Virus record (IMG/VR): IMGVR_UViG_3300025646_000029 | Location: 1 to 64,000 of that record | Length of the DNA stretch: 64,000 nucleotides | Source: a virus | Reading direction: 5' to 3' (one strand) | Shown: piece after piece, positions 1-64,000 of the stretch | How the letters are laid out: each line of letters begins with the position of its first letter | How positions within the stretch are numbered: position 1 is the stretch's first letter | Made by a program: the position numbers and the translations under genes | The notes under the pieces: generated by a model | What the model saw: only the letters and a program-made list of their open reading frames with translations | Told to the model about the DNA's origin: nothing | Database searches by the model: none

Positions 1-135
1 AGGTCGGGGGCCAGGTCTGGAATCAGGTCGGGTATCAGGTCTTGTATCAGGTCGGGATTCAGGTCTTTGATCAGGTTTGGTATCAGGTCTGGAATCAGGT
101 CGGGAATCGGGTCATGGATCAGGTATTGGAGGAAA
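1..135. repeat. tandem array of about 11 copies of a 12-bp unit AGGTC-N-GG-N-ATC
   Basis: Direct reading: aggtctggaatc, aggtcgggtatc, aggtcttgtatc, aggtcgggattc, aggtctttgatc and so on. The period is 12 bp with about 3 variable positions per unit. The array runs off the left edge of the window. Confidence 0.9.
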
Positions 136-176
136 TTCGTGAAAACAGCCGAGCAGGTGTGGGATCAGGTCAATGA
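1..176 (+). CDS. 5'-truncated ORF (frame 3) encoding a tetrapeptide-repeat (Q-V-x-x)n protein
   Basis: Frame 3 is open from the window edge to TGA at 174-176, which overlaps the ATG at 173 (ATGA). Translation: VGGQVWNQVGYQVLYQVGIQVFDQVWYQVWNQVGNRVMDQVLEEIRENSRAGVGSGQ. Frame 1 is also open across the repeat, so coding status is uncertain. Confidence 0.25.
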   Translation, partial: VGGQVWNQVGYQVLYQVGIQVFDQVWYQVWNQVGNRVMDQVLEEIRENSRAGVGSGQ

Positions 177-574
177 GAGAGATTAAATTTAGATTTTGGC
201 ATAATGGATTAAGGCAATTCTTACCGGATTACATGTTTGGTATTACTGGCAACTGGATACTTACTTGTGAACCCCGCTTTAAGTTATGGGATGGTCCTCA
301 GTGGGATTTGGCTTCACCTAACACAACGTTAGATATTACCATTCAGCAGTACACGGGACTTAAAGATAAGAATGGAGTGAAGATTTACGAAGGCGATATC
401 TTACGGTGGAACGGTCCTAGTGATATTTATCGAACCGGAGTGGTAAAATATAACCCACCAAGATTTGAAGCCTTAACTGACAGCATTCCAAATATGAATG
501 GTTTACCAGTATATAACATTCTTCACAATAAATCAATGGTTGTTGGAAATATCTTTGAAGGAGTTAATAAATGA
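173..574 (+). CDS. YopX-like phage protein, paralog 1
   Basis: N-terminal MREIKFRFW, central QQYTGLKDKNGVKIYEGDI and C-terminal VVGNIFEGVNK, a pattern shared by five ORFs in this window and typical of the YopX family. Stop and start overlap the flanking genes. Confidence 0.6.
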   Translation: MREIKFRFWHNGLRQFLPDYMFGITGNWILTCEPRFKLWDGPQWDLASPNTTLDITIQQYTGLKDKNGVKIYEGDILRWNGPSDIYRTGVVKYNPPRFEALTDSIPNMNGLPVYNILHNKSMVVGNIFEGVNK

Positions 575-936
575 CTGATAAGTCAGATAAAAAACAGAAG
601 CATCTGGTTCGTTTCGAAGACATGCTGACCGACTCACAAAGAGCGGCGTGGGTAATGACAATTGAAGACGATGAAATATGGATGACGCTTGAAGAAATTA
701 TGGATGCTCATAAGAAATATTGTGAAGATCAAGATATGGGAGATGTTCCTCCAACACGGGGTGAGCTACTTAGAGACATTGGAGACTTTATTAGATTTCA
801 TTACGTGGAAGTTCTAGTAGAATGCAAAACTTGTGATGGTACAGGAGAAGTTCATTCTCATAATCCACAGTGTTGGACATGTTCTGGAAGAGGGTATACA
901 ATTGTGTGGAGAAACAGTTGTCGTAAATCTTCTTGA
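571..936 (+). CDS. small protein with DnaJ-type CxxCxGxG zinc-finger repeats
   Basis: CKTCDGTG and CWTCSGRG motifs. The N-terminal half is paralogous to the 1015..1260 ORF (WMTLEEIM(D/E)AH(K/H)KYCEDQD(M/I)GDVPPT). Confidence 0.45.
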   Translation: MTDKSDKKQKHLVRFEDMLTDSQRAAWVMTIEDDEIWMTLEEIMDAHKKYCEDQDMGDVPPTRGELLRDIGDFIRFHYVEVLVECKTCDGTGEVHSHNPQCWTCSGRGYTIVWRNSCRKSS

Positions 937-1014
937 AAAGAATTATAAATTAGCCAAGAAGATAAAGAAACTACTTTCTGAAAATACAGATTTAATCTTT
1001 AGCAAGGAAAAGAT

Positions 1015-1260
1015 ATGAAATTTCGCCGCATTAGAATAGATCCACAACCCGGACAAAATTACCCGCATCCAGAAGGAACTGCGTGTATTGGTATACACGC
1101 CTTGGAGTCAGATAGATGGATGACACTCGAAGAAATTATGGAAGCTCACCATAAGTATTGTGAAGATCAAGATATAGGAGATGTTCCGCCGACATGGGGT
1201 GAGCTAATTAGAGATCTGGGGTTGTTTATTTGTTTTCATATGGTAGAAGTGAATGAGTAA
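1015..1260 (+). CDS. paralog of the N-terminal domain of the 571..936 protein, lacking the Zn finger
   Basis: About 45 aa align near-identically to 571..936. ATGA overlap at both ends. Confidence 0.4.
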   Translation: MKFRRIRIDPQPGQNYPHPEGTACIGIHALESDRWMTLEEIMEAHHKYCEDQDIGDVPPTWGELIRDLGLFICFHMVEVNE

Positions 1261-1465
1261 AAGAAAACTACACAACAATAAACCAAAGTCTTCCCACAGC
1301 AAATCTCGCAACCAAAGTGAATCTCACAGAAAAGGCTCATGTCTCAGGAAGATTGGATACGATAAAAGGGAAGCATACGAACACAAAAAAATTATGGGAG
1401 ATACTGATCTATCTATTTACAAGTGTAAGTTTTGTGGTAAATTCCATATTGGACATAGGAGTTGA
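1253..1465 (+). CDS. small basic Zn-ribbon protein
   Basis: Lys/Arg/His-rich N-terminus and a C-terminal CKFCGKFH motif. Translationally coupled. Confidence 0.3.
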   Translation: MSKRKLHNNKPKSSHSKSRNQSESHRKGSCLRKIGYDKREAYEHKKIMGDTDLSIYKCKFCGKFHIGHRS

Positions 1466-1947
1466 CAATGAGTGATAAATCAGAAGATCATCCATACGCA
1501 AAGTATCTAAAGTTAAAAGAGCCGGTAGAATTTAAACTTTCTATTTTAGATGATAAAGAACAAAAGTTTTGGGACCATATGGAGAAAAAGAATGACCGAA
1601 ATAGAGAAGGTTGGTACGGGTTTGCAACTTTTGGATATGCTGATCCAGATAAAGAAAATAGAATCAAGAAAAAACTACAAGATTCATTAGACTCATTGAA
1701 ATGGAATACTTGGAATAGATGGAGCGATCCAGACTTAAACGATGTCTACAGTAACGGAATGACTGGAGAAGTTGCGTCTTTTCATGACTGCATTTATGAA
1801 GCACTTAATAAGTCATACGAAATTGAGCAACTGCGGGACATCTTCTTTTCTTTACCAGAACATCTTATTCTAGTAGCAAGAGAATGGGGCTTGTCAGACA
1901 CAGAATTTAGAGAGGCGGTATATTCACACTTATGTCAGAATTCATAA
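1462..1947 (+). CDS. hypothetical protein
   Basis: 161-aa ORF with coupled start and stop. No recognisable motif. Confidence 0.4.
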   Translation: MTMSDKSEDHPYAKYLKLKEPVEFKLSILDDKEQKFWDHMEKKNDRNREGWYGFATFGYADPDKENRIKKKLQDSLDSLKWNTWNRWSDPDLNDVYSNGMTGEVASFHDCIYEALNKSYEIEQLRDIFFSLPEHLILVAREWGLSDTEFREAVYSHLCQNS

Positions 1948-2330
1948 TCGACACTGGTAAAACCAGAACAGAACCAATTGATTACAGTTGGAGAAATAAA
2001 CCCGGAGGTGGATGCCTCGGAGCTATTGACTGCAAAGAATGTGGATGTATTATGGCTGCTCAAGGCAGTCATTGTTTTTGTATGGGGATTTATACCTGTC
2101 CAAGATGTGGTTATGAATCTAAAGGATGGGTGCATAATATTCGTGGATTTAAGAATGGTAGTCCAATTTATGATGACCCCGTTGATATTGATTCGGAAAC
2201 CTTTGAAAAAATCAAAACTGGATTTAAAGCTGTTGACTTTGCCCCAACAGGTGTTATGATAGACCACGATTCTTATGCTATAGCCGATATTATGGTAAAA
2301 TTTTATTTAGGGTTGACAAATGAGTTCTGA
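1932..2330 (+). CDS. Cys-rich hypothetical protein
   Basis: CLGAIDCKECGC...CFCMGIYTCPRCGY. The C-terminal 20 aa (DSYAIADIMVKFYLGLTNEF) are identical to the C-terminus of the 7346..7543 ORF. Confidence 0.4.
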   Translation: MSEFIIDTGKTRTEPIDYSWRNKPGGGCLGAIDCKECGCIMAAQGSHCFCMGIYTCPRCGYESKGWVHNIRGFKNGSPIYDDPVDIDSETFEKIKTGFKAVDFAPTGVMIDHDSYAIADIMVKFYLGLTNEF

Positions 2331-2643
2331 CGAACATAAGCAACGATACATTAACCGCATAAAAGAAGTAGTTAATCCTATGATCTACAAGGAAGTAGAT
2401 GGATATGATGTCATACAATTTAAAGGTGCTGGATTTTTTAGTGCTGAATCATTACGTGTAATTGCCGATTATCTTGATGAAAGAAATAAACCGTGGGACC
2501 ATGTTATCAATGAGGGGATATGTCACCAATGCGGAAGAGCAAAAGAAATGTCAAGAGAAATAACAGAAAATGGAGATCCGATATTTTATGACTGCCACTA
2601 TTGTACTACTATTAATATGATAGACCGCCAAGCGTATCACTAG
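2320..2643 (+). CDS. hypothetical Zn-binding protein
   Basis: CHQCGRAKEM...YDCHYCTT. The start lies inside the conserved junction motif. Confidence 0.4.
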   Translation: MSSDEHKQRYINRIKEVVNPMIYKEVDGYDVIQFKGAGFFSAESLRVIADYLDERNKPWDHVINEGICHQCGRAKEMSREITENGDPIFYDCHYCTTINMIDRQAYH

Positions 2644-2742
2644 CTCAATTAAAAGAGCTATCTCAAGAAGATAGAGCTAAAGTATTCCGGCACTTTTGTC
2701 GAGGATGTAATCGTTACCTTGAAGAAGGAGAGGTTTGCTATT

Positions 2743-3210
2743 GTGAGAAATATTAAATTTCGTGTATGGTCTAAACTTCATAAGAAATGGTATAATAATA
2801 CTATTTTAATAGCCTATGATGGTCTGCCATTTGCTCACTTTGTTAAAGTTGATGATGATGGAAAAGCTGTAGAACATCAGGTATTTAATGCGGAGAATTT
2901 AGACCTTGTAGTTCAACAATCAACGGGACTCACCGATCAGAATGGTCAGGAAATTTACGAGGGGGATATTCTCTCTTTTCCAAAAGACAGTATGGAAGAC
3001 TACATCGTACATGCTGTTGTAAAATATGGCACTGGAGAATTTGATGGTGGAGTTTACAAATATACCGGATTTTATCTTGAAAGCACAGGAGATGATGTTA
3101 ATCTAAAAGAGGGCGACATCATGGAACCCTATGAGATAACAAACCTGCATGATCCAAAGTGGTATCACTACGAAGTAGTGGGAAATATCTTTGAAGGAGT
3201 TGATAAATGA
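2743..3210 (+). CDS. YopX-like phage protein, paralog 2
   Basis: The GTG at 2743 gives M/V-RNIKFRVW like the other paralogs, preceded by the RBS gaaggagagg. QQSTGLTDQNGQEIYEGDI and VVGNIFEGVDK motifs. The track start at 2719 is probably too far upstream. Confidence 0.55.
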   Translation: MRNIKFRVWSKLHKKWYNNTILIAYDGLPFAHFVKVDDDGKAVEHQVFNAENLDLVVQQSTGLTDQNGQEIYEGDILSFPKDSMEDYIVHAVVKYGTGEFDGGVYKYTGFYLESTGDDVNLKEGDIMEPYEITNLHDPKWYHYEVVGNIFEGVDK

Positions 3211-3422
3211 CTAATTACATTGTAATGTGGGAAAGAGATGGTAATGAAGGTTTTGACTTTGTAAACGCAGAAGATGAAGACTCTGCTATTGAGCTATGGC
3301 TCGAACATCAAAATGGTCATCATCCAGATGGTCGTTTATACAAGATGATTATTACCGAAACTAACAATACCTACAAAGTTCCACTGGATTCCTATGGATA
3401 TTATTATGGAGTTGAGAAATGA
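3207..3422 (+). CDS. hypothetical protein
   Basis: 71-aa ORF with ATGA coupling at both ends. Confidence 0.35.
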   Translation: MTNYIVMWERDGNEGFDFVNAEDEDSAIELWLEHQNGHHPDGRLYKMIITETNNTYKVPLDSYGYYYGVEK

Positions 3423-3598
3423 GTTCTGACGAACTAAAAATACAAACCCGATATCAATTTGGATTTCCTTATCATAGAATAGTGTATGGAGATATGGTTG
3501 TCGTAAATCTTCTTGAAAAGAATTATAGATTAGCCAAGACAATAAAGAAGCTACTTTCTGAAAATCCAGATCTAATCTTTAATAAAGAAAAGATATGA
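3419..3598 (+). CDS. small conserved peptide (59 aa), below the ORF-track cutoff
   Basis: MSSDELKIQTRYQFGFPYHRIVYGDMVVVNLLEKNYRLAKTIKKLLSENPDLIFNKEKI. The C-terminal 34 aa are encoded by a ~110-bp repeat also present at 908..1018, with synonymous differences. Confidence 0.3.
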   Translation: MSSDELKIQTRYQFGFPYHRIVYGDMVVVNLLEKNYRLAKTIKKLLSENPDLIFNKEKI

Positions 3599-3771
3599 CT
3601 CACCAAATTACCTGTATCTATTGCCATGACACTATTTTTGTCAATCAAGATAGAGTTCGTAATAATCTATCTCTGAATTTATGGAAGTTTGTCGATTGGG
3701 GCTCTGGCGTTTGTCCAAAGTGTTCTAAAACACTAAAAGAACAAGAAATCACTCAAAGGGTTGACAAATGA
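3595..3771 (+). CDS. small Zn-ribbon protein (58 aa), below the ORF-track cutoff
   Basis: MTHQITCIYCHDTIFVNQ...GSGVCPKCSKTL. Its start overlaps the previous stop (ATGA). It ends ...QRVDK with its stop overlapping the ATG at 3768. Confidence 0.3.
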   Translation: MTHQITCIYCHDTIFVNQDRVRNNLSLNLWKFVDWGSGVCPKCSKTLKEQEITQRVDK

Positions 3772-4106
3772 GCCGTGAGATTAAGTTTCGTTTTTGGGAC
3801 ACACAAGACAAGAAATTTGCTAAGAATCTAGCTATCCTTAATAATGGGACCATTTTAGAAATAGATGTAACGCCATTTTCCCCCAATCAAGATAAGTATA
3901 TTTCTCAACAATACACAGGACTTAAAGATAAGAATGGTGTGGAGATTTATGAGGGCGACATTGTAGAATTTTGCATACCAAAAAATGAACCAGAAACTGA
4001 AACAGTGACTTTTGAAGACGCGGTTTTTTGGGCCGGTTATCCGCTGTATGAAGTCGCCAGTAGTTGTAAAGTAGTTGGAAATGTATTTGAAGGAGTTGAC
4101 AAATGA
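3768..4106 (+). CDS. YopX-like phage protein, paralog 3
   Basis: MSREIKFRFW, QQYTGLKDKNGVEIYEGDI and VVGNVFEGVDK. Confidence 0.6.
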   Translation: MSREIKFRFWDTQDKKFAKNLAILNNGTILEIDVTPFSPNQDKYISQQYTGLKDKNGVEIYEGDIVEFCIPKNEPETETVTFEDAVFWAGYPLYEVASSCKVVGNVFEGVDK

Positions 4107-4387
4107 AATGCCCGGCATGTGGGTACACCCACGAAACCAAAACAGAAATGGTTGGCGATGTTATTCGTTACAAATCTGGAAAAAGAAAAGGCGAGATCAA
4201 AGAAGTTAAAACAAAAACAATAACTTTAGAGATCGGTCATGAGCCATTTGAAGCAGTAACAATTTCTCATTGTCGGGTCGTACACCACAGGGAAGCCGAA
4301 TACGGTTTCTGCGGGGACAAAGATCGTGAGGAAATATCATTTAATGCCTGCCCCGAATGCGGTTGTATGTTTATTGATAGGGGTTGA
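4103..4387 (+). CDS. Zn-ribbon protein
   Basis: MKCPACGY...CPECGC motifs. Confidence 0.4.
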   Translation: MKCPACGYTHETKTEMVGDVIRYKSGKRKGEIKEVKTKTITLEIGHEPFEAVTISHCRVVHHREAEYGFCGDKDREEISFNACPECGCMFIDRG

Positions 4388-4390
4388 CAA

Positions 4391-4657
4391 ATGACCAAAG
4401 AAAATGGCGGCATAGATGGTTATATTGATACTAGGGAGTATACTATGCTTTGGATTAAAGACGCAATAAAATGGAAAGAGCTACCGCTTGTCGAGAAATT
4501 GGAAGCCTTACGCCTTCACTATTGCACCGGTCCATGCGGTCAGTCTAGCAGTATTTTAGCTACTCGGTCTGCGACCGACTCCGCCCTTAAAGAAGCAATG
4601 AAGACAATTGATTCGTTAAGTCGATTGAGCGGAAGTAGAGAAGATTACACCACGTGA
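4391..4657 (+). CDS. hypothetical protein
   Basis: 88-aa ORF preceded by the junction motif ggggttgacaaATGa. Confidence 0.35.
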   Translation: MTKENGGIDGYIDTREYTMLWIKDAIKWKELPLVEKLEALRLHYCTGPCGQSSSILATRSATDSALKEAMKTIDSLSRLSGSREDYTT

Positions 4658-4692
4658 ACTGCTGGTGCTTGAAGAAAGATAGGCATGTTACT

Positions 4693-5136
4693 ATGAGAAG
4701 TATTAAGTTTAGAATTTGGCACAAACCAACAAATCAATTCGTAAGATGTCATCCTGTATGGGATGATGAAAAGTATACAGACCTTGGGCTTTTATCACTT
4801 ACTTCCGATGGTGAATTAATATTTGAAACTAAGTATGATGGATTCCAAAGGTTAAGTAGTAATGAGGTTGACGATTTTATCGTCCAGCAATACACCGGAC
4901 TCAAAGATAAGAATGAAGTGGAGGTTTATGAGGGAGATATCGCAGACTGGTGCGAAGATTCATACATAGACGAGGGTACTCAACCAGCTACAATAGTTTG
5001 GCACGAACTAGAAGGCTGGAAATGTACTTGGTATACAGAAGACAGGTCTGAATTATGTACAGAACCACTGTATTTTTATGAAAATCATCGCTACTTTGAG
5101 GTAATCGGAAATATCTTTGAAGGAGTTAAGAAATGA
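4693..5136 (+). CDS. YopX-like phage protein, paralog 4
   Basis: The ATG at 4693 gives MRSIKFRIW. VQQYTGLKDKNEVEVYEGDI and VIGNIFEGVKK motifs. Confidence 0.55.
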   Translation: MRSIKFRIWHKPTNQFVRCHPVWDDEKYTDLGLLSLTSDGELIFETKYDGFQRLSSNEVDDFIVQQYTGLKDKNEVEVYEGDIADWCEDSYIDEGTQPATIVWHELEGWKCTWYTEDRSELCTEPLYFYENHRYFEVIGNIFEGVKK

Positions 5137-5789
5137 TTGTAGTAGCTGGAACCACATATAGAACCGGGACGACGTTAATTCAAAGACTGATCAATACTTC
5201 ATCAGAAGAACGTGTAATATATGGTGAAGACAACGCGATTCTACAGTGCGTTTCTAATTATTTAAGCTTTACCCGCAATTCATTAAAGCGATCAAATGCA
5301 CAAACAGAAATCTTCAAGAAAGATAAAAATTCTTTTACAGCAAATATGCTACCATTGAATAAAGTGCCTTACGCTTGTGCAAATTTTATCAACAGTTTGT
5401 ATTTCAATTCTGGGTTTAAAGTTTTGTCACCAACAATCGAGCAAATCAAAACACTAGCGGCTATCTCTGACGCGAAGATAGTTTTAATGTATAGAAACGT
5501 ACAAGAAAGTTGGAGATCCTACCAAAGTATGTATAATTGGGTAGATAAAAAAACATTCTTTGGTTATTTTGAGAGATCTAGAGAATTGTTAAAATCTTCC
5601 CTAAATGGTGAGCTAGACTACGTTTATACAATAAAGTATGAAGATATAGCCCGAGATACAATTGAAAGATTATTCGATTGGTTAGAAATATCCAATAGAG
5701 ATAATATCGCAGAGGTATTAAATCTTAAACTAAAGGAAATGGACGGTTTTAGCAATAGTAGTGATTCTTATTTAGAGGTTGACAAATGA
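5133..5789 (+). CDS. sulfotransferase-like protein
   Basis: N-terminal AGTTYRTGTTL resembles the PAPS 5'-phosphosulfate-binding loop (PKSGTTW-like). LMYRNVQESWRSY resembles the 3'-phosphate-binding RNPxD..S.Y motif. The size fits a sulfotransferase domain. Confidence 0.4.
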   Translation: MIVVAGTTYRTGTTLIQRLINTSSEERVIYGEDNAILQCVSNYLSFTRNSLKRSNAQTEIFKKDKNSFTANMLPLNKVPYACANFINSLYFNSGFKVLSPTIEQIKTLAAISDAKIVLMYRNVQESWRSYQSMYNWVDKKTFFGYFERSRELLKSSLNGELDYVYTIKYEDIARDTIERLFDWLEISNRDNIAEVLNLKLKEMDGFSNSSDSYLEVDK

Positions 5790-5817
5790 AGCTATCCAAG
5801 TCGATGAAGGAAGTGAA

Positions 5818-5949
5818 ATGAGTGATTTACCATCGGGATATAACTTCAAAATACAGGTGCCGGGAAAACACAAACCACACAAAGAATATAACGACCCGCA
5901 CAACAGATTGTCGCAATTGTGTGTACTTGGCTTTAGGAATAATAAATGA
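5818..5949 (+). CDS. tiny ORF (43 aa) in an ATGA-coupled chain
   Basis: MSDLPSGYNFKIQVPGKHKPHKEYNDPHNRLSQLCVLGFRNNK. Its stop overlaps the ATG at 5946. An 11-aa ORF at 5786..5821 links it to the upstream gene. Confidence 0.2.
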   Translation: MSDLPSGYNFKIQVPGKHKPHKEYNDPHNRLSQLCVLGFRNNK

Positions 5950-6491
5950 GAGGGATTAAGTTTACGGATAAAATAATTGTAATTGATGTTGAATCCACAT
6001 GCGATGAAAACAAAGAGGGATTTATAAGTGAAATAATTGAGATAGGAATGACAGACTCAAACGGAAAAGAAATTCCTTCTATTTTTGTAAAACCAAAATA
6101 TTCTATAGTTACGCCATTTTGTACCAGATTAACAACTTTGACTCCTGAAGAAATTGAAGCAAAAGGTCAAGAGCCAGAAATTGCATATAAAAATCTCGAA
6201 TCTATATTTTCAAAATATACTAGGTGGGCATCTTATGGATATTACGACAAAAAAATGTTTGAAAAAATGAGTAGTCTATACGGGCTAGATATAAGGCTGC
6301 CACCGATACATATAAATGTTAGATTACTTTTTGCTCAAGAAATATTAAATAGTAATGATCCTCAAAAAGCACCAAGAAATCCCAAGGACGCACTAATTAT
6401 GCTGGGTAAAGAATTTCAAGGGGTAAATCACAGAGGGGAAGATGACGCTATAAACATAGCAAATCTTTATAATTTGTTAATTCAATTCTAG
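5946..6491 (+). CDS. DnaQ-like 3'-5' exonuclease (DEDDh family)
   Basis: Exo I motif VIDVEST and exo III motif HRGEDDAINIANLY (H-x4-D). 181 aa. Confidence 0.65.
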   Translation: MRGIKFTDKIIVIDVESTCDENKEGFISEIIEIGMTDSNGKEIPSIFVKPKYSIVTPFCTRLTTLTPEEIEAKGQEPEIAYKNLESIFSKYTRWASYGYYDKKMFEKMSSLYGLDIRLPPIHINVRLLFAQEILNSNDPQKAPRNPKDALIMLGKEFQGVNHRGEDDAINIANLYNLLIQF

Positions 6492-6504
6492 GAGTTATGG
6501 GTAA

Positions 6505-6936
6505 ATGAGAGCGATTAAGTTTCGGGCATGGAATAAAAGAGAGAAAGGATGGGAGCAAGAACATTCCTGTTATGGGATTGGGCTAGACGGAACAATTATT
6601 CCTGCGACGCCTTGTGTAACTCCCATTCGTCCTTTTAATAAGGACAGCGTAATTATCCAGCAGTATACTGGACTTAAAGACAAGAAAGGTCGAGAGATTT
6701 ATGAGGGCGATTTAATTATATCAGATCATTGGGCTTCGCAAGAACCATTAGTAGTTAGCTGGGATAAAGACGCCTGTAAATTTTACGCTTCACTTTCAAC
6801 TGGTGGAGAATACATTGATATGGACGAGGCTAGTAAACTGGTGGTCGGTAATATTTTTGAAGGAGTTGATAAATTAGTGATGAAATCACATACGGCGAAA
6901 TCTGCTGGTACGGTCAGGGTTTTTGGGGGTAAATAA
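6505..6936 (+). CDS. YopX-like phage protein, paralog 5 with a C-terminal extension
   Basis: MRAIKFRAW, IQQYTGLKDKKGREIYEGDL and VVGNIFEGVDK, followed by 20 extra residues. RBS aggag upstream. Confidence 0.55.
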   Translation: MRAIKFRAWNKREKGWEQEHSCYGIGLDGTIIPATPCVTPIRPFNKDSVIIQQYTGLKDKKGREIYEGDLIISDHWASQEPLVVSWDKDACKFYASLSTGGEYIDMDEASKLVVGNIFEGVDKLVMKSHTAKSAGTVRVFGGK

Positions 6937-6939
6937 CCA

Positions 6940-7161
6940 ATGCTTTACTTCATGAAGTTGATTGCAGCGAATGGTATAATTGGCTTCATTCACGTATTTT
7001 CGATTTACCTGGAGTCACAAATACCACGGGAGCGTCTTGATTTGGTGTTGATTGTCACGTTTTTTCATTTGTCGGCCACTTTCTGGCTTATGGACAGAAG
7101 CCTTAAAAAGAACTGGTTCAATCTCTTTCCCGGCAGAAAAGGTAGGGGTCTTTTCTGGTGA
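6940..7161 (+). CDS. small hydrophobic protein, possibly membrane
   Basis: Two hydrophobic stretches, IAANGIIGFIHVFSIY and LVLIVTFFHLSATFWL. Confidence 0.25.
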   Translation: MLYFMKLIAANGIIGFIHVFSIYLESQIPRERLDLVLIVTFFHLSATFWLMDRSLKKNWFNLFPGRKGRGLFW

Positions 7162-7272
7162 GGTAAATAAATATGAAAACAGATAATCAGACGACGAAAC
7201 TCTTTCGATCAATTGGCTGTGCCTTTTGCGTAGCCTTTTTATTGTTGTCGTGCTGGTTTTGGCGGGTGTGCA

Positions 7273-7300
7273 TTGAAATGGAGTACTTCTTACGTATAAT
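7273..7300 (+). promoter_or_regulatory. sigma70/sigmaA-like promoter candidate (TTGAAA-16-TATAAT)
   Basis: ttgaaa at 7273-7278, a 16-bp spacer, and a perfect tataat at 7295-7300. It lies about 45 bp upstream of the ORF at 7346, in the only sizeable gap of the left arm. Confidence 0.35.
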
Positions 7301-7345
7301 ACATGTGCTAAAATATTTTACAGAATACTAAACAGGACTTGACAA

Positions 7346-7543
7346 ATGAGTTTACAAGATCAAGCAGAAAATTTAGAAGCAATTAAATTAATGTGTTCCA
7401 AATACAAAGAAGAACTAAAAGAAAAGGCTCTTAAAATGGTTTGGGAGCAAGATCAAGAAGAAGGGCAGGGGTGGTCTGACGATTCTTATGCTATAGCCGA
7501 TATTATGGTAAAATTTTATTTAGGGTTGACAAATGAGTTCTAA
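7346..7543 (+). CDS. hypothetical protein sharing a C-terminal tail with 1932..2330
   Basis: Ends DSYAIADIMVKFYLGLTNEF. 63 bp are identical to 2266..2328. Confidence 0.35.
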   Translation: MSLQDQAENLEAIKLMCSKYKEELKEKALKMVWEQDQEEGQGWSDDSYAIADIMVKFYLGLTNEF

Positions 7544-8081
7544 AACGAGATTCACATCAATAACGACATCAAGCAATGCATACACAACCAAAATAGTTGA
7601 CAGCTTATTTGACGACATTAGAACAAAAACCAACTGGCGCACAAAAATTCTACGTAGAACCATAAATTTTTACAGAGACCTTCGGTATTTTTTTATGAAA
7701 ATTTGTCAACGGTTTCAATATGGATTTCCGCTCGAACAGGTGTGGGAGTTCCATTGTTGGCATTCTGAAATTGTTGTGCCGCGACTTAAACTGCTAAAGA
7801 AAATTCGATCGAAACACCCAACTGATTTAACAAACGAAGAATGGGGGGATATTCTAGACAAAATGATTTGGTCATTTGAAAACCACGATGATGTCATAGA
7901 GCCAACCTACAGCGAAGATTACGACCACCGTTATGAAGTAGCCAGCTATGAAAAATTTACTTCGTATACCACTCTAAATAAAACTGGGACAATTGATTGG
8001 TCTCCAGTCAGAAAACATGAAACAAAAGTTCAAGAAGGACTTGATTTGTTTGCCAAATATTATTTGAATCTTTGGGATTAA
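7533..8081 (+). CDS. hypothetical protein
   Basis: 182-aa ORF starting in the junction motif. Contains copy 1 of the 29-bp direct repeat. Confidence 0.45.
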   Translation: MSSKTRFTSITTSSNAYTTKIVDSLFDDIRTKTNWRTKILRRTINFYRDLRYFFMKICQRFQYGFPLEQVWEFHCWHSEIVVPRLKLLKKIRSKHPTDLTNEEWGDILDKMIWSFENHDDVIEPTYSEDYDHRYEVASYEKFTSYTTLNKTGTIDWSPVRKHETKVQEGLDLFAKYYLNLWD

Positions 8082-8107
8082 AACTTGACTTTTATTAAGA
8101 GCGGCAA

Positions 8108-8317
8108 ATGAGTAAATTACAGGATCTTCTTTTTAGGGCGAGTATCTATGGCGCTGAAGTTAAATACGACAATGGTACTTTTATCATTGTATGCCAAAAT
8201 GGTGCATTTTTAACCAGTAAAGACCTGTATACTCTACTTGAAGAAAGCGGCGTCAAAGTTGATACAATATATGCTAGAGATAATAGCTTGATTGTAAATA
8301 TTTCAATGAAAGATTGA
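8108..8317 (+). CDS. hypothetical protein
   Basis: 69-aa ORF. Confidence 0.3.
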   Translation: MSKLQDLLFRASIYGAEVKYDNGTFIIVCQNGAFLTSKDLYTLLEESGVKVDTIYARDNSLIVNISMKD

Positions 8318-8320
8318 TAA

Positions 8321-8650
8321 ATGAAAAAAATTGAAAATATCATACAAGCTTTTCGGGTTCTTAGTGCTTTAAAAGTAAAAGAAGTGGTATTACCGCATCT
8401 TGAATACCGCGAACTAAAACACTTGGTAGATCGTCATTTTTTAAATAACATCTCACATAATTCTCAAGAAAAATTTGAGGAATCTACAACAGTGCTAATT
8501 TATGGAGTTCAGGTTAAATCAGAACGGTTCCCTAAATACGAAAAGATTGACTACATAACCCCAGATAAATTCGCTGTTCAGCTCAAAAAAATGACAGAAG
8601 TAAAGATTAAATCGCGACCTCATACGCCGCGAGACGAACTGGATGACTAA
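8321..8650 (+). CDS. hypothetical protein
   Basis: 109-aa ORF. Confidence 0.35.
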   Translation: MKKIENIIQAFRVLSALKVKEVVLPHLEYRELKHLVDRHFLNNISHNSQEKFEESTTVLIYGVQVKSERFPKYEKIDYITPDKFAVQLKKMTEVKIKSRPHTPRDELDD

Positions 8651-8773
8651 ATGGATGTTATAAATTAACAGCCGCCGCTACCCTGGCAGCAGCTGACATC
8701 AAGCAATACATGCACAACCAAAAAGGAGCACGAAATAAATAGATTTAGATATGACGATGTTGATTGGGGCTAC

Positions 8774-9148
8774 GTGCTGAGAGCGCTGATTGATGCAACC
8801 CAATCGCGAAGAATTAGGTGGCAAGTTTACAGTCGTATGCAGCGTCCAGACGCGACTTCGGTGATATACCGCGGAGCATACAAGGGCTTTAATATCGTAT
8901 TGTTTAAATTCGCTGTAGATATTCCCGACGAGTCTTTTGCGGGCGATCTTGAAGACGTGTGCATTCTTATTGTAGACGAAGATGGCAAAGAGCTGTTTCG
9001 GATCCCTGCGGACTCGCAGCGGTGGCAACTTCTTAAACTTGTCCAATATGAAGCCGCTAACATTAGCACATTTATAGAGGATTTGTCGAGGCGGACGGCG
9101 AGAAATCCATTCTGGCTGTGGTCATGGTTCCGTCCGGGTCGCCGGTGA
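8774..9148 (+). CDS. hypothetical protein within the GC-rich island
   Basis: 124-aa ORF in a markedly GC-richer segment. The start is uncertain (GTG/CTG context). Confidence 0.3.
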   Translation: MLRALIDATQSRRIRWQVYSRMQRPDATSVIYRGAYKGFNIVLFKFAVDIPDESFAGDLEDVCILIVDEDGKELFRIPADSQRWQLLKLVQYEAANISTFIEDLSRRTARNPFWLWSWFRPGRR

Positions 9149-9230
9149 ATGGCCAGCGAGGCAGAAGTTAAGGCCGCGCGTGCGGCGTATTTGCAAAGAA
9201 TTTCAAAAGCGAAATCTTGAAGGGAAACAC

Positions 9231-9441
9231 AATGATTGTGCTGAATGTTGCGGTAAACGAACCTATCCATTGTTTCAAAGATGGGGAACTGATCCTCACG
9301 ATCACACGAGTGGAATCTTCAAAAATGAGTTTCGAATGCGATCGCGGTATCCGCGTCGTGCGAGATAAAGTCCTCGCGCGTGAGTCAGAAAACATAGCCG
9401 CCACGACTTCCGTGAATGCAATGGAATTCACTGAAGACTGA
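9231..9441 (+). CDS. CsrA/RsmA-like small RNA-binding regulator (candidate)
   Basis: MIVLNVAVNEPI...GELILTITRVE...GIRVVRDKVLARE follows the CsrA pattern of MLILTR.VGE.I.IGD.I.VTVL...G..VRIG..AP..V.V.REEI, with alternating beta-strand hydrophobics and a conserved R-E near the end. RBS gaaggga upstream of the ATG at 9231. Confidence 0.35.
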
Positions 9442-9480
9442 TAAAATTGATTTCTGTACCAGAATAAGAGTCTTTCGACA

Positions 9481-9753
9481 TTGATTACGAATGGAGATTT
9501 GAATTATACGAGAAAATTTATGAACAAAAAAACAAAAAATCCACTAGATAGTATATTGAATATGGACGAAAATTGGTATATACTAAAACGTGGTGAAAAG
9601 ATAGAAATAGGTGACGAGTGGCTATCGGATGAAGGGTGGAAACCTTACTCAAAAGCATCTCTCGGTTACTGTATCTATGGAAGAATATCCAGAAGAAAAA
9701 CAGAAAAAGAAGAAACCGCGCCAGCAGAAAAAAATAAAGAAAATTTATTTTGA
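9481..9753 (+). CDS. hypothetical protein
   Basis: 90-aa ORF with a Lys/Glu-rich C-terminus. Confidence 0.3.
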   Translation: MITNGDLNYTRKFMNKKTKNPLDSILNMDENWYILKRGEKIEIGDEWLSDEGWKPYSKASLGYCIYGRISRRKTEKEETAPAEKNKENLF

Positions 9754-9844
9754 TTTAGATTTTTTGCTTTTAGGTTTAATTTAAAATCACCTAAAAGGAG
9801 AAGGACTGTTACCGACAACAAACTTGTTATAAAGGGGCAGTCTT

Positions 9845-10375
9845 ATGGAAGCAGCATTTTCTTGGATTGGCGCTATAATCGAGTGGTTTGGGTTGTTTAT
9901 TCCCAGAAGAATAATCGTAAAACCAACAGATGTCCTGATAAAATCTACTTTCTCTGGGGTTGCAAAAGAAAAAAAACCAGGGCTTCGTTGGTATTGGCCT
10001 ATAACAACTGACATCGACCTGATAACAGTTGCGAGGCAACCGATAGACATAAAGCAAATAAACTTTGTAACAAAAGATGGACTGCCATGCAAAGCAGACT
10101 GCGCTTGTACTTATTACATAAACGACCCAATAAAGTTTTTTACTGAAAATTACGAGGGGCATTTGGCTCTTTTTGAGTTGATAAGCTTTGTGTTTTCAAA
10201 AAAACTAAGAAGCATGACCTTTGATCAAATACAGAATTCATCAAAAATAAACGAAGACTTGACTGAAGAAATAACAAAGGAGGCGGATTTTCTGGGAATA
10301 GAAGTAGAATACGTAAGATTGCAAAACTTCACTTGGATGATTCCAATTGGATTAATAAAAGACGACCGAGATTAA
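9845..10375 (+). CDS. SPFH/band-7 (stomatin/HflK-like) domain protein
   Basis: N-terminal hydrophobic segment, then IVKPTDVLIKSTFSGVAKEKKPGLRWYWPITTDI...VTKDGLPCKADCACTYYINDPIKF. This resembles the SPFH core (V.E.e.gV.erfGk....L.PGlhf..Pfi..v...d.r......itkDn..v.vd..v.yrI.dp). Confidence 0.45.
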   Translation: MEAAFSWIGAIIEWFGLFIPRRIIVKPTDVLIKSTFSGVAKEKKPGLRWYWPITTDIDLITVARQPIDIKQINFVTKDGLPCKADCACTYYINDPIKFFTENYEGHLALFELISFVFSKKLRSMTFDQIQNSSKINEDLTEEITKEADFLGIEVEYVRLQNFTWMIPIGLIKDDRD

Positions 10376-10411
10376 AGATTAGAAAAGGGAAAATATGAAA
10401 GAAAAAAACAG

Positions 10412-11383
10412 ATGTCGATATTTGACGAGCAAATTACTAGAAAACCTAACAACTATCCTTGGACAGAGGAATTTATAGAGGCAATGCATGCCGGTCACTG
10501 GACCGACAAAGAGTTCAACTTTATAAGCGATATAAAAGATTTTGACTGCTCTCTTGATGACCAAGAAAAAGAAATAGTCTCACGGACTCTTTCTGCAATT
10601 GGGCAAATCGAAGTTGCTGTAAAAACCTTTTGGGCAAAGCTTGGGGAAAATCTTCCGCACCCATCTTTATCTGACTTAGGGTATGTTATGGCCAACACGG
10701 AAGTTATTCATAACAACGCTTACGAGAGACTTTTGTCTTGCCTGAATATGGAAGAAATATTTGAAAAAAATATGAACCTCGAATGGATGGCGGGGCGAGT
10801 AAAGTATCTTAAAAAGTACACACATAGGTTTTACAAAGACTCAAAGAAACAGTACGTGTACGCGCTTATTCTTTTTACTCTTTTTGTAGAAAACGTGTCG
10901 CTTTTTTCTCAGTTTTACATTATCTTGTGGTTTTCTAGAAACAAAAATGTTTTGAAAGACACGAGTCAACAAGTAATGTATACTAAAAACGAAGAAACAA
11001 TTCACGCCAAAGTTGGAATCAAAATTGTAAACACGATTCGAAAAGAACTTCCAGAACTTTTTGACGAAGATCTTGAGCAAAAAATTCTTCACGAAGCAGA
11101 AGAAGCATTCAAAGCAGAGTCAAAAATAATAGACTGGATAGTAAACGGATACGAACAAAACGGGTTGTCGTCTGAGTTGCTAAAAGAGTACATTAAAAAT
11201 AGAATAAACGAAAGTTTAAACCAAATTGGCTTTAATCAAATTTTTGAAATAAACCAGAAATTGATTGATAAAACTCTTTGGATGGATGACCAAGTTGTCG
11301 GTAAAAATTCTGTTGACTTTTTCTTTCAAAGACCAGTTGATTACGCAAAAAATATACAAATAGACGAGGATGACCTTATATGA
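10412..11383 (+). CDS. nrdB: ribonucleotide reductase class I small (beta) subunit
   Basis: Ferritin-like di-iron signatures: NTEVIHNNAYERLL (E..H helix) and VENVSLFSQFYIILWF. 323 aa, directly upstream of and overlapping nrdA. Confidence 0.8.
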   Translation: MSIFDEQITRKPNNYPWTEEFIEAMHAGHWTDKEFNFISDIKDFDCSLDDQEKEIVSRTLSAIGQIEVAVKTFWAKLGENLPHPSLSDLGYVMANTEVIHNNAYERLLSCLNMEEIFEKNMNLEWMAGRVKYLKKYTHRFYKDSKKQYVYALILFTLFVENVSLFSQFYIILWFSRNKNVLKDTSQQVMYTKNEETIHAKVGIKIVNTIRKELPELFDEDLEQKILHEAEEAFKAESKIIDWIVNGYEQNGLSSELLKEYIKNRINESLNQIGFNQIFEINQKLIDKTLWMDDQVVGKNSVDFFFQRPVDYAKNIQIDEDDLI

Positions 11384-13044
11384 GTTACGAATGGCTTAAC
11401 GACGAATCAAGAACCTTTTTGTCACGTGGTTATTTAAAAAATGGAACTACACCAGAAGAAAGACTAGCTGAAATAGCTAAGGTCGCCGAGTGCTACCTAG
11501 AGCAATCTGGTGCAACTGTTTTAGCAAATGGGTTTGCAGAAAAGTTTTTGGGCTATTTAAGTAACGGTTGGTATAGTTTGTCAACACCAGTATGGATAAA
11601 TTACGGTAATCGGCGTGGACTCCCCGCTAGTTGCAACGGGTCTTATATATCTGATAACATGGCATCAATCCTTAGTAAAACTGCAGAGATAGGAATGATG
11701 ACAAAATGCGGAGCGGGTACATCCGCTTATATCGGAAATCTAAGACCAAAAGGTGCACCAATTAGTTGCGGCGGGGAGTCCGACGGGCCGGTTCATTTTA
11801 TGAGACTACTAGAAAGTACAACTGAAGTTGTAACGCAAGGAAGTTCAAGAAGGGGGTCGTGCGCAGTTTATCTTCCTGTCGAGCATCCGGACATAAAAGA
11901 CTTTCTAAAGTGCCGAAGTATTGGAAGCCCAATACAACAGCTTAGCATTGGAGTCTGTATATCAGACCAATGGATGAATGACCTAAAAAACAAAAAGCAA
12001 GAAAACCTTTCTATATGGGCTGCCATAATAAGAAAAAGATACGAAAGCGGCTTTCCATATATATTTTTCACGGACACTGTTAACAACAGTGCCCCAGAAG
12101 CTTATATAAAAAACAACAAACGAATACTTGCTAGCAACCTGTGTTCTGAAATAACATTGTCTTCAAGTGATGACGAATCTTTTGTTTGCGTTTTAAGTTC
12201 TATGAACGTCGAACATTATGACGAATGGAAAAACACTGATGCAGTAGAAACTCTAACGTATTTTTTAGACACGGTATGTACGGAGTACATCAACAAGTCA
12301 GCAGAAATACCACTTTTGTCTGCTGCTTGTAATTTTGTAAGAAACCAAAGGGCTATAGGAATAGGTGTTTTAGGGCTGCATACTTACTTTCAAAAGAAAG
12401 GGGTGGCATTCGGAAGTATGGACTCGATGTATATGAATTCTGAAATATTCAAACACATAGACGAGTCTAGTAAAAATGCTTCTATGCAACTAGCTGCTTT
12501 GTGTGGAGAGCCAGAATTGATGAGCGGAACAAACGAAAGAATGGTAACAAGAATGGCGGTTGCCCCAACAAAATCAAGTTCGTTTATTCATGGTGGTATA
12601 TCTGGCGGAATCGAACCAATTGAGTGCAATTATTTTGTAGAGGTTCTGGCAAAAATAACAACCACCAAAAGAAACCCGCTGTTTATGGATCTGTTGAGAT
12701 CGAAAAAATTAAACAACAAAAAGATAATAGACAGCGTTGTGGCAAATTTTGGTAGCTGCCAACACCTTGATGAACTTACAGACGAAGAAAAAAACGTGTT
12801 TAAAACTTTTTCTGAAATATCCCAAAGGGATATAATAACAATGGCGGCACAAAGACAAAGGTATATAGATCAATCACAGAGTTTGAATCTAAGCATACCT
12901 TTGAATACACCGCCCAAAGAGGTTAGCCAGTTGTTGTTGTACGGCTGGGAAAACGGAATCAAAACATTTTACTATAACAAGGGAACTAACCCGAGCCAAG
13001 AACTAAATAGAAAGATGAGTTCGTGCTCGGCTTGCGAGGGATGA
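11380..13044 (+). CDS. nrdA: ribonucleotide reductase class I large (alpha) subunit, compact form without an ATP cone
   Basis: Catalytic NLCSEITL motif, PTKSSSFIHGGISGGIEP and C-terminal CSACEG cysteines. 554 aa. Confidence 0.85.
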   Translation: MSYEWLNDESRTFLSRGYLKNGTTPEERLAEIAKVAECYLEQSGATVLANGFAEKFLGYLSNGWYSLSTPVWINYGNRRGLPASCNGSYISDNMASILSKTAEIGMMTKCGAGTSAYIGNLRPKGAPISCGGESDGPVHFMRLLESTTEVVTQGSSRRGSCAVYLPVEHPDIKDFLKCRSIGSPIQQLSIGVCISDQWMNDLKNKKQENLSIWAAIIRKRYESGFPYIFFTDTVNNSAPEAYIKNNKRILASNLCSEITLSSSDDESFVCVLSSMNVEHYDEWKNTDAVETLTYFLDTVCTEYINKSAEIPLLSAACNFVRNQRAIGIGVLGLHTYFQKKGVAFGSMDSMYMNSEIFKHIDESSKNASMQLAALCGEPELMSGTNERMVTRMAVAPTKSSSFIHGGISGGIEPIECNYFVEVLAKITTTKRNPLFMDLLRSKKLNNKKIIDSVVANFGSCQHLDELTDEEKNVFKTFSEISQRDIITMAAQRQRYIDQSQSLNLSIPLNTPPKEVSQLLLYGWENGIKTFYYNKGTNPSQELNRKMSSCSACEG

Positions 13045-13045
13045 C

Positions 13046-13321
13046 ATGTTTAAAATAATAATCGATGGTATTTTGCACAAAAGAAGGGTCGGTCAGCTTT
13101 CTTCTTTTTTTACGCCGACTTGTATAATTATAGGTTTGTATGATTTGTGGATGGCTTCGTACTACGGGGTTGACCACACTATAAGTAGGTACTTGCAAGT
13201 AGCAAGCTTTGACACCCCTACCGTGCCATTTACCATTGGTTATATTTGCGGTCATATTTTTGGTTACATGAAACCCAAAAAGGAAATAGAATCGCTAAAA
13301 GAACACGTGAAACAAGATTAA
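13046..13321 (+). CDS. small hydrophobic protein
   Basis: 91-aa ORF with hydrophobic stretches. Confidence 0.3.
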   Translation: MFKIIIDGILHKRRVGQLSSFFTPTCIIIGLYDLWMASYYGVDHTISRYLQVASFDTPTVPFTIGYICGHIFGYMKPKKEIESLKEHVKQD

Positions 13322-13347
13322 AAGTTTTTTACAAAGGTTCAAAATAA

Positions 13348-13668
13348 ATGTGGCACCTAGAAAAAATAATAGCAATGAACTCTGATACATCCGCAAAAGC
13401 TGTTAGTCTCGAAGATACTGATTTCGGAGAATTAGTTTCTGAATTAAAACAACTAAAAAATCCAGAATTGTCGGCGGAATTAAAAGAAACAACTGTTGAT
13501 TTGCTTGACCAAACTTTGGAAGCGTTAAAAAAAGTAGAAAGTAACCTGACTCAATTAAGAATTATTACAGTACTGTGTAAAACACTTAAAAAAACCGAAA
13601 GAAAGATTCCAGTCGGGGATAACACACCTGTGATCAGGAGGATGGTCGGGCTCTACGATTGCGAGTGA
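13348..13668 (+). CDS. hypothetical protein
   Basis: 106-aa ORF. Confidence 0.35.
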   Translation: MWHLEKIIAMNSDTSAKAVSLEDTDFGELVSELKQLKNPELSAELKETTVDLLDQTLEALKKVESNLTQLRIITVLCKTLKKTERKIPVGDNTPVIRRMVGLYDCE

Positions 13669-13790
13669 CAGTGACCAATTGTTCTGGTAATATAAAAATT
13701 ATAAAACAAAAGTCGGAACCGTCTTCTAAAGACAGGGATTAGACAGATCGACAAGACTAGACTCGCAGGTGAAAACCCTGCTTGTTTTAT

Positions 13791-13819
13791 ATAACAATTG
13801 CGTGTAATATACAAACTTG
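13791..13819 (+). promoter_or_regulatory. weak promoter-like element upstream of thyX (TTGTTT-17-TAATAT)
   Basis: cttgttttatataacaattgcgtgtaatatac lies in the 160-bp gap between 13668 and 13830. Both hexamers are imperfect. Confidence 0.2.
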
Positions 13820-13829
13820 GGAGTAAATT

Positions 13830-14642
13830 ATGAGAAACAGCGTGCAACTCATTGGTTATTACGGAAGCGACGAAGTAATCGCTTGTAGCGCTTGGACTTC
13901 AACCAGCAGAGATCTTTCAGAAGAAAAATTAGCACGCGTAGGGGCTTTAATAAACATGCTTTGGAGCGAAGGGCACGAAACCCCTTTTGAAAAGGGCGAG
14001 GTTCATTTTCTTGTCAATACTGATATTGCTAGCCACATTCATCTACTCAAACATCGGATTAGCTCACTCAATGCTGAATCTGCACGCTACAAGGAATTAA
14101 AGGAAGACAAGTATTACATTCCGGAAGACTGGCCTGAATTTAAAGCTAACACAAATGCTTTGGAAATATGTCGCGACGGAGCAGTTATTGACTCAAACTG
14201 GATAGAACTATTAGAGAGATACACGGAAATTGGAAACAAGTTGTACCACGACTGTGTTGCACAACTTACGCCCGTTTTGGGTCGAAAGCGAGCAAAAGAG
14301 TCAGCAAGATTCTTTAAAACATATAACTCGCAGATTCAAGCTGATGTAAAATTTAACATGAGATCGTTCGCTAATTTTCTAAAATTAAGAAATTCAGAAA
14401 GCGCCCAGCTGGAGATCAGAGAAATCGCAAAAGAAATGGTGAAGCAAGTATCTGAAATACACGGCAATCCATTTAAGCATACCCTAGAAGCGTTCGAGAA
14501 GCGTTCTAGTCTAGAAAAAACAACGAGGTCTTTGATAAAAAAGATGGGGGACATGGATGGAGCCACGTATTGCATTGATAGTGTCTTAGAATCCCCAGAG
14601 ATCTTTGACCAGATAAAAGACAAGTGGTTTTCAAATCTTTGA
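13830..14642 (+). CDS. thyX: flavin-dependent thymidylate synthase ThyX
   Basis: ThyX signature KHRISSLNAESARY (RHRx7S..RY-type) plus FLKLRNSESAQLEIREIAKEM (the AQxEIR motif). Confidence 0.8.
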   Translation: MRNSVQLIGYYGSDEVIACSAWTSTSRDLSEEKLARVGALINMLWSEGHETPFEKGEVHFLVNTDIASHIHLLKHRISSLNAESARYKELKEDKYYIPEDWPEFKANTNALEICRDGAVIDSNWIELLERYTEIGNKLYHDCVAQLTPVLGRKRAKESARFFKTYNSQIQADVKFNMRSFANFLKLRNSESAQLEIREIAKEMVKQVSEIHGNPFKHTLEAFEKRSSLEKTTRSLIKKMGDMDGATYCIDSVLESPEIFDQIKDKWFSNL

Positions 14643-14672
14643 TTTTGGTTCATATTTTACACGGAGCGCGCC

Positions 14673-14891
14673 ATGAAAAAAGAAAACGTTTACATTTTGT
14701 ACAAGCCAACAAAAAGAATCGACGGAGTATGGGCCTATTCTTTTTTGGGGTGTTACTCTTCTAGGGACCTGGCGATACAAAGTTATCTTGATGCGACGTT
14801 TTCATTCGAAGACGACTCGGACCCGCCAAAGCCACTTATTGTAAAAACAATGAAAGACAGCCCAGCCTTAACCCCCAAAGAATTATGGTGA
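14673..14891 (+). CDS. hypothetical protein
   Basis: 72-aa ORF. Confidence 0.3.
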   Translation: MKKENVYILYKPTKRIDGVWAYSFLGCYSSRDLAIQSYLDATFSFEDDSDPPKPLIVKTMKDSPALTPKELW

Positions 14892-14901
14892 AAGATAAAA
14901 T

Positions 14902-15762
14902 ATGAAACCTACTACAAAGAGCGTAAGAGTAAAAGGTGTCAACGTATACTACAATGATTTCGATGATGGGTTGCCAGACGACCCAGTAATAGATGGACTA
15001 AAAAACGGGATGCTTTACGGTGAAAGCAATTTTAACTTTCTGAATTTATTCATGGAATACGAAGCGATTCCTAGAAAAAAATACATATTCGATGGAGGCG
15101 GTCACGTTGGCACGTTTTCAGTTCCATGTATAAGATATGGGCACAATGTAATTATTGTCGAAGGAGCCGAGGGCAACTTCGAGTGCATCAAACAAACTTT
15201 GGAAGAAATGGAAAAGAACGACTCTATAGACTACGAGGTGCATAATTCTATTTTGTCTGACAAAAAAAGAAATTGCGAATTCAGCTCTACCGATGGGCCG
15301 TTTGGAATGGTTGTGTACGATGAAGATGGCGCTTTGATTACATCCACAATAGACGAGCTATGCGATGGAAAAGAAATATCGGCAATAAAACTAGACTTAG
15401 AAGGCGGCGAAATAGAAGCTATTCTTGGCGCGAAAGAAACAATAAAAAAACATCAGCCGCCGATGCTTGTAGAATTCAACTCGCATTGTCTTGGACTTAA
15501 CAACAAAAGTCCGCAACAGCTCATCGAAACCGTGGAAAGTGTGGACTACTTAGTTTACACAGCAATAAACAACGCATTAGTAAAAATATCCAAAGAGGAT
15601 AAGTTTCCCTTTTGTGTTGTAGACTGTATATGTATGCCAAAAAACAAGAACTATTCTGCGCGAACACTTAGTCAAGACGCCATACAAGCAATAGCCGAGA
15701 ATGGTTTTCAAAGATCAAACGAAGATTGCAGGGTTTACTTTAGAAAAGAATTTGGTTTTTAG
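14902..15762 (+). CDS. FkbM-family methyltransferase-like protein
   Basis: FDGGGHVGTFSVPCIRYGHNVIIVEGAEGNFECIK matches the FkbM-type SAM-binding block (fDiGAN.G.y......g.v.afEP.p.nf). Confidence 0.5.
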   Translation: MKPTTKSVRVKGVNVYYNDFDDGLPDDPVIDGLKNGMLYGESNFNFLNLFMEYEAIPRKKYIFDGGGHVGTFSVPCIRYGHNVIIVEGAEGNFECIKQTLEEMEKNDSIDYEVHNSILSDKKRNCEFSSTDGPFGMVVYDEDGALITSTIDELCDGKEISAIKLDLEGGEIEAILGAKETIKKHQPPMLVEFNSHCLGLNNKSPQQLIETVESVDYLVYTAINNALVKISKEDKFPFCVVDCICMPKNKNYSARTLSQDAIQAIAENGFQRSNEDCRVYFRKEFGF

Positions 15763-16096
15763 TGAATTTATAGAATATTCGAGTGGATCCAATAAAAAGG
15801 AGAGGGTAATCATAAATAAAAGTCAGCCGCGAGTACACAATAAACATCATGGAACTGCTCCACCAGATGCGGTTTACATTGGCAGAGGATCGATATACGG
15901 CAACCCTTTTGTGATAGACAAGCATGGAGACCGTGATGAAGTGTGCGAGGCGTATGAATCCATGTTGTTTTCAAACCAAGAACTGTTGGCAAAAGTGCGA
16001 AAAAATTTAAGAGGCAAAGATTTAGTTTGTTTTTGTAGCCCTAAAAGATGTCATGGTGACACTTTATTGAGGGTTGCTAATGAAACCGAGGCTTAA
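15701..16096 (+). CDS. DUF4326-like protein (GNPF / C-x-C-x-P-x2-CHGD)
   Basis: VYIGRGSIYGNPF ... KDLVCFCSPKRCHGDTLL. The conserved part begins near 15812. A strong RBS aaggagagg at 15797-15805 precedes in-frame ATC/ATA codons, so the true start may be non-AUG and downstream of the track start. Confidence 0.45.
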   Translation: MVFKDQTKIAGFTLEKNLVFSEFIEYSSGSNKKERVIINKSQPRVHNKHHGTAPPDAVYIGRGSIYGNPFVIDKHGDRDEVCEAYESMLFSNQELLAKVRKNLRGKDLVCFCSPKRCHGDTLLRVANETEA

Positions 16097-17219
16097 AATG
16101 TTACCAAAATTTGAAAAACTTTACAAAATGGACTCCAAACGCAAGATACGCGAATGGCTCATACAACTTGGTTCTGACGCCGGTGGCCAATATTATGAGC
16201 AAACACACGGCGTAACAGGCGGGGCAATGCAGACCACTAGAACATATGTTCTGACAGGCAAAAACAAGGGGAGGTCAAACGAAACAACACCCGGCGAACA
16301 AAGAGACCTTGAAGCCGAAAGTCTTTGGGTTAAAAAACAACAGAGAGGTGGTTATCAAACAGAAATACCAGAGTCCACCCCAAACATGCCAATGCTGGCG
16401 AAAAAGTACGACGAAAACAAACACAATATACAGTATCCAGCCTTTGCCCAACCCAAGCTAGATGGAATTAGATGTGTAGTCGAAGTTGATGAGAACGGTG
16501 ATGCAAGGTTTTTTTCGAGAACGAACAAAGAGTTCAGGACGCTTGAGCATATTGAAAAATATATCAAATCTAACACAAAAATTCGCTCCATAACACTCGA
16601 TGGTGAACTTTATAATCATGACCTAAAAGATGACTTTCAATCGATCGTGTCTGCTGTAAAACGAGACGAAGCGTGTGATTTTACGAAAAACATACAGCTT
16701 CATGTTTACGATATTTTCTCCGACGAAGATTACCAAAGCAGATTGCAAAAAATACAAAACACCTTGTCAAAATCGGGAGATGACAGTTGTATCAAGCCTG
16801 TCGAGACAATTGAGGTCGAAGACGAAGAAGGGTTCCTGGCTCTGTACCAGTCTTTTATTGAAAATGGCTACGAAGGAGCAATGATAAGAAACAAGACTGG
16901 TGGATACGAAAAAAACAAAAGAAGCAGCAATCTTCAGAAATTCAAGTCGTTTGAAGATGACGAATTCAAAATAACTGGCGCATACGAAAACAAAGGAAAA
17001 ATGGTTGGCCAATGCACTTTCGAGTGCGTTACCAAAAACGGCGACAGCTTTGGAGTAAAACCAAAAGGCGACGAACAAAAGCGACAAAAGTACTGGCAGG
17101 ATTTTCAAGACGGAAAACTAACTGGTAAAATGTTGACTGTCAGGTATTTTGGTTATACAATTGGAGAAAATCCAGTTCCTAGATTTCCAGTCGGTATCTC
17201 TATTAGGGATTACGAATAA
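16074..17219 (+). CDS. ATP-dependent DNA ligase
   Basis: Motif I AQPKLDGIRCVV (KxDG), motif III TLDGELY, motif IV EGAMIRNK and motif V LQKFK. Confidence 0.85.
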   Translation: MLMKPRLKMLPKFEKLYKMDSKRKIREWLIQLGSDAGGQYYEQTHGVTGGAMQTTRTYVLTGKNKGRSNETTPGEQRDLEAESLWVKKQQRGGYQTEIPESTPNMPMLAKKYDENKHNIQYPAFAQPKLDGIRCVVEVDENGDARFFSRTNKEFRTLEHIEKYIKSNTKIRSITLDGELYNHDLKDDFQSIVSAVKRDEACDFTKNIQLHVYDIFSDEDYQSRLQKIQNTLSKSGDDSCIKPVETIEVEDEEGFLALYQSFIENGYEGAMIRNKTGGYEKNKRSSNLQKFKSFEDDEFKITGAYENKGKMVGQCTFECVTKNGDSFGVKPKGDEQKRQKYWQDFQDGKLTGKMLTVRYFGYTIGENPVPRFPVGISIRDYE

Positions 17220-17222
17220 TTC

Positions 17223-17654
17223 ATGAAAAAACCTTTTGTGAAATCAAGCAGTTGTGTAATGTACCACATAGACCCAAACAAAAAAGTAAGGGTCTATTTG
17301 AATTACCCTAAGTCTTGTTATAGTGTAAAACAAAACGGCTTGGTTGTTTGTCATGCCTCAACGGTTATTTTGAAAGATTTTCAAACAATAGTAAGCAAGC
17401 CGGGTCAAAACAAAGTGCGAGAAGAAAAAAGAAAGAACGTGCACAGTTATGTTGAAGGGCAGGTTATTTCTGAACAGGAGGCCTTCAGAAAAAATAAAGC
17501 TGATATGGAGTGGCGTTACATGCACTATAATCCGTACACAACCGACTACTGGACAGATTCTGAAACGGGTAAATTTGTTTACTCTGGACAGCTTGCTTTA
17601 CTCGACAATGATTGTCGCGTTTTGGTTTCTAATAATTTTTGTTTGCGAGATTGA
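17223..17654 (+). CDS. hypothetical protein
   Basis: 143-aa ORF. Confidence 0.4.
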   Translation: MKKPFVKSSSCVMYHIDPNKKVRVYLNYPKSCYSVKQNGLVVCHASTVILKDFQTIVSKPGQNKVREEKRKNVHSYVEGQVISEQEAFRKNKADMEWRYMHYNPYTTDYWTDSETGKFVYSGQLALLDNDCRVLVSNNFCLRD

Positions 17655-17685
17655 CAGAATTGGTTTTTAGAAAGAAGTATGCAAA

Positions 17686-18855
17686 ATGAACTTAAACGAT
17701 TTTGGTGAAAAATTATTGTATGAAAGTCCGTTTTATGGCCACGTTTGTATTGGCGTTCCCAAAAGTTTTTCTACTGACATAGAAACCGCATGCGCTAGAC
17801 TTGACGGATTAAACTACTCGTTGCATTTCAATAAAGATTATTTTGACTCACTAAACGACAAACAAAAAATTGGTTTAATAGAACACGAAATATTGCACAT
17901 AGCTAATATGCATTTGCTGTATATTAGAAATTATAAAGACCGAGAAATATACAACATAGCATGCGATATGTCTATAAACCAATACATAAAACCAGAGAAC
18001 CTTTTTCCAAGGGCATTTTTACCCGACAGTATAGATGATTGCAAAATGCCGTATTGGCAAGGAGTAGATTATTACTACAACCGTCTTTGCGAATCAAAAA
18101 GTGAAGCTCTTGCACAATTCAAAGATTACATGAAAAACGGCGGGGCTGTTTCGTGCAGTCATAATTATTGGGAAGAATCTCAGGAAGGCCTTGACGAAAA
18201 TATAATCGAATTAATAAAAATTGATACGGCACAAAAATTAAAAGAAGCATCTGACGCAGCAGAATCAAAAGTCCCAGGATGCACACCTGGAGACATAAGA
18301 AGTATTATTGACTCAATATTAAAGAAGGTCCCACAAGTACTAAATTGGAAAGCTTTAGTCAACCAATTTAATTCTTTTTCTGACAAGTCTAAGGTTAATT
18401 TTTCAAGAAACAAATTAAACAAAAGATTTCCGGGTTTTGAGGCACCGTATCTTAGACTGAAAAGATCTCTACTTGTCGGAATAGACGTTTCCGGAAGTAT
18501 GACGCGTCCGTTTTTAAAACAAATTTATCAACAAATAAACCACATAAGCAATACTGGAGTTGAAGTTACAATTTGCGAATGGGACGCTGGGATAAAATCA
18601 ACTTATGACTACAAAAAAATAAAAAATAAAACCTCCATTGCTTACACTGGTGGCGGAGGAACAGACCCAACAGAGGCTATAGATTATTTCAAAAAAAGCG
18701 CTAATCTAAATGCAGCTGTGTTTTTTACAGATGGATTCATAAGTTGTAATTGGGACAAAAAATTACACAAACCAATTTTGTGGATCATTCCAGAAAACGG
18801 AAACGACAAGTTTAGTTGTCCGGGTAAAAAAGTAAAGGTGAATTTTAACATTTAA
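17686..18855 (+). CDS. putative metallopeptidase (HExxH) and von Willebrand factor A domain protein
   Basis: N-terminal HEILHIANMH zincin motif. C-terminal vWA MIDAS motif LVGIDVSGSMTR. This architecture is the usual partner of MoxR ATPases (DUF2201-like). Confidence 0.65.
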   Translation: MNLNDFGEKLLYESPFYGHVCIGVPKSFSTDIETACARLDGLNYSLHFNKDYFDSLNDKQKIGLIEHEILHIANMHLLYIRNYKDREIYNIACDMSINQYIKPENLFPRAFLPDSIDDCKMPYWQGVDYYYNRLCESKSEALAQFKDYMKNGGAVSCSHNYWEESQEGLDENIIELIKIDTAQKLKEASDAAESKVPGCTPGDIRSIIDSILKKVPQVLNWKALVNQFNSFSDKSKVNFSRNKLNKRFPGFEAPYLRLKRSLLVGIDVSGSMTRPFLKQIYQQINHISNTGVEVTICEWDAGIKSTYDYKKIKNKTSIAYTGGGGTDPTEAIDYFKKSANLNAAVFFTDGFISCNWDKKLHKPILWIIPENGNDKFSCPGKKVKVNFNI

Positions 18856-18880
18856 GTTTGTTTTTTTAAGGTTTAATAAA

Positions 18881-20044
18881 ATGTCAGAACAACAAAGCTC
18901 AAGCACGATTAAAAACATTCTATACCATATCATTTCCAACAACCAGTCGTTGGCCGAGCAAGGCAAAAAGAAAAACGCCTTGCTGATAGAAGGCCCAGCT
19001 GGACTAGGCAAAACATCAGTTGTCCAGCAAGTTGCAGAGTCAGTTGGTTTTAACTTTGTCAAAGTTAATTTATCAAACGTAGAACAAGCCGGTGACTTGT
19101 GCGGTTTTCCTATCCGAGAGTTCGAGTACACAGATTCGGACCTGAGGCCGCACTGGATAAACGAAGTAGACGCGGCTTCTCCTGGAGCTCTAGACGGCCT
19201 CAAAAGAACAGGCAAAACCAGAACTGGTTACTGTAAGCCGGACTGGGTTCCAGAAGAAGATGGAAATGGCACCATATTGTTACTAGACGACTTTACCCGT
19301 GGTGCCACTCATATCATGCAAGCTACAATGGAAGTTATCGACAGGGGCGAGTACTTGTCTTGGAAACTTCCCAAAAACTGTCACGTCATCTTGACTTCAA
19401 ATCCGTCAGACGGAGATTACAACGTTTCGGCTTTGGACGACGCTCAGTCGTCAAGATACATCAAAGTAGAAATGGGGTTCAATTTAGACGAATGGGCAAG
19501 ATGGGCGGAGGGTTACGGTTTGGATTCTAGATGTATAAACTTTATTCTTCTTAATCCAGAAATGGTAACCCAAAAAACCAACCCCCGACTCATAACTGAC
19601 TTCTTTAATTCTATCTCTTCTCTTAAAGATTTTTCTGCACCCGAGTCACTTTCTTTGATCAGGAGCATAGGCGCTGGCAGTGTAGGACGCGAGTTCTCTA
19701 CCACCTTTTGCCTGTTTATCCAAAACAGACTTGACAAAATACCGTCTCCAGGCGAAATTTATTCGAGCGCCCCTGAAACTTCTGTTCAGAAAATTTCTGA
19801 TATATGTGGCAGTTCGCGGTCAGTAGAATTCAGGCAAGACATAGCTGGTTTGATGGGAAGAAGACTTGTTAACTTCGCCGCAAACGTTTTGTGCAAAACT
19901 AGGCACTCAAGAGAAAAAGAGGCGGAGGTAATAGCGGCTTTGATAAACAATAATTGTCTTGGAAAAGACGTGAGTGGATACGTCAAAAAAGAATTAAATG
20001 GTTTTTATCAGTTCAAAACCCTTGTTTCCAAAATAGAAAATTGA
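18881..20044 (+). CDS. MoxR-family AAA+ ATPase
   Basis: Walker A LLIEGPAGLGKTSV and Walker B/sensor ILLLDDFTRGATHIMQATMEVIDRGEY. Confidence 0.75.
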   Translation: MSEQQSSSTIKNILYHIISNNQSLAEQGKKKNALLIEGPAGLGKTSVVQQVAESVGFNFVKVNLSNVEQAGDLCGFPIREFEYTDSDLRPHWINEVDAASPGALDGLKRTGKTRTGYCKPDWVPEEDGNGTILLLDDFTRGATHIMQATMEVIDRGEYLSWKLPKNCHVILTSNPSDGDYNVSALDDAQSSRYIKVEMGFNLDEWARWAEGYGLDSRCINFILLNPEMVTQKTNPRLITDFFNSISSLKDFSAPESLSLIRSIGAGSVGREFSTTFCLFIQNRLDKIPSPGEIYSSAPETSVQKISDICGSSRSVEFRQDIAGLMGRRLVNFAANVLCKTRHSREKEAEVIAALINNNCLGKDVSGYVKKELNGFYQFKTLVSKIEN

Positions 20045-20052
20045 GGTTAAAA

Positions 20053-22095
20053 ATGAAACTAGGAATAGTTATAAACAGCGAAATAGCTTTCAATGATAGG
20101 GTTTCTGTACCCAAAAAAATCAATGATTATCTATATTTACAACCTATAAACCCCAAAGTTGTTTCTGTTCTTTCAGATTTTGGCATCAATATATCACAGG
20201 ACTTAACCCGTAAGTCTGCAAGTAACCCCAAGTTTTACTATACGCATATAATTGGCAGTTCAGTAAATTTTCTAAATGCATTGCTTGTTGTTTCAAAAGA
20301 AAACAAACCAACAATACTTGCAAGCGACCCAAGCCTTTTAGAGATTATAAAATATATATGTTGCGAAATTCTTTTTATTAAACGTTATAATGATATTATT
20401 AATATTATTTTCGAAGACGACTTGGATCAATTAGAAAATATAGACAAAGATTTTACTAAACTGCTTTCAAAACTTAAATACAAAGAAACAATACTAGAGT
20501 CGAGTATAGATTCAGTTTGCTTTTATCCTAAAACCAAATTTGACAGAAATTATTTCAAAGAAACATACCCTTCTGTCAATAAAAAAATGAAACCCAAAGA
20601 CGCTGATATATCCGTGGTCGACGAAGATTTAACAGCAAGAGACTTGATGAAAGAACTTAACAATATTAAGGTCAAAGTTTTTTCTTTAAGTGGCATCGAG
20701 TCTTTTAATTTTTGTGAAATTCTTGCAAATCATTTGTCGAGCTTTGCTACAATAAACACAAACACTGCTACTTTTGATTTTCACTCAGGCGCTTCAGTTG
20801 AAATAATATTGCAATTCAAAAATTACATAGATGATTTGATAACGAGTTTTATCAATGGAGAAGAATCAGAAATCGAGTTAGAATTATTTGTCAAAATTGG
20901 ACAATTGGAAAACGGATCCACCCGAAGCCCGTTTTCGCAGTGGGGTAAACTAGAGTGCCCGTTAACAAAAACGTCAGGGAACAACCTTTCGTTTAAAGGG
21001 GCTAATGATGAGGACGTATATGTAGATAATTTGTTTAATTTTGATTGCCCTATAAAAGATACAAAAGAAGATTTTATTCACAATAAATTTGTTGAAATAT
21101 TAACGCAGGCGCCCCAATTTTCTCGTCTCCAACAAGTCGCTTTTGGGAAAAACAAATCTTTTCAAACGGCAATTTGTCCAGACAGCGTGGAAAGGATTCT
21201 TCGCCCAAAACATTGGGCAGAGAAAGCGCAATCTGAAACAAGTGAAAGTGAAAACTACAATGAATGGCACAACGGAATTTCTTTGTATATAAACAAAAAT
21301 GACAGAAAAGCTGTAGACTGGATACTAGACTCAAATAACTTGGTTTTAAACACTGACATTATAAACTCGATCGTTCCAGAAAATGCAAAAGATTTAAAAA
21401 AAGAAAACATAAAAAATATAATGTCAAAAATAATGTCGTCTGATATCAAGGCTGTTCTTTACGGAGTAAACGAACTGTTGTCATTCGACGCACGTAAATA
21501 TTGGCCTGTGCAAATGTTTATTTTAAGAACAAATAAATTTCCAATAAGAGACCTGTGGGCCAAATCTAAAAAACTAGAAGCTTTTTGGAATACTTATCAC
21601 GTCCAGATATCACGGCATAATTCGAGTAATGTTTCTATTTTAATCGGGACAACCCATTATTTTGATTCAAAAAATATTGAAAACATATCAGCCGTCATGC
21701 AAATTCTAGGAAAGGCAGCCAGTAAGAGTTTCCCCAGCAATCAGGTGCACGAAAAAATGTCAACTATACTTGACATAGTGTGTTCTGCGGATATACTTGG
21801 TGATCTCGTTAAAGATCAAGTACAAAATAGATTAAACGGTTTGTTTCAAGGTAAAATAAAAATAACCAACGGTACTTTTGATCTGTCATTGTTTAATGAC
21901 GAAGAAAATGATTTTGGTATGTTTTTTACTTTTGCATCGGGTAAAACCGAAATTTACCAATATTCGTCTTCTGAAGAAAAAGATCAGGTTATAAAAAATT
22001 ATTTATCGTCTTCAACCAGCTGTACCCAAAAAGAAGAACCGGCCCAAAGAGCAGAAATTACAAAACCTAGTTTAGTAGATTTATTTGCAGTTTAA
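20053..22095 (+). CDS. large hypothetical protein (~680 aa) downstream of the MoxR/vWA pair
   Basis: ATG at 20053 with RBS gagg. The track ORF starts at 19954 inside the MoxR gene. Asn/Lys/Ser-rich with no recognisable motif. Confidence 0.5.
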   Translation: MKLGIVINSEIAFNDRVSVPKKINDYLYLQPINPKVVSVLSDFGINISQDLTRKSASNPKFYYTHIIGSSVNFLNALLVVSKENKPTILASDPSLLEIIKYICCEILFIKRYNDIINIIFEDDLDQLENIDKDFTKLLSKLKYKETILESSIDSVCFYPKTKFDRNYFKETYPSVNKKMKPKDADISVVDEDLTARDLMKELNNIKVKVFSLSGIESFNFCEILANHLSSFATINTNTATFDFHSGASVEIILQFKNYIDDLITSFINGEESEIELELFVKIGQLENGSTRSPFSQWGKLECPLTKTSGNNLSFKGANDEDVYVDNLFNFDCPIKDTKEDFIHNKFVEILTQAPQFSRLQQVAFGKNKSFQTAICPDSVERILRPKHWAEKAQSETSESENYNEWHNGISLYINKNDRKAVDWILDSNNLVLNTDIINSIVPENAKDLKKENIKNIMSKIMSSDIKAVLYGVNELLSFDARKYWPVQMFILRTNKFPIRDLWAKSKKLEAFWNTYHVQISRHNSSNVSILIGTTHYFDSKNIENISAVMQILGKAASKSFPSNQVHEKMSTILDIVCSADILGDLVKDQVQNRLNGLFQGKIKITNGTFDLSLFNDEENDFGMFFTFASGKTEIYQYSSSEEKDQVIKNYLSSSTSCTQKEEPAQRAEITKPSLVDLFAV

Positions 22096-22160
22096 AATAA
22101 AGGAAATAAAACAAGAGAAGTTTAGTTTGGTCGCTTAACTTTATCTATGATAGGATTAAT

Positions 22161-22829
22161 ATGAAAAAAACCAGACCAAACGGCTTTGTACCAGTTTCAA
22201 GCAAAACTGAAAACCAAAAAAAATACATAATGTCGATACAAAAAAATGACGTTGTGATATGCTCAGGACCAAGTGGAACTGGAAAAAGCTTGATAGCCCT
22301 TGGAATTGCTTTTCAAAAATACTATAAAAATGAAATAGGAACAATATTCGTAACTAGGCCGATGGTTGCAACTTCAGAAAGAGAGTTTCCTTATATAAAA
22401 GGAACTTTGTTTGAAAAATTAGAACCCTACTACGCCCCAATAATCGAAGTTATAGGGCAGTTACACGGTGGTGGCACTAACGGTAAAAAGATAGCAAAAG
22501 AACTAATAGAAACCGGAATCGTTGTTCTGCAGCCAATAGAGCTTATGAGAGGGTTCACTTACAAAAACTGCTGTGTTTTAGTAACAGAGTCACAAAACAT
22601 GAGTGTGCAACAAGCAGTTATGGCTATCACTAGAATAGGCGAAGGCTGCAAGATGATATTCGAAGGGGACACTGACCAAAAAGACGTGCGATTTGAAAGC
22701 GGCCTTTCCTTTTTAATAAGAAAGCTAGGCGGAAACGATGACGTTTGCTCTGTTGTGCAGCTTGGCAATGAAGATATTCAAAGGCACCCTTTGATAGGAA
22801 GAATTTTAGAACTAATAAAAAAGGAATGA
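22161..22829 (+). CDS. phoH: PhoH-like ATPase
   Basis: Walker A VICSGPSGTGKSLIA and the PhoH block VLVTESQNMSVQQAVMAITRIGEGCKMIFEGDTDQKD. Confidence 0.8.
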   Translation: MKKTRPNGFVPVSSKTENQKKYIMSIQKNDVVICSGPSGTGKSLIALGIAFQKYYKNEIGTIFVTRPMVATSEREFPYIKGTLFEKLEPYYAPIIEVIGQLHGGGTNGKKIAKELIETGIVVLQPIELMRGFTYKNCCVLVTESQNMSVQQAVMAITRIGEGCKMIFEGDTDQKDVRFESGLSFLIRKLGGNDDVCSVVQLGNEDIQRHPLIGRILELIKKE

Positions 22830-23233
22830 CGATGATAGTTGCAGTTTCTATAGACAGAGATTTCGATGATTATGCAAAATTTTCTGATACCCTTCAGAAT
22901 ATAGAATCATCAAATACAGCAGTAGAATTTTGTTCGATTGGAAAACCAGAACTATTGCTGCGGTACAAAGAGGAGTTTGGTTCTAATGTTAATGTTTTTG
23001 AGATATTTTGGAAAGTAAACTCGGAAACATTAAAGAAAGACATCAAACAAGGAAAGTTTGGGCCGTATGACTCAGGCGCGCCATTGGCGGCTGCAAGAAG
23101 AGTCGCTGGATATTGTACTCATTTTATAAATTTTGGAAATGGAGATTACAATATTTCAAGAGAATGCCTAAACCTTGAAAGACCAGAGATCACGTTTAGC
23201 TCTCAAGAAACGAGTAAGAGATACAAGTTCTAG
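22826..23233 (+). CDS. hypothetical protein
   Basis: 135-aa ORF, coupled. Confidence 0.4.
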   Translation: MTMIVAVSIDRDFDDYAKFSDTLQNIESSNTAVEFCSIGKPELLLRYKEEFGSNVNVFEIFWKVNSETLKKDIKQGKFGPYDSGAPLAAARRVAGYCTHFINFGNGDYNISRECLNLERPEITFSSQETSKRYKF

Positions 23234-23241
23234 GAAAAAAA

Positions 23242-23562
23242 ATGCTAGTAACAAAAGAATACCTGTGCGAAAATTGTGGTGAAATTGAAATACTTCAAAG
23301 CCACAAACAAATCTCTAAAAAATGCCCAACGTGCAAGGCAAAAATAGAAAGGATCATCGGTGCTCCGATAGTATCGAAATTGAATGAACCTAGAACCATT
23401 GGGGCTCAACTTGATTTAAACAACAAGCGAAACCCTCTTTCTAGGGAAAAGGCGATGGGTGTAGGAAAGCAAAAAAAGCTGGAAAAAGAATCTCGCATGA
23501 GAAAAATATCAAAACTAAGCCCGTCTGGAATGAAAAGGTTCTTGAACGACGGCGTACTTTGA
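23242..23562 (+). CDS. FmdB-like Zn-ribbon protein
   Basis: YLCENCGEIEIL...KCPTCKA. Confidence 0.35.
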   Translation: MLVTKEYLCENCGEIEILQSHKQISKKCPTCKAKIERIIGAPIVSKLNEPRTIGAQLDLNNKRNPLSREKAMGVGKQKKLEKESRMRKISKLSPSGMKRFLNDGVL

Positions 23563-23592
23563 TCTAATCTATGTGATAGAATTGAGGTCAAA

Positions 23593-23814
23593 ATGAGTAT
23601 TGATTTTAAAGACGCCAAAAAGATTTTTGTTTTGAGACACAAAGACACAGAAAAATATCTAAATTACAAAAACGCACTTGTAAAAAATTTTTGTAATGCG
23701 CTAATATTTACAACTGAATGGAAGGCTAGGCAAAGAAGGTCTTCCCTAAAAAAAATAGACTCTTCTTGTCTTGAAATAGTAGAATATTTTTTGTCGCAAA
23801 ATTGCATAAAATAG
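23593..23814 (+). CDS. hypothetical protein
   Basis: 73-aa ORF. Confidence 0.25.
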   Translation: MSIDFKDAKKIFVLRHKDTEKYLNYKNALVKNFCNALIFTTEWKARQRRSSLKKIDSSCLEIVEYFLSQNCIK

Positions 23815-23830
23815 AAAGGTATGAATAAGA

Positions 23831-24058
23831 ATGTTGCTAAGTTGTAATAATTGTTCAGAAGAAATGGTAGACGCAGAAGATAACGCAAGCGAAGAATCGA
23901 CAGATGTTGTAAAAATAAACATCACATGTGTTTGCGGTTATGTAAACCAGCATTCAAGTTTAGGTTACCCTAGACTAGCTGGAGTCGACAAGTACTACTT
24001 TGAATTTACAGATGAATTTTCCATAGAGTGCAGAGAAAGAAAATCGTTTAATGTTTAA
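23831..24058 (+). CDS. hypothetical acidic Cys-containing protein
   Basis: 75-aa ORF with CNNC...CVCGY. Confidence 0.3.
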   Translation: MLLSCNNCSEEMVDAEDNASEESTDVVKINITCVCGYVNQHSSLGYPRLAGVDKYYFEFTDEFSIECRERKSFNV

Positions 24059-24389
24059 ACAAATTTATATTTCTAATATATCAGAATTACCAGTTGCTTT
24101 AGCAGAAGTAAAATATACAAAAGATGGAAAGTCTGCAAGTGGTAAAATAGAGAACTACCTTGTTGCCGCCAAGAAAACAACAGGAGAACACCCTACTTAC
24201 TTTATAAGGCTTTTTGCTAATTTACCAGCCCGAAAAGAAGGCAATGCATTCAATAGCCATGTTATGAATCCCACTTTTGTGGCAGTAAACGAAAAAACAT
24301 TTTCGCAATACATCGAGTATCTTTATAGCGGAAAAGAAGGTGCGTGGCTCAATGTAAGAAATGACATGAGGGATCAAAATATCATATGA
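24051..24389 (+). CDS. hypothetical protein
   Basis: 112-aa ORF. Confidence 0.4.
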   Translation: MFKQIYISNISELPVALAEVKYTKDGKSASGKIENYLVAAKKTTGEHPTYFIRLFANLPARKEGNAFNSHVMNPTFVAVNEKTFSQYIEYLYSGKEGAWLNVRNDMRDQNII

Positions 24390-24712
24390 GTAAAACAACA
24401 AAAATAACAAAAAAGAAAAGAACAACAGCCAACCCCGCCGATATAATGTATATCAAGTCAAAGCAAAAGTCGCAAACTGCAGAGGAAATTTCTGAGGCGA
24501 TAGGGCTTTCTTTGACGACAGTAAAAAAACACTATTCTGGTATAACACAAAAAGAAACCGTCGAAAAAAACATTGGTCGCTCCAAAATAAAACTACCAAA
24601 CGGGGGACGAGTTTTTCAAATGACGGACGACTTAGACGCCCCAGTAAAAAGAAGCCCCCTAAAAGATCAAGCCGATCTAGACGCGCAAAACGGTATATAC
24701 AGGTTGAAGTAA
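24386..24712 (+). CDS. putative HTH DNA-binding protein
   Basis: Basic N-terminus, then TAEEISEAIGLSLTTVKKH, a helix-turn-helix-like segment. Confidence 0.35.
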   Translation: MSKTTKITKKKRTTANPADIMYIKSKQKSQTAEEISEAIGLSLTTVKKHYSGITQKETVEKNIGRSKIKLPNGGRVFQMTDDLDAPVKRSPLKDQADLDAQNGIYRLK

Positions 24713-25077
24713 TGATAAACGGGTCAAAATCAAACCGGGACGCAATAATTCACCTCGCTATGCAAAGGAGGTTTGAAAAAAACGGAGTAAAACTCCCGCC
24801 TAAATACTGGAATCTTCCAGAGTACAAACAAGAATACGCCCATCAAATCAGGGGGTATTACAAACTAACAAAAGCGTACTCTGAAACGGTTATATTAAAA
24901 GTGTTTCAACGCGAGCGCTGGTGTTTTAGCTTGCACAACGAATCTCTTGTTGGAAAAATTTCTCAAGAAAATAACATAGAAAAAACAAAACAACAGCAAA
25001 CTCAGCCGTTGGCAAAACCAAAAATTCAAAACACTTCTGATCTTGCCAATGAAGACATTCCTTTGTTCAGAAAATAA
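24712..25077 (+). CDS. hypothetical protein
   Basis: 121-aa ORF. Confidence 0.4.
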   Translation: MINGSKSNRDAIIHLAMQRRFEKNGVKLPPKYWNLPEYKQEYAHQIRGYYKLTKAYSETVILKVFQRERWCFSLHNESLVGKISQENNIEKTKQQQTQPLAKPKIQNTSDLANEDIPLFRK

Positions 25078-25085
25078 GGTGAAAT

Positions 25086-26180
25086 ATGGCAAAAGCCAAG
25101 AAAAAAGAAAAGTCTCTTATAGGCCAAGACTTTTTCTGTTCCGCGCAAGACATTCTCGAAGAAGAAAAAAGATGCGCTAGCACTATCCCGGTAAGCCCGG
25201 CCCTTGACGAAAAGCTTCACGGCGGACTTAGGTCTGGCACCGTAGTCTTGCTCAGAACACTTCCCAAAGTTGGTAAAACAACTCTTTGCATGCAAGTAGT
25301 TAAAAATGCCCTTGATCAAAATAGATGGGTTATATTCGTTGATGCAGAACGCAGGCTTGTCGGGGAGAAATACTTTGATATCAAAGGCCTTGATGTAAAA
25401 CACCCAAAACTACTTTTTGTTCGAGCGCGAGTTGGGGGCAAATTAGTTTCAGGTGACGAAATATATTCGAATATATACCATATGATGCAACTCCCGAAGT
25501 ACAGAGGGGCTTTGTACGTCGTTGATTCTTTGTCGAAAATAATACCACGATCTACCCTTGAAGACGACACTGTTAGAGCTGATAGATTTGATACTACGCC
25601 AAAATTAAATGCAGATTTTTGCAAAAAAGTAATGCCGCTTGCAAGAATCTCTGAAAGTGTAGTTATAGGGATACAGCACTTTATTACAGACAGAAATGCA
25701 ATGGGCGATCCTTTAAAACCAGACGGCGGTATTAAACTTGAGTTCGAATGCGATGTTGTTATTGAATCAAGAAAAAAACCAAAGATGTGGGATGGCAACG
25801 CCATAAACCTTGCAGAAGGCGAAGAACTTGAAGGTCAAAAAGTATTCTTTAATATTCCTGTCAATAAAATGGGGGCGCCATACATAAGCAAAATGTGTCC
25901 AGTCGAGTGCTACATAAAGTTCGGCGAGGGTATTTGGTGGGCTAGAGAAGCGCTAGACGTATTGACTGGAATGGGAGTTATATCCAAATCTGGTTCGTAT
26001 TATACATTTTTAACAGAAACAGGCGAGCAGAAGGTACAAGGTTCGGTAAAAGCTGTTGATTTTATAGAATCAAACAAAGAGTTTTATGAAAACTTACTAA
26101 AAAATGAAATGACCGAAAGATACGGCGCTGTCTACTCGTTTGAACAAGTCGACGACGAAGAAGAAGAGGAGGAGGAATGA
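25086..26180 (+). CDS. RecA-family recombinase-like ATPase (RecA/UvsX/Sak4-like)
   Basis: GGLRSGTVVLLRTLPKVGKTTLCMQVV resembles RecA [24 protein letters not shown], but the Walker A is deviant and lacks the first Gly. VIFVDAE Walker B-like block. Poly-Glu C-terminal tail, as in RecA and UvsX. Confidence 0.5.
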   Translation: MAKAKKKEKSLIGQDFFCSAQDILEEEKRCASTIPVSPALDEKLHGGLRSGTVVLLRTLPKVGKTTLCMQVVKNALDQNRWVIFVDAERRLVGEKYFDIKGLDVKHPKLLFVRARVGGKLVSGDEIYSNIYHMMQLPKYRGALYVVDSLSKIIPRSTLEDDTVRADRFDTTPKLNADFCKKVMPLARISESVVIGIQHFITDRNAMGDPLKPDGGIKLEFECDVVIESRKKPKMWDGNAINLAEGEELEGQKVFFNIPVNKMGAPYISKMCPVECYIKFGEGIWWAREALDVLTGMGVISKSGSYYTFLTETGEQKVQGSVKAVDFIESNKEFYENLLKNEMTERYGAVYSFEQVDDEEEEEEE

Positions 26181-26181
26181 G

Positions 26182-26691
26182 ATGACACAGTGTACTAATT
26201 CATCTGTTATCGAAATCAAAGTTCGCTCCAAACACCTTGAGTCGGCACAAAAAAGATGGGCAAAGATACCCACAAATTCAAAGACTATATCGAAATCTGG
26301 AAAAAAATACGGAATACTAGCCGAAGAAATTTTTATTGACAGCTATGGCGGAATCTTAATAGACAATAAAGAGTACGATATAGACTACAAATCTTTGGGA
26401 AAGATAGACATAAAAACCAAAAGATGCTGGTCTTGCCCGGACCCTTCTTATAACTGCACCGTTGCAAAATACCAACTAGACCGTGGGGGGTGTGATTTTT
26501 ATGCCTTTTATAGAATCCGCAGCGATTACTCTACTGCTTGGTTTTTGGGTATGATATCAGCAGCAGAATTCAAAAAAACTGCAACTTTTATGAAAAGCGG
26601 AACTCGTGCTGGTAATTTCATTTGTAAAGCCGATTGTTACAACATTCCTATAAGCAGTTTAAAAACAATAAACGAGTTAAAAACTAAATAA
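26182..26691 (+). CDS. hypothetical Cys-containing protein
   Basis: The ATG at 26182 is preceded by gaggaggagga and begins MTQCTNSS. The track start at 26140 lies inside the recA-like gene. Confidence 0.4.
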   Translation: MTQCTNSSVIEIKVRSKHLESAQKRWAKIPTNSKTISKSGKKYGILAEEIFIDSYGGILIDNKEYDIDYKSLGKIDIKTKRCWSCPDPSYNCTVAKYQLDRGGCDFYAFYRIRSDYSTAWFLGMISAAEFKKTATFMKSGTRAGNFICKADCYNIPISSLKTINELKTK

Positions 26692-26722
26692 CACATAATG
26701 GTCGAATTGTTTTTAATTACGA

Positions 26723-27148
26723 ATGGAGCCAGATATCAAAGCCATTGGAATAGACGGAAAAGAATATATAATAAATTTTACAAAGCACTGTATAATAGAA
26801 GAGCAAAAAAGCTCATTGCACGTAAAAGCTCGCGTTCTTCTAAAAAAAATGTTTCCGTCTTCTGATGTATACGAAGAGGTAATACTAAAGGGATGCGTTG
26901 GGGCCGGTGGCAAAGAATTAAAAGCTGACTTTTTAATACCTCAATTAAAAGTGCTTGTCGAAACACACGGAAAACAGCACTATGAGTACACGAGTCATTT
27001 TCACAAAACAACTTCTGATTTTAAAAAATCATTAAAAAATGATGAAATAAAACAGGACTGGGCGGAGTTGAATGGTATTATTTATATATCCCTCCCGTAC
27101 AATAAAATAAAAGATTGGAGATCGATTATCAATGACAGACTTCCGTAG
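26723..27148 (+). CDS. hypothetical protein
   Basis: 141-aa ORF. Confidence 0.4.
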   Translation: MEPDIKAIGIDGKEYIINFTKHCIIEEQKSSLHVKARVLLKKMFPSSDVYEEVILKGCVGAGGKELKADFLIPQLKVLVETHGKQHYEYTSHFHKTTSDFKKSLKNDEIKQDWAELNGIIYISLPYNKIKDWRSIINDRLP

Positions 27149-27590
27149 CGATATGAAAGACTCGGTAAAGGACTTAGTCAAGCGGGTTGACTCTTCTGTT
27201 TTTCCTCAGAGAGAAGATTCTATAGAAGAATATTTTAACTTAGATAAAAACGACTTGAGAAGATTTTCAAAAGAAGAATGCGTTCTTGCCCAGCACGCCT
27301 TGTTGAGTAGTTCTGTTTTTATACAAAGAAAAATTAACGAACTAAAAATTGGCGTAAAAATAAACAAGTCGTTTCTAGATAGAATAATAGCAGAGAAAAT
27401 ACCTGACTTTGAAAAATATACAAAGTACGACATCATTGTTTCTACTATTGTAAATGAATATGAATACGTAAAAGAAGCAGTGGATGAAACACTTAGGTTA
27501 GAATGTGTTATACAGGGACTAGAGGGGACCGTAGAAAAAATAGATAAAATGGTCCAAGTTTTTCGAGACCTTTCATTTTGTAAGAGTTAA
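27132..27590 (+). CDS. hypothetical protein
   Basis: 152-aa ORF. Confidence 0.4.
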   Translation: MTDFRSDMKDSVKDLVKRVDSSVFPQREDSIEEYFNLDKNDLRRFSKEECVLAQHALLSSSVFIQRKINELKIGVKINKSFLDRIIAEKIPDFEKYTKYDIIVSTIVNEYEYVKEAVDETLRLECVIQGLEGTVEKIDKMVQVFRDLSFCKS

Positions 27591-27592
27591 AC

Positions 27593-28027
27593 ATGACTGA
27601 AAATAACCAAACAACAAGCGAACAGCTAGATTTATTATTAAAACAAATTGCTGAAATGCAAAAAAAAATAGACGCCATCGAAGCTAAACCAAGAACCAAG
27701 CCTAGAAATAGAATCACCACCAAAAAGACCTCGATTGCTCCGAAAGAAAAAGTTCAAAACGAAGGTGTTTGGGTAAACAAAAAAAGACCAAGAGTTTCAA
27801 ACAAACCGCACAGAGAAAGTGACGCCAACTTACAAATAAACCTTTCTCTAACAGACTTTCCGTCTTACGGAGATGAACTGCAATCGACTTCAAAACCAAG
27901 GTCTTCAAGCCTTGTTTCCGCAATTTGTGTGAATTGCAAAACTAAAAGCAAGGTATCCACAGCCTTATTAATTGCCGGTGTCGATACCCCGTCATTTATA
28001 TGCGCCTCTTGCGACGAAAGATACTAA
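27593..28027 (+). CDS. hypothetical protein with a C-terminal Cys4 motif
   Basis: N-terminal coiled-coil-like region and CVNCKTK...CASCDERY. Immediately upstream of dnaB, so a loader role is possible but unsupported. Confidence 0.35.
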   Translation: MTENNQTTSEQLDLLLKQIAEMQKKIDAIEAKPRTKPRNRITTKKTSIAPKEKVQNEGVWVNKKRPRVSNKPHRESDANLQINLSLTDFPSYGDELQSTSKPRSSSLVSAICVNCKTKSKVSTALLIAGVDTPSFICASCDERY

Positions 28028-29422
28028 ATGGTTTCGCCCTTATATCAAGTGAACTTGAAAAAAGAAGAATCCCGACTGTTGCACACCGTGATCACATCCG
28101 GAGAAGAAATTTATTCGTTGTTGACTGGAATTATCAGCCCAGAAAACTTCTCTGTCACCAATCACAAATTAGTATTTCAGGCAATACAAGATCTTTCGAA
28201 TGAGGGTGTGAATTTAAATCTTCACAATATAGTAACCAGATTAAAAACTTCTGGTTCCGGATTGTCAGAAGAAGAAATAGAAGAGCTTCAAACTCAAGTT
28301 TCTGAGGCCAAGGCAATGACTTCAGAAGAGTGCATCAGCACAGCTCGTTCACTAAGAAACAAACAAATAATAAAAGAATGCGTCCAAAGCCACAAAGAGG
28401 CAATTGAAAATTTATTTCAAACCAGTGTAGAAAGCGACACGGATTCAATATTTTCAATATCAGAAAAATCATTTTTTAAAACAGTAAAACAGTTTTCTAA
28501 TTCCAATGACTCTATAACAGAAATATCAAGTGTCACAAGAGGAATAGTTAACGAGTGGGAAGAAAACCCGTGTCAATTTGTGGGACTGCCAACGCCTTGG
28601 CCGGAATTCAACGATTCAATAGGCGGTGGAATGAGGACAGGAATAACTTTAATTGGAGCAAGATCCGGCATAGGCAAAACCAGCATAGGTGTGGTGTGCA
28701 CTCTATTTTTGGCTAAAAACGGAGTTCCATGCCTTATAATAGACACCGAAATGAGCATTAAAGCTCTACTCCCTAGGTTCATTTCTAATATGAGCAGTGT
28801 TCCAATCAAGAAAATTGAAAACGGACAGTTTGGTAATCTAGACATAGATAAAAATAACGTTTATAAGGCCGTTCAAGAAATTGAAAATATGAACATATCG
28901 CACAAGTCTGTGGCTGGAAAAGAATTTTCGGAAATACTATCTATCATAAGAAGATGGGTACACACGAAAGTTGGAATAAACAAAGAGACAGGAAAAGCAA
29001 ACCAGTGCTTTATAGTTTACGATTATTTTAAAATGATGAACAAAAAAGACGTGGCTAACATGCAGGAGCATGCAGCGTTTGGCTACCAAGTATCGGAACT
29101 AAAAGATTTTCTAGAAATGTACGATATACCATGCATGTCTTTTGTTCAGTTGAACCGCGACGGAATCGCGAAAGAAGATACGGACGTCATTGCCCAATCT
29201 GACAGAATTCTATGGAACGTAAACTCTTTTTCTCTTTTTAAGAAAAAGACACCCGAAGAAATGCATCATGACAACAATGTAAACGGAATCCCAACAAACA
29301 AAGGTAACAGAAAAGTTATAACCTTAAAAGGAAGGTACGGCGGAGAGCATGAGCGTGGCGAACACATTAACTTCTTCTGGAACGGAGAAACGTGCAGCTT
29401 ACAAGAAATACAGTCAAAATAA
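28028..29422 (+). CDS. dnaB: DnaB-like replicative DNA helicase
   Basis: GLPTPWPEFNDSIGGGMRTGITLIGARSGIGKTSIGV (DnaB H1/Walker A block). 464 aa. Confidence 0.75.
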   Translation: MVSPLYQVNLKKEESRLLHTVITSGEEIYSLLTGIISPENFSVTNHKLVFQAIQDLSNEGVNLNLHNIVTRLKTSGSGLSEEEIEELQTQVSEAKAMTSEECISTARSLRNKQIIKECVQSHKEAIENLFQTSVESDTDSIFSISEKSFFKTVKQFSNSNDSITEISSVTRGIVNEWEENPCQFVGLPTPWPEFNDSIGGGMRTGITLIGARSGIGKTSIGVVCTLFLAKNGVPCLIIDTEMSIKALLPRFISNMSSVPIKKIENGQFGNLDIDKNNVYKAVQEIENMNISHKSVAGKEFSEILSIIRRWVHTKVGINKETGKANQCFIVYDYFKMMNKKDVANMQEHAAFGYQVSELKDFLEMYDIPCMSFVQLNRDGIAKEDTDVIAQSDRILWNVNSFSLFKKKTPEEMHHDNNVNGIPTNKGNRKVITLKGRYGGEHERGEHINFFWNGETCSLQEIQSK

Positions 29423-30446
29423 TTACAATGATTTAAACAAAATGGCTCTTGAGGTTGTTGGTTCGGTTTTAAGGTATTATGGAATCGAAAGCTACGATGA
29501 TCCTTCAGAAAATTTTATTAAAATAAAATGCCCGATCCACGGAAGCGACAGCGTTGGTAATTCAATTATCTATAAAAATACAGGAGTATGGCTGTGCTTC
29601 AGCGGTGGGTGTCACAAAAGAAGCGCCAAAACTATAGTTGGGCTAATTTCTTCAGTTATGAAACGTAATGGTTCGTCCGGCTCGTTTGATTCAGTAAAAA
29701 ATTTCTTGCTAAAACTTAGGCAAAACAAAAAAACAAGGATACATCCAGTAAAAAATATACAGATACCGGAAAAGAAACCTTTGTTTTTTGATGAAAAAAA
29801 CATGCCGCCGTGTTCCTTTCCCTCAAATTATTATCTTTCCAAAAGAAGCTTTTCACAAGACACATTGTCTTATTTTGGTGTCGGAGACTGCCAAGAAGGA
29901 ATAATGAAAAACAGAGCTGTTATTCCAGTTAGATATATAGACGGAAGGTACATGGGGTTCTCTGCTAGGTCTCATTTTGACAAATGCTTGCAGTGCAAAC
30001 ATTATCACTCTGTTGATTCTGCTTGTATAAATGCCAGTGACAGAGAAAGCGCCATATCTAAAAAATGGTATCACTCTAAGGGCTTAAGAAAAACCACTAC
30101 TCTTTACAATATACAAAACATAAGACCATCAAGTGCCATTGCAATGGTCGAAGGGCCAAGTTGTGTTTGGAGACTTCATGAATTTGGTATACCAGCTGTG
30201 GCTTGTCTTGGAAAGGATATAGATGAATTACAGCTAAAGCTTTTAGACAGTTTAAACATAAAAAAGATTTTGTTTATGCCAGACTCTGACGAATCTGGTA
30301 AAGAATTCTTGACGAGATTCATAAAAGACTACTATACTAGATATAGTATCTCTGTTGCAAACTTTGGTAATTACAAAGATATAACAGAAATGGACAATGA
30401 ATCTTTGAAAGAAAATATAGTTAAAGTTTGGAACAAAATTTGCTGA
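29349..30446 (+). CDS. dnaG: DnaG-like DNA primase (Zn-binding and TOPRIM domains)
   Basis: Zn-ribbon IKCPIHGSDSVGNSIIYKNTGVWLCFSGGCH. TOPRIM acidic blocks MVEGPSCVWRL and LFMPDSDESGKEF. The start may be at 29349 (RBS ggagag), overlapping dnaB. Confidence 0.7.
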   Translation: MSVANTLTSSGTEKRAAYKKYSQNNYNDLNKMALEVVGSVLRYYGIESYDDPSENFIKIKCPIHGSDSVGNSIIYKNTGVWLCFSGGCHKRSAKTIVGLISSVMKRNGSSGSFDSVKNFLLKLRQNKKTRIHPVKNIQIPEKKPLFFDEKNMPPCSFPSNYYLSKRSFSQDTLSYFGVGDCQEGIMKNRAVIPVRYIDGRYMGFSARSHFDKCLQCKHYHSVDSACINASDRESAISKKWYHSKGLRKTTTLYNIQNIRPSSAIAMVEGPSCVWRLHEFGIPAVACLGKDIDELQLKLLDSLNIKKILFMPDSDESGKEFLTRFIKDYYTRYSISVANFGNYKDITEMDNESLKENIVKVWNKIC

Positions 30447-30472
30447 TTTACAATTAATTTTGGAGGTTTATT

Positions 30473-31195
30473 ATGTGGGTTCATCTCGTTCCAAAGTCTG
30501 AAAATAAAAAAACAGGCCCGATTGCAGTTTCTACAACAGAGGAAGACTCTTGTCCAAAAGAATGCGCGTTTAAAGATGACAAAACTTGTTACGGGAAACA
30601 TTACCCTATAATGTTTCATTGGCAGAAGGTTTCTAGTCACGAACGCGGTGATAATTGGGACCCATTTTGCAAGCGCGTCGAAAAATTTGAAAACAATCAA
30701 TTTTGGAGACACAACCAAATTGGAGACCTACCAAAAGACAAGAATAGTTCAAGTGAAGTCGACGAGATAGACAAAGAAAAAAGCATAAAATTGTTGAAAG
30801 CAAGCTCGCATACAAAAGGGTTTACTTACACACATTATGATGTTATAAATTCAGAACACAATAGAGATGTTGTGAGACAAATGAATAAATCAAGTGGTAT
30901 GACAGTTAATTTGTCTGGAAACGATGTAAATCACGCAGACAAACTGGTAGACCTTGATATAGGCCCAGTTTGTGTTACTTTACCATCTAACACAACAGGA
31001 CAATCACTGCATACCCCAAACGGAAACAGGGTTCTTGTTTGCCCCGAACAGACGGGGAGAACACAAAGCTGTGATACATGTAGACTGTGTGAAAGCAAAA
31101 CCAGGTCGTATATCATAGGGTTTATAGCGCACGGTTCTAAAAAGAAAAAAATGACAGAAAGTATTTTACTACGAGAAAACCAACAGAAAGAGTAA
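30473..31195 (+). CDS. hypothetical protein with Cys clusters
   Basis: SCPKECAF...CY and CDTCRLC. Confidence 0.4.
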   Translation: MWVHLVPKSENKKTGPIAVSTTEEDSCPKECAFKDDKTCYGKHYPIMFHWQKVSSHERGDNWDPFCKRVEKFENNQFWRHNQIGDLPKDKNSSSEVDEIDKEKSIKLLKASSHTKGFTYTHYDVINSEHNRDVVRQMNKSSGMTVNLSGNDVNHADKLVDLDIGPVCVTLPSNTTGQSLHTPNGNRVLVCPEQTGRTQSCDTCRLCESKTRSYIIGFIAHGSKKKKMTESILLRENQQKE

Positions 31196-31199
31196 ATCA

Positions 31200-32048
31200 A
31201 TGCCTTTAGTAGTTTTTTGCGGTGCGAAACAATCAGGAAAATCAACTGCTGCAAAAGCAGTATTTTCTAGTATTGTAGTGGAAAATGGCTTAGTTCCAAA
31301 GCTACAGATGCTAGAAGACGGAAAGTTATTTGCTGTATACAAACAATCAACGGACTCTAAAACAGGAGAGACCAGGCAAGAAGGGTGTTATATAGACCCG
31401 GAAAACATACCGCCTGAAAACGAAGACTGGTTTAGACATTCTTTTGATCCATATGTAAAATGTTTTTCTATAGCAGATGAATTAAAAAATACGGCATGCG
31501 ACCTATTTGGTCTTGATAAAAACGAAATACGCGGCGATAACGACAGCAAAAACAGGGAGTGCCGAATAAGGTGGAGTAACATGCTTTCTCTTTTGTCCGC
31601 AAAGACTAAAAAGACAGTGACCGAAATTTACAAAGATGAATGCAAAAACGAATTAATGACTAACCGTAGATTTCTAGAAGTTTTTGGTACTTTTGTTTGC
31701 AGGCAAATAGCGCCGAATTGCCATGTAAATAGTTGCTCTAGAAAAATAAAAGAGTACCTGGGTGAAGATTCAACAAAGATAGCGTGTATTTCTGACGCAA
31801 GGTTTATAGATGAAATAGAAATCTTGCGAGAAAATTTCGCGGGCAACGTTGTTTTTTATAAACTCACCAGAACAGTAGAAAATTCTTCTGCTGTCAGCGA
31901 GCGACAAAACTTGATTCCAGATTTATATTTTAACAAAGTCATTGACAATACAGATATGAATTTGTATCAAAAGAATGAAGTCGTCTTAAAACATCTTTCT
32001 AAATCCGGTGTACTGAGTTTTGATAACTTAAAAAGGACTTCTGAATGA
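31200..32048 (+). CDS. P-loop NTPase / nucleotide kinase-like protein
   Basis: N-terminal VVFCGAKQSGKSTAAKAV resembles phage dNMP-kinase-type P-loops. No further motifs were verified. Confidence 0.35.
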   Translation: MPLVVFCGAKQSGKSTAAKAVFSSIVVENGLVPKLQMLEDGKLFAVYKQSTDSKTGETRQEGCYIDPENIPPENEDWFRHSFDPYVKCFSIADELKNTACDLFGLDKNEIRGDNDSKNRECRIRWSNMLSLLSAKTKKTVTEIYKDECKNELMTNRRFLEVFGTFVCRQIAPNCHVNSCSRKIKEYLGEDSTKIACISDARFIDEIEILRENFAGNVVFYKLTRTVENSSAVSERQNLIPDLYFNKVIDNTDMNLYQKNEVVLKHLSKSGVLSFDNLKRTSE

Positions 32049-33058
32049 TATGCCCCTATATTAGATCTAGCTCTTTGAACGCTTTTAAAACTTGCCAAAT
32101 GAGATACTATCTAGAATACGTGCTTGGAATGCGAAGCCCTGCTGGAAAACCCGCTACTCTAGGAACTATATTTCATAAAGTTTTTGAAATTAGAGCTTTA
32201 GCAAAAAAAAACCAACAAAACAAAAAGAGTTTTTTTGTTGATGACAATTTAGGTAAACTCACAGTAAAAGAGTCAAAAGACTACAAAAATATTCTAGACA
32301 AGTCTTGGGATTACTACAAAGAAATAGAAACGCACGTAGATCTATTAAAGTCCGACAAAACAAAAATTTTAGGGTGGATCGAAAAAACTTTAAATGACTA
32401 CCCTAATTACGACCCATTTAATATGAATATAGTCGAAGCAGAAATGTTTTTTGACTTTGAAATAAAAAAGCCTTGGGCGGAACAAGAAATAACTATTGCT
32501 GGTGAAACAGTAAAAAATAATCTTAGAATAAAAGGAACCATGGATACCGTAGTTAAATTATCAGACGGTGTTTATGAACTAGTTGATTATAAAACTGGGG
32601 CCAAAAGAAACGATTTTGCAACTGGTGCAGAAAAGAATCTTGAATACCATATGACCCAAGACAAACAGTTGATGCTCTATGCAATAGCATTAAAAGAAGC
32701 ATTTCCGGAAGTAGAACTGATAGTAAGCTTGTTTTGGGTTAACACTGGTGGTATATTTAGCGTCCCATGCGACGAAGAATATCTAAGTAAAGCATGGAAT
32801 ATGCTTGAAAAAGACTATAAAAAAATACTGAAGACCTATACTCCAACTCAACTCGACCCAGAACACAAGGACTGGCGGTGCAAGTATGTGTGCGCTTTTT
32901 CAAGGAAACAAAGTCCTTCTGACAAAAAATCAATTTGTCAAACTTTTAGAGAACGAATAAAAAAAGACGGGTTAGTAAAAGTTACGAACGAATACGGAAG
33001 TATATCAAAGGCTACGTCTTATGGAGACGGTGGCGGAAGAAAAAATACAGGCAAGTAA
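32045..33058 (+). CDS. Cas4-like PD-(D/E)xK exonuclease with a putative Fe-S cluster
   Basis: N-terminal Cys (ICPYIRSSSLNAFKTCQMRYYLEY), GTMDTVVKL...YELVDYKTG (D...E.VDYK motif) and C-terminal CKYVCAF...C cysteines. Confidence 0.65.
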   Translation: MICPYIRSSSLNAFKTCQMRYYLEYVLGMRSPAGKPATLGTIFHKVFEIRALAKKNQQNKKSFFVDDNLGKLTVKESKDYKNILDKSWDYYKEIETHVDLLKSDKTKILGWIEKTLNDYPNYDPFNMNIVEAEMFFDFEIKKPWAEQEITIAGETVKNNLRIKGTMDTVVKLSDGVYELVDYKTGAKRNDFATGAEKNLEYHMTQDKQLMLYAIALKEAFPEVELIVSLFWVNTGGIFSVPCDEEYLSKAWNMLEKDYKKILKTYTPTQLDPEHKDWRCKYVCAFSRKQSPSDKKSICQTFRERIKKDGLVKVTNEYGSISKATSYGDGGGRKNTGK

Positions 33059-34915
33059 ATGATAAACCTACATGTACACTCGAAACACAGCTGGGACTGC
33101 ATATCATCAATAAAAGGCATAGTTCAAGCTGCGGTTGAATACGGACAAGACGCCATAGCTGTTACTGACCACGGCTTGATGAGTGGCGCGATGGAATTGT
33201 TTTTAGAAGCCCGAAAGGCTGGAATAAAGCCCATAATAGGGTGCGAGTTTTACGTCTGCCCACCGGGTATAAAAAAAGAAGATAAAAACAGTGAGTCCAG
33301 AAGACTGAATCATCTAGTTGTTTTGGCAAAAAATCTTGTTGGATATAAAAACCTTATAAAGCTGAACTATATAGCGCACGAAAATTTTTACTACCGCCCA
33401 AGAATAGACGAACAAGCTTTGTTCGAAAACTCGGAAGGACTAATAGTAATAAACGGCCACTTCGATACCAGTGTTCACGACTGTCTATTTTTTAACAGAG
33501 AGATGGCTTCAGCTGCTACAACCGAAGAAGAGTGCTGGCTTTATATACACCCTGAGTGCGAAGATAATGTTCTTAAAATAGTTTCGAGATATCAGGAATT
33601 TTTTGGCGAAGATTTCTATTTAGAGTGCCAAATGTTCGACCAGAAAGACCCGATACAGCAAGTGGCGTCGAAAAAGCTTTTAGAAATATCTAGAAAATAC
33701 AAAATAAACGCGGTCGGTACAGGGGATGCTCATTACATAAAACAAGAAGATGCGATTTTTCATAAAACGTTTTGCGCAATAAAACAAAATAAGAGAGTAA
33801 AAGACCTACCCAGCATAAGCTACTATACAAACGGGTCTTATTCTATAGTTTCAAACGAGCACGCAGCAAAAACCTATTCACCAGAACTGATTGACGCGAC
33901 TCACGAAATAGCGGCAAAAATAGAAGACTTCGACATAACTATTCCAATGGCCATACCTTCTTTTAGTTCAGAAGGGGCGTACAAACCAAAAGAAATTGTG
34001 CGCGACAAATGTATAGAGAAACTAAAGAAACTAGGCCTTCACAACGAAGAGTATATCAAAAGATTAGATTACGAAATAAATGTATTAGAACTTGGTAATC
34101 TGTACGACTACTTTCTTGTGGTAGAAGATTATTGCGAATTCGCACGCAAACAATCAATGCTGATTGGCCCCGGAAGAGGGTCTTCTGGTGGATGCCTGAT
34201 TTCTTATCTGCTCGATATAGTTTCAATAAACCCGATTGAGTATAACCTCAGCTTTGATAGATTCTTTTCTGCAGAAAAAGCTAGGTCGGGATCTATACCA
34301 GACATTGATACTGATTTTCAGTCGTCCAGAAGAGACGAAATCATAAGTTATATACAAAAAAAATACGGAAAAAGAAAAGTTTGCGAGGTTGTTACTTACG
34401 GGAAACTTCAAGCTAAAAATGCCCTCAAAGACGTACTCAGGGCTCACGCTGCTTGTACACCAATGGTAGCAAATATAATAACTAAAAACATACCAGACAA
34501 AGACAAAATATCTGACAAACTCCAAGATTTCTTTGAAGAAACCGGTTCTTCAAGCGTGCTTTATTATTGTTTGAAAAAAGAACCAAAACTTTTGTCCGAT
34601 TATTGCCGTCTTTCAACAAAAGAAGACGGGACGGAAATTTTTGAAGGAGATTACGCCGAATCTTTCATGGTAGCGGTAGGACTAGAGGGCGCTATCAAAT
34701 CATCTTCGAGGCACCCGTCTGCTTTGATCATATCTCCTTATAATATAGACGAAATATGCCCGATGTTATTAGATAAAAAAACAAACCAAATGATAACGGC
34801 CTACGACATGTATTATTTTCCCTATGCGTCTCTAGTGAAATTTGATATTCTTGTTTTAAAATCTCTTGACTGCCTTGCGGAAGTTAATACTTTGTTAAAG
34901 GAAACGGGGTTATGA
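33059..34915 (+). CDS. dnaE: DNA polymerase III alpha (DnaE-type) N-terminal fragment: PHP, palm and thumb
   Basis: PHP motif INLHVHSKHS...AVTDHGLMSGAMELF and HLVVLAKNLVGYKNL. Catalytic PDIDTDF. Ends at the FDILVLKSL (KFDFLGL-equivalent) motif. Confidence 0.8.
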   Translation: MINLHVHSKHSWDCISSIKGIVQAAVEYGQDAIAVTDHGLMSGAMELFLEARKAGIKPIIGCEFYVCPPGIKKEDKNSESRRLNHLVVLAKNLVGYKNLIKLNYIAHENFYYRPRIDEQALFENSEGLIVINGHFDTSVHDCLFFNREMASAATTEEECWLYIHPECEDNVLKIVSRYQEFFGEDFYLECQMFDQKDPIQQVASKKLLEISRKYKINAVGTGDAHYIKQEDAIFHKTFCAIKQNKRVKDLPSISYYTNGSYSIVSNEHAAKTYSPELIDATHEIAAKIEDFDITIPMAIPSFSSEGAYKPKEIVRDKCIEKLKKLGLHNEEYIKRLDYEINVLELGNLYDYFLVVEDYCEFARKQSMLIGPGRGSSGGCLISYLLDIVSINPIEYNLSFDRFFSAEKARSGSIPDIDTDFQSSRRDEIISYIQKKYGKRKVCEVVTYGKLQAKNALKDVLRAHAACTPMVANIITKNIPDKDKISDKLQDFFEETGSSSVLYYCLKKEPKLLSDYCRLSTKEDGTEIFEGDYAESFMVAVGLEGAIKSSSRHPSALIISPYNIDEICPMLLDKKTNQMITAYDMYYFPYASLVKFDILVLKSLDCLAEVNTLLKETGL

Positions 34916-35298
34916 CTGACGACCACTTTAGTACACACTTATCAAAACAACTTGAGTATCACAGAAATTGTGTTGGTTTAGGACTTGTGTGCAAAGAGTT
35001 GTTTTTTCAACTTATAGAGTATGTAATAAATTTTTTCTTAGATTCTCAGGAAGAATGCTGGTTAGACAGCGAGACAACTTCTATATCCAAGATGAAAAAA
35101 ACTGGCTATGGATATAAAATAGGAGAAGAGGAGTATGTATTACAAGTCGAATGCACTTGTTGCGACTACTCAAGATTCTACGAGATAGAAGATCTACAGG
35201 AAGCCGCCAAGTGCTTTATAACAAGATGCTTAGAATGTTCTTTTAAAAGACACGTAAAGGTAGTTCCCTGTGATAAAAAACGAAGACGTAGTTCTTGA
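34912..35298 (+). CDS. hypothetical Cys-rich protein inside the dnaE split
   Basis: 128 aa with CTCCDY...C..C. ATGA-coupled to the dnaE N-fragment. Confidence 0.4.
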   Translation: MTDDHFSTHLSKQLEYHRNCVGLGLVCKELFFQLIEYVINFFLDSQEECWLDSETTSISKMKKTGYGYKIGEEEYVLQVECTCCDYSRFYEIEDLQEAAKCFITRCLECSFKRHVKVVPCDKKRRRSS

Positions 35299-35620
35299 GT
35301 TTGAGCGAGACATGTCTGATAACCCAGATTTCTGGATCGAAAAGTTTTTGAAAAACGCAGACGAAGACGTGGCATTTATAATTGAACGAACCAGGGATAT
35401 AAAAGAAGTTTCTCCCGATGACTCTTTTGATTACGGATTTTTGCTAGGTTTAATGTTGATGTGCAGAATAAATAAAGTTTCAGACTCTGAGACACTTGAA
35501 GAATTAAAAACAAAATTCTGCGCGTACAAAAGGTGGGTGGAGTATCTAGAGCAAGAGACGTGTGAATTAAAACAGAAAAGTAAGGTTGGGAATGCTAACA
35601 TTAGGGCAAATAAGAAATGA
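35270..35620 (+). CDS. hypothetical protein inside the dnaE split
   Basis: 116-aa ORF. Confidence 0.35.
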   Translation: MIKNEDVVLEFERDMSDNPDFWIEKFLKNADEDVAFIIERTRDIKEVSPDDSFDYGFLLGLMLMCRINKVSDSETLEELKTKFCAYKRWVEYLEQETCELKQKSKVGNANIRANKK

Positions 35621-36065
35621 AACTCAAAACTGCACCAGGTGCAATCTAAGAGAAAAGTGCCTGTCTCCAGTTGGAATCGAGGCGTATGGCCGAGACCCGT
35701 TTGTTCTTTTTATTTTTGGAAGCAAAGTAAGCAAAGAATCCGACGGTTTTCAAACAGTTTTGGACGTCACCAGCTTTAATATACTTGAAAATATACAAAA
35801 AGAGCTTCAAGTTGGAATAGCAGTAACTTACGAAACAAAGTGCTATTCGACTAAATCTTACTCGGCTTCTCAAAAAACAAAATGCTCTGGGTATTTCATA
35901 CAAAAGGAAATACAGGCCGTCTCTGCGAAATTAGTTGTTGGTTTCGGAGTAAAAGAAAACAACTTGTTTTCTTGCGACATATATTGCGATACTTACGCAA
36001 AAGTTTTTAATAATGCCAAAAAAACTAAAGATTTGATTAAAAAAATAAAAGAAAGGCTTACTTGA
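35586..36065 (+). CDS. uracil-DNA glycosylase family-4-like protein
   Basis: CTRCNLREKCLSPVGIEAYGRDPFVLFIFGSKVSKESDGFQ matches family-4 UDG motif A, but the GEAPG catalytic loop is replaced by GSKVS. Confidence 0.45.
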   Translation: MGMLTLGQIRNETQNCTRCNLREKCLSPVGIEAYGRDPFVLFIFGSKVSKESDGFQTVLDVTSFNILENIQKELQVGIAVTYETKCYSTKSYSASQKTKCSGYFIQKEIQAVSAKLVVGFGVKENNLFSCDIYCDTYAKVFNNAKKTKDLIKKIKERLT

Positions 36066-36898
36066 TGGTGTGTCAAAACAAAATATGTGTTCTAGATTTC
36101 GAAACTGATAGCTTAGACAACAATTTCAATCAACCCGTTTCTATTGCAGCTGTCATGATAGACGGCAGATCTTTAAAAATATGCGAGAACGGGATTTTTT
36201 ATTCTTTAATATCAAGAATTCCAGATTCCGAAGTAGAAAAGTATGGTCTCTCAAAATTAGACCCAAAGTCAATGTCGATCAACGGCATACGTGAAAGCGA
36301 CCTAGAATCTGCTCCCCCTTTAAAATTAGTGTGGACCAACTTTATAAATTGGGTAAAATATTTTAACCCAAAACCCAGCAAATGGGACGGCCCAATATTA
36401 TCTGGTCATAACCATAAATACGACCGAAAAATAATCGAGAGAATTATGTATGGTACGCATTATGGCCTGAAAATATCCAATCAAAAATCAATTCAATACG
36501 CCCGGTTTTCAAAAATGACAACCGAGGAGCAAAAGGACTACTTTGCTCGAACTGCTACTTTGCAAGAACCATGGAAACTAGGTCCACAATCTGAATTTTT
36601 TCACCCGGGGCTGTATTTAGATTCGCAGGATTACAGCCATATTTTATTTGAAAACACGAGAAACTATAGAAGCATTTCTTTGTCCAACGTGAAGTCGCTG
36701 TTGGGTTTCAAAGACGACGCCGAAATAGATGAACACCATGCTCTAGTCGACACGATGTGGTCCGCTGAGATAATAGTCAGATACATCTCACTTATGAGAC
36801 AGGTTTTAAAAGATGTTGACTTTGAAACTCAAAATAAAACACACTTAGATGTGCACCAACAGCTTAAAAATATACTACAAAACGAAAAGGAAGACTGA
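36062..36898 (+). CDS. DnaQ-like 3'-5' exonuclease (candidate proofreading subunit)
   Basis: Exo I CVLDFETDS and exo III HHALVDTMWSAEI. Confidence 0.6.
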   Translation: MMVCQNKICVLDFETDSLDNNFNQPVSIAAVMIDGRSLKICENGIFYSLISRIPDSEVEKYGLSKLDPKSMSINGIRESDLESAPPLKLVWTNFINWVKYFNPKPSKWDGPILSGHNHKYDRKIIERIMYGTHYGLKISNQKSIQYARFSKMTTEEQKDYFARTATLQEPWKLGPQSEFFHPGLYLDSQDYSHILFENTRNYRSISLSNVKSLLGFKDDAEIDEHHALVDTMWSAEIIVRYISLMRQVLKDVDFETQNKTHLDVHQQLKNILQNEKED

Positions 36899-38502
36899 TG
36901 GTGACAAAAGCTGCTAGCGATAGCAATTTTTATTCATTTGATTGCGGGTGTTCTATACCAATTGACGAAGATGGAGACCCGCAAATAGATTATGAAAATA
37001 TCAACCTATGCTGCAATAAAACATGGAGTACGTACGCAAAGGGGTACACGCGCTCGATTTTTCAGTTAGAAAAAAGACTTGGGAAAGAATGGAGTAAAAA
37101 ACTAAAACCGAAGTCTGTACTAGAATCAGCCGCTTTGATATCCGTCATAAGGCCTGGCACGCTAAATGCAGTTAATGCCGAAGGTAAAAGCTTTTCTCAA
37201 GTTTTTTGCGATAGAAAGAACTCTAACTGGAAGCCAGAAGAGGGCGATAAATTATCGGAAGCGCTAGAGGAAACCTATGGCGTCAATATTTACCAAGAAC
37301 AAACGATGTTTCTTTCTTTTTTGTTTGCTGGATTCGATGGCGACCAGCAAATAAAGCTATTAAAAGGAATAGCGAAGAAAGACGCTGGTTATCTTGCGTC
37401 TTTAAAAGAAGAATTCTTGAATGGTTGTAGTTCAAAAGGGTTGATTACAAACAAACAGGCTCTGGAGGTGTTTTCAAACATAGAGGCAAGCGCCAGATAC
37501 GCCTTTAACAAATCTCACGCAGTTGGGTATGCTAAAACTGGATATTGGACAGCTTGGGTAAAATCACATCTGCCGATTCATTATATATGCGGATGGTTAA
37601 GGCACGCAAAAAATACACCAAAACCAAAAGAAGAAATAAAGGCGATAGTCTCGGAAGCAAATAGATTAGGAGTCACAATTGCACCCCCGAGCTTTAAAAA
37701 CCTACCGGTCACCAATTTCTTTATAAACAAAGAAACAAGCATTATTTATTTTGGAATAGATTCAATCAAAGAGTGCGGTGAAAAAGTGGCCAGCTTGATC
37801 CAAAAAAATATCACAAAACCTCCAACGAGTTTTTTAAATTTTCTAGTTTTTGATTCACAAAACCTTAAAAAAAATAATATAATAAACTTTATACGGGCAG
37901 GGTGTTTCGACTATCTTCAAATCGACAGATATCAGGCTGAGCATGACTACAATAAGTATTCTATGCTCACAAAAGGAGAAAAGAAAGACTGCGTATTGAT
38001 TCAGTCTAAGCTCAATTTAACTAATCTAAAAGACCTATTAAAAAAGGTTTTGGAGCTTAGCGGTAAAGAAGAAAGAATTAAAATTATAAAGTCAATGATC
38101 GAGACTTTTGAAGACAACTTAAAAGATAGCAAAAGAGCTATCATAGAGCAAGAGCGCGAGCTGATAGGTGTGAATATAAGTTACTCTTCTATAATGACAA
38201 ATTCTCAATATTCAGCAACGCATGAATGCGGCGTTATAGACGACTTACCGCCAAATACAAAATGTATCGCGTGTGGAGAAGTCGACGAATATTTTGAAAT
38301 CGAAATAAAAAACGGCAAGATGGCTGGACAAACCATGGCGCGTTTTAAATTAGTTGATGAATCCGGAGAATGCGACTGTGTAGTATTCCCAAAAGAACTA
38401 GACACTTATCAAGGGGCAATATATGAAACTAGCAATGTGATGATCGTTGGATCTACAGGAAATCGTGGTGGACTAATAGTAAATAAAATTTATGAAGGTT
38501 GA
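36898..38502 (+). CDS. dnaE: DNA polymerase III alpha (DnaE-type) C-terminal fragment: fingers, beta-binding and OB fold
   Basis: IPIDED...GYTRSIFQLE (the IPLDD...T.AVFQLES-equivalent), VIRPGT, NIYQEQTMF, RYAFNKSHAVGYAKTGYWTAWVKSHLPIHY and C-terminal OB-like ARFKLVDESGECDCVVFPKE. It starts exactly where the N-fragment stops. Confidence 0.8.
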   Translation: MVTKAASDSNFYSFDCGCSIPIDEDGDPQIDYENINLCCNKTWSTYAKGYTRSIFQLEKRLGKEWSKKLKPKSVLESAALISVIRPGTLNAVNAEGKSFSQVFCDRKNSNWKPEEGDKLSEALEETYGVNIYQEQTMFLSFLFAGFDGDQQIKLLKGIAKKDAGYLASLKEEFLNGCSSKGLITNKQALEVFSNIEASARYAFNKSHAVGYAKTGYWTAWVKSHLPIHYICGWLRHAKNTPKPKEEIKAIVSEANRLGVTIAPPSFKNLPVTNFFINKETSIIYFGIDSIKECGEKVASLIQKNITKPPTSFLNFLVFDSQNLKKNNIINFIRAGCFDYLQIDRYQAEHDYNKYSMLTKGEKKDCVLIQSKLNLTNLKDLLKKVLELSGKEERIKIIKSMIETFEDNLKDSKRAIIEQERELIGVNISYSSIMTNSQYSATHECGVIDDLPPNTKCIACGEVDEYFEIEIKNGKMAGQTMARFKLVDESGECDCVVFPKELDTYQGAIYETSNVMIVGSTGNRGGLIVNKIYEG

Positions 38503-38944
38503 AATATATATGAACGACCAAAATCAAATGATAGATAAATTTAAAGTCACTGGCAACCCGGAAAAAGCCAGAATGGAAATACTGATCAACGACGGCACTT
38601 ACATGACTGTAAATTCATCCAAATGTGGAAATGAATGTGTTATTGAAGTCGGCGACAAGTATTCAAAAACCGGACGAAAGCAAACAACTAAATTTGTTTC
38701 AGATGGTAATTTTGTTAGATTTTTTGATCTATCTTTAGATTCAGAAAGCGACCGTGTAATCCAAACAACTGCTATCACGGGAAGCGATCTTGGAATTAGT
38801 TGTTTAGATTTAGCGATTGAATCCGTTCCGGGTATCATATCCTCTCTTTGTATACCAGAGGGGCATGTTTTTGTAAACAATAACAGGTATGATACACAGT
38901 ACGATGATTTATCTGAAACAGAAGAAAAAACCAAGGACGAATGA
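38492..38944 (+). CDS. hypothetical protein
   Basis: 150-aa ORF. Confidence 0.4.
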   Translation: MKVEIYMNDQNQMIDKFKVTGNPEKARMEILINDGTYMTVNSSKCGNECVIEVGDKYSKTGRKQTTKFVSDGNFVRFFDLSLDSESDRVIQTTAITGSDLGISCLDLAIESVPGIISSLCIPEGHVFVNNNRYDTQYDDLSETEEKTKDE

Positions 38945-39264
38945 CTATGGACTGCGAAGAGTGCGATTATAGAACAAAACTAACTTGTTCCGGTACAGGT
39001 TTGATAAAAGATATTTTGAAGCATACAACAGTTCCCGGGCAAGTAGACAAAACTTCGTTGCGGGTTTCTTTTGTAAGAAGAAGGCAAGACGGAAGCCAAA
39101 CAATAAAAGAAGAAGATCTGGTGACCGTTGTTTTCTGGTCTTCGGCTGCCCAAATAATCAATGATCTAGCAAGTGTAGATCAACACATATATTTGGATAT
39201 GGAAATAAGATCTTCGAAAGAAGGCCTTGTTTTCAAGGCTAAAAGTTTTGAAATCTTAGACTGA
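38941..39264 (+). CDS. hypothetical protein
   Basis: 107-aa ORF with CEECDY near the N-terminus. Confidence 0.4.
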   Translation: MTMDCEECDYRTKLTCSGTGLIKDILKHTTVPGQVDKTSLRVSFVRRRQDGSQTIKEEDLVTVVFWSSAAQIINDLASVDQHIYLDMEIRSSKEGLVFKAKSFEILD

Positions 39265-39278
39265 AACTGGGCGTCCCT

Positions 39279-40901
39279 ATGAAAATTTTAATTGTCAGTG
39301 AATTTACCGGGTTGGGAACCACTGGTTACTCTAATTATTACAAACAAATAGCCAGAGGCCTTCACGATGACGGGCACGAAATTCTTGAGCTGGCTTCTTA
39401 TGGAGACCAAAATAACCCAGCTCACGTATCATATGCAAACAATTGTGATTGGAAAATATTCCTGAATATACCACAAAGAGACGACGACAAGGGTAACTCT
39501 CTTTACAAACAAAGAGAAGAGTCTCATGGGGACGCCAAATTCGGGGCGTGGAATTATGAAAACATAATGCTTGATTTTATGCCAGATACCGTGATTTCAA
39601 TAAGAGACCATTGGTACGACAGGTTTATAATAAACTCTCCGAGCGCAAAGTATACAACTGTAGTTCTTAGTCCAACAGTTGACAGCATGCCGCAGAAATC
39701 AGAGTGGTTAGAAACTTATGGCAAAGCTGACGTTATAACTACCTATAACGAATGGAGCCAAAACTGGCTTAAACAACAATACGCAAGCCGTAACCTAGTA
39801 GAGTTTATATCTCCTTGTGCTGACGATTCTTTGAAAATACTAAATACAAAATTATGCAGGCAAAAACTAGGCCTGCCAACTGATTCAAAAATCGTAGGAA
39901 CAGTCATGAGAAATCAAACAAGAAAAAGATTTCCAGAACTGTTTAAGGCCTTGGCTCAAGTAGATAACTTGTATTTGCATTGCCATACTGGGTACCCAGA
40001 CGATGGATGGGATATGCCAGAATTAATTTTAAGAAACAAAGTGCAAGACAGGGTTTTCTTTACATACAGATGTAAAAGATGCAACGCAGTATCAGCAAAA
40101 CTTTTTTCAGGAAGATCAACGCGTTGTGATAAATGCGGTGGAACAAAAGTGATGCCAAATGCGTCAGTTGGTGTAACAACTGAGGATATGTCTGTTATTT
40201 TTGGCGCTATGGATTTGTATATACAGCCTCACACAGCAGAGGGCTTTGGTATACCAGTTATAGAAGCCGCTAAATGCGGTATCAAATCCGCGAGCACTGA
40301 TTATTCTGCCCAAGAAGATATCATAAGAAGAGTGGGTGGCATTCCAATTCCCCCTTTATCTTTAGAGACAGAAATAGCAACGACAGCCGACAGGGCTACT
40401 ATGAACGTGCAAAAAATAGTAGAAATCCTGTCTGACGAAAATTCTTATCAATACAATAAACAAGATATAAAAGAATTATACGAAAAAAATTACAACTGGG
40501 ATTCAACAATAAAAAAATGGCAATCTCTAGTAAAAAACATAGAGAGCACAAAAACACTTGCCGATAAAAACAAATGGTTTTTAAATTGGTCTCCAGTTGA
40601 CGTTCCTAGTTTAGAAGAAATTCAAAAAATAAATCTAACTAATGAAAGTTATGTAATTTATTGTATTCTGAACGTTGCTCAGTCCCCAGATATCATCGGG
40701 ACTTATCTTCATTGTAAGATCCTAGACGATTTAAATTCTGGAGAAATTTACGTTAAAAGATCTACTGCAACAGGTGTTTCTCCATACAACAGAGAAAACG
40801 TATACAGACATATGCTTCAAATAAGGAATAGGGTTTTGAAATGGGAAGACCTAAGGGTTCAAAAAATAAAAAGACTAGTCCAAGCCCAAAAGAACCGTTA
40901 G
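39279..40901 (+). CDS. GT-B glycosyltransferase (GT4-like) with an internal Zn ribbon
   Basis: N-terminal MKILIVSEFTGLGTTGYSNYYKQIARGLHDDGHEI. C-terminal signature EGFGIPVIEAAKCGIKSAST. CKRCNAVS...CDKCGG. Confidence 0.6.
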   Translation: MKILIVSEFTGLGTTGYSNYYKQIARGLHDDGHEILELASYGDQNNPAHVSYANNCDWKIFLNIPQRDDDKGNSLYKQREESHGDAKFGAWNYENIMLDFMPDTVISIRDHWYDRFIINSPSAKYTTVVLSPTVDSMPQKSEWLETYGKADVITTYNEWSQNWLKQQYASRNLVEFISPCADDSLKILNTKLCRQKLGLPTDSKIVGTVMRNQTRKRFPELFKALAQVDNLYLHCHTGYPDDGWDMPELILRNKVQDRVFFTYRCKRCNAVSAKLFSGRSTRCDKCGGTKVMPNASVGVTTEDMSVIFGAMDLYIQPHTAEGFGIPVIEAAKCGIKSASTDYSAQEDIIRRVGGIPIPPLSLETEIATTADRATMNVQKIVEILSDENSYQYNKQDIKELYEKNYNWDSTIKKWQSLVKNIESTKTLADKNKWFLNWSPVDVPSLEEIQKINLTNESYVIYCILNVAQSPDIIGTYLHCKILDDLNSGEIYVKRSTATGVSPYNRENVYRHMLQIRNRVLKWEDLRVQKIKRLVQAQKNR

Positions 40902-41041
40902 AGCCAGAAATAGCCGACAAAGAGAAGCAGCTCAGATTGATTTATGATTTTGCCTCTTATTTATCAGACAGACACCCAGTAAAAACAGATCGTTATTTAG
41001 AACTACTGAGGAATTTTTTAGAAATAAAAGGTGTTTCATGA
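40841..41041 (+). CDS. small AT-hook-like DNA-binding protein
   Basis: MGRPKGSKNKK (an AT-hook GRP core) followed by a short helical tail. Confidence 0.35.
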   Translation: MGRPKGSKNKKTSPSPKEPLEPEIADKEKQLRLIYDFASYLSDRHPVKTDRYLELLRNFLEIKGVS

Positions 41042-41889
41042 AACCATTTGTGATGCTTCTTGTGGACAACACTGATCCTTGGTTTGGATTCATGTCTTCC
41101 GTGTTCGAATACAGATTAAAAGAAATGGACGTAAAGTATTTGACGTCTACTAAGACAAAGGCGCCTGTTTTTGAGTTTGATCCGGAAGAAGTAACTCATG
41201 TAATTCAATGTGTACCTTCAAAGGAATTAACAACAATTCCAGAGCGGTACACAAATATTGCTGTGACTAACTACAGAAAATCAAAATACGATTACAGCTA
41301 CAGTCTTGTAGATTTTGTCGTCGAAACAAGCGGAACTTACAGTGTTATAAACCCTTATATAAATAACCCCGAAATAAAAAAACGGGCTGCCTTAAAGGCT
41401 GGGTCTATTACTTCAAAAATTGGAATCGCGGGGCAACCAGTATTTTATTGCGTTGTCAGGGACTCGAATCAATACAGAACTGAAGAGGTTCTTTTTGAAC
41501 TACAAAAAATAAAGGACTCGCGCAAACGCGAGTTTATCGTCGAGGCGCTTGTTGTAGTTATTTCTGAAACGGCTGACGCCGAATTTGTAAAAAAAAGATT
41601 TACAGATCTAAAACAAGAACTTGAAATCGACTGTTATATTGTGTTCGTTGAAAATCAAAACGAAACAGACATAGCTCTTTTTCATTTCGGTTTTACAGAA
41701 TTCGAAGACAAAAACTGGTTTGGTTATAGTTATGATAATTTTATTTATAACAGAGAAGTCGTATCCAGTCAAGAATTTGTAGACTTGATAAATTATAACA
41801 CAAACTTTCGAAGTGCCGGAAATGACAACATAAAAACATTCGTAGAGCAAATAAAAAACGGCGTTAACTTTAAAACATCAATTTTTTAA
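41038..41889 (+). CDS. hypothetical protein
   Basis: 283-aa ORF. Confidence 0.45.
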   Translation: MKPFVMLLVDNTDPWFGFMSSVFEYRLKEMDVKYLTSTKTKAPVFEFDPEEVTHVIQCVPSKELTTIPERYTNIAVTNYRKSKYDYSYSLVDFVVETSGTYSVINPYINNPEIKKRAALKAGSITSKIGIAGQPVFYCVVRDSNQYRTEEVLFELQKIKDSRKREFIVEALVVVISETADAEFVKKRFTDLKQELEIDCYIVFVENQNETDIALFHFGFTEFEDKNWFGYSYDNFIYNREVVSSQEFVDLINYNTNFRSAGNDNIKTFVEQIKNGVNFKTSIF

Positions 41890-41901
41890 CAAGGAAAAAA
41901 A

Positions 41902-42261
41902 ATGAAAGTAGAATATCCCGTTTCCATTGGCGGAAAAACTATTATTGTTTCAGATGAATTAGAAAATGATACAGAGATATTTAAGTTTATTCACCACATG
42001 GAGGAGTTATTCGGAGACACGAAGTGTGAAAGAAACGGGCAGTCTTCGGATAAAGTCAAGATCAACGTTAGAGTTGATTCAGATGAAAACCATTATTACG
42101 AAATAGTCTGCTACGACAGGTCTGCTCCAGAATGCAATTATGCCAAAAGAACATTTGGCGTAAACAAGAAAGGGGGCAACTTGTTTCCCAAAAACAAAGA
42201 CCAAGAGGGCAATTGGAGGCCGTGGAGAAAATATAACCCGGAAACCAAGACAGAAGAATGA
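41902..42261 (+). CDS. hypothetical protein
   Basis: 119-aa ORF. Confidence 0.4.
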   Translation: MKVEYPVSIGGKTIIVSDELENDTEIFKFIHHMEELFGDTKCERNGQSSDKVKINVRVDSDENHYYEIVCYDRSAPECNYAKRTFGVNKKGGNLFPKNKDQEGNWRPWRKYNPETKTEE

Positions 42262-43007
42262 TTTCTCAATACAACAAAAATAAAGAAACACTGCGCCTCC
42301 TCACAGGGGGCGCCTGCAACATTGTTTGTTATGGTCCACTAGAGTTTTATTTTAGCGGACTAAAAAAATCTTTTGAATCGGATGATATAAAAGTTTTTGA
42401 TGTCACAGAATCGTTCAATAAATCTAAAGATATCGACATCGAAATGATTCCCTCGGTGTTTATTTGTTTTTCTCCACAAAACGCGTACCACTTTAGTAAG
42501 TATTGCGAAGAAAGAGAAATACCTTTTGTTTACGTTGTTCGCGACTGGCCCAAAACAAATCAACAAGCAGCAAATTTTAGGTCTTTTGTATCAAAAAATC
42601 TAAATTGCAAAGATGTTGTTTTTTACAACAGTCATCATTGTAATTCTTGGGGCTTCGGTGGAACAAACTCAAGTATGGTAGAACCTTGTGTTTCCCAAAA
42701 AATAACAAGTGACGAAAATATTTTTGTAAAACCCCAAGCGACAAAAGAAGAACTGCTCAACGCCATGGCTTCTGGGCTTGTGGTAGTAACAAGCGCCAAT
42801 AATCCAAGCGCGCAACAACTAATAGTGCAAAACCAAAATGGACTGCTTGTTAAAAGCGAGCAAGAAAAAGAATTGGTATTAGAAGCTATCAAGAAATCTC
42901 AAATTGACACAAAAACAATGAGCAAAAACGCAATACAATCAGCTTCAAGAGAATGCTTTTCTTTAAAAGAATTCACAAGTGGGTGGAAAAAAATCCTAGA
43001 AAACTAA
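42258..43007 (+). CDS. glycosyltransferase-like protein (GT-B C-terminal-like)
   Basis: MASGLVVVTSANNPSAQQLIVQNQNGLLV resembles the GT4 nucleotide-sugar-binding block. Confidence 0.4.
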   Translation: MISQYNKNKETLRLLTGGACNIVCYGPLEFYFSGLKKSFESDDIKVFDVTESFNKSKDIDIEMIPSVFICFSPQNAYHFSKYCEEREIPFVYVVRDWPKTNQQAANFRSFVSKNLNCKDVVFYNSHHCNSWGFGGTNSSMVEPCVSQKITSDENIFVKPQATKEELLNAMASGLVVVTSANNPSAQQLIVQNQNGLLVKSEQEKELVLEAIKKSQIDTKTMSKNAIQSASRECFSLKEFTSGWKKILEN

Positions 43008-43008
43008 T

Positions 43009-43449
43009 ATGAAAAAGATACATTTAATAACGAATAACGAATTACCCGAAGAGGGTTTCGAAGTTAAGAGCGTAGGAAGCTACGATTATATAGGAAGTTC
43101 TTATTACAAGTCAAGTGTATCGGAAATATATTGTCCAAAAGGAATAAACTTTATACCCCTAGAAAAAATAAACAGCTTCTTTTCTTTGCTCAAAGATATT
43201 TTGGCGCCCAACGGGTTGATTTCAATCGGTGGAATTGACGCAGAAATGCTTTTAGGGTCTTTTGCAGCCAAGATACACACTGAACAGGTCATTAACAAAT
43301 TTTTGTTCAAAGGTGATTTTACACAGTGGAACTCGCTTCCTTATTATAGAAGCATAAAAAATTCAATGATAAACAATGGTTTATTGGTTACAAACACCAT
43401 AACAGATCCACTTGAAGCAAGGTTCCTAATAAAAGGACAAAAGACTTGA
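43009..43449 (+). CDS. hypothetical protein
   Basis: 146-aa ORF. Confidence 0.4.
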   Translation: MKKIHLITNNELPEEGFEVKSVGSYDYIGSSYYKSSVSEIYCPKGINFIPLEKINSFFSLLKDILAPNGLISIGGIDAEMLLGSFAAKIHTEQVINKFLFKGDFTQWNSLPYYRSIKNSMINNGLLVTNTITDPLEARFLIKGQKT

Positions 43450-44135
43450 AAGAAAACTTAATAAGTCACGTGTTTATCCTTGATCAGCCGGAATTTATAA
43501 AAAGAGACACCGGGTTGGAAACTACTGAGTTTTATATCGACTGTAATAATTTGATATTAGAATCCCAAAAGAAGCTAGAAAACGACGTCAGAGTAACCCG
43601 CCAACAGTACTTGGATTCAAACAACAAGCCGGGAACCACGTCAATTCAGAAAGCGTTAAATTTTGCATGGGAAAACAAAAACGACTATTGTTTACTATGT
43701 TATGATTTTTGTGGATTCGAAGAAAACATTTTAGAAACTTTTAACAAGTGTATAAAGAGATATGACAGAATTGTTAACTCTGGCGACAAAAGGGCTCACT
43801 TGGGATATGTATATAGTGATTTTCATTATCTTTTATGGAATAACTTCGCCATTCGTAAATCTTTACGAGAAATCGAAGCGTTCGAACCAAACAAAAACTT
43901 CATGAACAGTGTAATTCAAGGTATTTATTTAGTTGCCGTGGACATAAAACATGTTGACAGATCGGTGCCTTATTTAAGTTTGTCAGAAATGATTCTGGCG
44001 AACTGCGCTGGCAGGCCAAACCCTCCAATAGTTTATCATTTAGCTGAGCCTGTGTACTTTGTTCCTGAATACATAACTAATGATGAACTAAAAATAAAAA
44101 ACGAAGGACACGCTTATGCAAGATTTTATGTATAA
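43446..44135 (+). CDS. hypothetical protein, possibly GT-A-like
   Basis: 229 aa. No firm motif. Confidence 0.4.
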   Translation: MKENLISHVFILDQPEFIKRDTGLETTEFYIDCNNLILESQKKLENDVRVTRQQYLDSNNKPGTTSIQKALNFAWENKNDYCLLCYDFCGFEENILETFNKCIKRYDRIVNSGDKRAHLGYVYSDFHYLLWNNFAIRKSLREIEAFEPNKNFMNSVIQGIYLVAVDIKHVDRSVPYLSLSEMILANCAGRPNPPIVYHLAEPVYFVPEYITNDELKIKNEGHAYARFYV

Positions 44136-44814
44136 AGGAGAAAAGAAGACCTTTCAACTTCCTTTGCTTGCATGCCCAAATCCATTAATGGAAAACGTTA
44201 CGTTTATATTATGCGGTTCTTATCCTGCTCATGGAATCAAGTCAAACGGAAGCAAGTTATTTTGCGAATTTAAAGACTCACAGGTAATCGACTATAACCT
44301 TGATTTGTTTTATAAAATTTGCAAAAATCCAGATGTTATAATTACGACGGGGCAAGACCACAAAGATTTCGTTAAGCATCACAGAAAAAGCCAGTTTAGC
44401 ATAGTTCAAAATTGTTTTTTTGAATTTTCAAATACAGCAGAAGATTTACGAATTGGTCTTTTGGCGGCAAGAAACTCAAAAGTTGTATTTATTGAAAGCG
44501 GGTTTATACCAACTGTTGCAACAATGAAACTTTTGATTGACTCCGGATACAAATCTTCTAAAATTTACACCAAAGACATTGACGACGATTACCCCGGCGT
44601 AAAAACAAGCGAAGGAATCGTAAAAGATTTTTGTTTTGACACTTATGAAAAAATCACCGGAATGTACTATCTCTGTGAAAAAGACATAAGCAAAGCAAGA
44701 AAAAAAGCAGTGGGCAAAGACTACTCTAGGAATCAATTCGCTTTTGAATTTTTAAAATCAGTAAATCTACATGCAGTGTTTGATAACACCGACTCAGTAT
44801 TGGTAACAAGATGA
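44116..44814 (+). CDS. hypothetical protein, tandem paralog A
   Basis: LFYKICKNPDVIITTGQDHKDFVK is paralogous to YSLCCKNPEVILTLKDNHTEVEAAK in the next ORF. Confidence 0.45.
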   Translation: MQDFMYKGEKKTFQLPLLACPNPLMENVTFILCGSYPAHGIKSNGSKLFCEFKDSQVIDYNLDLFYKICKNPDVIITTGQDHKDFVKHHRKSQFSIVQNCFFEFSNTAEDLRIGLLAARNSKVVFIESGFIPTVATMKLLIDSGYKSSKIYTKDIDDDYPGVKTSEGIVKDFCFDTYEKITGMYYLCEKDISKARKKAVGKDYSRNQFAFEFLKSVNLHAVFDNTDSVLVTR

Positions 44815-45533
44815 AAATACTCTGCAATATACAAAAACTAAAATCTAGGTCTAAATACGTTCTCGAAACAGATTCTATAGAATTTATAGACTCTAATATC
44901 TATAGTCTTTGCTGCAAAAATCCCGAAGTTATATTAACCCTAAAAGATAACCACACAGAGGTCGAAGCTGCCAAGCAGGACTATCCTTTTATAAAGTTCG
45001 TGTGTGTTAATCCAGATTCAATAAAACCAGTTTACATTGACACGGTTTATATAAATTCAATAACGGAAAATCCTGTACCACTACAATCAATTGACGACCG
45101 CCCCGATTTTGGTACTTGTTGGGTTAATGCTTCAAGCCTCAAACCAATTGATTATACAAAATTCTTGTCGCACATGAAGTCTTTTTCTACACTAAGAACA
45201 GTTGGGGCGAGATCGATATACAATATATCGCACGATGCAGGAAAACTAGAACAAACAATTGCATTGTTCAAAAAATCTAAAACGATTGTGGTAACTGACG
45301 AGTTTCATATGCTGCTCGCCTTTTATTTGCGCAAACCGTGTATAGTAACAGATTATTTTAAAATAAAAACTCCAAAAGAAAAGCTTGAATTCTTATTTGA
45401 AAACAATATGGTTACATATTATAGAGACATTCAAAATATAGAAGAACTAAGGACCTCAGAGAAAGCCTTTGAGTATGCTTTAGATCATTGCTATAGTGTA
45501 TTTTGGCAAAAATTTTACTCGAATTTTAACTAG
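44811..45533 (+). CDS. hypothetical protein, tandem paralog B
   Basis: See the paralogy above. 240 aa. Confidence 0.45.
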   Translation: MKILCNIQKLKSRSKYVLETDSIEFIDSNIYSLCCKNPEVILTLKDNHTEVEAAKQDYPFIKFVCVNPDSIKPVYIDTVYINSITENPVPLQSIDDRPDFGTCWVNASSLKPIDYTKFLSHMKSFSTLRTVGARSIYNISHDAGKLEQTIALFKKSKTIVVTDEFHMLLAFYLRKPCIVTDYFKIKTPKEKLEFLFENNMVTYYRDIQNIEELRTSEKAFEYALDHCYSVFWQKFYSNFN

Positions 45534-45541
45534 GAAAAAAA

Positions 45542-45979
45542 ATGAGACCAGAACTTGAAAGACATAGACTAAATTCAGAAGAATATCCAACCGAAGAACA
45601 AAGGGAACTGCTGTCTGGCGTCAGTGGTGAAGTTATTGAAATTGATGGAGGGGTTGGTATCGCGTCAGAATACCTAAGCAGAAATGGTTGCAGTGTTACT
45701 TTGCAATCAGAAGAAAGATTATGTTTTTCTTACAGAAAAAAGGAAGTTCCAGACTCCACAGTAAAACAGTGGAATGTTTCTACTGATCAAATTTCCACAG
45801 ACAAAAAGCTTTTTGACTATGTTATCATAAGGGATACTTCAAAAACTGAAATGGCCCAAAAGATAGCAAAAATTGGCGTTGTTAATTTATCTACTGGAGA
45901 GACTATAAGTGTTATCGATACTGACGTCGTCGACGAAGAAAAACCAAAGGCTGCTCGACGTACTAAATCTGACGAGTGA
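45542..45979 (+). CDS. small protein with a SAM-MTase motif-I-like segment
   Basis: VIEIDGGVGIASEYLSRNGCSVT resembles the E/DxGxGxG motif, but 145 aa is too short for a complete methyltransferase. Confidence 0.3.
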   Translation: MRPELERHRLNSEEYPTEEQRELLSGVSGEVIEIDGGVGIASEYLSRNGCSVTLQSEERLCFSYRKKEVPDSTVKQWNVSTDQISTDKKLFDYVIIRDTSKTEMAQKIAKIGVVNLSTGETISVIDTDVVDEEKPKAARRTKSDE

Positions 45980-46355
45980 AATAAAAGATAGATCAATTTT
46001 CACCACTGATATCACAAGAACCGGCTCTGAATTTTTAGGGCCGGTTTTCCCAGTGATCAATCTGTGGTCTCAGTGGAAAAACATAGTATTGTTTTCGTGT
46101 TTTTCAGAATATCTACACATAGATAAGTTGCGAACTAATCATAAAAAAATATTTTATTGTTACAACTTGAACTGGAACACGACCTCAATAAATTTCGAGT
46201 GGGCACAAAAAACAGTGTCAACTGCAGACGTTGTTTTGGTCAGAAATGAAAACCATGCGTCTGTGATAATGGACGTATTTGGGCGTGACACAATTGTAGT
46301 GGACGAAGAATTTAAAATAACAGAAGATTTTTTACAAAGTTTGTTTGAGGAATAA
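45909..46355 (+). CDS. hypothetical protein
   Basis: 148-aa ORF. The start may be downstream of the track start because of overlap with the preceding ORF. Confidence 0.35.
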   Translation: MLSILTSSTKKNQRLLDVLNLTSEIKDRSIFTTDITRTGSEFLGPVFPVINLWSQWKNIVLFSCFSEYLHIDKLRTNHKKIFYCYNLNWNTTSINFEWAQKTVSTADVVLVRNENHASVIMDVFGRDTIVVDEEFKITEDFLQSLFEE

Positions 46356-46357
46356 AA

Positions 46358-47170
46358 ATGGCGAAATCAAAAAAGAACGCAATCGAAGAATCAACAGAAA
46401 TTGAAGAATGGGATTTCGAGGCGACTGCAGAAGAAAACTCGGTAAACCAAGAAAGCCCAACCGAACAAACAAATGTTGTTCCGAAAATGTACTCCGAAGA
46501 GTGGGAAAACTACGTTCTTTCTAATCTGAGAAACTCAGAAGTTACAAGTGATGGTTTTCCAAGGGCATTCGGGCTGCGCAGACTTGTACAGGATCACGTC
46601 GGTCAAATAATTAGCACTAGAACCCCTATTGTATCTGTCATTCCAATAGAAAACGGTTCTAGGGCTGTTACTGTAAGCGCAGAAATACAAGTAAGGGTTT
46701 CTGAAACCGTAGGATTTTTTGTCGACGGAGAAAATGTTTTTCAAAGCGAAACAAGAACTTTTACCGGAACAGCAGACTGCATAGAATCTGAGTCAAATAT
46801 ATTCGCTAGGCACCCGGCTGCTTCGGCAGAAACAAAAGCATTAAGCAGAGCCTACAAAATGGCTCTTGGATTAACTGTTTTGACTGCTGAAGAAAAGATA
46901 TCTGGATACGACCAACAAGAAGACCTGCAAAGCATGGCGCAATCGCAAAACGCCAAGCCCGCTGCTGCGTCTAGTATATTAAAGATGATAAAGGGCAAAA
47001 TATCAACCCTTCGACCGGACGCCCCAGTTGAAGATACGGTAAAAGAAATTCTTGAAAAATGTGAAATCCAAAAATCTAAACTTGAACAACTAGACGGTTC
47101 AGAGGCCAGAGTTGTATGGGGCTACATAAACGACATGCAACAGACCCTTAAAGAAGAGGTGCCTTTCTAG
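46358..47170 (+). CDS. hypothetical protein with an acidic N-terminus
   Basis: 270 aa. The last gene of the plus-strand block, convergent with the minus-strand block. Confidence 0.45.
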   Translation: MAKSKKNAIEESTEIEEWDFEATAEENSVNQESPTEQTNVVPKMYSEEWENYVLSNLRNSEVTSDGFPRAFGLRRLVQDHVGQIISTRTPIVSVIPIENGSRAVTVSAEIQVRVSETVGFFVDGENVFQSETRTFTGTADCIESESNIFARHPAASAETKALSRAYKMALGLTVLTAEEKISGYDQQEDLQSMAQSQNAKPAAASSILKMIKGKISTLRPDAPVEDTVKEILEKCEIQKSKLEQLDGSEARVVWGYINDMQQTLKEEVPF

Positions 47171-47418
47171 CCTTTGTTTTTTTGACAAGGCACGCACTCT
47201 GAGTTTATAACAACTCCGTTGACGTCGACTAGAGCTTTCCATTTTTTTGGAGTTAATGGGCAGCTTTGTTTGGCGTCAGCGGTTTTTTCTTGAACGTCAC
47301 ATCCACACAACGCGCATGTGTCCGCGACTAGAAATTCGCAGCTCCCACAAATTTTTAATCTCTCTTTTTGAAATTGTTCCATTACCATTTTCCTTCTGGG
47401 CAACTTTCTGAGTCCCAA
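47167..47418 (-). CDS. Cys-rich small protein, member 3 of the CxxC...CxxCGC...CP...W family
   Basis: KICGSCEFLVADTCALCGCDVQEKTADAKQSCPLTPKKW. Confidence 0.45.
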   Translation of the reverse strand: MGLRKLPRRKMVMEQFQKERLKICGSCEFLVADTCALCGCDVQEKTADAKQSCPLTPKKWKALVDVNGVVINSECVPCQKNKG

Positions 47419-47615
47419 GCAATTTTATATTTCAGGTAACACCCACATGAATTACACTTGTTGTTTTCTTGGTCCAGAAAATCGCAACCCGAACAAGCTT
47501 CTGACCGCGATTGTATTGTTTGCTGGTCTGCTGGCTTCAATCCATTGCTGACGTGTTTCAAAACAGACATCGCAAGGCTTACTAATTTTTTTGCGTTCAT
47601 TTGTTGCACCCACAC
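47382..47615 (-). CDS. Cys-rich small protein, member 2 of the same family
   Basis: CSGCDFLDQENNKCNSCGCYLKYKIAWDSESCPEGKW. Confidence 0.45.
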   Translation of the reverse strand: MWVQQMNAKKLVSLAMSVLKHVSNGLKPADQQTIQSRSEACSGCDFLDQENNKCNSCGCYLKYKIAWDSESCPEGKW

Positions 47616-48280
47616 CCCTTTTGAGTTTCTTTTGATTGTACTAAAGAAAAAGTTTTTGTTGTTGATTCGACTTGTTGTTTGGTTATTTCATCCCACAATG
47701 GTTGCTCTAGTGGGCACTTCTCTTTTTTGATAAAAGTTTTTTTTAAAAGATCACAACCACACGCTTGACATGATTTTGTTTCTTTGTCAAAAAAATCGCA
47801 AGCAACGCATTTTTTTAGTCTAGACTTTCGCTCGTTTTGGTCTACAAAACTACTAATAGCTTTTACGTGCTCAGGAATATGTTTTGTGTAAACTTCTGGT
47901 ATACCGTACACATTCAAAGACCCGTTCAAAATATTTTTGCAGCAATCTACTACGGACTCATAGTTTTCGACACGTATTAAATCCGGTTTGTCTATTTTGT
48001 ATGCAACTGCATAAGTGCTCATTCCAAGCAAATTTGAATCATTTTCTTTGGAAAATATTCTTAAAATAGGCACGGCAAAATTTTGTTTTAGTTCCCAACT
48101 GTATATTGTAAAATCTACCAACAAAAAATCAACGCCCGCATGGTCGTTAAAAAAATCTTTTTTTGATTCAACTTTTTTCAAAATCATATCTGAACCGGTT
48201 CCTCGATTGTGGTCACAGCTAGATACCCGTAAAGTTTTCTTAGTTTGCACTTTATATCTTCTTTGGGTTGTATTCGTCAC
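47597..48280 (-). CDS. 227-aa protein with a C-terminal Cys module of the same family
   Basis: CVACDFFDKETKSCQACGCDLLKKTFIKKEKCPLEQPLW, plus a unique ~150-aa N-terminal domain. Confidence 0.5.
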   Translation of the reverse strand: MTNTTQRRYKVQTKKTLRVSSCDHNRGTGSDMILKKVESKKDFFNDHAGVDFLLVDFTIYSWELKQNFAVPILRIFSKENDSNLLGMSTYAVAYKIDKPDLIRVENYESVVDCCKNILNGSLNVYGIPEVYTKHIPEHVKAISSFVDQNERKSRLKKCVACDFFDKETKSCQACGCDLLKKTFIKKEKCPLEQPLWDEITKQQVESTTKTFSLVQSKETQKGCGCNK

Positions 48281-51200
48281 AAAGATCCCATATACCCCAA
48301 GCCATAAAAGGCTGTTCTATCTTTAATTTCAAAGGACTTGTGTTCAAAACTGTTACATCTGCAAAATAACTTCCAGATGATATATCAGCCTGTGACTTTA
48401 TAAAACCACGTGGGCTTTCCCACCATTTTTTTATCCCTGCACCGACGACACAGTCGTCAAATGATTCATAAAATTTTGGACAAGGAAGAGTGGCACTGTA
48501 GTCTCTTGGAGACCCAGTCTCCGGGTAGTCACTGTTTCCTTGAAGTATAAAGCCACCTGTATCATATGGCCTAAGAAGGGCTTTGAACTCCCCAGAAGTT
48601 TTGTCTAGAAAAACAATGAGATCTCCAACCATTACATTAACGCCTTCAAAAAGAGTTTGGTTTGGAAGACCACTAGAAAATTTAGATATTTGCGCGTCTC
48701 CTACGCCAAACTTTGGATTTGCGTCGTCTATTGGTGTGAAATTATTGGTGTCATCGCCGTCCCAGCTAGCAAAATGAACCCTACAATGAACTGTACCGGC
48801 CCAAAATGGAAAATTCTTATAAGTTGTATTCTGTGATTGGTTTTCACAGCAATACGCAGTCAAGTCGTGAAGCTCTTTGTGAAGTCCATTGTAAATTTCA
48901 AACGCACCGGTCGACTGTTGTTCGAATGTTACCATGTCTGTAAGACTGGTAACACAGTTGTAGGAAGTATAAGGCCATGCGGTTTCTGGTACTATAGTTC
49001 CATGTCCCCAATAAGGAGCGCTTTGAAATTTCGGAGTACTTCTGACAATTATATTGCCCATTTCATCCATAAATATCCCTGGAAGCACTGGTCTAGAATA
49101 ATCTTCACCGACGTTTAAATTAAAACTTGTGTATCCATAAAACTTTTGATTAAAACTTCCACTTATTTGTGGACACGAATTCATGCTTCCACAGCCGGAA
49201 GGGTCTGTAAAAACAGGATAATCAGCCGTCCATTCTGTTATATAGTACGGGTAATCCTGAATTAACATCGGAGGGGGTGTTGAACTATTTGAGTCACCAC
49301 CGAGGATTGGTCCCCACAAATTAAAAGAATTAGTTGAAATCCTTTTATCCATGGCGTCAAACATTGTAGAAGTATGATCAAACGCTGTCAGCCCTGTTCC
49401 GCCGCGATAAAACGTTTCATGCGAATAAACCTGTCCGTCAAATTTTATTGTTACTTTTTGATTTCTAACATTAGTTGACGAATAATACTCTGAACACGGA
49501 CGGCTAATAGTTATAGTACCCAGTTCGCATTCAGAACCGTGATAAACATTGTGAAATCCAGAATTCATATTTCCTAATTCATAATCGTCACCACTACCAA
49601 GTATGTAAGTGCTTCCTGTACAAATTGGAAGTAATCCGGAATTCGGTGTTCCGCTAGACAATAAAAACCTAAAATTTCCACTCCACCACAGATTAGTTGG
49701 GTCCCAATTTAATTTGTAACTTAATTTTTCTACTTCAAATAATTTATCACCCTGACAATTTTCATCAAAGTGGTATTGAGTGCCCACATAGCTTGCGCCT
49801 CTATAAAATTTAAAAAGTGAGAAATCATCTCCCCTGACTATCGGGGTCTCTGCGTTCTCAGAAAAATGTGAAAGCTGTAAATACTCGTAATCCTTGATCG
49901 AAAAAGATTTGTCATTCATACCAAACGCACTTAGTCCTAGAGTTCCCACTCTTGGGCACGCCCCGGAATCCACGACTACGTTATTTTGAGTCAAACCGTA
50001 TCTTTCGTGAGATGAATGACCTAAGCCAATAGGAATCGCATCCTCCAATGAGTGCCTATAATCTCCATAAGCGTAGCGTGAATTGTCAAAAGACAACAGG
50101 GGCAGGCATTCGTGGCATGGGTACCCAGAAAAATTAACAAAGTTTTCGTATACATTCAATCCAGTTTCTGGATCAATTCCGACTATTTCAGACACCTCGC
50201 TCACCGACTGCTCGGTAACAACTGGAGTTATGGACCAAGTGTCATCGGCCAAAAGGTCAACTTCGTATGTATCTATTGGGCACCTTAGATACACAAGGTT
50301 CGAAGACGTTGGTGGAACTACACCTATGTCACACCTCCATACCTCGTCGTCTTCGTTCGCTGCGTATTTTAAATATTCATTGTGGTAAGCAGAAAATATC
50401 AGGTACCCTGTTTGTTCTGGTCCAGAACAGATCGAAGAAGGGGGTGGGTCGCAATTGTAACCAGATAACCTAAATTTTGCTTTAGGAATAAAGAACTCGT
50501 TTGTGCTATTACTACACGGGCACCCGAGTGGCCCAAGCATAGTCTTGTTTGAAACGTCGGTATAAGAATAAAAACAAAAATCATCTAACTGGTATTGGGC
50601 CCCGCTTATTTCTGCCCCCACTTGTATTGGAGACGACAAAATATAAATGTCTCCCGAGGCCGGTGTTTTTTCATAAGTTTCTGAAAAAATTAAGCACTCA
50701 TAATAAGGGCATCCTGAATTTGGTAATTCATAAACATACCCCGCCCCGCTTTTATTGTTTGGATTACCTCCCAGAGTAGAGCAACTAAACCCGGTGCTGT
50801 TGCGCCTTTTGTATACATCCACTTCTTGAAAAACTGAATCTGAATCAGGCTTGTTGTAAGTAAGCATCTTGATTATGTATCTGTCACCAGATTCAAAATT
50901 AGTATCAATCGTCAACCCGCTTCCGTTCGGTAAAAGCAGTGAAGTCTGCGCGTTTGAAGTCGTTACAACTGGAGAATAACTTCCATAAAAACCGAAGTTG
51001 GCGTATCCGCTTTGTGTGGGATCTAGGTCGTAAAAAGTACAACCAAGACTATCAAGTCTGCACCCACCGCTGTTTGATATCGGCTCTCCGATTACATAAT
51101 CATAATCATTCGTGGTGCCAGAAGGTAATGCGCCCTTACCGTTGTTTGAAACAAAGGACTGGCGTTGCCATCCTACTTGTAACGGATCGTTAAACGGTTC

Positions 51201-51314
51201 AGAAAAATTGCCGTACTCGTTTATGGTTTGGCAATCCGTTAAATCAAAATTATCGCAAGAAAACCCTTGACAGGTTTCAACACAGTCACATGGGCATGGT
51301 CTTCCCGATCTCAT
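48252..51314 (-). CDS. putative tail fibre / receptor-binding protein (1020 aa)
   Basis: Last large gene of the tail module. Cys-rich N-terminus (CPCDCVETCQGFSCDNFDLTDCQ). Gly/Ser/Asn/Tyr-rich and beta-rich composition. The assignment rests on position only. Confidence 0.45.
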   Translation of the reverse strand: MRSGRPCPCDCVETCQGFSCDNFDLTDCQTINEYGNFSEPFNDPLQVGWQRQSFVSNNGKGALPSGTTNDYDYVIGEPISNSGGCRLDSLGCTFYDLDPTQSGYANFGFYGSYSPVVTTSNAQTSLLLPNGSGLTIDTNFESGDRYIIKMLTYNKPDSDSVFQEVDVYKRRNSTGFSCSTLGGNPNNKSGAGYVYELPNSGCPYYECLIFSETYEKTPASGDIYILSSPIQVGAEISGAQYQLDDFCFYSYTDVSNKTMLGPLGCPCSNSTNEFFIPKAKFRLSGYNCDPPPSSICSGPEQTGYLIFSAYHNEYLKYAANEDDEVWRCDIGVVPPTSSNLVYLRCPIDTYEVDLLADDTWSITPVVTEQSVSEVSEIVGIDPETGLNVYENFVNFSGYPCHECLPLLSFDNSRYAYGDYRHSLEDAIPIGLGHSSHERYGLTQNNVVVDSGACPRVGTLGLSAFGMNDKSFSIKDYEYLQLSHFSENAETPIVRGDDFSLFKFYRGASYVGTQYHFDENCQGDKLFEVEKLSYKLNWDPTNLWWSGNFRFLLSSGTPNSGLLPICTGSTYILGSGDDYELGNMNSGFHNVYHGSECELGTITISRPCSEYYSSTNVRNQKVTIKFDGQVYSHETFYRGGTGLTAFDHTSTMFDAMDKRISTNSFNLWGPILGGDSNSSTPPPMLIQDYPYYITEWTADYPVFTDPSGCGSMNSCPQISGSFNQKFYGYTSFNLNVGEDYSRPVLPGIFMDEMGNIIVRSTPKFQSAPYWGHGTIVPETAWPYTSYNCVTSLTDMVTFEQQSTGAFEIYNGLHKELHDLTAYCCENQSQNTTYKNFPFWAGTVHCRVHFASWDGDDTNNFTPIDDANPKFGVGDAQISKFSSGLPNQTLFEGVNVMVGDLIVFLDKTSGEFKALLRPYDTGGFILQGNSDYPETGSPRDYSATLPCPKFYESFDDCVVGAGIKKWWESPRGFIKSQADISSGSYFADVTVLNTSPLKLKIEQPFMAWGIWDLCDEYNPKKI

Positions 51315-51325
51315 TCATTGTCTCC

Positions 51326-54300
51326 TTATGGTGGAAGTGGTCCACCGCCTCCGGGGTCGCCACCGTCGCCACCATCTCCGCCGTCGCCACTGTTTGCCTG
51401 TGTCCCGGTTCTTAGGGCCAGCATTTCAAGGGCGTCATCATCAGCAGAACAAGCTGCATAAATAATAGACTTTACTCCATTCAAATCGTGATAATAAACA
51501 ATCGTTCCGGGCAATATATCACCGATGCTTTTATCAAATACGACGACTTTGTTTTTGTTTCCAAGTCTTCCTGTGGCCAAACTTGGTCTGTCTGGAATGT
51601 AATCGTAAACCCATCCTTCAGAAGGACTGGTAATACTTGTTGGAGGAGCTATGTTGTCACTGACTATAGCCATGCTTACATTATTGAAGCCCCACATTCC
51701 AATATCAGGCTCGTACGAAGCCTTGAATGGCCCATACGCCCACTTGTCTGGGTTGTAAAGGTAATCGTAGTCGTATTGAGCAGAGCCGCTGTCTGGAGCC
51801 CCTGTGGTTAAAATTAATTCGCCACTAGAATCAACAAGTGCGGGAACAGGCTCGTTATAACAGTCTCTTCCCCAACCTCCGTAAACGGCAGGTGCCTTTA
51901 TTGCTATTCCTTTTTGGTCTGGAACCCCACTACTGTTGACTTCTACAGACAGCCCGTTTCCTCTAACTCCATCGTTTGTTATTTCGCCACCAGAAGCCCC
52001 GGCCACAATAGATATATCGGCACCAACTTGTAATGGATAATAATCAAGAGAAGTCTTGTTTGTTTGTCCTGCTTCTCCTGTGTTCACCGGGAAAAACAAA
52101 CCAGGAAGACCACTCTGTCTTGGAATATTTGCGTACGGCCTAAAAATAGAATCTAGACTAACAAACGCTTTGTTCGAGTAGTTGTCGCTGACCTGTGTGC
52201 TCATATTGTACTCTGGTTGTATCACAACAGTGCTTTTATAAGAACTATTCTCAGCCGCTATAACAGAGTGTGAAGTGTTGCTGTTGTCTCTTTTGGGAAG
52301 CTCTTCAAGGTTGACAAATCTACCCCTTATGTCATTAAAGAACTCAGCGGGAGAAGACCAGGCGCCCTGAGAAAATCCACTTCTAAAAGATCTTTTTACT
52401 TTTCTTGACTCTTCTACTAATCTTTTTATTTTTTCTGTATGAAAGTTTGTGAGCTTACTAAGTCTTCTTTGAGACGAAAAGCTTTGAAAAGAATATTTGG
52501 TTCTTATTCCGTCCGCCCCTACAGAAACATTTATGTCTGTTATATATGGCCCTCCGGAAATAAGTTGATCGCCGATATTCAAATCCGGACCGGAAGCAAT
52601 TGTTAAACTTCCAGTTTCATCAAATGTTTGATCTGTTACGCCGTCATTAACTCTTGCGAATCCAGCTAGATCAAGACCTGTGTATCCTCCGTAATTCCAA
52701 GGAGCGAGGTCTTCGTTTTTTTCGTAGTCAACTGGTCCGTCTGTAAGATTACCAGAAGTCGGAGTGTAATACCATGGGCCATAAGTAAGAACATTGCTTT
52801 TTAATGGTACTGCAAAAATATCTGGCATGATTGATTTTTGCCCAGAATTATAAAACGGTTCATCTCCGCCTATAGAAGCATATATAGCGCGTTTCTTTTC
52901 GTTTGAAAAATTAACGTCTGCATAAAATGCACCGCCCTCCGATATAGCTATGTCTTCTATAAAGTTGTTCAAAACCTTCTTGGAGTTGTATCCATGGTAA
53001 GGATCATACAAAACTTTTCCGGGTAATTCAACAATTGCCCTTGGGTTTTGCAGAGTTGAATTATCGTAATAAACAGTGTTGTCAAGAACTGAACACCGAA
53101 CCCACATGTCTTTGTTGACAAAGTTCCCAGAATTTTGGGCATTTCCAAAAGTACGTTCTTGTTCACTTATCTCGGAGTAATCAAATTGAACGCCGACTGG
53201 CTGTATACCACTATAAGTTATAGCGTTTTTGTATTTAACAAACGGGTAAAACTTGTCTTGTTCTGTTAGTATTGTGTCTACGCCGCTTGTGTCTGGGATC
53301 AAACCAGAGGCGACCCCTATTGCCCATTCTTGGTCACTCAAGTATCCTTCTGAGTTTGGTTTTTGACTAAGCCTTGCCTTGGTTGATTCTGGCTCGATGG
53401 CAACAGAAGTAGAAGGAATAGTTACTATGTATCTTTTGCCATGATAGTTATCTGCTAAGTTCTTTAGTCTTTTGAATATTCTTGTGGTTTTTTCTCGGGC
53501 GCCTGTTTCTATACTATTTCCCTGAGAAAGCTCAAAGGGTTTTGTTATTTGGGAAGAATAGTATTTTGAAATTTGCTCGCTATAAAAGTCTTTGCCTACA
53601 CTGCCGATAAACTTGTTGTAAAGATTTGTAAAAAACTCCTGCTGAGACTGAGTTGAAGCAGTAGTCGATATTGAATACAAGTCATCTTCTCTGAGTCTTG
53701 CGAACGTAATCGCGTGCGGCGCCGGAGTCAAAAGGTCGAATGCTCGACCAAAAAATGGATTGATGGAATTGGTCGACGGGTAGTATAATAGCCTTTGGTA
53801 TTTACCGCCATTTAAAGTAGAGTTCACTGCATGCGAAGCTGCAGAAAAAAACTCTGGGGCTATTGTTTCGCTGTAGTACGTGCCCGCAGTAATATTATCT
53901 GGCAAGTTCCATGTATTTTCTCTTCTTTTTACTTCTATGTATCCAAACTTCGGCACACCTTCAAAGTAATGATCGGCTGTAGCGGCGTATGCTGATCCGG
54001 AAATATCAAAAACTTGGCCGTTTGGAAGTGCAGTCTTTGGAAGCTTTAAAACAAATGGTCTTGCTGTTACGGGACCAGTCCCGTTCGATATATTGTATAG
54101 ATTGCAGGACCTTTTTGCCAAAAATGCTTCCCAAGAGTCTCTTCCGGCCTTTGCTGCTTCTAATTCTTCTGAACTGGTAGTATAAGAACCGGAGGGAAAA
54201 GAAGGGTGGGCTATATCCGATATGTCTATGTCAAACAGATAATTTTCCGGGTCGTCTATGTATGTTCTTCCTACTATGTAATTTCCATACGAATCGTTTC

Positions 54301-55201
54301 CATAATAAGGAAGAACATTATAGCCAAGATATTCTGACTCTGATATTTCTCCATCTTGTATAAGATTGGCGCCTGTAGAAGCCGGGGTTTTTTCAACAAA
54401 CCACATCTGTTCGACATTTGCGCCAACTACCATTTTAGAAGTTGGGTCTTTCCTTATTTCCTGCCCTATATCTTTTTCAACCAAACAGTTTATAGAATTT
54501 ATGTAGTTTTCTATGGCCCCTGGTGTAGGTTCGTTTGACCTACTTATAGTGTAAACCTTGAACTCGCCGTCTAAACCTGGTGTTAGCGTTTCTTCTAATT
54601 TTACAAAAAAATCTACTCCACCAGCCTCACAAACTTCTTGAATAAATTCTAATATACTTACGCTGTCGGAGTTTATTCTGTAGTAATCAGGCAGTAATGG
54701 TAAATTAGAAAGATCTATTCCGTAAGAGTGACCTTTGTGTTTTATTGGGTTTCCATAAACGTTACCAGAAGTGTTGTTTAAAAGATATACAACAGAATCT
54801 CTAACTTTTTTCCAAGAAATACCTGCATCATTTACTTCCGAGTTACCAAAAGAAAATGACTCTAGATAACCAAATGGATTTATCAAGTTAGGGACATTAG
54901 ACGTTGCACCATAGTAATCATTCAAGATCAACTTGGTTCCCTGTAAAAGAAACAACCCATTAGAAAGATTAACACTGTAATCAAAAGAACTAGAGCTGTA
55001 GTTCTCAGTGTACCTATCTAGCAAACCAAAAAATTCAAAAGACCCGTATTGAAACAAGTGAGGATAGCCGACCGGGCCTGGATCAAAACTGTCTCCTTCT
55101 ACTTTACAGTCAGCTAATTTTATATCACAAGATATTTCTGACCCGCCCCATGCTACAGAGGTAGAAAAAGAAAGAATAGAGGACCCTAAAAATTTAGACA
55201 T
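51326..55201 (-). CDS. putative baseplate or tail-associated large structural protein (1291 aa)
   Basis: Sits in the position of tail-associated lysin (Tal)/hub-like proteins. Gly-rich C-terminus GDGGDGGDGGDPGGGGPLPP. Confidence 0.45.
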   Translation of the reverse strand: MSKFLGSSILSFSTSVAWGGSEISCDIKLADCKVEGDSFDPGPVGYPHLFQYGSFEFFGLLDRYTENYSSSSFDYSVNLSNGLFLLQGTKLILNDYYGATSNVPNLINPFGYLESFSFGNSEVNDAGISWKKVRDSVVYLLNNTSGNVYGNPIKHKGHSYGIDLSNLPLLPDYYRINSDSVSILEFIQEVCEAGGVDFFVKLEETLTPGLDGEFKVYTISRSNEPTPGAIENYINSINCLVEKDIGQEIRKDPTSKMVVGANVEQMWFVEKTPASTGANLIQDGEISESEYLGYNVLPYYGNDSYGNYIVGRTYIDDPENYLFDIDISDIAHPSFPSGSYTTSSEELEAAKAGRDSWEAFLAKRSCNLYNISNGTGPVTARPFVLKLPKTALPNGQVFDISGSAYAATADHYFEGVPKFGYIEVKRRENTWNLPDNITAGTYYSETIAPEFFSAASHAVNSTLNGGKYQRLLYYPSTNSINPFFGRAFDLLTPAPHAITFARLREDDLYSISTTASTQSQQEFFTNLYNKFIGSVGKDFYSEQISKYYSSQITKPFELSQGNSIETGAREKTTRIFKRLKNLADNYHGKRYIVTIPSTSVAIEPESTKARLSQKPNSEGYLSDQEWAIGVASGLIPDTSGVDTILTEQDKFYPFVKYKNAITYSGIQPVGVQFDYSEISEQERTFGNAQNSGNFVNKDMWVRCSVLDNTVYYDNSTLQNPRAIVELPGKVLYDPYHGYNSKKVLNNFIEDIAISEGGAFYADVNFSNEKKRAIYASIGGDEPFYNSGQKSIMPDIFAVPLKSNVLTYGPWYYTPTSGNLTDGPVDYEKNEDLAPWNYGGYTGLDLAGFARVNDGVTDQTFDETGSLTIASGPDLNIGDQLISGGPYITDINVSVGADGIRTKYSFQSFSSQRRLSKLTNFHTEKIKRLVEESRKVKRSFRSGFSQGAWSSPAEFFNDIRGRFVNLEELPKRDNSNTSHSVIAAENSSYKSTVVIQPEYNMSTQVSDNYSNKAFVSLDSIFRPYANIPRQSGLPGLFFPVNTGEAGQTNKTSLDYYPLQVGADISIVAGASGGEITNDGVRGNGLSVEVNSSGVPDQKGIAIKAPAVYGGWGRDCYNEPVPALVDSSGELILTTGAPDSGSAQYDYDYLYNPDKWAYGPFKASYEPDIGMWGFNNVSMAIVSDNIAPPTSITSPSEGWVYDYIPDRPSLATGRLGNKNKVVVFDKSIGDILPGTIVYYHDLNGVKSIIYAACSADDDALEMLALRTGTQANSGDGGDGGDGGDPGGGGPLPP

Positions 55202-55225
55202 ACCTGCCTCTGTTAATAAAACTTA

Positions 55226-56713
55226 CTAAGGTGACTGTGAACCTGATGGCGGACACGCCTGTGTTTGCCATACCCAAGACACATTGTAAGAATAAAGTTT
55301 GTCGTACTCGTTCCAGTTCTCAGACTGGCTTTCAACAACTTGATAGTTTACACCAGATATATTCAATGAAGGCATAAAATCGTTTACCGCGCTTTGTAAT
55401 TCTGCTGCCAAGGCTGTGTCGGACCTTGGCCCAAATGCTCCTATAGAAAGATCGCATGGGTAAATTGCTTCTATAGAAAGACTTGTTTTATTGGCTTTAT
55501 TGCCGGTCGTATTTATTTTTTGTATAAGCTCACCACCACCGAGTATTGGTATGGTTGCAAATATATCTTCTCCGAAATTGTTTGATACACTAATATTTTC
55601 CCAACTAGCACTGGATAATCTTCTTGATCTTCCTCCGTGATATTGGTAATTGTACGTTATAGTTCCTGTTAATGGAGAAACTCCAACTGTAGTAACATTT
55701 GGCGTATTGTATAAAGTGAACCCGGTTGCAGCTTCGCCTCTTAGTCGTACACCAGAAGCCTTTATCGAGTTCCAAAAATTTAAAGCGTTGGCGTACTTAG
55801 AAGTCAACACTTCTCCGTTTGCAAAGTCTCTTGTTTCGAAACCGTTTATTGTCCCGTTTATTGTGACATTTGGGCAAGCCCTAGAAGTATCAGTAGAAGA
55901 ATCTACCGTGTATTCTTCTTTGTATGGATCGTTTGAATATGTCCAAGTTTCAGAAACAGAATAAGTTTGGTCGTTTATACTAGAACTGTGTGAGTCGACA
56001 TAATTGTATTTGTTAGTATAGTTATCTAGTCCACTGATAGCCAACTGAGGTGCTACCGCGTTTGCCCCTATTTTAGAAGCAACATATTCTCTCGCTCCGT
56101 CTAGTCCTGACTTTGTTATGTTTCCGCTGGAATCAAATATATTTACTCCTTGGGCGGAAACACTATGAGAAACAGTATATATTCTGTTGTCACCACCTGA
56201 AGCATTAACGTTTTCGTGTTCGTAAGCAAAGTCCCATGATTCAGACACTGTTCTTAGTCTCGTCCCCGTTGGCTCTGCAGGGACGCCGCTACAAAACATG
56301 TTGTCGCTAGTCAGTGTAACAGAAAAGGGCCAGTACTGCGGGTTGTCGGATTCGTCACACGAAAACGACTCCACTTTGGGATAGCATGTCAAGTGGTCGG
56401 GCGAAGTACTGGTCCCTATTGATAGCTTTCTATAACTGTTAGAAAACAAGCCTTCTAGTGCGCATTTTTTTGTTATTAAGGATTTTATCCAATTTGTTTC
56501 ACCATTTTCTTCGATTATGTCGCACGTGCTTCCAGGATCAACAAAGTTTCCGCTTGAATTTGGCGACCCCATTTTTGCCAGAAGTTTACCGCGCAAAGAA
56601 ATACTGTATGAAGACGATATCTTTTCGCCGGCATCGGTAAAAACAGGGTTGTAAGAAACACTTACGGCTTCTATCGGTTCTATGTTAGAAAAATCGTATT
56701 TTATTATTGCCAT
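55226..56713 (-). CDS. putative distal tail protein (495 aa)
   Basis: Sits immediately downstream of the tape-measure-like gene, in the position of a distal tail (Dit) protein. Assignment by synteny only. Confidence 0.4.
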   Translation of the reverse strand: MAIIKYDFSNIEPIEAVSVSYNPVFTDAGEKISSSYSISLRGKLLAKMGSPNSSGNFVDPGSTCDIIEENGETNWIKSLITKKCALEGLFSNSYRKLSIGTSTSPDHLTCYPKVESFSCDESDNPQYWPFSVTLTSDNMFCSGVPAEPTGTRLRTVSESWDFAYEHENVNASGGDNRIYTVSHSVSAQGVNIFDSSGNITKSGLDGAREYVASKIGANAVAPQLAISGLDNYTNKYNYVDSHSSSINDQTYSVSETWTYSNDPYKEEYTVDSSTDTSRACPNVTINGTINGFETRDFANGEVLTSKYANALNFWNSIKASGVRLRGEAATGFTLYNTPNVTTVGVSPLTGTITYNYQYHGGRSRRLSSASWENISVSNNFGEDIFATIPILGGGELIQKINTTGNKANKTSLSIEAIYPCDLSIGAFGPRSDTALAAELQSAVNDFMPSLNISGVNYQVVESQSENWNEYDKLYSYNVSWVWQTQACPPSGSQSP

Positions 56714-56733
56714 TTTGGTTTCCTAGTACCGGC

Positions 56734-59700
56734 TTAGGGTCTATATCCACCTGCAATATGAGGCGGGACAAAAGGTTTTGAAGTTTTGGCAGATGATATC
56801 GGGTTAATTGTCAAGTCGGGGAAGGTTCTCCTTAATTCTTCTGCTACTCTTGAAACTGCTGTGTTGGCAATTTCAATTTTTAATTGCTCGGAATTTATTC
56901 CGTCCATTTGTGTATTAACACTAACAACTATAGGATTTACATTCAATGTGTGATTTATAGTGGTTGGCATATTACTTAAATTTTTAGCTTGCTGAGCAGT
57001 TGCTTCAGCAAACTTGTTCATATTAACACCAAATCCTATTATGGCCTCTCTGTTCATAACCATTTCTGTTATAAGATTTCCTATGCTTGCAGAGAGAGCT
57101 ACATTTATGCTAGTCAAAGCGTTTTGGGCTTCGATTTGCTTTTGGAATTCTTCTTGAACTCTAGCAGACTCGGGTATTGGTCCGGTTTTAGCTTTTATTC
57201 CTATAGAGTTTTCAAACACTCTGGTTTTTGATTCGTCACCAGAAATATAAGACTGAAGAGCGCCCTTTTCTTGTGAGCTCAAAGACATCAAGCTAGAAAG
57301 CCCGCCGGACTGAACTCTTTGAAAAGCTTCTGCTCCTCTAGAAAGATTTATGATTTCTTCGTCTGATCCAAGCAGAGCATTCGAAAGTTTTTCGGCTGAC
57401 CTAGCTGCTGATTCGGCAGCAGATTCGTAGTCCCTCATGGCTTTTGCCATTACCTCTCCGCCTTGGGCAGCTGACTCTAAAGCAGACCTAAGAGCATCTT
57501 TTACAAACTGCGTCTGTGGGGTTACTCCAGATTTACTTTCTAGTCTTGTAACCTGTCTGTATCTATCCATTATATCTTGTGTAGAGGCACCCGCTCCTAA
57601 CCCAGTACCTCTGAGTTGAACCGCCCGTTGACTTGATTCAAACTGTTGTGCTTGAGACCTAGTCAATTCTCCGGTTTTAGAACCGCCTATAGACTTGTTT
57701 AAAAACTCAGTAAGGCTCTTTCTAGTATCCAAAGTCTTAGACAAACTTTCGTTTACCTTAGATTCTATTTCTAGCCTAGATTTGACTTTGTCTCTCATAC
57801 CGTCTTCAAAGTCAGAAGTAGCCTTTTCAAAAGCTTTTAAAAGTTCAATTTGACCTTTGTCGATATCAAATCCCTTGACTATTTCTGATAACTGCGACAA
57901 TTTTATGGTTTCACCGGCGGCCTCGGTTAATTCCTGAGACTTTTGTTCAAGATACCCCTCGAATACCTCCTGAAACTTCATTACTGCGTCGTCGCCAAAA
58001 TTCTGGGACTTTAAAGATTTTCCTAGTTCCTCTACCAAAAAGTTTTGCGCGTCAAGACCGCCACCGCCAGTATTTTTTATAGCATTCTGTATACTGTCTT
58101 GGTCTAGAGTAGAAAGATATCTGGATATGTCCGCCTTGCCCCTTTCTAAAGCAATACGCTCGTTCACATCAGTAAATGCCTGCTTATTAAACTTTCTGAA
58201 TCTAGCCATGAGCTTGCTAAAATCTTGATACGCTGGCCCTGCAATTTCCTGTCCAGTTTCAAGCTGCCCAAAAACAGACTCGTCTAGTTTGCTCGACGTG
58301 ATTTGTCCAAGCGCTGTTTGTATCTTTTTGTCAAAAGCGTTTGTGAACTGTTCAGCTGTTGTTATTACGTTTGTAAGGTCTTGAGCTAAACTTGTAACTC
58401 TTAAAAAGTATTGCTCTGATTTTTCTAAGGCTAACTGCCTTGCTTGGTCTGTTAGATCTACGGACGCCCCAAGATCGTCGTTCAGTTTTTGAAGGTCGTT
58501 TAGATTCAGGCCTGAAGCCTTGAGAATTTCTGCGCCACCTGTTTTACCGCCTATTGTATTAAATACCTCGGTAAACTGGGCTCTCAATTCCTTTTTCTGT
58601 CCTTCGGTCGCGTTGGGGGTCAAATCTTTTATTCTTTTGATTGTTTCTACGAGCCCTTGTCGGGCAGCAGACTGTTCTTTGCTCATTCCAGCTGAGCCTG
58701 GCTCTGCAGCATTTTGCGCCGCAACGTATTTTGCCATTGATACTTCGTTAAGAGCAACGTCTTTTTCAAATTTGTCTTGTTGAACTATTGAATCTGGCTT
58801 TTCTCCCGCAAGCAAGTCTATAAAATTTGCCAAAGAAGCCGCCAGCCAATCGAAAATATCAACGATCTTGCCAAAAGCATTTGCTAAACCGTCCACTACT
58901 GGCTTCATTAGCTTTTCAAGTAACGCGCCGGTTTTTACAAACAAATTACCAAGGCTTTTCCCAAGCCTTGTTTTCTTTAAAGAACTGCTCAATGAAGAAA
59001 GTCCACCTAGTATACCACCTATAATCGCCCCTTTTGGCCCTAGTAGTGACCCAGCTCGCGCGCCACCAAAAACCCCGCCTACTGTTGACAAAATAGCAGA
59101 CATGTTTTCGTACTTCTTTCTTTTTGCAAAAATGGCGTCGACTTCTTCAGCTGATTTTGCTTTCGATAAATCGTCTTTAGTTTTTTCAGCAGCAGAAGAA
59201 TAATACTGTGATCCCCCAAACGCAAGAGCGGATGACAAAAGGCCGCCGGCGCCTTTAACAAAATTAAATGCTTTCAGAGCCGTTCCCGCCTTGCCGGTTG
59301 TTTTTAGAAAATTAGGAACTGCTTTAGCTCTATCTACAGCCGTCGAGCCAACGCCGCCCTTTGTTTTTGCAAAATTGGTCAATCCGATTTTTTCGGAAAT
59401 CGTACCCAATATCCCGCTACCCGCGCCTCCTTTTATTCTTGCTTCGGCAGCAGCAATTGCGAACGACGCAGTTGTAAACACGCCCACAGCCGTTCCAACC
59501 GCTTCTGTTAAAAGCAGCATGTTATCGGAAGCTTCTTTGCTTGAAGACGCGTAGGCCCCTAAACCAACCACAGCTAACCCAGCAGCTGCTGTAAGACTCT
59601 TCATACTAATACTGGATTTGACTATATTCTTCAAAAAATCTTTGATTGGTCCAGTTTTAGGCGGCGGACCCGAATCCCCACCTCCGCCTGAGCCGGCTGA

Positions 59701-62700
59701 ACCGCCCGGTGGAGGAGGGCCGTACACCCCGCCTCCGCCGGCCATTTCTGAATCAGCAGTCCTGTATATTCCAGTTGGCTTTCTAAGGCCCTGTTTACCT
59801 TTAACAAACCCTTGTTGCTGAGGAAGGCCAAGGGAGCGAGCTACAGTCGCATCAGGTACAACACGTTGTTCTAAAAGATTTTTCTGTAGCGACTGAAGCA
59901 TTTGTAACAAAATACGGTTTGTTTCGTCACTTTTTGTTCCACCTTCAGCAAGTGCGCTTCTTATAAAGTCTATAGCCCCTTGATCTGTGTTGGAACTAAG
60001 AGCCTTTTTCTGATAATCAGACGAGCTTGCAAATACGTTTGCAAATGCTTCTTTTAGAACCTTCGCACGACCTTCTTTATCCGATTCATCGTATTGTTTT
60101 TTAAGATCTTTGTTTCCGGTTATAAAAGCCATTGCAATCTTGTTGAAATTTTCACCTTCTGTTGCAGAGGCGAATCCGGCTGCTGTTTTCAAACCGGCTT
60201 TTCTGTCAACAGCGTGTCCGACTTCATGTTTAGCAACAAAATCTGTAGAACGATCATCAAACCCCTTAGCAACTCCTAAAGCCCCTCTTTTCCCCTGTCG
60301 AGGCATACGGTGCCCCCCTGCGAATTTACCGCCCCTTGTATCTTCGCCGTAATCATAATTTGCTTTTATAAAATCACGAGTTTCCTCGCTAAGATTCTGT
60401 ACAATTGGACCAAAAATAGAACCAGCATCAATATCTTTGGGATCTTTAGGAGACATCAAACTCGACAATTTTTTACTCATTCCTCCAAAAAAACCTTTTA
60501 TTCCCGCAGAACCGGAATCTTTATAATTCGGGTTTCTAGTAAGCAGGTTTGTTACTCTGTCGAACACGCCTAAGATTCTATTGTTTTCAACTTGTCCTGG
60601 GGCTTTAGTTATATTCGCGTGTTTTTTGTATTCTTCGTTCGGAATATCCATCAACACAACTTTGTCCCCGAAACCAGAACGATCAAACGGGCCAACAGAA
60701 CCAGTTGTCAATAAACCGGCGGCATCTTTATTAGAAGTAAAAGCGTCAGTAGTAGATGTAATATCAGATTTGTATTTAAACGGTTGTCCAGACAATAATT
60801 TTTCAGCAACTCCCTGACCGGTAAAATGAGTAGCCCTAATATTGTCTTTAGGAATCGAAGGCAAGCCAAACGATACAAGAGTTTTTGTTAAGTAAGAAAC
60901 TGCTTGACTTGATCTTTTAAGAATGCTTTGTCCAAATCTAGACATAGCAGAACTAAACCCTGCGCTTGTTTTTGTTATTTTGCCACTAATATCATCTGAA
61001 GATTTTAGAATATTATCTCCAAGTTTTTCCATAGAAGAAACAAACTCGTCTCCTAGTTCTTTTACGTAATCCAGATTAGGCCCTGTTATATTTGCACGGG
61101 TCGAGCCCGGTTTGTCCATAAACCTAATAGATCCTATGGATTTGTATGTGTCTCCAAGCGCTTTAAACAGTGACTTTCCGGCGCTTTTTGCAGAACCAAC
61201 AATAGTAGAAGAAATTTTTGAAAATAATTCTTCAAAAACTTTAGTAATTAAATCAAAACCGCCACCATTTGGTAAATTAGAAAAACCTCCGGGACCGCTT
61301 CCTGTGTTGGCTTTTTTTATCTTGCCGGAATTTAATTTGTTCAAAAAGTCTTTTCCATATTTAGAAACTGACCTTCTGTTTAAAACGTACTCGCCTTTGG
61401 TCAACAAATAAGGCTCCGTGTCTACGTTTGGGCCTACTCCTGGAATCAATCCTCCAGAGTTCATTCCCGCGACATCTAACACCGGGGTAGCTTTTCTACC
61501 AAAAAATGAGTTGCCGAAAGAATTTCCAACACCAGCCCAATCAAGACCTGCTTGCGCGAGTTTTGTATTAAAAAAGGAAGACGCTAACCTAGCAAGAGTT
61601 ACGCCTGCTGTGATTCTCCCGAACGCGCCAAAAGATTCAATCAATCTAGTCGTAGCCGATAAAGTCGAAGTTATAGCTTGTGTAACCAAAGTAAATCCGT
61701 CTACAAGAGCTTTGAACATAGGAGACCTTCCTAGCTCTGTAAACAAATCAACAACAGACGCCTTGGCCCTGCCAAGCTTGTTTTCTATAGAATCAAAAGC
61801 TATGCCAACATCTCTGTCTAAACTACCGGCTCCGCTTTTGAAGCTTTCGGTTGCTTTTTTAGCCTCATCAAAACCTTTAACAAGAGACAGTACTCTAGAT
61901 ATTTGTCTCGGGCCCGAGATTTTTTCGAAAATTTCAGCGAATCTTGGGTCGCCTGACGCTATTCCGAGTTCATCTAGTCTTTTTACAACTTTTCCGATAG
62001 CCTCATTAAAACCGATAAATTGGTTTTGGGTATCAAGCAAGTTTATTTGGTATCGATTTTTCAAAAACCTTTGAATACTGACTCTCTGAAGTCTGGTCAA
62101 AACGTTTCTCAAAGAGGTGGCCAGCGTTTCGTCCGCTTCTCTTGTTTTGCCTTTTAAGACTGTAAACGCCCCAACAAAATCCCCCAAAGAATCCATGTAA
62201 CTTTGGCCTTGGGCTGTTGACGCAGCAAAGGCGCCACCGGCTCTTCGTATAGCTTTGGTGATACCGTCGGCTTCAACAGGAAACTGAGCCGCGACTTGAG
62301 AAATACCACCAATCACCCCTTCCATTTGTCTGGCTGGTATTTGAAACTGGTTCATTGTTGCAATGACAGATTCAGATATTTGCTCAGACGAACCAAATGT
62401 TGGCCCTAGTCTAGCTTTTGAAACAGTTTCAAGTATAGTAGCTAACTCTTTGCCTTGTATGCCAGCCTGAGCAAGTACGTCTGCTGATTCTGCTATTTCA
62501 ATAGTAGAATTACCATACGCTTTGCCCAAATTTAAAATAGAGCTTGCAAGTTGATCGGACTGCTCTCGCGCGCTTTCCATGCTTTGTCCGTTGCCAGCAA
62601 GAATCTGAGTAAGCTTAGTAAACTGTTTGTCTAATCCTACAACTTCTCCAGCGGACTGCCTTATTGCGGAAGTAATTGTGTATATTGGCGTTGCCGCAAA

Positions 62701-63906
62701 AAGAAAAGCTGAAAGTCGTTTAGCAGCGAGCCCAACCGCCTTGGTAAATTCTCCTACACTGCCGCCCATTGCTTTTATTGACGCGACTTGAAAAGTTGCA
62801 TCTATTTGGTTTTTCAAATCGACATGGGTTTGTTTTAATTTTGTTACATCTCCACCTAGTCTACCAATTCCCTCAACGTATTTGTTGAGACTTGCTAATG
62901 CGTTTTCATAAACTTGTCTTACCTGTTTAAATGAATCTCCCCCGGATTCAAATATTTTTTCTTGAAGTTTTTGTCTTGCATTTTCAATAGTGTCATTGAT
63001 TTTTTGCATAGACCTAGCGACATATGACGCTTCGGATACGTTTCTTCTTAGATCCAAATCTCCTACTGTTTGAAACCCAGTTTCTGTAGTTTTTACTCCA
63101 GCAGACCTGAGTTGGGCTATTTGTTTGCTAATATAATCTTGAACGCCAACTTCATCTTTGCCAAAAGTTATCCCAAATTTAAAAGAATCCTGTAGCCGAA
63201 GAAGGGCGTCTTCAAATTTTCTTAGGCCCTTTTCGTTTTTGGCGTTAACTTCTATTGATTGATTTAGCTCGTTAAATCTAGCTGTTATTTCTGATATACC
63301 CGAACCGGCTTGCACCAGTCCCAGTATTTCTTGTTTTACAAGCTCAGTGTTTTTCTTTGCAACACTAAGGTTGTCTGAACTATAATAGGAGATCTTGTTG
63401 TTAAGAGAATCAAAAAAGCCCTGAGTTGTTTTGGCATAAGCTTTATAATCATCTAGATCTACTCTAAATCTTTCTCTTGCGCCAACAATTGATTCTTTAT
63501 TTGCTCCTTCTCCCGCTCGTCCTTGAACAGCTATAAATCGTTCGTATTCTTTTATTAATTCTCCAACTTTACCAGAAAGGTTTGAGGCACGAGCGGCTTC
63601 TGTTTGAAAAGCGTCACTTTCGTCGAGGCCGGTTTGGGTTTTTTGTAAAGTTGTTTTAAATTGTTCTAAAAGAACAGAGGCACTTTTTGCTCTAGCCTCA
63701 GCCGAGTAAGTTTGTTTGACCTGATCACTTTCCAGGGCCTGGGAATAAGTCTTTCCTTCACCTATCAACCTCTGTAATAATCTAAGTCTTTCTTCGAGTA
63801 TACCGACAATTGCGTCTGAGCCAACGTCACCCTTCCCCTTTAATCCAGATATTTCATCACGAATGCGCTCAGTACCTTTTCTAAAGTTTTCAGTTTCTGT
63901 TTGCAT
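56734..63906 (-). CDS. tail tape-measure-like protein (at least 2390 aa) with an embedded HExxH motif
   Basis: Very long alpha-helical, coiled-coil-like protein. Internal hydrophobic glycine-zipper segments (ILSTVGGVFGGARAGSLLGPKGAIIGGILGGL). A poly-Gly/Pro linker. AKHEVGHAVD zincin motif. The reading frame stays open upstream to the window edge, so the true start may lie beyond 64000. Confidence 0.55.
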   Translation of the reverse strand: MQTETENFRKGTERIRDEISGLKGKGDVGSDAIVGILEERLRLLQRLIGEGKTYSQALESDQVKQTYSAEARAKSASVLLEQFKTTLQKTQTGLDESDAFQTEAARASNLSGKVGELIKEYERFIAVQGRAGEGANKESIVGARERFRVDLDDYKAYAKTTQGFFDSLNNKISYYSSDNLSVAKKNTELVKQEILGLVQAGSGISEITARFNELNQSIEVNAKNEKGLRKFEDALLRLQDSFKFGITFGKDEVGVQDYISKQIAQLRSAGVKTTETGFQTVGDLDLRRNVSEASYVARSMQKINDTIENARQKLQEKIFESGGDSFKQVRQVYENALASLNKYVEGIGRLGGDVTKLKQTHVDLKNQIDATFQVASIKAMGGSVGEFTKAVGLAAKRLSAFLFAATPIYTITSAIRQSAGEVVGLDKQFTKLTQILAGNGQSMESAREQSDQLASSILNLGKAYGNSTIEIAESADVLAQAGIQGKELATILETVSKARLGPTFGSSEQISESVIATMNQFQIPARQMEGVIGGISQVAAQFPVEADGITKAIRRAGGAFAASTAQGQSYMDSLGDFVGAFTVLKGKTREADETLATSLRNVLTRLQRVSIQRFLKNRYQINLLDTQNQFIGFNEAIGKVVKRLDELGIASGDPRFAEIFEKISGPRQISRVLSLVKGFDEAKKATESFKSGAGSLDRDVGIAFDSIENKLGRAKASVVDLFTELGRSPMFKALVDGFTLVTQAITSTLSATTRLIESFGAFGRITAGVTLARLASSFFNTKLAQAGLDWAGVGNSFGNSFFGRKATPVLDVAGMNSGGLIPGVGPNVDTEPYLLTKGEYVLNRRSVSKYGKDFLNKLNSGKIKKANTGSGPGGFSNLPNGGGFDLITKVFEELFSKISSTIVGSAKSAGKSLFKALGDTYKSIGSIRFMDKPGSTRANITGPNLDYVKELGDEFVSSMEKLGDNILKSSDDISGKITKTSAGFSSAMSRFGQSILKRSSQAVSYLTKTLVSFGLPSIPKDNIRATHFTGQGVAEKLLSGQPFKYKSDITSTTDAFTSNKDAAGLLTTGSVGPFDRSGFGDKVVLMDIPNEEYKKHANITKAPGQVENNRILGVFDRVTNLLTRNPNYKDSGSAGIKGFFGGMSKKLSSLMSPKDPKDIDAGSIFGPIVQNLSEETRDFIKANYDYGEDTRGGKFAGGHRMPRQGKRGALGVAKGFDDRSTDFVAKHEVGHAVDRKAGLKTAAGFASATEGENFNKIAMAFITGNKDLKKQYDESDKEGRAKVLKEAFANVFASSSDYQKKALSSNTDQGAIDFIRSALAEGGTKSDETNRILLQMLQSLQKNLLEQRVVPDATVARSLGLPQQQGFVKGKQGLRKPTGIYRTADSEMAGGGGVYGPPPPGGSAGSGGGGDSGPPPKTGPIKDFLKNIVKSSISMKSLTAAAGLAVVGLGAYASSSKEASDNMLLLTEAVGTAVGVFTTASFAIAAAEARIKGGAGSGILGTISEKIGLTNFAKTKGGVGSTAVDRAKAVPNFLKTTGKAGTALKAFNFVKGAGGLLSSALAFGGSQYYSSAAEKTKDDLSKAKSAEEVDAIFAKRKKYENMSAILSTVGGVFGGARAGSLLGPKGAIIGGILGGLSSLSSSLKKTRLGKSLGNLFVKTGALLEKLMKPVVDGLANAFGKIVDIFDWLAASLANFIDLLAGEKPDSIVQQDKFEKDVALNEVSMAKYVAAQNAAEPGSAGMSKEQSAARQGLVETIKRIKDLTPNATEGQKKELRAQFTEVFNTIGGKTGGAEILKASGLNLNDLQKLNDDLGASVDLTDQARQLALEKSEQYFLRVTSLAQDLTNVITTAEQFTNAFDKKIQTALGQITSSKLDESVFGQLETGQEIAGPAYQDFSKLMARFRKFNKQAFTDVNERIALERGKADISRYLSTLDQDSIQNAIKNTGGGGLDAQNFLVEELGKSLKSQNFGDDAVMKFQEVFEGYLEQKSQELTEAAGETIKLSQLSEIVKGFDIDKGQIELLKAFEKATSDFEDGMRDKVKSRLEIESKVNESLSKTLDTRKSLTEFLNKSIGGSKTGELTRSQAQQFESSQRAVQLRGTGLGAGASTQDIMDRYRQVTRLESKSGVTPQTQFVKDALRSALESAAQGGEVMAKAMRDYESAAESAARSAEKLSNALLGSDEEIINLSRGAEAFQRVQSGGLSSLMSLSSQEKGALQSYISGDESKTRVFENSIGIKAKTGPIPESARVQEEFQKQIEAQNALTSINVALSASIGNLITEMVMNREAIIGFGVNMNKFAEATAQQAKNLSNMPTTINHTLNVNPIVVSVNTQMDGINSEQLKIEIANTAVSRVAEELRRTFPDLTINPISSAKTSKPFVPPHIAGGYRP

Positions 63907-64000
63907 TATCCTTAAATCTGAAACCAGATTTTTAACTTCGACGGAAGCTACATTTTTACCGCCACCTACTACATTCGGATCAATAAATAATTTTTTTAAT

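Follow-up and report, generated by a model that had tools for sequence, protein, structure and literature searches.

Start-associated sequences (SAS) have been described in Cluster K mycobacteriophages (Pope et al. 2011, PMC3203893; 188-genome survey, PMC12699233), where 17-bp inverted repeats (ESAS) accompany about half of the copies (PMC3203893). In T4-type phages, the transcriptional elements known as promoter-early stem-loops (PeSLs), ~100 bp in length, unite a σ70 promoter with a terminator hairpin (Arbiol et al. 2010, PMC2839356; Comeau et al. 2014, PMC4122927). Here we describe a junction sequence of 15–17 bases, containing a ribosome binding site (RBS), a start codon and stop codons, which is present at most gene junctions of an accessory-gene array in the window, the 64 kb stretch of phage DNA analysed here.

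A junction motif confined to an accessory-gene array

The array encodes five YopX paralogs, a sulfotransferase-like gene, an RNase T-type exonuclease and several zinc-ribbon proteins. Its features are as follows.

173..8650, + strand: accessory-gene array, ~25 small, tightly packed genes, holding every motif copy (ORF map, Pfam, motif positions)
560..574, + strand: motif variant GGAGTTAATAAATGA; ends YopX gene 173-574 (EGVNK*), opens gene 571
1458..1471, + strand: motif minus one A, GGAGTTGACAATGA; upstream GHRS* stops at the internal TGA; ATG at 1468
2266..2328, + strand: 63-nt repeat, 100% identical to 7479-7541
2309..2323, + strand: motif AGGGTTGACAAATGA; upstream LGLTNEF* reads through; opens gene 2320; within repeat 2266-2328
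2644..2744, + strand: recombination scar, window versus strain L487
3193..3423, + strand: example cassette, motif to motif; ~95% identical to relative L334 with unrelated flanks; two copies in the near-identical strain L487
3196..3210, + strand: motif GGAGTTGATAAATGA; ends YopX gene 2719-3210, opens cassette 3207-3422
3408..3422, + strand: motif variant GGAGTTGAGAAATGA; ends cassette 3207-3422 (GVEK*), opens gene 3419
3757..3771, + strand: motif AGGGTTGACAAATGA; ends gene 3595-3771 (RVDK*), opens YopX gene 3768
4092..4106, + strand: motif GGAGTTGACAAATGA; ends YopX gene 3768-4106, opens gene 4103
4380..4394, + strand: motif GGGGTTGACAAATGA; upstream IDRG* stops at the internal TGA; ATG at 4391
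5122..5136, + strand: motif variant GGAGTTAAGAAATGA; ends YopX gene 4654-5136 (EGVKK*), opens sulfotransferase-like gene 5133
5775..5789, + strand: motif GAGGTTGACAAATGA; ends gene 5133-5789 (LEVDK*); ATG opens only an 11-codon ORF
6862..6876, + strand: decayed motif GGAGTTGATAAATTA; ATGA changed to ATTA at the YopX domain end of 6505-6936; ORF extended by 20 codons
7335..7349, + strand: motif GGACTTGACAAATGA; intergenic; opens gene 7346-7543
7522..7536, + strand: motif AGGGTTGACAAATGA; upstream LGLTNEF* reads through; opens gene 7533; within repeat 7479-7541
8310..8324, + strand: weak copy AAGATTGATAAATGA; upstream stop is the internal TGA; opens gene 8321

Exact matches to GTTGACAAATGA were found six times (2312, 3760, 4095, 4383, 5778 and 7525), every one on the + strand, compared with 0.01 expected from shuffled sequences, and the 15-mer GGRGTTGAYAAATGA with up to two mismatches occurred 12 times (560, 2309, 3196, 3408, 3757, 4092, 4380, 5122, 5775, 6862, 7335 and 7522) versus 0.59 expected and a shuffle maximum of 3. 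In total the window has 12–14 copies, each on the + strand and within the first 8.3 kb, with none on the − strand and none in the remaining 56 kb. The roughly tenfold reuse at gene boundaries reported in the earlier note is thus borne out, more strongly than first noted, and the positions given there were correct to ~10 nt; the copy placed at 1456 does exist, but as the variant lacking one A. The Shine-Dalgarno (SD) sequence is weak (AGGG) in three of the copies. Genes of the phage outside the array have short and varied SD sequences without the motif-type spacer, and control loci lacked a comparable repeated 11-mer; the motif is array-specific, and not the generic RBS of the phage.

The stops of the upstream genes fall in different frames relative to the motif, and the earlier claim of three frames was correct. 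Genes ending in EGVDK*, RVDK* or EVDK* stop at the ATGA of the motif and those ending in IDRG* or GHRS* at the TGA within GTTGA, while the LGLTNEF* frame reads through the motif, which was seen twice, with both copies belonging to a single 63-nt perfect repeat. Downstream of the 11-codon ORF that starts at the 5775..5789 copy, a degenerate start, GGAAGTGAAATGA, lies at 5818. The five YopX paralogs (PF09643) scored 54.5–58.8 bits against a Pfam gathering cutoff of 22.4, and their closest solved structures are the uncharacterised proteins 2OX7 and 2QYZ. Every YopX gene had been proposed to close with the motif or a variant, which holds for four of the five paralogs (C-termini EGVNK*, EGVDK*, EGVDK* and EGVKK*) and fails for the fifth, where the ATGA is lost and the ORF continues.

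TTGACA is the consensus −35 hexamer, and the motif could provide one σ70 promoter per cassette, as in the T4 PeSLs; in relatives L133 and L233, TTGACAAATGA is indeed followed after 17 nt by TATAAT. The −10 box that was to be sought downstream of TTGACA is absent in the window at the canonical junction copies, none of which has an acceptable match, and the sole weak one follows the 1-nt-deleted variant at 1458-1471 (TTGACA, 18 nt, GATCAT). TTGACA-N17-TATAAT with up to one mismatch has no match in the 64 kb, promoter-like sites are not enriched (35 versus 31.7 in shuffles), the copies have no terminator hairpin, and two thirds of the copies in related phages read TTGATA. We rejected identity as a σ70 promoter on the lack of both a −10 box and enrichment of promoter-like sites, and consider this explanation extremely improbable. 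Identity as a hairpin was also rejected, as pairing at the motif is at the level of the flanks (probability 0.52 versus 0.53–0.55) and there are no inverted repeats.

The motif across related phages

Across 135 loci (560 kb) from a clade of uncultured marine phages, all 515 copies found lie on a single strand, with a maximum density of 17 copies in 5 kb; most of these loci were retrieved by a pattern including the motif, and these copy numbers and the association with YopX are therefore ascertainment-biased. The conserved block is ~17 nt long (consensus AAGGAGTTGAYAAATGA), with conservation at background level on either flank. Exact GGAGTTGAYAA was present at 238 of 412 unique array gene starts, and matches with up to three mismatches at 330 (80%), with the remainder being random-looking; the motif is a discrete element. 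The ATG of the motif opens an ORF in nearly all cases (median 77 aa, <20 codons in only 11/351), consistent with the predicted tie to stop/start junctions. Among 386 unique junctions, the upstream ORF stopped at the ATGA in 258 and at the internal TGA in 39, read through in 48 and had ended earlier in 41, which supports the earlier suggestion that conservation is at the DNA or RNA level rather than the protein level.

As the motif encodes the tail of YopX paralogs, (E)GVDK*, it may be a functionless relic consisting of a YopX 3′ end and the next start, spread by tandem duplication of YopX units; 125 of the 386 junctions do follow a YopX end, and the frame reading ..GVDK* is dominant. The other 261 junctions are away from YopX, and similarity there ends abruptly at the motif edges (conservation from −5 to +11, then 0.1–0.3 bits on both sides). 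Furthermore, the motif occurs in all three frames and at intergenic positions, and it is identical in phages with replication proteins only 25–40% identical to those of the window, a distance over which a neutral relic would have decayed. The relic explanation is already largely refuted, and we judge it very improbable.

The most invariant part of the motif is TTGAYAA, which lies outside the SD sequence, while the SD part itself varies (AGGG, GAGG, GGGG). A plain SD or coupling signal is insufficient to explain the motif, because TTGAYAA is its most invariant part and the rest of the phage uses other RBSs. Extended pairing with the 3′ tail of 16S rRNA (AAGGAGtTGAT, 10/11; −12.3 kcal/mol versus −8.8 kcal/mol for the core alone) accounts for this invariance only in part, and after the fact. 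The C/T variant within TTGAYAA was homogeneous within loci (χ2 of 221 versus a simulated mean of 55, with 0/5000 simulations reaching 221). Concordance was 0.79 for the same locus, 0.69–0.73 for the same cassette family and 0.51 at baseline, and gene conversion is only suggested, because concordance tracks cassette family as well as locus.

Cassette exchange at the motif and its possible basis

The motif marks the points at which one phage differs from another by a swapped, duplicated or replaced gene, and homology between phages begins and ends at it. Of the right ends of inter-locus homology, 45% lay within 20 nt of a motif, as did 41% of the left ends, compared with 7.7% for random positions and 12–19% for motif-less gene starts. 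The peak was at the last A of the ATGA for right ends and at −11 to −17 for left ends. The families that neighbour YopX genes number 70 on the upstream side and 68 on the downstream side, and cassettes of the window were found in other gene contexts in other phages. The expectation that related phages carry different genes between motif copies was thus confirmed, with breakpoints concentrated at the motif edges. The window cassettes share 94–96% amino acid identity with those of relatives L432 and L321, whereas for ThyX the same pair shows 70.6% identity, and given this difference these cassettes appear to have been exchanged recently.

The same is seen between strains, as L487 matches the window at 99.88% identity from 2744 onward and has unrelated sequence 5′ of this point, with the break at a motif ATG. 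At this scar L487 has a canonical motif GGAGTTGATAAATGAGAAAT, while the window has GCTATTGTGAGAAAT, and YopX gene 2719-3210 therefore lacks an ATG start. L487 also holds a 231-nt motif-to-motif duplication. The 63-nt repeat of the window runs from the 3′ end of an ORF that is otherwise unrelated, across the motif and 5 nt into the following gene, and probably represents an intragenomic exchange tract with the junction at its centre. A UvsX-like recombinase and a PD-(D/E)XK nuclease are encoded in the window; for RecA/UvsX-type recombination, 17 nt is a short homology. The motif may also cause recombination beyond marking its sites, and cause and marker are not divided by these data, because random recombination with selection for intact genes would also place breaks at gene boundaries, where the motif sits.

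RegA of phage T4 binds the start region of mRNAs, and mycobacteriophage L5 has oriented 'stoperators'. By analogy, the motif could mainly be an operator for a phage-encoded, sequence-specific factor that switches the whole array, either a translational repressor or activator on the mRNA (RegA-like) or a DNA-binding silencer (stoperator-like), with its recombination boundary as a side effect. The near invariance of TTGAYAA next to a tolerant SD part fits such a site, as do the genome-specific C/T variant, expected from co-evolution of site and reader, and the restriction to one gene block and one strand; the same type of argument was made for SAS (PMC3203893). No RegA-like or repressor domain was detected among the window proteins scanned, although many small ORFs lack annotation, and the motif has neither dyad symmetry nor an accompanying inverted repeat. 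Its in-built stops and its precise alignment with the ATG suit a translational unit, and an operator alone does not predict breakpoints or motif-to-motif duplications. We regard the operator explanation as unlikely.

We lean towards a portable junction of stop, SD and start, which would serve both coupled translation and, as a short homology, cassette shuffling. This element of ~17 nt, with consensus (A)AGGAGTTGAYAAATGA, would delimit the small accessory-gene cassettes of a hyperplastic array that is probably expressed early. In the mRNA, it unites an SD core (GGAG), set at a fixed spacing of 7 nt from the start codon of the next gene, with this ATG and with stops in two of the three frames (TGA in GTTGA and the TGA of ATGA), so that any upstream gene would terminate at or beside the next start. 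Ribosomes may then re-initiate at the junction, resulting in translational coupling along a long polycistron, a role suggested by the arrangement of these signals. In the DNA, the same sequence at each junction may provide a short homology, which is extended at junctions with a YopX 3′ or 5′ end, and recombination or template switching between copies could delete, duplicate, insert or exchange cassettes within one genome and between co-infecting relatives. Such exchange may in turn keep the copies of one genome alike.

Comparison with described systems

The array resembles integron cassettes in having small, promoterless genes in a single orientation; gene content varies widely, and a conserved site starting with GTT borders each gene. 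On this view the motif could be the core of a site of the attC/attI type, at which a site-specific recombinase would cut. However, GTTGAYA is incompatible with the GTTRRRY core, and the copies lack flanking imperfect inverted repeats and folded structure; identity as attC was rejected on these grounds. The window proteins scanned with Pfam and PHROGs (part of the 85 ORFs) included neither an integrase nor any other site-specific recombinase, and 596 Gb of bacterial and archaeal genomes had no multi-copy occurrence of the motif. An integron-like site is scarcely credible, and exchange in the array is presumably by homology, unlike the site-specific exchange of integrons. The mosaic joints of lambdoid phages carry conserved sequences described as boundaries or 'linkers', as in comparisons of HK97, HK022 and HK620, a pattern tied to the modular theory of Susskind and Botstein. 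Like the motif, these are short conserved sequences where homology starts and stops and are proposed sites of homologous exchange, but they are few, isolated and differing sequences rather than one array-wide motif, and lack a fixed SD-start-stop structure.

Like PeSLs, the motif is a conserved expression signal that recurs in front of small ORFans where the genome is hyperplastic, and each cassette carries its own. In both cases insertions, deletions and replacements between close relatives break within the element, and the proposed mechanism is recombination between direct repeats. It differs in its length of ~17 nt and would act on translation inside a polycistron; the motif copies have neither the strong σ70-like early promoter (−35 and −10) nor the adjacent stem-loop terminator of PeSLs. 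Mini-circles arising from recombination between copies have been demonstrated for PeSLs.

SAS, like the motif, are short asymmetric repeats (13 nt, compared with 15–17 nt) in one orientation, associated with the ATG at translation starts of a subset of genes, and limited to the non-structural part of the genome (1–8.3 kb of 64 kb in the window). Both have an SD core flanked by conserved bases beyond the rRNA pairing, occur at genes belonging to different families, with conservation across sub-lineages, and have functions at the proposal stage. Their sequences are unrelated, as the motif consensus does not match the SAS consensus 5′-GGGATAGGAGCCC within two mismatches and has only the AGGAG core in common with it, and ESAS-like inverted repeats are absent at the motif copies, where the flanks are at background conservation. 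SAS lie a variable 3–7 nt upstream of the start, whereas the motif includes the start and the upstream stop in fixed register. SAS number 11–19 per 60-kb genome in temperate actinophages, while the motif of the uncultured marine phages is far denser, with as many as 17 copies in 5 kb and a presence at ~80% of array genes; it also bounds cassettes, a role undescribed for SAS. The best reading of the motif is as an analogue of SAS and the T4 PeSLs.

The junction motif in the array and across the clade

Within its 64 kb, the window has six exact copies of the 12-mer GTTGACAAATGA, each of them on the + strand (0.01 in shuffled sequences), and the 15-mer GGRGTTGAYAAATGA is found at 12 sites when up to two mismatches are allowed, compared with 0.59 expected. 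The motif is real, non-random and biologically meaningful, and represents a start-associated, cassette-bounding repeat, where a cassette is the gene unit running from motif to motif. Every copy lies within the first 8.3 kb, at positions which an earlier note had given correctly to approximately 10 nt, in an array that includes five YopX (PF09643) paralogs, a sulfotransferase-like gene and an RNase T-type exonuclease gene.

Features of the array in the window
173-8650, + strand, accessory array of about 25 small, tightly packed genes, with each motif copy at a gene junction
1458-1471, + strand, motif variant with one A deleted
8310-8324, + strand, weak motif copy

The three different upstream stop frames proposed from the sequence are real: upstream ORFs of the ..GVDK* type stop at the ATGA overlap, those ending in IDRG* and GHRS* stop at the TGA within GTTGA, and the ORF ending in LGLTNEF* reads through the motif, with both read-through copies falling in a single 63-nt perfect repeat (2266-2328, identical to 7479-7541). 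The accompanying interpretation, a translational-coupling and module-boundary element, was supported at every point open to testing.

Several other features surround or interrupt the array. A 12-nt tandem repeat (CAGGTCNGGNAT, at least 8 units) occupies positions 1-136 and continues upstream, is also present in two other contigs (L386, 1-2700, and L427), and encodes a 4-residue periodic 'xQVx' peptide; this gene family forms tandem paralogs directly upstream of the array (four in L386, seven in L427) and does not carry the junction motif. Positions 6940-7345 (410 nt) contain just two doubtful hydrophobic ORFs. A terminator-like hairpin that includes a T run (7215-7245) lies here too, as does, shortly before the motif copy at 7335, the region's best promoter-like site (TTGAAA, 16 nt, TATAAT; 7273-7300), and this stretch may divide the array into two transcription units. 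A GC-rich hairpin (CAGCCGCCGCTACCCTGGCAGCAGCTG, 8669-8695) directly follows the last array gene, and scores as a terminator on the - strand.

The window encodes a ribonucleotide reductase, ThyX, PhoH, an ATP-dependent DNA ligase, a UvsX-like recombinase, a DnaB helicase, a primase, a PD-(D/E)XK nuclease and a split DnaE-type polymerase. Neither the array nor 24 kb of core genes had a megablast match among GenBank phages, and distant blastn matches to these phages were confined to the conserved YopX core in unrelated phages. Identity of the polymerase to that of any isolate does not exceed 32%, and by these searches together the phage has no cultured relative. The polymerase is encoded by two ORFs (33059-34915 and 36898-38502) with four genes in between, among them that of a DnaQ/RNase T-like exonuclease (36062-36898), and this layout recurs in three relatives (L085, L172 and L204). 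The coding strand switches at around 46-47 kb, where GC content and skews also change, and a row of very large ORFs (1020, 1291, 495 and 2390 aa) is located on the - strand at 47597-63906. Genes outside the array are preceded by short, varied SD-like sequences without a conserved spacer, and the motif is therefore not the general ribosome-binding site of this phage.

Pattern scans of IMG/VR and metagenome contigs yielded a clade data set of 135 loci (560 kb in all), and the motif-bearing contigs originate from marine metagenomes, TARA among them. Five of the loci (L133, L172, L202, L212 and L322) belong to IMG/VR contigs of 95-162 kb. The sequence GTTGAYAAATGA was present in 515 copies on one strand and in none on the other, and a single 8.9-kb contig (L075) has 17 copies of the motif within 5 kb; retrieval of most loci by motif-containing patterns inflates both the copy numbers and the association with YopX.

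Junctions in the clade
Unique junction contexts: 386
Without a YopX 3′ end just upstream: 261 of the 386
Upstream ORF stops at ATGA: 258 (118 YopX, 140 other)
Upstream ORF stops at the internal TGA: 39
Upstream ORF reads through the motif: 48
Long upstream ORF absent: 41
ORF opened by the motif ATG: median 77 aa, <20 codons in 11/351

At the 261 non-YopX junctions approximately 17 nt are conserved (AAGGAGTTGAYAAATGA), with 0.1-0.3 bits directly outside either edge. The exact sequence GGAGTTGAYAA precedes 238 of 412 unique array gene starts and a version with 1-3 mismatches another 92, while the other 82 resemble random sequence, which places the motif at about 80% of array gene starts. Within the arrays it is thus a discrete element. 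Mismatches cluster in the purine SD part (AGGG, GAGG, GGGG) and TTGAYAA is nearly invariant, a spectrum that is less biased because the arrays were defined through other copies. As a negative control, loci sharing only a distant homologue (≤41% identity) of the neighbouring 182-aa protein contained neither the motif nor a comparable repeated 11-mer. Genomes of bacteria and archaea (596 Gb) contained 40 single matches in unrelated taxa, none of them multi-copy, close to the approximately 35 that we estimate for chance, and no prophage or host clue emerged from these genomes.

Exchange of cassettes at motif edges

Motif-bearing relatives have a replication module with the same gene order as the window and 25-40% amino-acid identity, and despite this divergence the motif is nucleotide-identical. 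Individual cassettes of the window are 89-97% identical to those of two loci (L212, L226) at the nucleotide level, and 94-96% identical to those of three others (L432, L321, L334) at the amino-acid level; the ThyX proteins of the window and L432 are 70.6% identical. Cassette families recur beside differing neighbours, and in the 131 non-redundant loci, which hold 634 gene families, the YopX family has 70 upstream and 68 downstream neighbour families. An all-against-all comparison of loci was used to locate the ends of homology, with a distance cut-off of 20 nt.

Homology ends within 20 nt of the given position
Right ends, motif copy: 45%
Left ends, motif copy: 41%
Random positions: 7.7%
Motif-less gene starts: 12-19%

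The peak of the right ends falls exactly on the final A of ATGA, and that of the left ends on -11 to -17, which is the 5′ edge of the motif. A single cassette illustrates this pattern, as positions 3193-3423 are approximately 95% identical to L334 from motif to motif, with unalignable flanks. The sharpest evidence is the comparison with L487, a near-identical strain that is 99.88% identical to the window from 2744 onward and unrelated upstream of it. The switch point is the ATG of a motif copy, which reads GGAGTTGATAAATGAGAAAT in L487 and GCTATTGTGAGAAAT in the window, leaving the YopX gene at 2719-3210 without an ATG start, and L487 carries an extra copy of the 231-nt cassette 3193-3423 with a motif at either side. 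Even strains that are 99.9% identical have breakpoints at motif edges. Near-identical strains are present in the metagenomes ERZ27275010, ERZ27275017, ERZ27275027 and JGI 3300022198. In the window this YopX gene has a TTG (2719) or GTG (2744) start and approximately 100 nt of non-coding sequence upstream, while in L487 its start codon is a canonical motif ATG. The sharp edges of the motif, its unrelated neighbours, its occurrence in all frames and its identity across deep divergence led us to reject a neutral relic of YopX duplication as its origin.

The 63-nt perfect repeat over two junctions is a trace of intragenomic exchange, and a further one is that genes with no other relationship have 5′ ends in common (ATGAGTTCTGACGAAC; ATGAGAGNGATTAAGTTT, the latter in YopX genes and the exonuclease gene). 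The exonuclease gene (5946-6491) opens with the same 21 nt (TAAATGAGAGGGATTAAGTTT, MRGIKF) as YopX genes (MREIKF, MRAIKF), which suggests a recombination joint within the first codons of the downstream gene.

Copies of the shared 21-nt gene start in the window
5943-5963
6502-6522
170-190

The C/T variant (Y in TTGAYAA) is strongly homogeneous within loci (χ² 221, simulated mean 55, reached in 0/5000 simulations), and to some degree also tracks the cassette family, so that gene conversion and linkage are not told apart. Elsewhere in the array, positions 903-1018 (116 nt) match the 3′ part of gene 3419-3598 (3483-3598) at 89% identity but are not in the frame of the ORF upstream of them (571-936); judging from this arrangement, 571-1018 resembles the remnant of a cassette that was frameshifted or is chimeric. 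The two copies both end at another junction type (GAAAAGATATGA).

Proposed roles in translation and recombination

The anatomy of the motif and its comparative pattern are direct observations, from which we infer a role in translation. On the mRNA, it would act as a unit in which a spacer of fixed length (7 nt) separates GGAG from ATG and two frames contain stops, allowing ribosomes to terminate and re-initiate at every junction along a long polycistron, regardless of the frame in which the upstream cassette is read. The third frame is mostly closed within 2-4 codons by common downstream starts (MREIK, MSSDE, MTDK). Ten of the 11 positions of AAGGAGtTGAT can pair with the 3′ tail of the 16S rRNA, with a predicted anti-SD duplex of -12.3 kcal/mol for the T variant versus -8.8 for the core alone (approximately 3.5 gained), and such extended pairing, observed after the fact, may account for part of the conservation of the 'spacer'. 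As a full account it was rejected, as it leaves the invariance of the spacer unexplained.

In the main rival explanation, TTGAYAAATGA serves as operator for a phage factor, either RegA-like on RNA or stoperator-like on DNA, which would fit both the invariance of the non-SD part and the genome-specific C/T variants. No candidate factor was identified among the window proteins scanned. We consider it improbable that the motif serves as cis site for a dedicated, integrase-independent cassette system of lytic marine phages, in which a phage factor recognising TTGAYAAATGA on DNA or RNA would drive cassette capture or exchange, array translation, or both; YopX, always nearby and multi-copy, would be the obvious candidate for this factor. 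The arrays would then be the phage counterpart of integrons, with a very large pool of accessory genes (634 families in 131 loci), possibly including anti-defence genes.

At the DNA level, the motif may have a causal role in recombination, with the identical 15-17 nt supplying homology for recombination or template switching between copies. The shared stretch is lengthened by adjoining YopX 3′ ends (33-41 nt, repeat families D3 and D4) and 5′ starts (21 nt, D11), and the recombination genes of the phage include those for the UvsX-like recombinase and the PD-(D/E)XK nuclease. Exchange between direct copies would predict deletions, motif-to-motif duplications, replacements and a homogenised motif, and all four were observed.

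Other functions were considered and rejected. A σ70 promoter was dismissed since the copies in the window lack a downstream -10 box and there is no enrichment of promoter-like sites. Two clade members (L133, 3242-3270; L233, 1621-1650) do contain TTGACAAATGA followed by ..CGTAGACTATAAT, which together are perfect σ70 promoters (TTGACA, 17 nt, TATAAT), and this form was not found in the window. A structured RNA was also rejected, as the motif has no hairpin or conserved RNA structure, and searches for Rfam families and tRNAs found none. An attC-like site was rejected due to the lack of inverted repeats and of an integrase among the scanned proteins.

Significance and comparison with known elements

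How phages gain and reshuffle small accessory genes without damage to expression is an old question, addressed in modular theory and by the notion of 'linker sequences'. To our knowledge few concrete sequence elements are available, namely the promoter-early stem-loops (PeSLs) of T4-type phages and the start-associated sequences (SAS), the function of which is still open. The motif is a very compact case, with stop, SD and start in approximately 17 nt, and offers a testable model of how cassettes could be plug-and-play in translation. As a simple sequence tag for hyperplastic accessory arrays in marine viromes, it gives access to a gene pool of YopX paralogs and hundreds of ORFan families, and it could be used as a ready-made junction in polycistronic constructs.

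Searches of the literature for the motif string returned chance matches in unrelated papers only. The closest described elements are the SAS of Cluster K mycobacteriophages (PMC3203893, PMC12699233) and the PeSLs of T4-type phages (PMC2839356, PMC4122927). Like the SAS, the motif is asymmetric, present in a single orientation, start-associated, restricted to non-structural genes and conserved beyond the SD, but it shows neither the SAS consensus nor the associated inverted repeats (ESAS), and its repeat includes start and stop, whereas that of the SAS excludes both. With PeSLs it shares the location in hyperplastic regions and the same breakpoint behaviour, but it lacks their promoter and stem-loop. 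This combination of shared and unshared features makes the motif an analogue, rather than a member, of either class.

Follow-up and report, generated by a model that had tools for sequence, protein, structure and literature searches.

The early region of an uncultivated tailed phage contains a short segment that is richer in GC than the surrounding genes. This raises the question whether the segment was acquired from elsewhere, by which route, and what kind of protein it encodes. The window, which is the whole 64-kb stretch of DNA analysed here, has 38% GC and carries genes for ribonucleotide reductase, ThyX, a split DnaE, DnaB, a RecA-like protein, PhoH and several YopX paralogues. The GC-rich island is located within an array of small early genes on the plus strand. 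The original prediction took it for a possible moron with a CsrA-like gene, and the adjoining copy of a 29-bp direct repeat as in line with acquisition by recombination. The features of the locus are listed in Table 1.

Table 1. Features of the GC-rich island and of the region to its left (positions within the 64-kb window).
Feature	Position	Strand	Description
182-aa gene	7533-8081	+	contains repeat copy 1
Repeat copy 1	7565-7593	+	codons 11-20 (TTSSNAYTTK) of the 182-aa gene
Left GC-rich patch	8615-8694	+	52.5% GC; last 12 codons of the 109-aa gene, mini-ORF and hairpin
Mini-ORF MDVIN*	8651 (ATG)-8668 (TAA)	+	within the left GC-rich patch
Imperfect GC-rich hairpin	8669-8695		minus-strand terminator-like site in scan; fold z-score -0.2, not special
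Repeat copy 2	8695-8723	+	inside the island, in the 34% GC patch 8695-8750, in the open frame of ORF-A
ORF-A	8774-9148	+	124 aa from GTG; orphan, coding status uncertain
Cassette, left part	9149-9231	+	23-codon remnant (MASEAEVKAARAAYLQRISKAKS*) and ribosome-binding site
69-aa gene	9232-9441	+	protein-coding, tiny orphan family; longer form from 9217 has 74 aa

Extent and composition of the GC-rich island

Using a maximum-likelihood segmentation of positions 7000-11000 with two boundaries, the best fit for the island was 8615-9414, with 48.5% GC compared to 35.5% around it (log-likelihood gain 22.5). In 200-nt windows the GC fraction is 0.45-0.55 from about 8600 to 9450, up from 0.30-0.36. The interval named in the original prediction, 8660-9441, has 48.0% GC and the complete window 38.2%. 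A GC-rich segment therefore exists as predicted, but its left edge lies about 45 nt further to the left, in the last codons of the 109-aa gene. In 800-nt windows (mean GC 0.382, standard deviation 0.031) only the tail-gene region near 59 kb exceeds the island. The composition within the island is uneven, with just 34% GC at 8695-8750.

The two predicted plus-strand ORFs were found at 8774-9148 (ORF-A, 124 aa, GTG start) and at 9217/9232-9441 (74/69 aa), and overlapping ORFs are indeed present on both strands: 115, 147 and 87 aa for those of the minus strand and 62 aa for that of the plus strand. The 109-aa gene and the 90-aa gene are the neighbours of the two predicted ORFs. GC3 is 0.50 in both island ORFs compared to 0.23-0.36 in the ten neighbouring genes that were scored. 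A blastn search with 7300-9800 against GenBank phages gave no match, the 109-aa neighbour gene has no homologue beyond near-identical contigs, and a search of 7300-9900 against Rfam gave no match at E<=1. Two non-coding stretches of the island had folding z-scores of -0.2 and +0.3, which indicated no structured RNA.

Exact-protein look-ups for relatives free of the island returned only contigs that are 99.9-100% identical, all of them with the island. Samples in which the phage occurs are ERZ27275027, ERZ27275010, JGI 3300007960 and SRR5468116. A sign of shuffling in the early region is the variant contig L008, which has a different left part. Searches via the Band_7 neighbour in IMG/VR and metagenomes yielded no island-free relative, or one unrelated contig of 66% GC, and the large subunit of ribonucleotide reductase retrieved relatives at 56% identity, which are without the early genes. 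No syntenic relative was obtained in either the Band_7 or the ribonucleotide reductase searches. As an island-free relative was not found, the insertion is deduced from the composition and from the other contexts of the cassette described below, and not from an empty site.

A single-gene cassette in several genomic contexts

The right third of the island, positions 9149-9443, is a discrete single-gene cassette. Besides the 69-aa gene and the ribosome-binding site of this gene, it contains an 83-nt remnant from the end of a neighbouring gene. Using blastn, the metagenome contigs L012, L013 and L014 matched the window only at 9147-9443, 9149-9443 and 9159-9443, with identities of 84.5, 81.4 and 82.8%, respectively. 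The alignment identity begins at ATG 9149 and stops at the stop codon. A comparison of L012 with L014 revealed that similarity is lost upstream of the same point and that about 210 nt more are in common downstream. A fifth version of the cassette is present in L097. Altogether, at least three further genomic contexts contain the cassette, and the left breakpoint is common to all of them within about 12 nt. Because this sequence is found with sharp breakpoints in contigs of 51-54% GC that are otherwise unrelated to the phage, it has to be regarded as horizontally exchanged DNA. These contigs carry tightly packed small orphan genes; they showed no viral hallmark genes, no PHROG matches and no GenBank phage match, and the size and packing of their genes suggest that they may be phages. 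The GC content of the cassette is about 48-50% in every context. The copy in the window shows no drift to low GC, with 11 lineage-specific changes from GC to AT and 10 from AT to GC.

In the other contigs the 69-aa gene is preceded by a gene whose C-terminal tail corresponds to the remnant at the left end of the cassette. In the window, 9149-9231 is in frame with ORF-A, with only TGA 9146-9148 between them, and ORF-A shows no homology to the gene preceding the cassette in L012 and L013. Substitutions in 9149-9231 are distributed over the three codon positions as 6/11/5, without third-position bias, and an RNA structure signal was not detected in this stretch. The variable sites of the 69-aa gene are distributed as 16/10/31 with a dN/dS of 0.26, which indicates purifying selection; by this substitution pattern it truly codes for a protein, one that belongs to a very small orphan family. 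The homologues are 61-81% identical (77-81% for P0002-4 and about 61-64% for P0006) and formed four clusters in an indexed search of 5.8 billion sequences and five in an exhaustive search of 1.8 billion representatives. No hit was obtained in IMG/VR or among 185,579 species genomes (GTDB) with a degenerate motif that fits all known members of the family.

We consider it likely that the GC-richer patch reflects ordinary phage mosaicism and combines two or more pieces of foreign composition in the early array. The right piece, the cassette, would be transferred when co-infecting phages recombine at short sequences that they share. We infer this route because the early region is rich in such sequences and the phage encodes a RecA-like recombinase. 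The left piece, 8615-9148, carries the orphan ORF-A, the 5' end of which seems to be damaged or rebuilt. As no homologue of this piece was found anywhere, its GC content is the one property that points to a foreign origin.

The opposite reading takes the stretch as ancestral to the phage and its higher GC as the outcome of chance variation or of local constraints on coding; it appears very improbable to us. Similar GC values are reached elsewhere in the window (18.9-19.9 kb, 51-52 kb and 58-60 kb), the island is present in all available copies of the phage, and the sequence has not drifted to the GC of the genome. Such a reading does not account for a cassette that shows 81-85% nucleotide identity in contigs sharing nothing else with the phage, for breakpoints at the same place across contexts, or for the GC3 of the two ORFs compared to their ten neighbours. 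For 9149-9443 it is, on the alignments, already contradicted.

Mosaic accessory-gene cassettes of tailed phages are known as morons in the broad sense, and in lambdoid and T4-type phages small early genes are shuffled at short conserved gene-boundary sequences. The cassette resembles the former in being a small gene of odd composition between unrelated neighbours that occurs in several contexts with sharp breakpoints, and the region of the island resembles the latter in its richness in short repeats at gene ends. It differs from the mosaic cassettes in that an own promoter and terminator were not found and that the 29-bp repeat does not flank it. A consensus scan for sigma-70-type promoters detected none in 8600-9232, and a plus-strand terminator after 9441 was absent from the scan. 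The predicted moron is foreign in composition, but the strict sense of the term, an autonomous transcription unit placed between genes that are neighbours in relatives, is not supported, as the scan yielded neither an own promoter nor a plus-strand terminator.

The 29-bp repeat and the open frame of ORF-A

The two copies of the repeat are identical at 27 of 29 positions. They are the only matches in the 64 kb with three mismatches permitted, and none were expected on the basis of 100 shuffles. The predicted repeat therefore exists beyond chance, but copy 2 is located at 8695-8723 and not at 8686-8714. It does not abut the left edge of the island as had been proposed: about 80 nt of sequence with 52% GC lie to its left, and GC-rich DNA is present on both its sides. 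A third copy was found neither near 9441 nor at the right end of the island, even with three mismatches permitted. An element with flanking repeats, such as a target-site duplication or an att-like structure, was rejected, as both copies lie to the left of the ORFs and none at the right end. The early region contains many dispersed short direct repeats, the 29-bp repeat being one of them, in addition to an exact 63-bp repeat, repeats of 116 bp and 140 bp, and conserved ends of the YopX genes. Not flanking the island, lying in a patch of native composition and being one of many, the repeat is not supported as an insertion footprint, and we do not read it as the boundary of inserted DNA. What remains of the proposed foreign acquisition is the horizontal exchange of at least the right part of the island, not the route via the 29-bp repeat.

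The most plausible reading of the repeat is a short tract of recombination or gene conversion that the 182-aa gene and ORF-A share in their 5' coding parts; outside of it the two show no paralogy. The 29-mer could also have a sequence-specific function. An AAGGAG at 8723-8728 directly follows copy 2, its first A being the last base of the repeat. The C-terminal 85 residues of the 182-aa protein match phrog_11543 (unknown function, E 3e-16), and 147 homologues are present in IMG/VR. At 35-41% identity most of them align from residue 20 only and one from residue 5, and their N-termini are about 9 residues shorter. In comparison with this family, the protein of the window has an extra N-terminal extension of about 9 residues, which coincides with the repeat.

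Alternatively, the two copies could represent the duplicated homology left when the 1.1-kb segment 7594-8694 was inserted by a single (Campbell-type) crossover. The native-GC segment, with the body of the 182-aa gene, the 69-aa gene of that segment, the 109-aa gene and the hairpin, would then be the insert. It would have entered an older gene reaching from ATG 7533 into ORF-A, and ORF-A would have lost its start. In line with this, removal of 7594-8723 in silico produces an unbroken ORF of 161 codons with its ATG in a canonical junction (MSSKTRFTSITTSSNAYTTKKEHEINRF...), the codon phase counted from the closest ATG upstream is the same for both copies, the frame of ORF-A is open for 35 codons before the first canonical start, and the additional N-terminal residues of the 182-aa protein are found where the repeat sits. 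Nevertheless, we regard such an insertion as improbable. The chance probability is roughly 1/3 for the agreement in phase and 0.17 for the open frame, the reciprocal product would be without an intact start, and none of the variant contigs contains the deleted form. Furthermore, ATG 7533 looks native to the 182-aa gene, because its product begins with MSSK..., similar to the MSK(K/E)... at the N-termini of the homologues.

ORF-A could also be non-functional, either a decaying remnant or a non-coding spacer that arrived with the cassette, and to this we assign slightly less than an even chance. It was skipped by the gene callers on all examined contigs but one, it has no clear codon-phase signal (-3.4, -4.8 and -12.8 compared to +6 and +5 in frame for neighbouring genes), its odd W-rich C-terminus terminates exactly at the cassette junction, and no search retrieved a homologue. 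Ahead of ORF-A an ATG, placed as is typical of gene junctions, runs into an in-frame TAA. From 8669 onwards no stop interrupts the frame of ORF-A, with CTG 8693 and ATA 8735 (6 nt after AAGGAG) as other possible starts, and GTG 8774, the first canonical start, has no good ribosome-binding site. On the other hand, an open frame of 160 codons is improbable in DNA of 48% GC (estimated at about 3e-4 per frame), and a single-sequence AF2 prediction gave an ordered five-strand sheet with helices (pLDDT 57, pTM 0.47), a confidence above what we would expect of random sequence. The suggested relation of the 124-aa ORF to FliW was not supported by any profile or fold match, the Pfam search included.

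The 69-aa protein in comparison with CsrA

None of the library searches confirmed the predicted resemblance of the second ORF to CsrA, and only a weak profile-profile signal was left. The 69-aa protein gave no match in Pfam (PF02599) or NCBIfam at E<=10, none to the four CsrA-like PHROG families (phrog_9500, 5527, 31572 and 8397) at E<=1, none to E. coli CsrA by BLASTP at E<=100, and nothing in a PADLOC scan. A phmmer search of the PDB did not retrieve CsrA, and neither did fold searches, the results of which were insignificant. The original prediction had named uniform GC together with a missing CsrA match as grounds for abandoning it; the match is absent, and the GC is not uniform.

A true but very divergent CsrA/RsmA protein, which as a domain-swapped dimer would bind GGA-containing RNA and alter host translation, is therefore a doubtful identification. 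Using hhalign, the five-member family aligned with nine Pfam-validated CsrA sequences from end to end and nearly without gaps (1-59 to 1-60). The score was 16.7-17.3 and the P value 0.008-0.009, a single-comparison value that does not count as an independent test because the idea of CsrA had first arisen from inspecting the sequence by eye. Only 2 of 150 column-shuffled CsrA profiles scored as high, and an unfiltered hmmsearch with our own CsrA profile gave 0.6-11 bits, but the hhalign probability was just 4-5%. The length of the protein is compatible with CsrA. A single-chain AF2 model (pLDDT 59.6) places strands at 2-7, 12-16, 19-24, 31-36 and 40-44 and a helix at 45-55, which would be the CsrA order at the CsrA positions.

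The RNA-binding edges of CsrA consist of L2, L4, R6 and R7 in strand 1 and V40, V42, R44 and I47 in strand 5, with A-P before strand 5. This list was compiled from established knowledge and the invariant columns of the CsrA alignment. I/L2, L4, V42, R44 and V47 are retained in the 69-aa family; M1, L4, E10, V42 and R44 are aligned with identical CsrA residues and V47 with I47. In contrast, the CsrA-invariant residues R6, A36-P37 and E46 are replaced by V, C-D and K, and R7 is exchanged for A, P or D. The family is similar to CsrA/RsmA (PF02599) in length and in the weak collinear profile alignment, its predicted five strands followed by a helix would also fit, and it differs from the CsrA set in a conserved acidic tail, ATTSV(D/N)AME..ED, without counterpart there.

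The CsrA identity of the 69-aa gene is not supported. Its product is probably a beta-strand dimer with a C-terminal helix and an acidic tail, and it would be a small accessory early protein with a macromolecule of the host or the phage as its binding partner. A CsrA-type mode of RNA binding is the single most specific guess, one that we hold with considerable doubt. Somewhat speculatively, and rather unlikely in our estimation, the protein might found a very divergent branch of the CsrA fold that lost the basic residues of strand 1, gained a conserved acidic tail, spread as a 0.3-kb cassette among freshwater and estuarine phages of very different GC and acts early on the translation of host or phage mRNA. 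Since PHROGs already holds four CsrA-like phage families, a confirmed link would be a new branch and not a new idea. As a practical lesson, the CsrA label should stay out of the annotation. Taken together, the analysis helps to annotate this phage and illustrates cassette exchange, a phenomenon that is already well known. The locus provides a clean small example of the movement of a single gene between phages: a 295-bp unit has one left breakpoint across several unrelated contexts, and its distinct composition is retained in a genome of 38% GC as in those of 53% GC.

The GC-rich island and its reading frames

The window, with a GC content of 38.2%, represents the genome of a tailed phage. It encodes ribonucleotide reductase subunits, a DnaB-type helicase, a DnaE polymerase in two parts, a RecA-like protein, PhoH and a 2390-aa tape-measure-like protein; the gene tables additionally list ThyX, DNA ligase and several YopX paralogues. 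No close relative was found among GenBank phages, and several ENA, JGI and Logan assemblies hold contigs identical to the window. Within the split DnaE region (33059-38502) the PHP and NTPase domains (33059-34915) are separated from the finger and HhH domains (36898-38502) by a 159-aa orphan ORF and an RNase_T-type exonuclease gene (36062-36898). The plus strand carries every gene from 1 to about 47 kb, and the island is located within an array of small early genes.

The GC-rich island of the original prediction is real. Using 200-nt windows, the GC content was 0.45-0.55 at about 8600-9450 versus 0.30-0.36 on both flanks. The segment 8660-9441 (48.0% GC) lies about 3 standard deviations over the 800-nt-window mean, and a two-boundary likelihood fit delimited 8615-9414 with 48.5% versus 35.5% GC. 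GC3 was 0.50 in each island ORF versus 0.23-0.36 in ten scored neighbouring genes. The predicted ORFs were also recovered, including overlapping ORFs on both strands. The GC content is uneven across the island (see table). There was no Rfam match, the folding of the non-coding stretches was not unusual, and neither a promoter nor a plus-strand terminator of the island's own was found.

Features of the island and of the early region (positions in the window)
Feature	Position	Characteristics
Island sub-segment	8615-8694	52.5% GC
Island sub-segment	8695-8750	34% GC
Island sub-segment	8751-9148	49.5% GC
Island sub-segment	9149-9441	47-49% GC
124-aa ORF (ORF-A)	8774-9148	plus strand
69-aa gene	9232-9441	plus strand
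Segment in common with L012	9147-9443	84.5% nucleotide identity
Segment in common with L013	9149-9443	81.4% nucleotide identity
Segment in common with L014	9159-9443	82.8% nucleotide identity
29-bp repeat, copies 1 and 2	7565-7593 / 8695-8723	
Exact 63-bp direct repeat	2266-2328 / 7479-7541	last 18 codons, stop, next gene's start (ATGAGTTCT)
116-bp repeat	903-1018 / 3483-3598	89% identical; between small early genes
140-bp repeat	673-812 / 1111-1250	81% identical; between small early genes

ORF-A, in the left part of the island, has no homologue besides itself and a flat codon-phase signal; it was called as a gene on one examined contig only and skipped by the gene callers on all others. GTG 8774, the first canonical start codon in its frame, is without a good ribosome-binding site, and a perfect AAGGAG is located 6 nt upstream of ATA 8735. 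The frame is open back to 8669. Immediately after the stop of the 109-aa gene comes an ATG (8651), placed like other gene starts in the region but with an in-frame TAA five codons later. An imperfect GC-rich hairpin (CAGCCGCCGCTACCCTGGCAGCAGCTG) at 8669-8695, directly upstream of the second copy of the 29-bp repeat, was scored as terminator-like for the minus strand only, yet the local genes all run on the plus strand. For the neighbouring 109-aa protein (8321-8650), PADLOC gave NsnC as a weak match (E 0.0033, 15 bits), and a search of 5.8 billion proteins found no homologue besides itself.

The cassette with the 69-aa gene

The substitution pattern in four sequences indicates that the 69-aa gene is real: variable sites are distributed 16/10/31 over the codon positions, and the annotated frame has a dN/dS of 0.26. 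Of the five other frames, four give 0.74 to 2.2; the remaining one, an antisense frame, gives 0.35, the kind of value expected where a frame mirrors coding sequence. The family is small, with four clusters in a word-indexed search of 5.8 billion proteins and five in an exhaustive profile search of 1.8 billion representatives, where two more matches were repeat proteins (E 2e-4). A degenerate DNA motif matching every known member had no match in IMG/VR or in 185,579 bacterial and archaeal species (one genome each), and therefore there is no sign of a cellular source.

Three short metagenome contigs (L012, L013 and L014) carry homologues with 77-81% identity, and L097 carries a more distant homologue; the GC content of these contigs is 51-54%. 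Outside the segments listed in the table the three short contigs share nothing with the window. Identity extends from the ATG at 9149 up to the stop codon of the 69-aa gene. Since L012 and L013 also diverge from L014 upstream of this point, three contexts have the same left breakpoint; downstream, these contigs resemble each other for about 210 nt further. In L012 and L013 the 69-aa gene is preceded by a 100-105-aa gene, whose C-terminal tail is encoded by the 83 nt just upstream; the window keeps only this tail (MASEAEVKAARAAYLQRISKAKS*). The remnant of 23 codons is in the frame of ORF-A, split from it by the single TGA 9146-9148. This common frame at 9146-9151 mirrors the continuous ORF of L012 and L013. 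ORF-A was considered as a homologue of the 100-105-aa gene and rejected, as there is no homology between them.

The GC content of the cassette is 47.6-49.7% in all four contexts. Lineage-specific changes in the window copy amount to 11 GC>AT versus 10 AT>GC, and no drift towards low GC was seen. The right part of the island is an exchanged cassette with one nicely delimited gene. No hallmark genes were found on the other cassette-bearing contigs, which we infer to be phages. Because an island-free relative was not found in the collections searched, the proposed recent acquisition rests on the composition and on the presence of the cassette elsewhere.

Comparison of the 69-aa protein with CsrA

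The proposed resemblance of this protein to CsrA was not borne out by the searches. There was nothing in Pfam at E<=10 and no match in NCBIfam, PADLOC or PHROGs, though the latter includes four CsrA-like families, which genuine CsrA sequences match at up to 5e-35. BLASTP against E. coli CsrA found nothing, and phmmer against the PDB returned only a stringent starvation protein B homologue (E 0.26). A weak signal came from hhalign with nine aligned CsrA sequences (9/9 match PF02599): the five-member family aligned end-to-end and nearly ungapped, with a score of 16.7-17.3, P 0.008-0.009 and a probability of 4-5%. This score was reached by 2/150 column-shuffled CsrA profiles, and the reversed-profile control scored 7.2.

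An AF2 model (pLDDT 59.6) contains strands at residues 2-7, 12-16, 19-24, 31-36 and 40-44 and a helix at 45-55, which we take to be the CsrA order of elements. M1, L4, E10, V42 and R44 align with identical residues of CsrA and V47 with I47, whereas R6, A36-P37 and E46, invariant in the nine sequences, are replaced by V, C-D and K. As the CsrA idea arose from looking at the sequence, the statistics of this single comparison are not an independent test. True homology to CsrA is doubtful, and the label is not demonstrated.

The 29-bp repeat and rearrangement of the early region

With three mismatches allowed, the 29-bp sequence has two matches in the window versus none in 100 shuffles, far beyond chance. 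The repeat itself is real, but its second copy lies 9 nt to the right of the predicted position and not at the island edge. The copies do not bracket the island, and copy 2 sits in a patch with the recipient's composition, with GC-rich patches on both sides.

Both copies are in the same codon phase (TSSNTCTTK in the ORF-A frame, TSSNAYTTK for copy 1 in the 182-aa gene, 7533-8081), and the distance to the nearest upstream ATG (8651 for copy 2) is 2 mod 3 for both. A single-crossover insertion of 1.1 kb between the copies into an older ORF predicts that deletion of this DNA restores an intact frame, and in silico the deletion does yield an ORF of 161 codons from ATG 7533 into ORF-A. However, members of the 182-aa family start with MSK(K/E), to which the MSSK start at ATG 7533 is similar, and for this reason we regard such an insertion as quite improbable. 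For most homologues of the 182-aa protein the alignment begins only at residue 20, just past the repeat, and for one at residue 5; the N-termini of these homologues are about 9 residues shorter, which suggests that the tract was written into the 182-aa gene. A short recombination or conversion tract, like the other repeats of the early region, fits the 29-bp repeat.

Many dispersed direct repeats, derived from gene ends in common and from paralogues, are present in this region. Because of the 63-bp repeat, a 132-aa gene and a 65-aa gene that otherwise differ end identically. The 116-bp and 140-bp repeats point to paralogy or conversion. At least five YopX-family paralogues at 173-6936 have 3' ends conserved at the nucleotide level (GTNGGAAATATCTTTGAAGGAGTTGAYAAATGA). 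These ends, which include the ribosome-binding site of the next gene and its start codon overlapping the stop, are likely recombination hot spots. At positions 1-136 a 12-bp unit (AGGTCNGGNATC) is repeated in tandem about 11 times, inside a small gene whose start precedes the window. In a population variant (contig k141_535759; L008 1-2766) the arrangement differs from the window left of 2744, and at the departure point the 231 bp of window 3193-3423 recur with 98.7% identity. The variant represents cassette rearrangement within one phage population. Taken together, the 29-bp repeat is not the footprint of an insertion, and the island is a mosaic patch of an ordinary kind within the early region of a phage.

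Follow-up and report, generated by a model that had tools for sequence, protein, structure and literature searches.

What a phage does with a AAA+ ATPase encoded beside a protein that joins a metallopeptidase to a vWA domain, and whether the long gene that follows belongs with them, are the questions raised by three consecutive plus-strand open reading frames in the window, that is, the whole 64,000-nt stretch of viral DNA analysed here. ORF1 (389 aa), ORF2 (387 aa) and ORF3 (680 aa) are tightly spaced, with gaps of 25 nt between the first two and 8 nt between the second and third (Table 1), and the same three genes are called in the public annotation of the 67 kb source contig, for which a close cultured relative is absent. 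The genes around them encode RNR, ThyX, a methyltransferase, DNA ligase, PhoH, RecA/UvsX, DnaB, primase and a DnaE-type polymerase, the RNR genes lying about 5 kb upstream of the module. Tail genes are found on the opposite strand more than 25 kb away, and the tape-measure protein of this phage is very long (2390 aa).

Table 1. Positions in the window of the three genes and of their conserved features.
Feature	Position	Strand	Basis
ORF1, zincin-like DUF2201_N plus vWA/MIDAS DUF2201, N4 gp25 family	17686..18855	+	Pfam, phrog_1314
HEILHIANMH, HExxHxxxxH zinc-binding/catalytic motif, ORF1 aa 67-76	17884..17913	+	conservation
DVSGSM, MIDAS DxSxS (D267, S269, S271), ORF1 aa 267-272	18484..18501	+	conservation
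MIDAS T326 in GGGGTD, ORF1	18649-18666	+	conservation
MIDAS D349 in FFTDG, ORF1	18721-18735	+	conservation
ORF2, divergent MoxR/AAA_5-type AAA+ ATPase	18881..20044	+	AAA_5, phrog_1297
Walker A GPAGLGKT, ORF2 aa 38-45	18992..19015	+	conservation
GDLCGFP motif and clade-specific insert (about 25-30 aa) ahead of Walker B, ORF2	19091..19276	+	alignments
Walker B variant LLLDDFTR, ORF2 aa 133-140	19277..19300	+	DD replaces DE
ORF3, expanded member of small, fast-evolving ORF3fam	20053..22095	+	HMM, synteny
ORF3 motif 1, F..T.FDR.YF...YP.....AD....D	20521..20628	+	7-sequence alignment
ORF3 motif 2, S.D......L..(Y/F)(D/N)..KY.P.Q, helical region	21436..21513	+	alignment
ORF3 C-terminal tail DLFAV-COOH	22078..22092	+	family consensus

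The sequence-only reading had recognised in ORF1 a zincin-like motif followed by a C-terminal vWA MIDAS, and profile searches bear this out. Matches above the Pfam cut-offs were obtained to DUF2201_N (49.3 bits; cut-off 23.2) and DUF2201 (37.2 bits; cut-off 26.4), placing the metallopeptidase at the N-terminus and the vWA/MIDAS domain at the C-terminus, and phrog_1314 was matched at E 5.6e-57. The label of that phrog, 'HNH endonuclease', is at odds with the domains detected. The family profile also matched integrin I domains (E 3e-5) and the minigluzincin MJ1213 (E 0.004). Residues H67, E68, H71 and H76 are invariant among 119 unique homologues, and again in an alignment of 25 sequences, cultured phages among them; of the MIDAS residues, D267, S269, S271 and D349 are conserved in 100% and T326 in 98% of the 119. 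The dN/dS of the gene is low (0.12).

The MoxR-class assignment of ORF2 holds, for a divergent member of the MoxR/AAA_5 group. It is supported by the matches to Pfam AAA_5 (29.2 bits; cut-off 22) and to phrog_1297 'ATPase' (E 1.1e-35), by a Walker A motif in which G41, G43, K44 and T45 are invariant across the family, and by the presence of RGEY (aa 155-158). The Walker B motif, by contrast, has DD in place of the canonical MoxR DE, and every one of 120 family members shares D136, D137 and R140; DE is found in the homologues from N4-like phages, cyanophages and phiFa. This substitution may mean that ATP is hydrolysed slowly or not at all. More than 2578 homologues were found, and within a family sample of 33, Pfam AAA_3 was matched by 16 and AAA_5 by 13. 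The sole significant PDB sequence relatives are the AAA domains of midasin (profile, 6e-22), in a relationship confined to the stretch from Walker A to DLxG; on alignment to these domains, GDLCGFP corresponds to the nLS..gDLxG signature common to midasin and AAA_5. The insert that follows is missing from the aligned phage homologues and would represent the helix-2 insert region. Also invariant in the family are W92, P120, the sensor-1 residue N174 and two candidate arginines, R192 and R236, and dN/dS is again low (0.13).

That ORF1 and ORF2 form a true module is indicated by their adjacency: among 80 IMG/VR loci selected by the ATPase alone, 79 have a DUF2201 gene directly upstream on the same strand. 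Conversely, when 80 bacterial and archaeal loci were selected by the DUF2201 protein alone, the ATPase was adjacent on the same strand in 74 and separated by a gap in four more. Cultured phages carrying the pair include S-TIM54, Pastis and phiFa. N4-like phages have the pair between RNAPII and their replication genes, and a replication context recurs in a larger, 74-locus sister clade, where primase precedes the pair and a weak PD-(D/E)XK match follows it. In cyanophage S-TIM54 it is flanked by Hsp20, with the gene for a 1026-aa virion structural protein two genes downstream, and in Thiobacillaceae chromosomes it adjoins Hsp33 and type IV pilus genes, with no phage context. In the window, its position suggests co-expression with the surrounding replication genes, although phage early and middle genes cluster regardless, so that position says little about timing or target.

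The role of the pair in a phage had been presented as unclear. Judged by homology, ORF2 is distantly related to the N4 gp24 family, and ORF1 with ORF2 is a divergent copy of a widespread and already known two-gene module, that of coliphage N4 gp25 and gp24, which are listed as of unknown function (PMC2784036, PMC6992544). N4 gp24 (AAA ATPase) and gp25 (vWFA / pfam13203 metallopeptidase), with their Schitoviridae orthologues, share the families and architectures of ORF2 and ORF1, and are likewise adjacent on one strand among middle and replication genes. Identity to the N4-type proteins is only 22-28%, and the aligned N4-type ATPases are shorter (about 330-345 aa). The window falls in a large metagenomic sub-clade marked by three peculiarities: an inverted gene order, the peptidase-vWA gene preceding the ATPase gene, whereas in N4-type loci it follows; a Walker B that is invariably DD rather than DE; and an insert of about 25-30 aa beyond the DLxGxP motif of the ATPase, where N4-type proteins have none.

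An architecture identical to that of ORF1 and ORF2 has been described as a MoxR AAA+ and metallopeptidase-vWA 'chaperone-cochaperone pair' in group 2.2 jumbo phages (Iyer et al., 2021, PMC7824862). By tblastn, ORF2 matched, at about 25% identity, genes annotated as MoxR-like ATPase in roughly 190-kb Vibrio phages; the pair studied here differs from the jumbo-phage pair in its replication/nucleotide-metabolism context and in the size of the source contig. Cellular ATPase-DUF2201 pairs (JGI 'predicted metal-dependent peptidase') constitute the same two-gene module in the opposite gene order, ATPase first, with variable neighbours such as Hsp33, DUF3150 or housekeeping genes, and an N4-like element accounts for at least one of these loci, that in Moraxella. 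RavA-ViaA, CbbQ-CbbO, NorQ-NorD, midasin and the pair of archaeal virus ATV likewise place a MoxR/AAA_5-group AAA+ protein beside, or fused to, a MIDAS-bearing vWA domain, and midasin, which has its own MIDAS domain, is the closest of these in PDB sequence. In the literature cited here their vWA partners are without the zincin peptidase domain that ORF1 possesses. The vWA-MoxR ternary conflict systems of multicellular bacteria resemble the locus in combining a MoxR-vWA core with a variable third component, and occasionally have a metallopeptidase in the effector position (Kaur et al., 2020, PMC7159879). Their defining elements, however, are a VMAP or FtsH-like third protein and arrays of effectors fused to the vWA component, neither of which was found at this module with Pfam or PADLOC, and the present module is phage-encoded within a replication gene block.

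ORF3 proved to be different from its first description as a low-complexity protein overlapping the ATPase gene. No 12-residue window falls below 2.2 bits of entropy, and its global entropy (4.07) is that of PhoH; the overlap arises only when the frame is mechanically extended to a TTG at 19954, whereas the ATG at 20053 is preceded at 7 nt by a GAGG Shine-Dalgarno sequence, is chosen by gene callers and is kept in a sister contig (L096). Relatives are few: two cluster matches among 5.8 billion proteins and five remote relatives among 1.84 billion representatives. An HMM built without ORF3 nonetheless matched it collinearly at aa 118-257 (1.6e-16) and aa 408-603 (5e-11), defining a family, ORF3fam, that sits between the ATPase and PhoH at every locus having flanking sequence. 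Compared with the pair, ORF3 has evolved faster (dN/dS 0.44, with dN six-fold higher), and it is lower in GC (0.326); the family has undergone tandem duplication and expansion, and possibly replacement between lineages.

Motif 1 of ORF3, in which F157, T161, F163, D164, R165, F168, P173, A184 and D190 are invariant in seven sequences, has a predicted beta-alpha-beta-beta arrangement; AF2 gave strand-helix-strand-strand at a pLDDT of about 52-60. Only at aa 445-516, a region containing motif 2, did pLDDT reach 69-79. The C-terminal tail follows a family consensus of an acidic residue, F, any residue and a terminal V, I or L, and F-x-[VIL] forms the very end of 13 of 14 members. In the larger clade the positional analogue, famA, ends in D-[FIL]-[ED]-W-F, and its relation to ORF3fam is weak (P about 1e-3).

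The explanation that best accommodates these observations as a whole, to which we give about an even chance, is an ATP-driven, MIDAS-tethered chaperone-protease with ORF3 as a third component. By analogy with the characterised pairs RavA-ViaA, CbbQ-CbbO, NorQ-NorD and midasin, ORF2 would assemble into a ring, and the vWA domain of ORF1 would dock to the ring, to a client or to both, its MIDAS metal site binding an acidic residue. Remodelling driven by ATP would bring the client protein within reach of the tethered ORF1 protease. The target would probably be a host or phage protein of the replicative phase rather than a virion protein. The net result would be an FtsH-like ATP-dependent metalloprotease made of two polypeptides. 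FtsH, which joins a AAA+ ATPase to an HExxH zinc metalloprotease, is a functional analogue; it is a single membrane-anchored polypeptide without vWA, of a different AAA+ clade and peptidase family, and neither ORF1 nor ORF2 belongs to the FtsH family. To our knowledge, a zincin peptidase domain is absent from all characterised MoxR-vWA partners. For ORF3 the probable role is that of adaptor, regulator or client of the pair, and its conserved acidic-aromatic tail, carried by a polar linker, could plausibly serve as the peptide that docks to the MIDAS site or to the ATPase.

A virion role, in which the ATPase would act as a chaperone of head or tail assembly and the fused peptidase would process structural proteins, was favoured by Iyer et al. 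for the jumbo-phage pair on the model of the ATV MoxR-vWA system for tail assembly (PMC7824862), and an archaeal phage-tail assembly system of this type is listed by Kaur et al. (PMC7159879). The S-TIM54 neighbours, and a tape-measure protein long enough that it might need chaperoning, are in keeping with it. We nevertheless consider it unlikely here, given the distance and opposite orientation of the tail genes and the position of the pair among replication, nucleotide-metabolism or middle genes in the window, the sister clade and N4-like phages; its frequency in cellular chromosomes without phage context argues for a more general protein-remodelling role. Those cellular homologues cannot be countering host defence either, which weighs on the proposal that the module disables a host defence, nucleoid or replisome protein, with ORF3 as an arms-race adaptor or decoy. 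The rapid divergence, duplication and low GC of ORF3, a module position that fits early or middle expression, and tails resembling the protein-docking tails of SSB-type proteins would suit such a role. Anti-defence genes are usually variable accessory genes. The ATPase and peptidase-vWA are strongly conserved (dN/dS 0.12-0.13, 40-53% identity, more than 2500 proteins) and are among the genes common to N4-like phages (PMC2784036, PMC6992544). PADLOC returned only P-loop-level matches for ORF2 and none for ORF1 or ORF3, with no similarity to known defence components, and host takeover or counter-defence appears improbable. Of the three roles that the sequence-only reading had entertained, the insertion of metal cofactors fits an invariant protease active site least well. 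Several characterised MoxR-vWA pairs do function in metal-centre assembly (PMC7159879), RNR genes lie nearby, and ORF2 has a weak match (1.6e-6), in the P-loop region only, to phrog_249 'porphyrin biosynthesis'. A chelatase-like insertase (as CobS-CobT, BchI-BchD, NorQ-NorD or CoxD-CoxE) loading, for example, the neighbouring RNR is nonetheless highly improbable, since the invariant HExxH and glutamate point to peptide-bond hydrolysis rather than metal delivery and the pair co-varies with no particular metalloenzyme across phages and cells.

The suggestion that the downstream gene is linked to the pair has gained some support, ORF3-family genes always directly following the ATPase in the closest phage lineage. 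ORF3 could, however, be merely a conserved neighbour, and that it is an unrelated replication-module gene, such as an SSB-like or replisome accessory protein with a docking tail, adjacent by chance, is a real though lesser possibility. SSB and other replisome proteins typically end in acidic-aromatic tails, and no SSB was recognised among the scanned replication-module genes; no ORF3fam or famA gene accompanies the pair in N4-type phages, cyanophages, phiFa or cells, and synteny across such short evolutionary distances can reflect simple inheritance. Against this, fast evolution and tandem duplication would be unusual for an SSB. Moreover, a tailed gene directly follows the ATPase in both sub-clades, at a distance of 0-100 nt elsewhere and 8 nt here, although the two families are by now barely recognisable as related.

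ORF1, ORF2 and ORF3 are three tightly packed genes on the + strand (Table), and the public gene calls on the 67,170 bp contig of ENA assembly ERZ27275027 agree with all of them. Several other metagenomes hold identical or near-identical copies of the window contig. No match to the three genes was returned by blastn among 50,697 phage records, indicating that there is no close cultured relative. All of the motifs quoted in the sequence-only reading were located in ORF1 and ORF2. Promoter and terminator site counts were close to those of shuffled sequence and therefore do not inform the operon structure.

Table. Positions of the three genes, their motifs and the other features discussed
Sequence	Positions	Strand	Feature
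Window	15701-16096	+	DUF4326 protein
Window	17686-18855	+	ORF1, peptidase-vWA (DUF2201) gene, 389 aa
ORF1	aa 67-76		HEILHIANMH
ORF1	aa 267-272		DVSGSM
Window	18881-20044	+	ORF2, ATPase gene, 387 aa
ORF2	aa 38-45		GPAGLGKT
ORF2	aa 133-140		LLLDDFTR
ORF2	aa 155-158		RGEY
Window	20053-22095	+	ORF3, third gene, 680 aa
Window	26723-27148	+	HNH/homing-endonuclease-like ORF
Window	33059-34915	+	DnaE-type polymerase, N-terminal half
Window	34912-36898		ORFs between the polymerase halves
Window	36062-36898		Exonuclease-subunit-like ORF (phrog_192)
Window	36898-38502	+	DnaE-type polymerase, C-terminal half
Window	48252-51314	-	Large ORF
Window	51326-55201	-	Large ORF
Window	56734-63906	-	ORF with tape-measure match, 2390 aa
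L001 (cyanophage S-TIM54)	2520-2954		Hsp20
L012	6094-6912		Further junction entry
L012	8163-8972		Further junction entry
L013	6248-6988		GIY-YIG/NUMOD1 homing-endonuclease-like gene
L104 (Tannerella)	7212-8081		DUF3150 protein
L105 (Moraxella N4-like element)	1807-3267		DUF4326-RNA polymerase fusion
L114 (Chitinophaga)	7112-7951		DUF3150 protein
L116 (Thiobacillaceae)	6666-8012		Hsp33

The HExxH and vWA assignment of ORF1 holds in Pfam profile searches. Both PF13203 (DUF2201_N, 'putative metallopeptidase'; 49.3 bits against a cut-off of 23.2, aa 35-228) and PF09967 (DUF2201, 'VWA-like'; 37.2 bits against 26.4, aa 263-373) scored above their gathering thresholds, in N-to-C order, and the protein also matches phrog_1314 (E 5.6e-57). 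Across 119 unique homologues of phage, metagenomic and bacterial origin, none of the HExxHxxxxH residues H67, E68, H71 and H76 varies, D94 is conserved in 99% and N98 in 100%, and the residues of the MIDAS, the metal-binding site of the vWA domain (D267, S269, S271, T326 and D349), in 98-100%. Among PDB entries, the family profile matched the I domains of integrin alpha-X and alpha-M (E 3e-5, aa 254-364) and the alpha2-delta vWA domain, and more weakly the minigluzincin MJ1213 (E 0.004, aa 35-77) and BepA. Based on the conserved residues and the PDB profile matches of each half, both halves of ORF1 look functional, as a putative zinc endopeptidase and a metal-dependent adhesion site. The 'HNH endonuclease' label of phrog_1314 is at odds with the zincin and vWA domains of ORF1. 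This label is also widespread on ORF1 homologues in RefSeq phage records (e.g. NC_023719.1 gp576, NC_019514.1, NC_029017.1), and on such zincin-vWA fusions it appears to be a propagated misannotation.

ORF2 had been read as a MoxR-class AAA+ ATPase. It passed the Pfam AAA_5 cut-off (29.2 bits against 22), whereas its score against AAA_3, the MoxR family proper, remained below threshold (23.8 bits against 27); amongst 33 diverse members of its family, AAA_3 (16) and AAA_5 (13) were the most frequent Pfam matches. ORF2 also matches phrog_1297 (E 1.1e-35). The only PDB matches of the family profile were midasin AAA domains (E 6e-22), extending from Walker A to 'nLS..gDLxG', a stretch typical of the MoxR/AAA_5 group, and ORF2 itself shows this signature and has its Walker A and Walker B motifs far apart, the sequence-level signs bearing on the helix-2 insert and pre-sensor-1 beta-hairpin by which structures of this group are told. 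NCBIfam returned P-loop-level matches only, far under the cut-offs. Taken together, the passed AAA_5 model, the missed AAA_3 model, the midasin-only PDB matches and the P-loop-level NCBIfam matches place ORF2, as judged from its sequence, as a divergent member of the MoxR/AAA_5 group and not a typical MoxR. The earlier domain reading is right in this broader sense, the linkage to a vWA gene also being in its favour. The ATPase did not fall outside the MoxR/AAA_5 group, nor did the vWA and HExxH assignments fail in profile searches. A clamp loader, as the phrog_168 and NCBIfam RFC matches might indicate, was rejected for ORF2 since those matches are confined to the P-loop region, a different affiliation is indicated by the DLxG signature and the midasin matches, and nearly all loci link the gene to a vWA gene.

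More than 2578 metagenomic proteins match ORF2; the best 120 of them share 41-53% identity with it (100% in its own cluster), are ~383-400 aa in length and are often encoded on contigs of 100-170 kb. Walker A is invariant across the family, and the last two residues of Walker B are DD instead of DE in all of the 120 members. N174, R192 and R236 are likewise invariant, and the alignment makes them candidate sensor 1, arginine finger and sensor 2 residues. The cultured-phage homologues (cyanophage S-TIM54, Erwinia phage Pastis and Thermus phage phiFa) differ in having DE at Walker B and a length of ~330-345 aa, and compared with them the ORF2 family has an extra insert of ~25-30 residues after DLxGxP. 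With DD at Walker B, ATP hydrolysis may be slowed, as would befit a remodeller working like a switch, and the clade-specific insert probably sits where MoxR-type rings usually contact substrates.

The gene-neighbourhood comparison bore out the pairing of the ATPase and vWA genes. In 80 IMG/VR loci picked by ATPase similarity alone, the DUF2201 gene was found directly upstream of the ATPase gene on the same strand in 79, and the one exception has too little upstream sequence to hold it. Conversely, amongst 80 bacterial and archaeal loci picked by the DUF2201 protein alone, 74 have an adjacent ATPase gene on the same strand and four more have one with a gap. Homologues of ORF1 were also detected by tblastn in 330 cultured phage records, including N4-like phages, Bacillus phage G, S-TIM5-type cyanophages, Thermus phiFa and many Vibrio phages, usually with the ATPase next to them. 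In coliphage N4, gp24 (labelled a 'putative ATPase' of the AAA superfamily) and gp25 ('vWFA super-family' or 'putative metallopeptidase domain, pfam13203') belong to the families of ORF2 and ORF1; both are conserved in N4-like phages and their functions are listed as unknown (PMC2784036, PMC6992544). No functional or experimental study of any member was found in the literature on DUF2201/PF13203/COG3864, N4 gp24/gp25 and the Schitoviridae metallopeptidase.

ORF1 and ORF2 very probably represent this known peptidase-vWA and MoxR-like ATPase module. The pair is amongst the more widespread phage modules and occurs in many bacterial chromosomes as well, so that its presence here is no surprise, and the window alone adds a variant of a known module and no new kind of system. 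What is new is modest and consists of the features that mark the sub-clade and of the tailed ORF3 family. In N4-like phages, cyanophages, phiFa and cellular genomes the ATPase gene precedes the peptidase-vWA gene, whereas this order is inverted in the sub-clade of the window. A large sub-clade of uncultured phages can thus be defined by the inverted order, the invariant DD, the additional insert and a position-conserved third gene whose product has a C-terminal tail that is conserved as well.

In relatives, the junction of the DUF2201 and ATPase genes, elsewhere tight, is often broken up. Gaps of ~0.8-1.1 kb were seen at L017, L045, L051, L063 and L070, with two further entries at L012; a GIY-YIG/NUMOD1 homing-endonuclease-like gene is inserted at the junction of L013; and at L018, L067 and L092 the DUF2201 gene is in two pieces and appears split. 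These interruptions and splits suggest targeting of the conserved module by mobile endonucleases or introns.

The module lies within a block of replication and nucleotide-metabolism genes on the + strand. It is preceded, in order, by the small and large RNR subunits, ThyX, an FkbM-type methyltransferase, the DUF4326 protein, an ATP-dependent DNA ligase and an L5 gp82-like protein, and ORF3 is followed by PhoH, a RecA/UvsX-like recombinase, a homing endonuclease, DnaB helicase and primase, dNMP kinase and exonuclease, and a split DnaE-type polymerase. From ~47.6 kb onward, the opposite strand carries the tail genes. A primase lies upstream of the module and a gene with a weak PD-(D/E)XK match downstream in the sister clade, and in N4-like phages the pair is located between the RNAPII genes and dCTP deaminase with replication genes. 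Iyer et al. proposed that pairs of MoxR and metallopeptidase-vWA proteins serve virion assembly with peptidolytic processing (PMC7824862). The genomic context of the pair argues against that role and for one alongside the replication genes, and it slightly favours action in the replicative phase over virion maturation; position is weak evidence here because phage early and middle genes cluster anyway.

Characterised MoxR-vWA pairs include RavA-ViaA, CbbQ-CbbO, NorQ-NorD and midasin (PMC7159879). By analogy with these, the ATPase would form a ring, the MIDAS site of the vWA domain would bind an acidic residue belonging to the ring, the client or both, and ATP-driven remodelling would hand the client to the fused zinc protease; ORF1 and ORF2 would then be functionally a two-polypeptide analogue of FtsH. 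We consider the chances about even that such a chaperone-protease mechanism operates, acting in the replicative phase. Chaperone genes adjoin the pair in unrelated genomes, with Hsp33 directly downstream in L116 and 26 related loci (Thiobacillaceae) and Hsp20 directly upstream in cyanophage S-TIM54, which could reflect lineage synteny or hint at a role in protein quality control.

ORF3 had been described as a low-complexity protein overlapping the end of ORF2, and neither description was borne out. No 12-residue window has an entropy below 2.2 bits, and the overall entropy equals that of the neighbouring PhoH. Only a mechanical TTG-extended ORF from 19954 overlaps ORF2; the ATG at 20053, 8 nt past the ORF2 stop and with a GAGG ribosome-binding site 7 nt upstream, is the start chosen by the gene callers and is kept in the sister contig L096. 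Comparison of the window with L096 gave a dN/dS of 0.44 and a dN of 0.110 for ORF3, against dN/dS of 0.12 and 0.13 (dN ~0.017) for ORF1 and ORF2 and 0.06 for PhoH. On these values, ORF3 is a genuine coding gene whose rate of evolution is about six times that of ORF1 and ORF2. The GC content of ORF3 is also lower, at 0.326 against ~0.38; this drop at 20001-22000 of the window, where the GC skew is near zero and neighbouring intervals have ~0.36-0.40, fits faster evolution or a different gene history.

ORF3 had no match in Pfam, PHROGs, NCBIfam or PADLOC, nor by phmmer against the PDB or tblastn against phages. Only two clusters were found amongst 5.8 billion proteins (ORF3 itself and an 80%-identical sister), and an exhaustive profile search of 1.84 billion representatives added five remote relatives, each 363-464 aa in length. 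When further members of this family (ORF3fam) were looked for in IMG/VR and in JGI metagenomes, each gave only two loci. In the closest lineage (ATPase identity of at least 50%) the gene after the ATPase belongs to ORF3fam. One remote relative (P0170) is encoded directly after a DUF2201-ATPase pair and before PhoH on an independent contig, another (P0167) is flanked by an ATPase fragment and PhoH, and L011, L012/L098 and L099 have two tandem paralogues in the same position after the ATPase. ORF3 shows the collinear motifs F..T.FDR.YF..YP, S.D...L..YD..KY.P.Q and SKKL..F that define the family, as well as its C-terminal F-x-[VIL] and its position between the ATPase and PhoH. When ORF3 was left out of the family HMM, the model still matched it collinearly at aa 118-257 (1.6e-16) and aa 408-603 (5e-11), and as judged from this alignment ORF3 is a single expanded ORF3fam copy that is extended at its N-terminus and carries a ~150-aa insert. 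A fusion of two tandem paralogues, as the arrangements in L011 and L012 might indicate, was rejected because ORF3 aligns collinearly to one copy. AF2 prediction of the 680-aa protein gave a pLDDT of 28.8 with a two-sequence alignment and 38.6 with seven sequences, too poor for a fold search, and no fold was obtained.

In the larger sister clade, the gene directly after the ATPase in 74 loci encodes a different protein (famA; ~410-424 aa, without a Pfam match), and the gene following famA is the one with the weak PD-(D/E)XK match. Comparison of ORF3fam and famA by hhalign (P 7e-4 and 1.2e-3, probability 20-27%), mainly over motif 1, an N-terminal beta-alpha-beta, is at most weakly suggestive of homology. 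The proteins of both families close with a conserved acidic-aromatic tail, borne on a polar linker; this tail consists in ORF3fam of an acidic residue, F, any residue and V/I/L (DLFAV in ORF3) and in famA of D-[FIL]-[ED]-W-F. Profiles of the two families gave chance-level matches only in the PDB. A BRCT-like nature of motif 1 was not supported, PF00533 being matched by 2 of 25 famA proteins (best E 0.14) and by no ORF3fam member. DUF3150 proteins are encoded after the ATPase-DUF2201 pair in two Bacteroidota, Chitinophaga and Tannerella, and the Chitinophaga protein ends in ...SEFIL, similar to the ORF3fam tail; as an analogue of ORF3, DUF3150 was discarded on hhalign P values of 0.55-0.88 against ORF3fam and famA.

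Whether ORF3 is functionally part of the system is a question on which we lean marginally, if at all, to the negative side. It fits best as a putative adaptor, regulator or client with a tail that might dock on the MIDAS site or on the ATPase, and it may equally be an unrelated protein of the replication module. A bolder proposal, which we regard as improbable, is a three-component system in which an ORF3fam or famA protein, as specificity adaptor or decoy, would bring the AAA+ ring, together with the metalloprotease tethered to it, to a host target. In such a system a slow-cycling ring (Walker B DD) would be aimed at the host replisome, nucleoid or a defence protein during phage DNA replication, and the flexible acidic-aromatic tail would plug into the MIDAS or mimic an SSB-type docking tail. 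If true, this would be a phage-encoded, retargetable ATP-dependent protease. Ternary conflict systems of vWA and MoxR proteins have a third VMAP or FtsH-like component, with effector domains fused to the vWA protein (Kaur et al. 2020, PMC7159879). Here, the vWA domain of ORF1 is fused to a peptidase domain only, and ORF3 gave no match in the four profile collections searched, amongst which there is no VMAP-specific profile. ORF1, like ORF3, matched no PADLOC defence model, and ORF2 gave matches in the Walker A region only (IetA, DolB and BrxF; E 1.6e-4 or weaker).

Several other features of the window were also observed. No SSB was detected by Pfam or PHROGs among the genes scanned in the replication module (13830-26180), and the phage's SSB may be one of the module's unannotated ORFs. 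The DUF4326 gene, upstream of the ligase gene, shares 62 nt with the methyltransferase gene it overlaps. In L105, an N4-like element of Moraxella with an ATPase-DUF2201 pair, DUF4326 is fused to a fragment of a phage-type single-subunit RNA polymerase. The HNH/homing-endonuclease-like ORF (phrog_9084, 5e-15) lies between the RecA/UvsX-like and DnaB helicase genes. The two parts of the split DnaE-type (Pol III alpha-like) polymerase correspond to the N- and C-terminal halves of phrog_405 and are separated by ~2 kb of other genes, including an exonuclease-subunit-like ORF; their best cultured-phage matches have only ~31% identity. On the opposite strand, beside two large ORFs without a PHROG match, the 2390-aa ORF matches tape-measure PHROGs, implying an unusually long tail.
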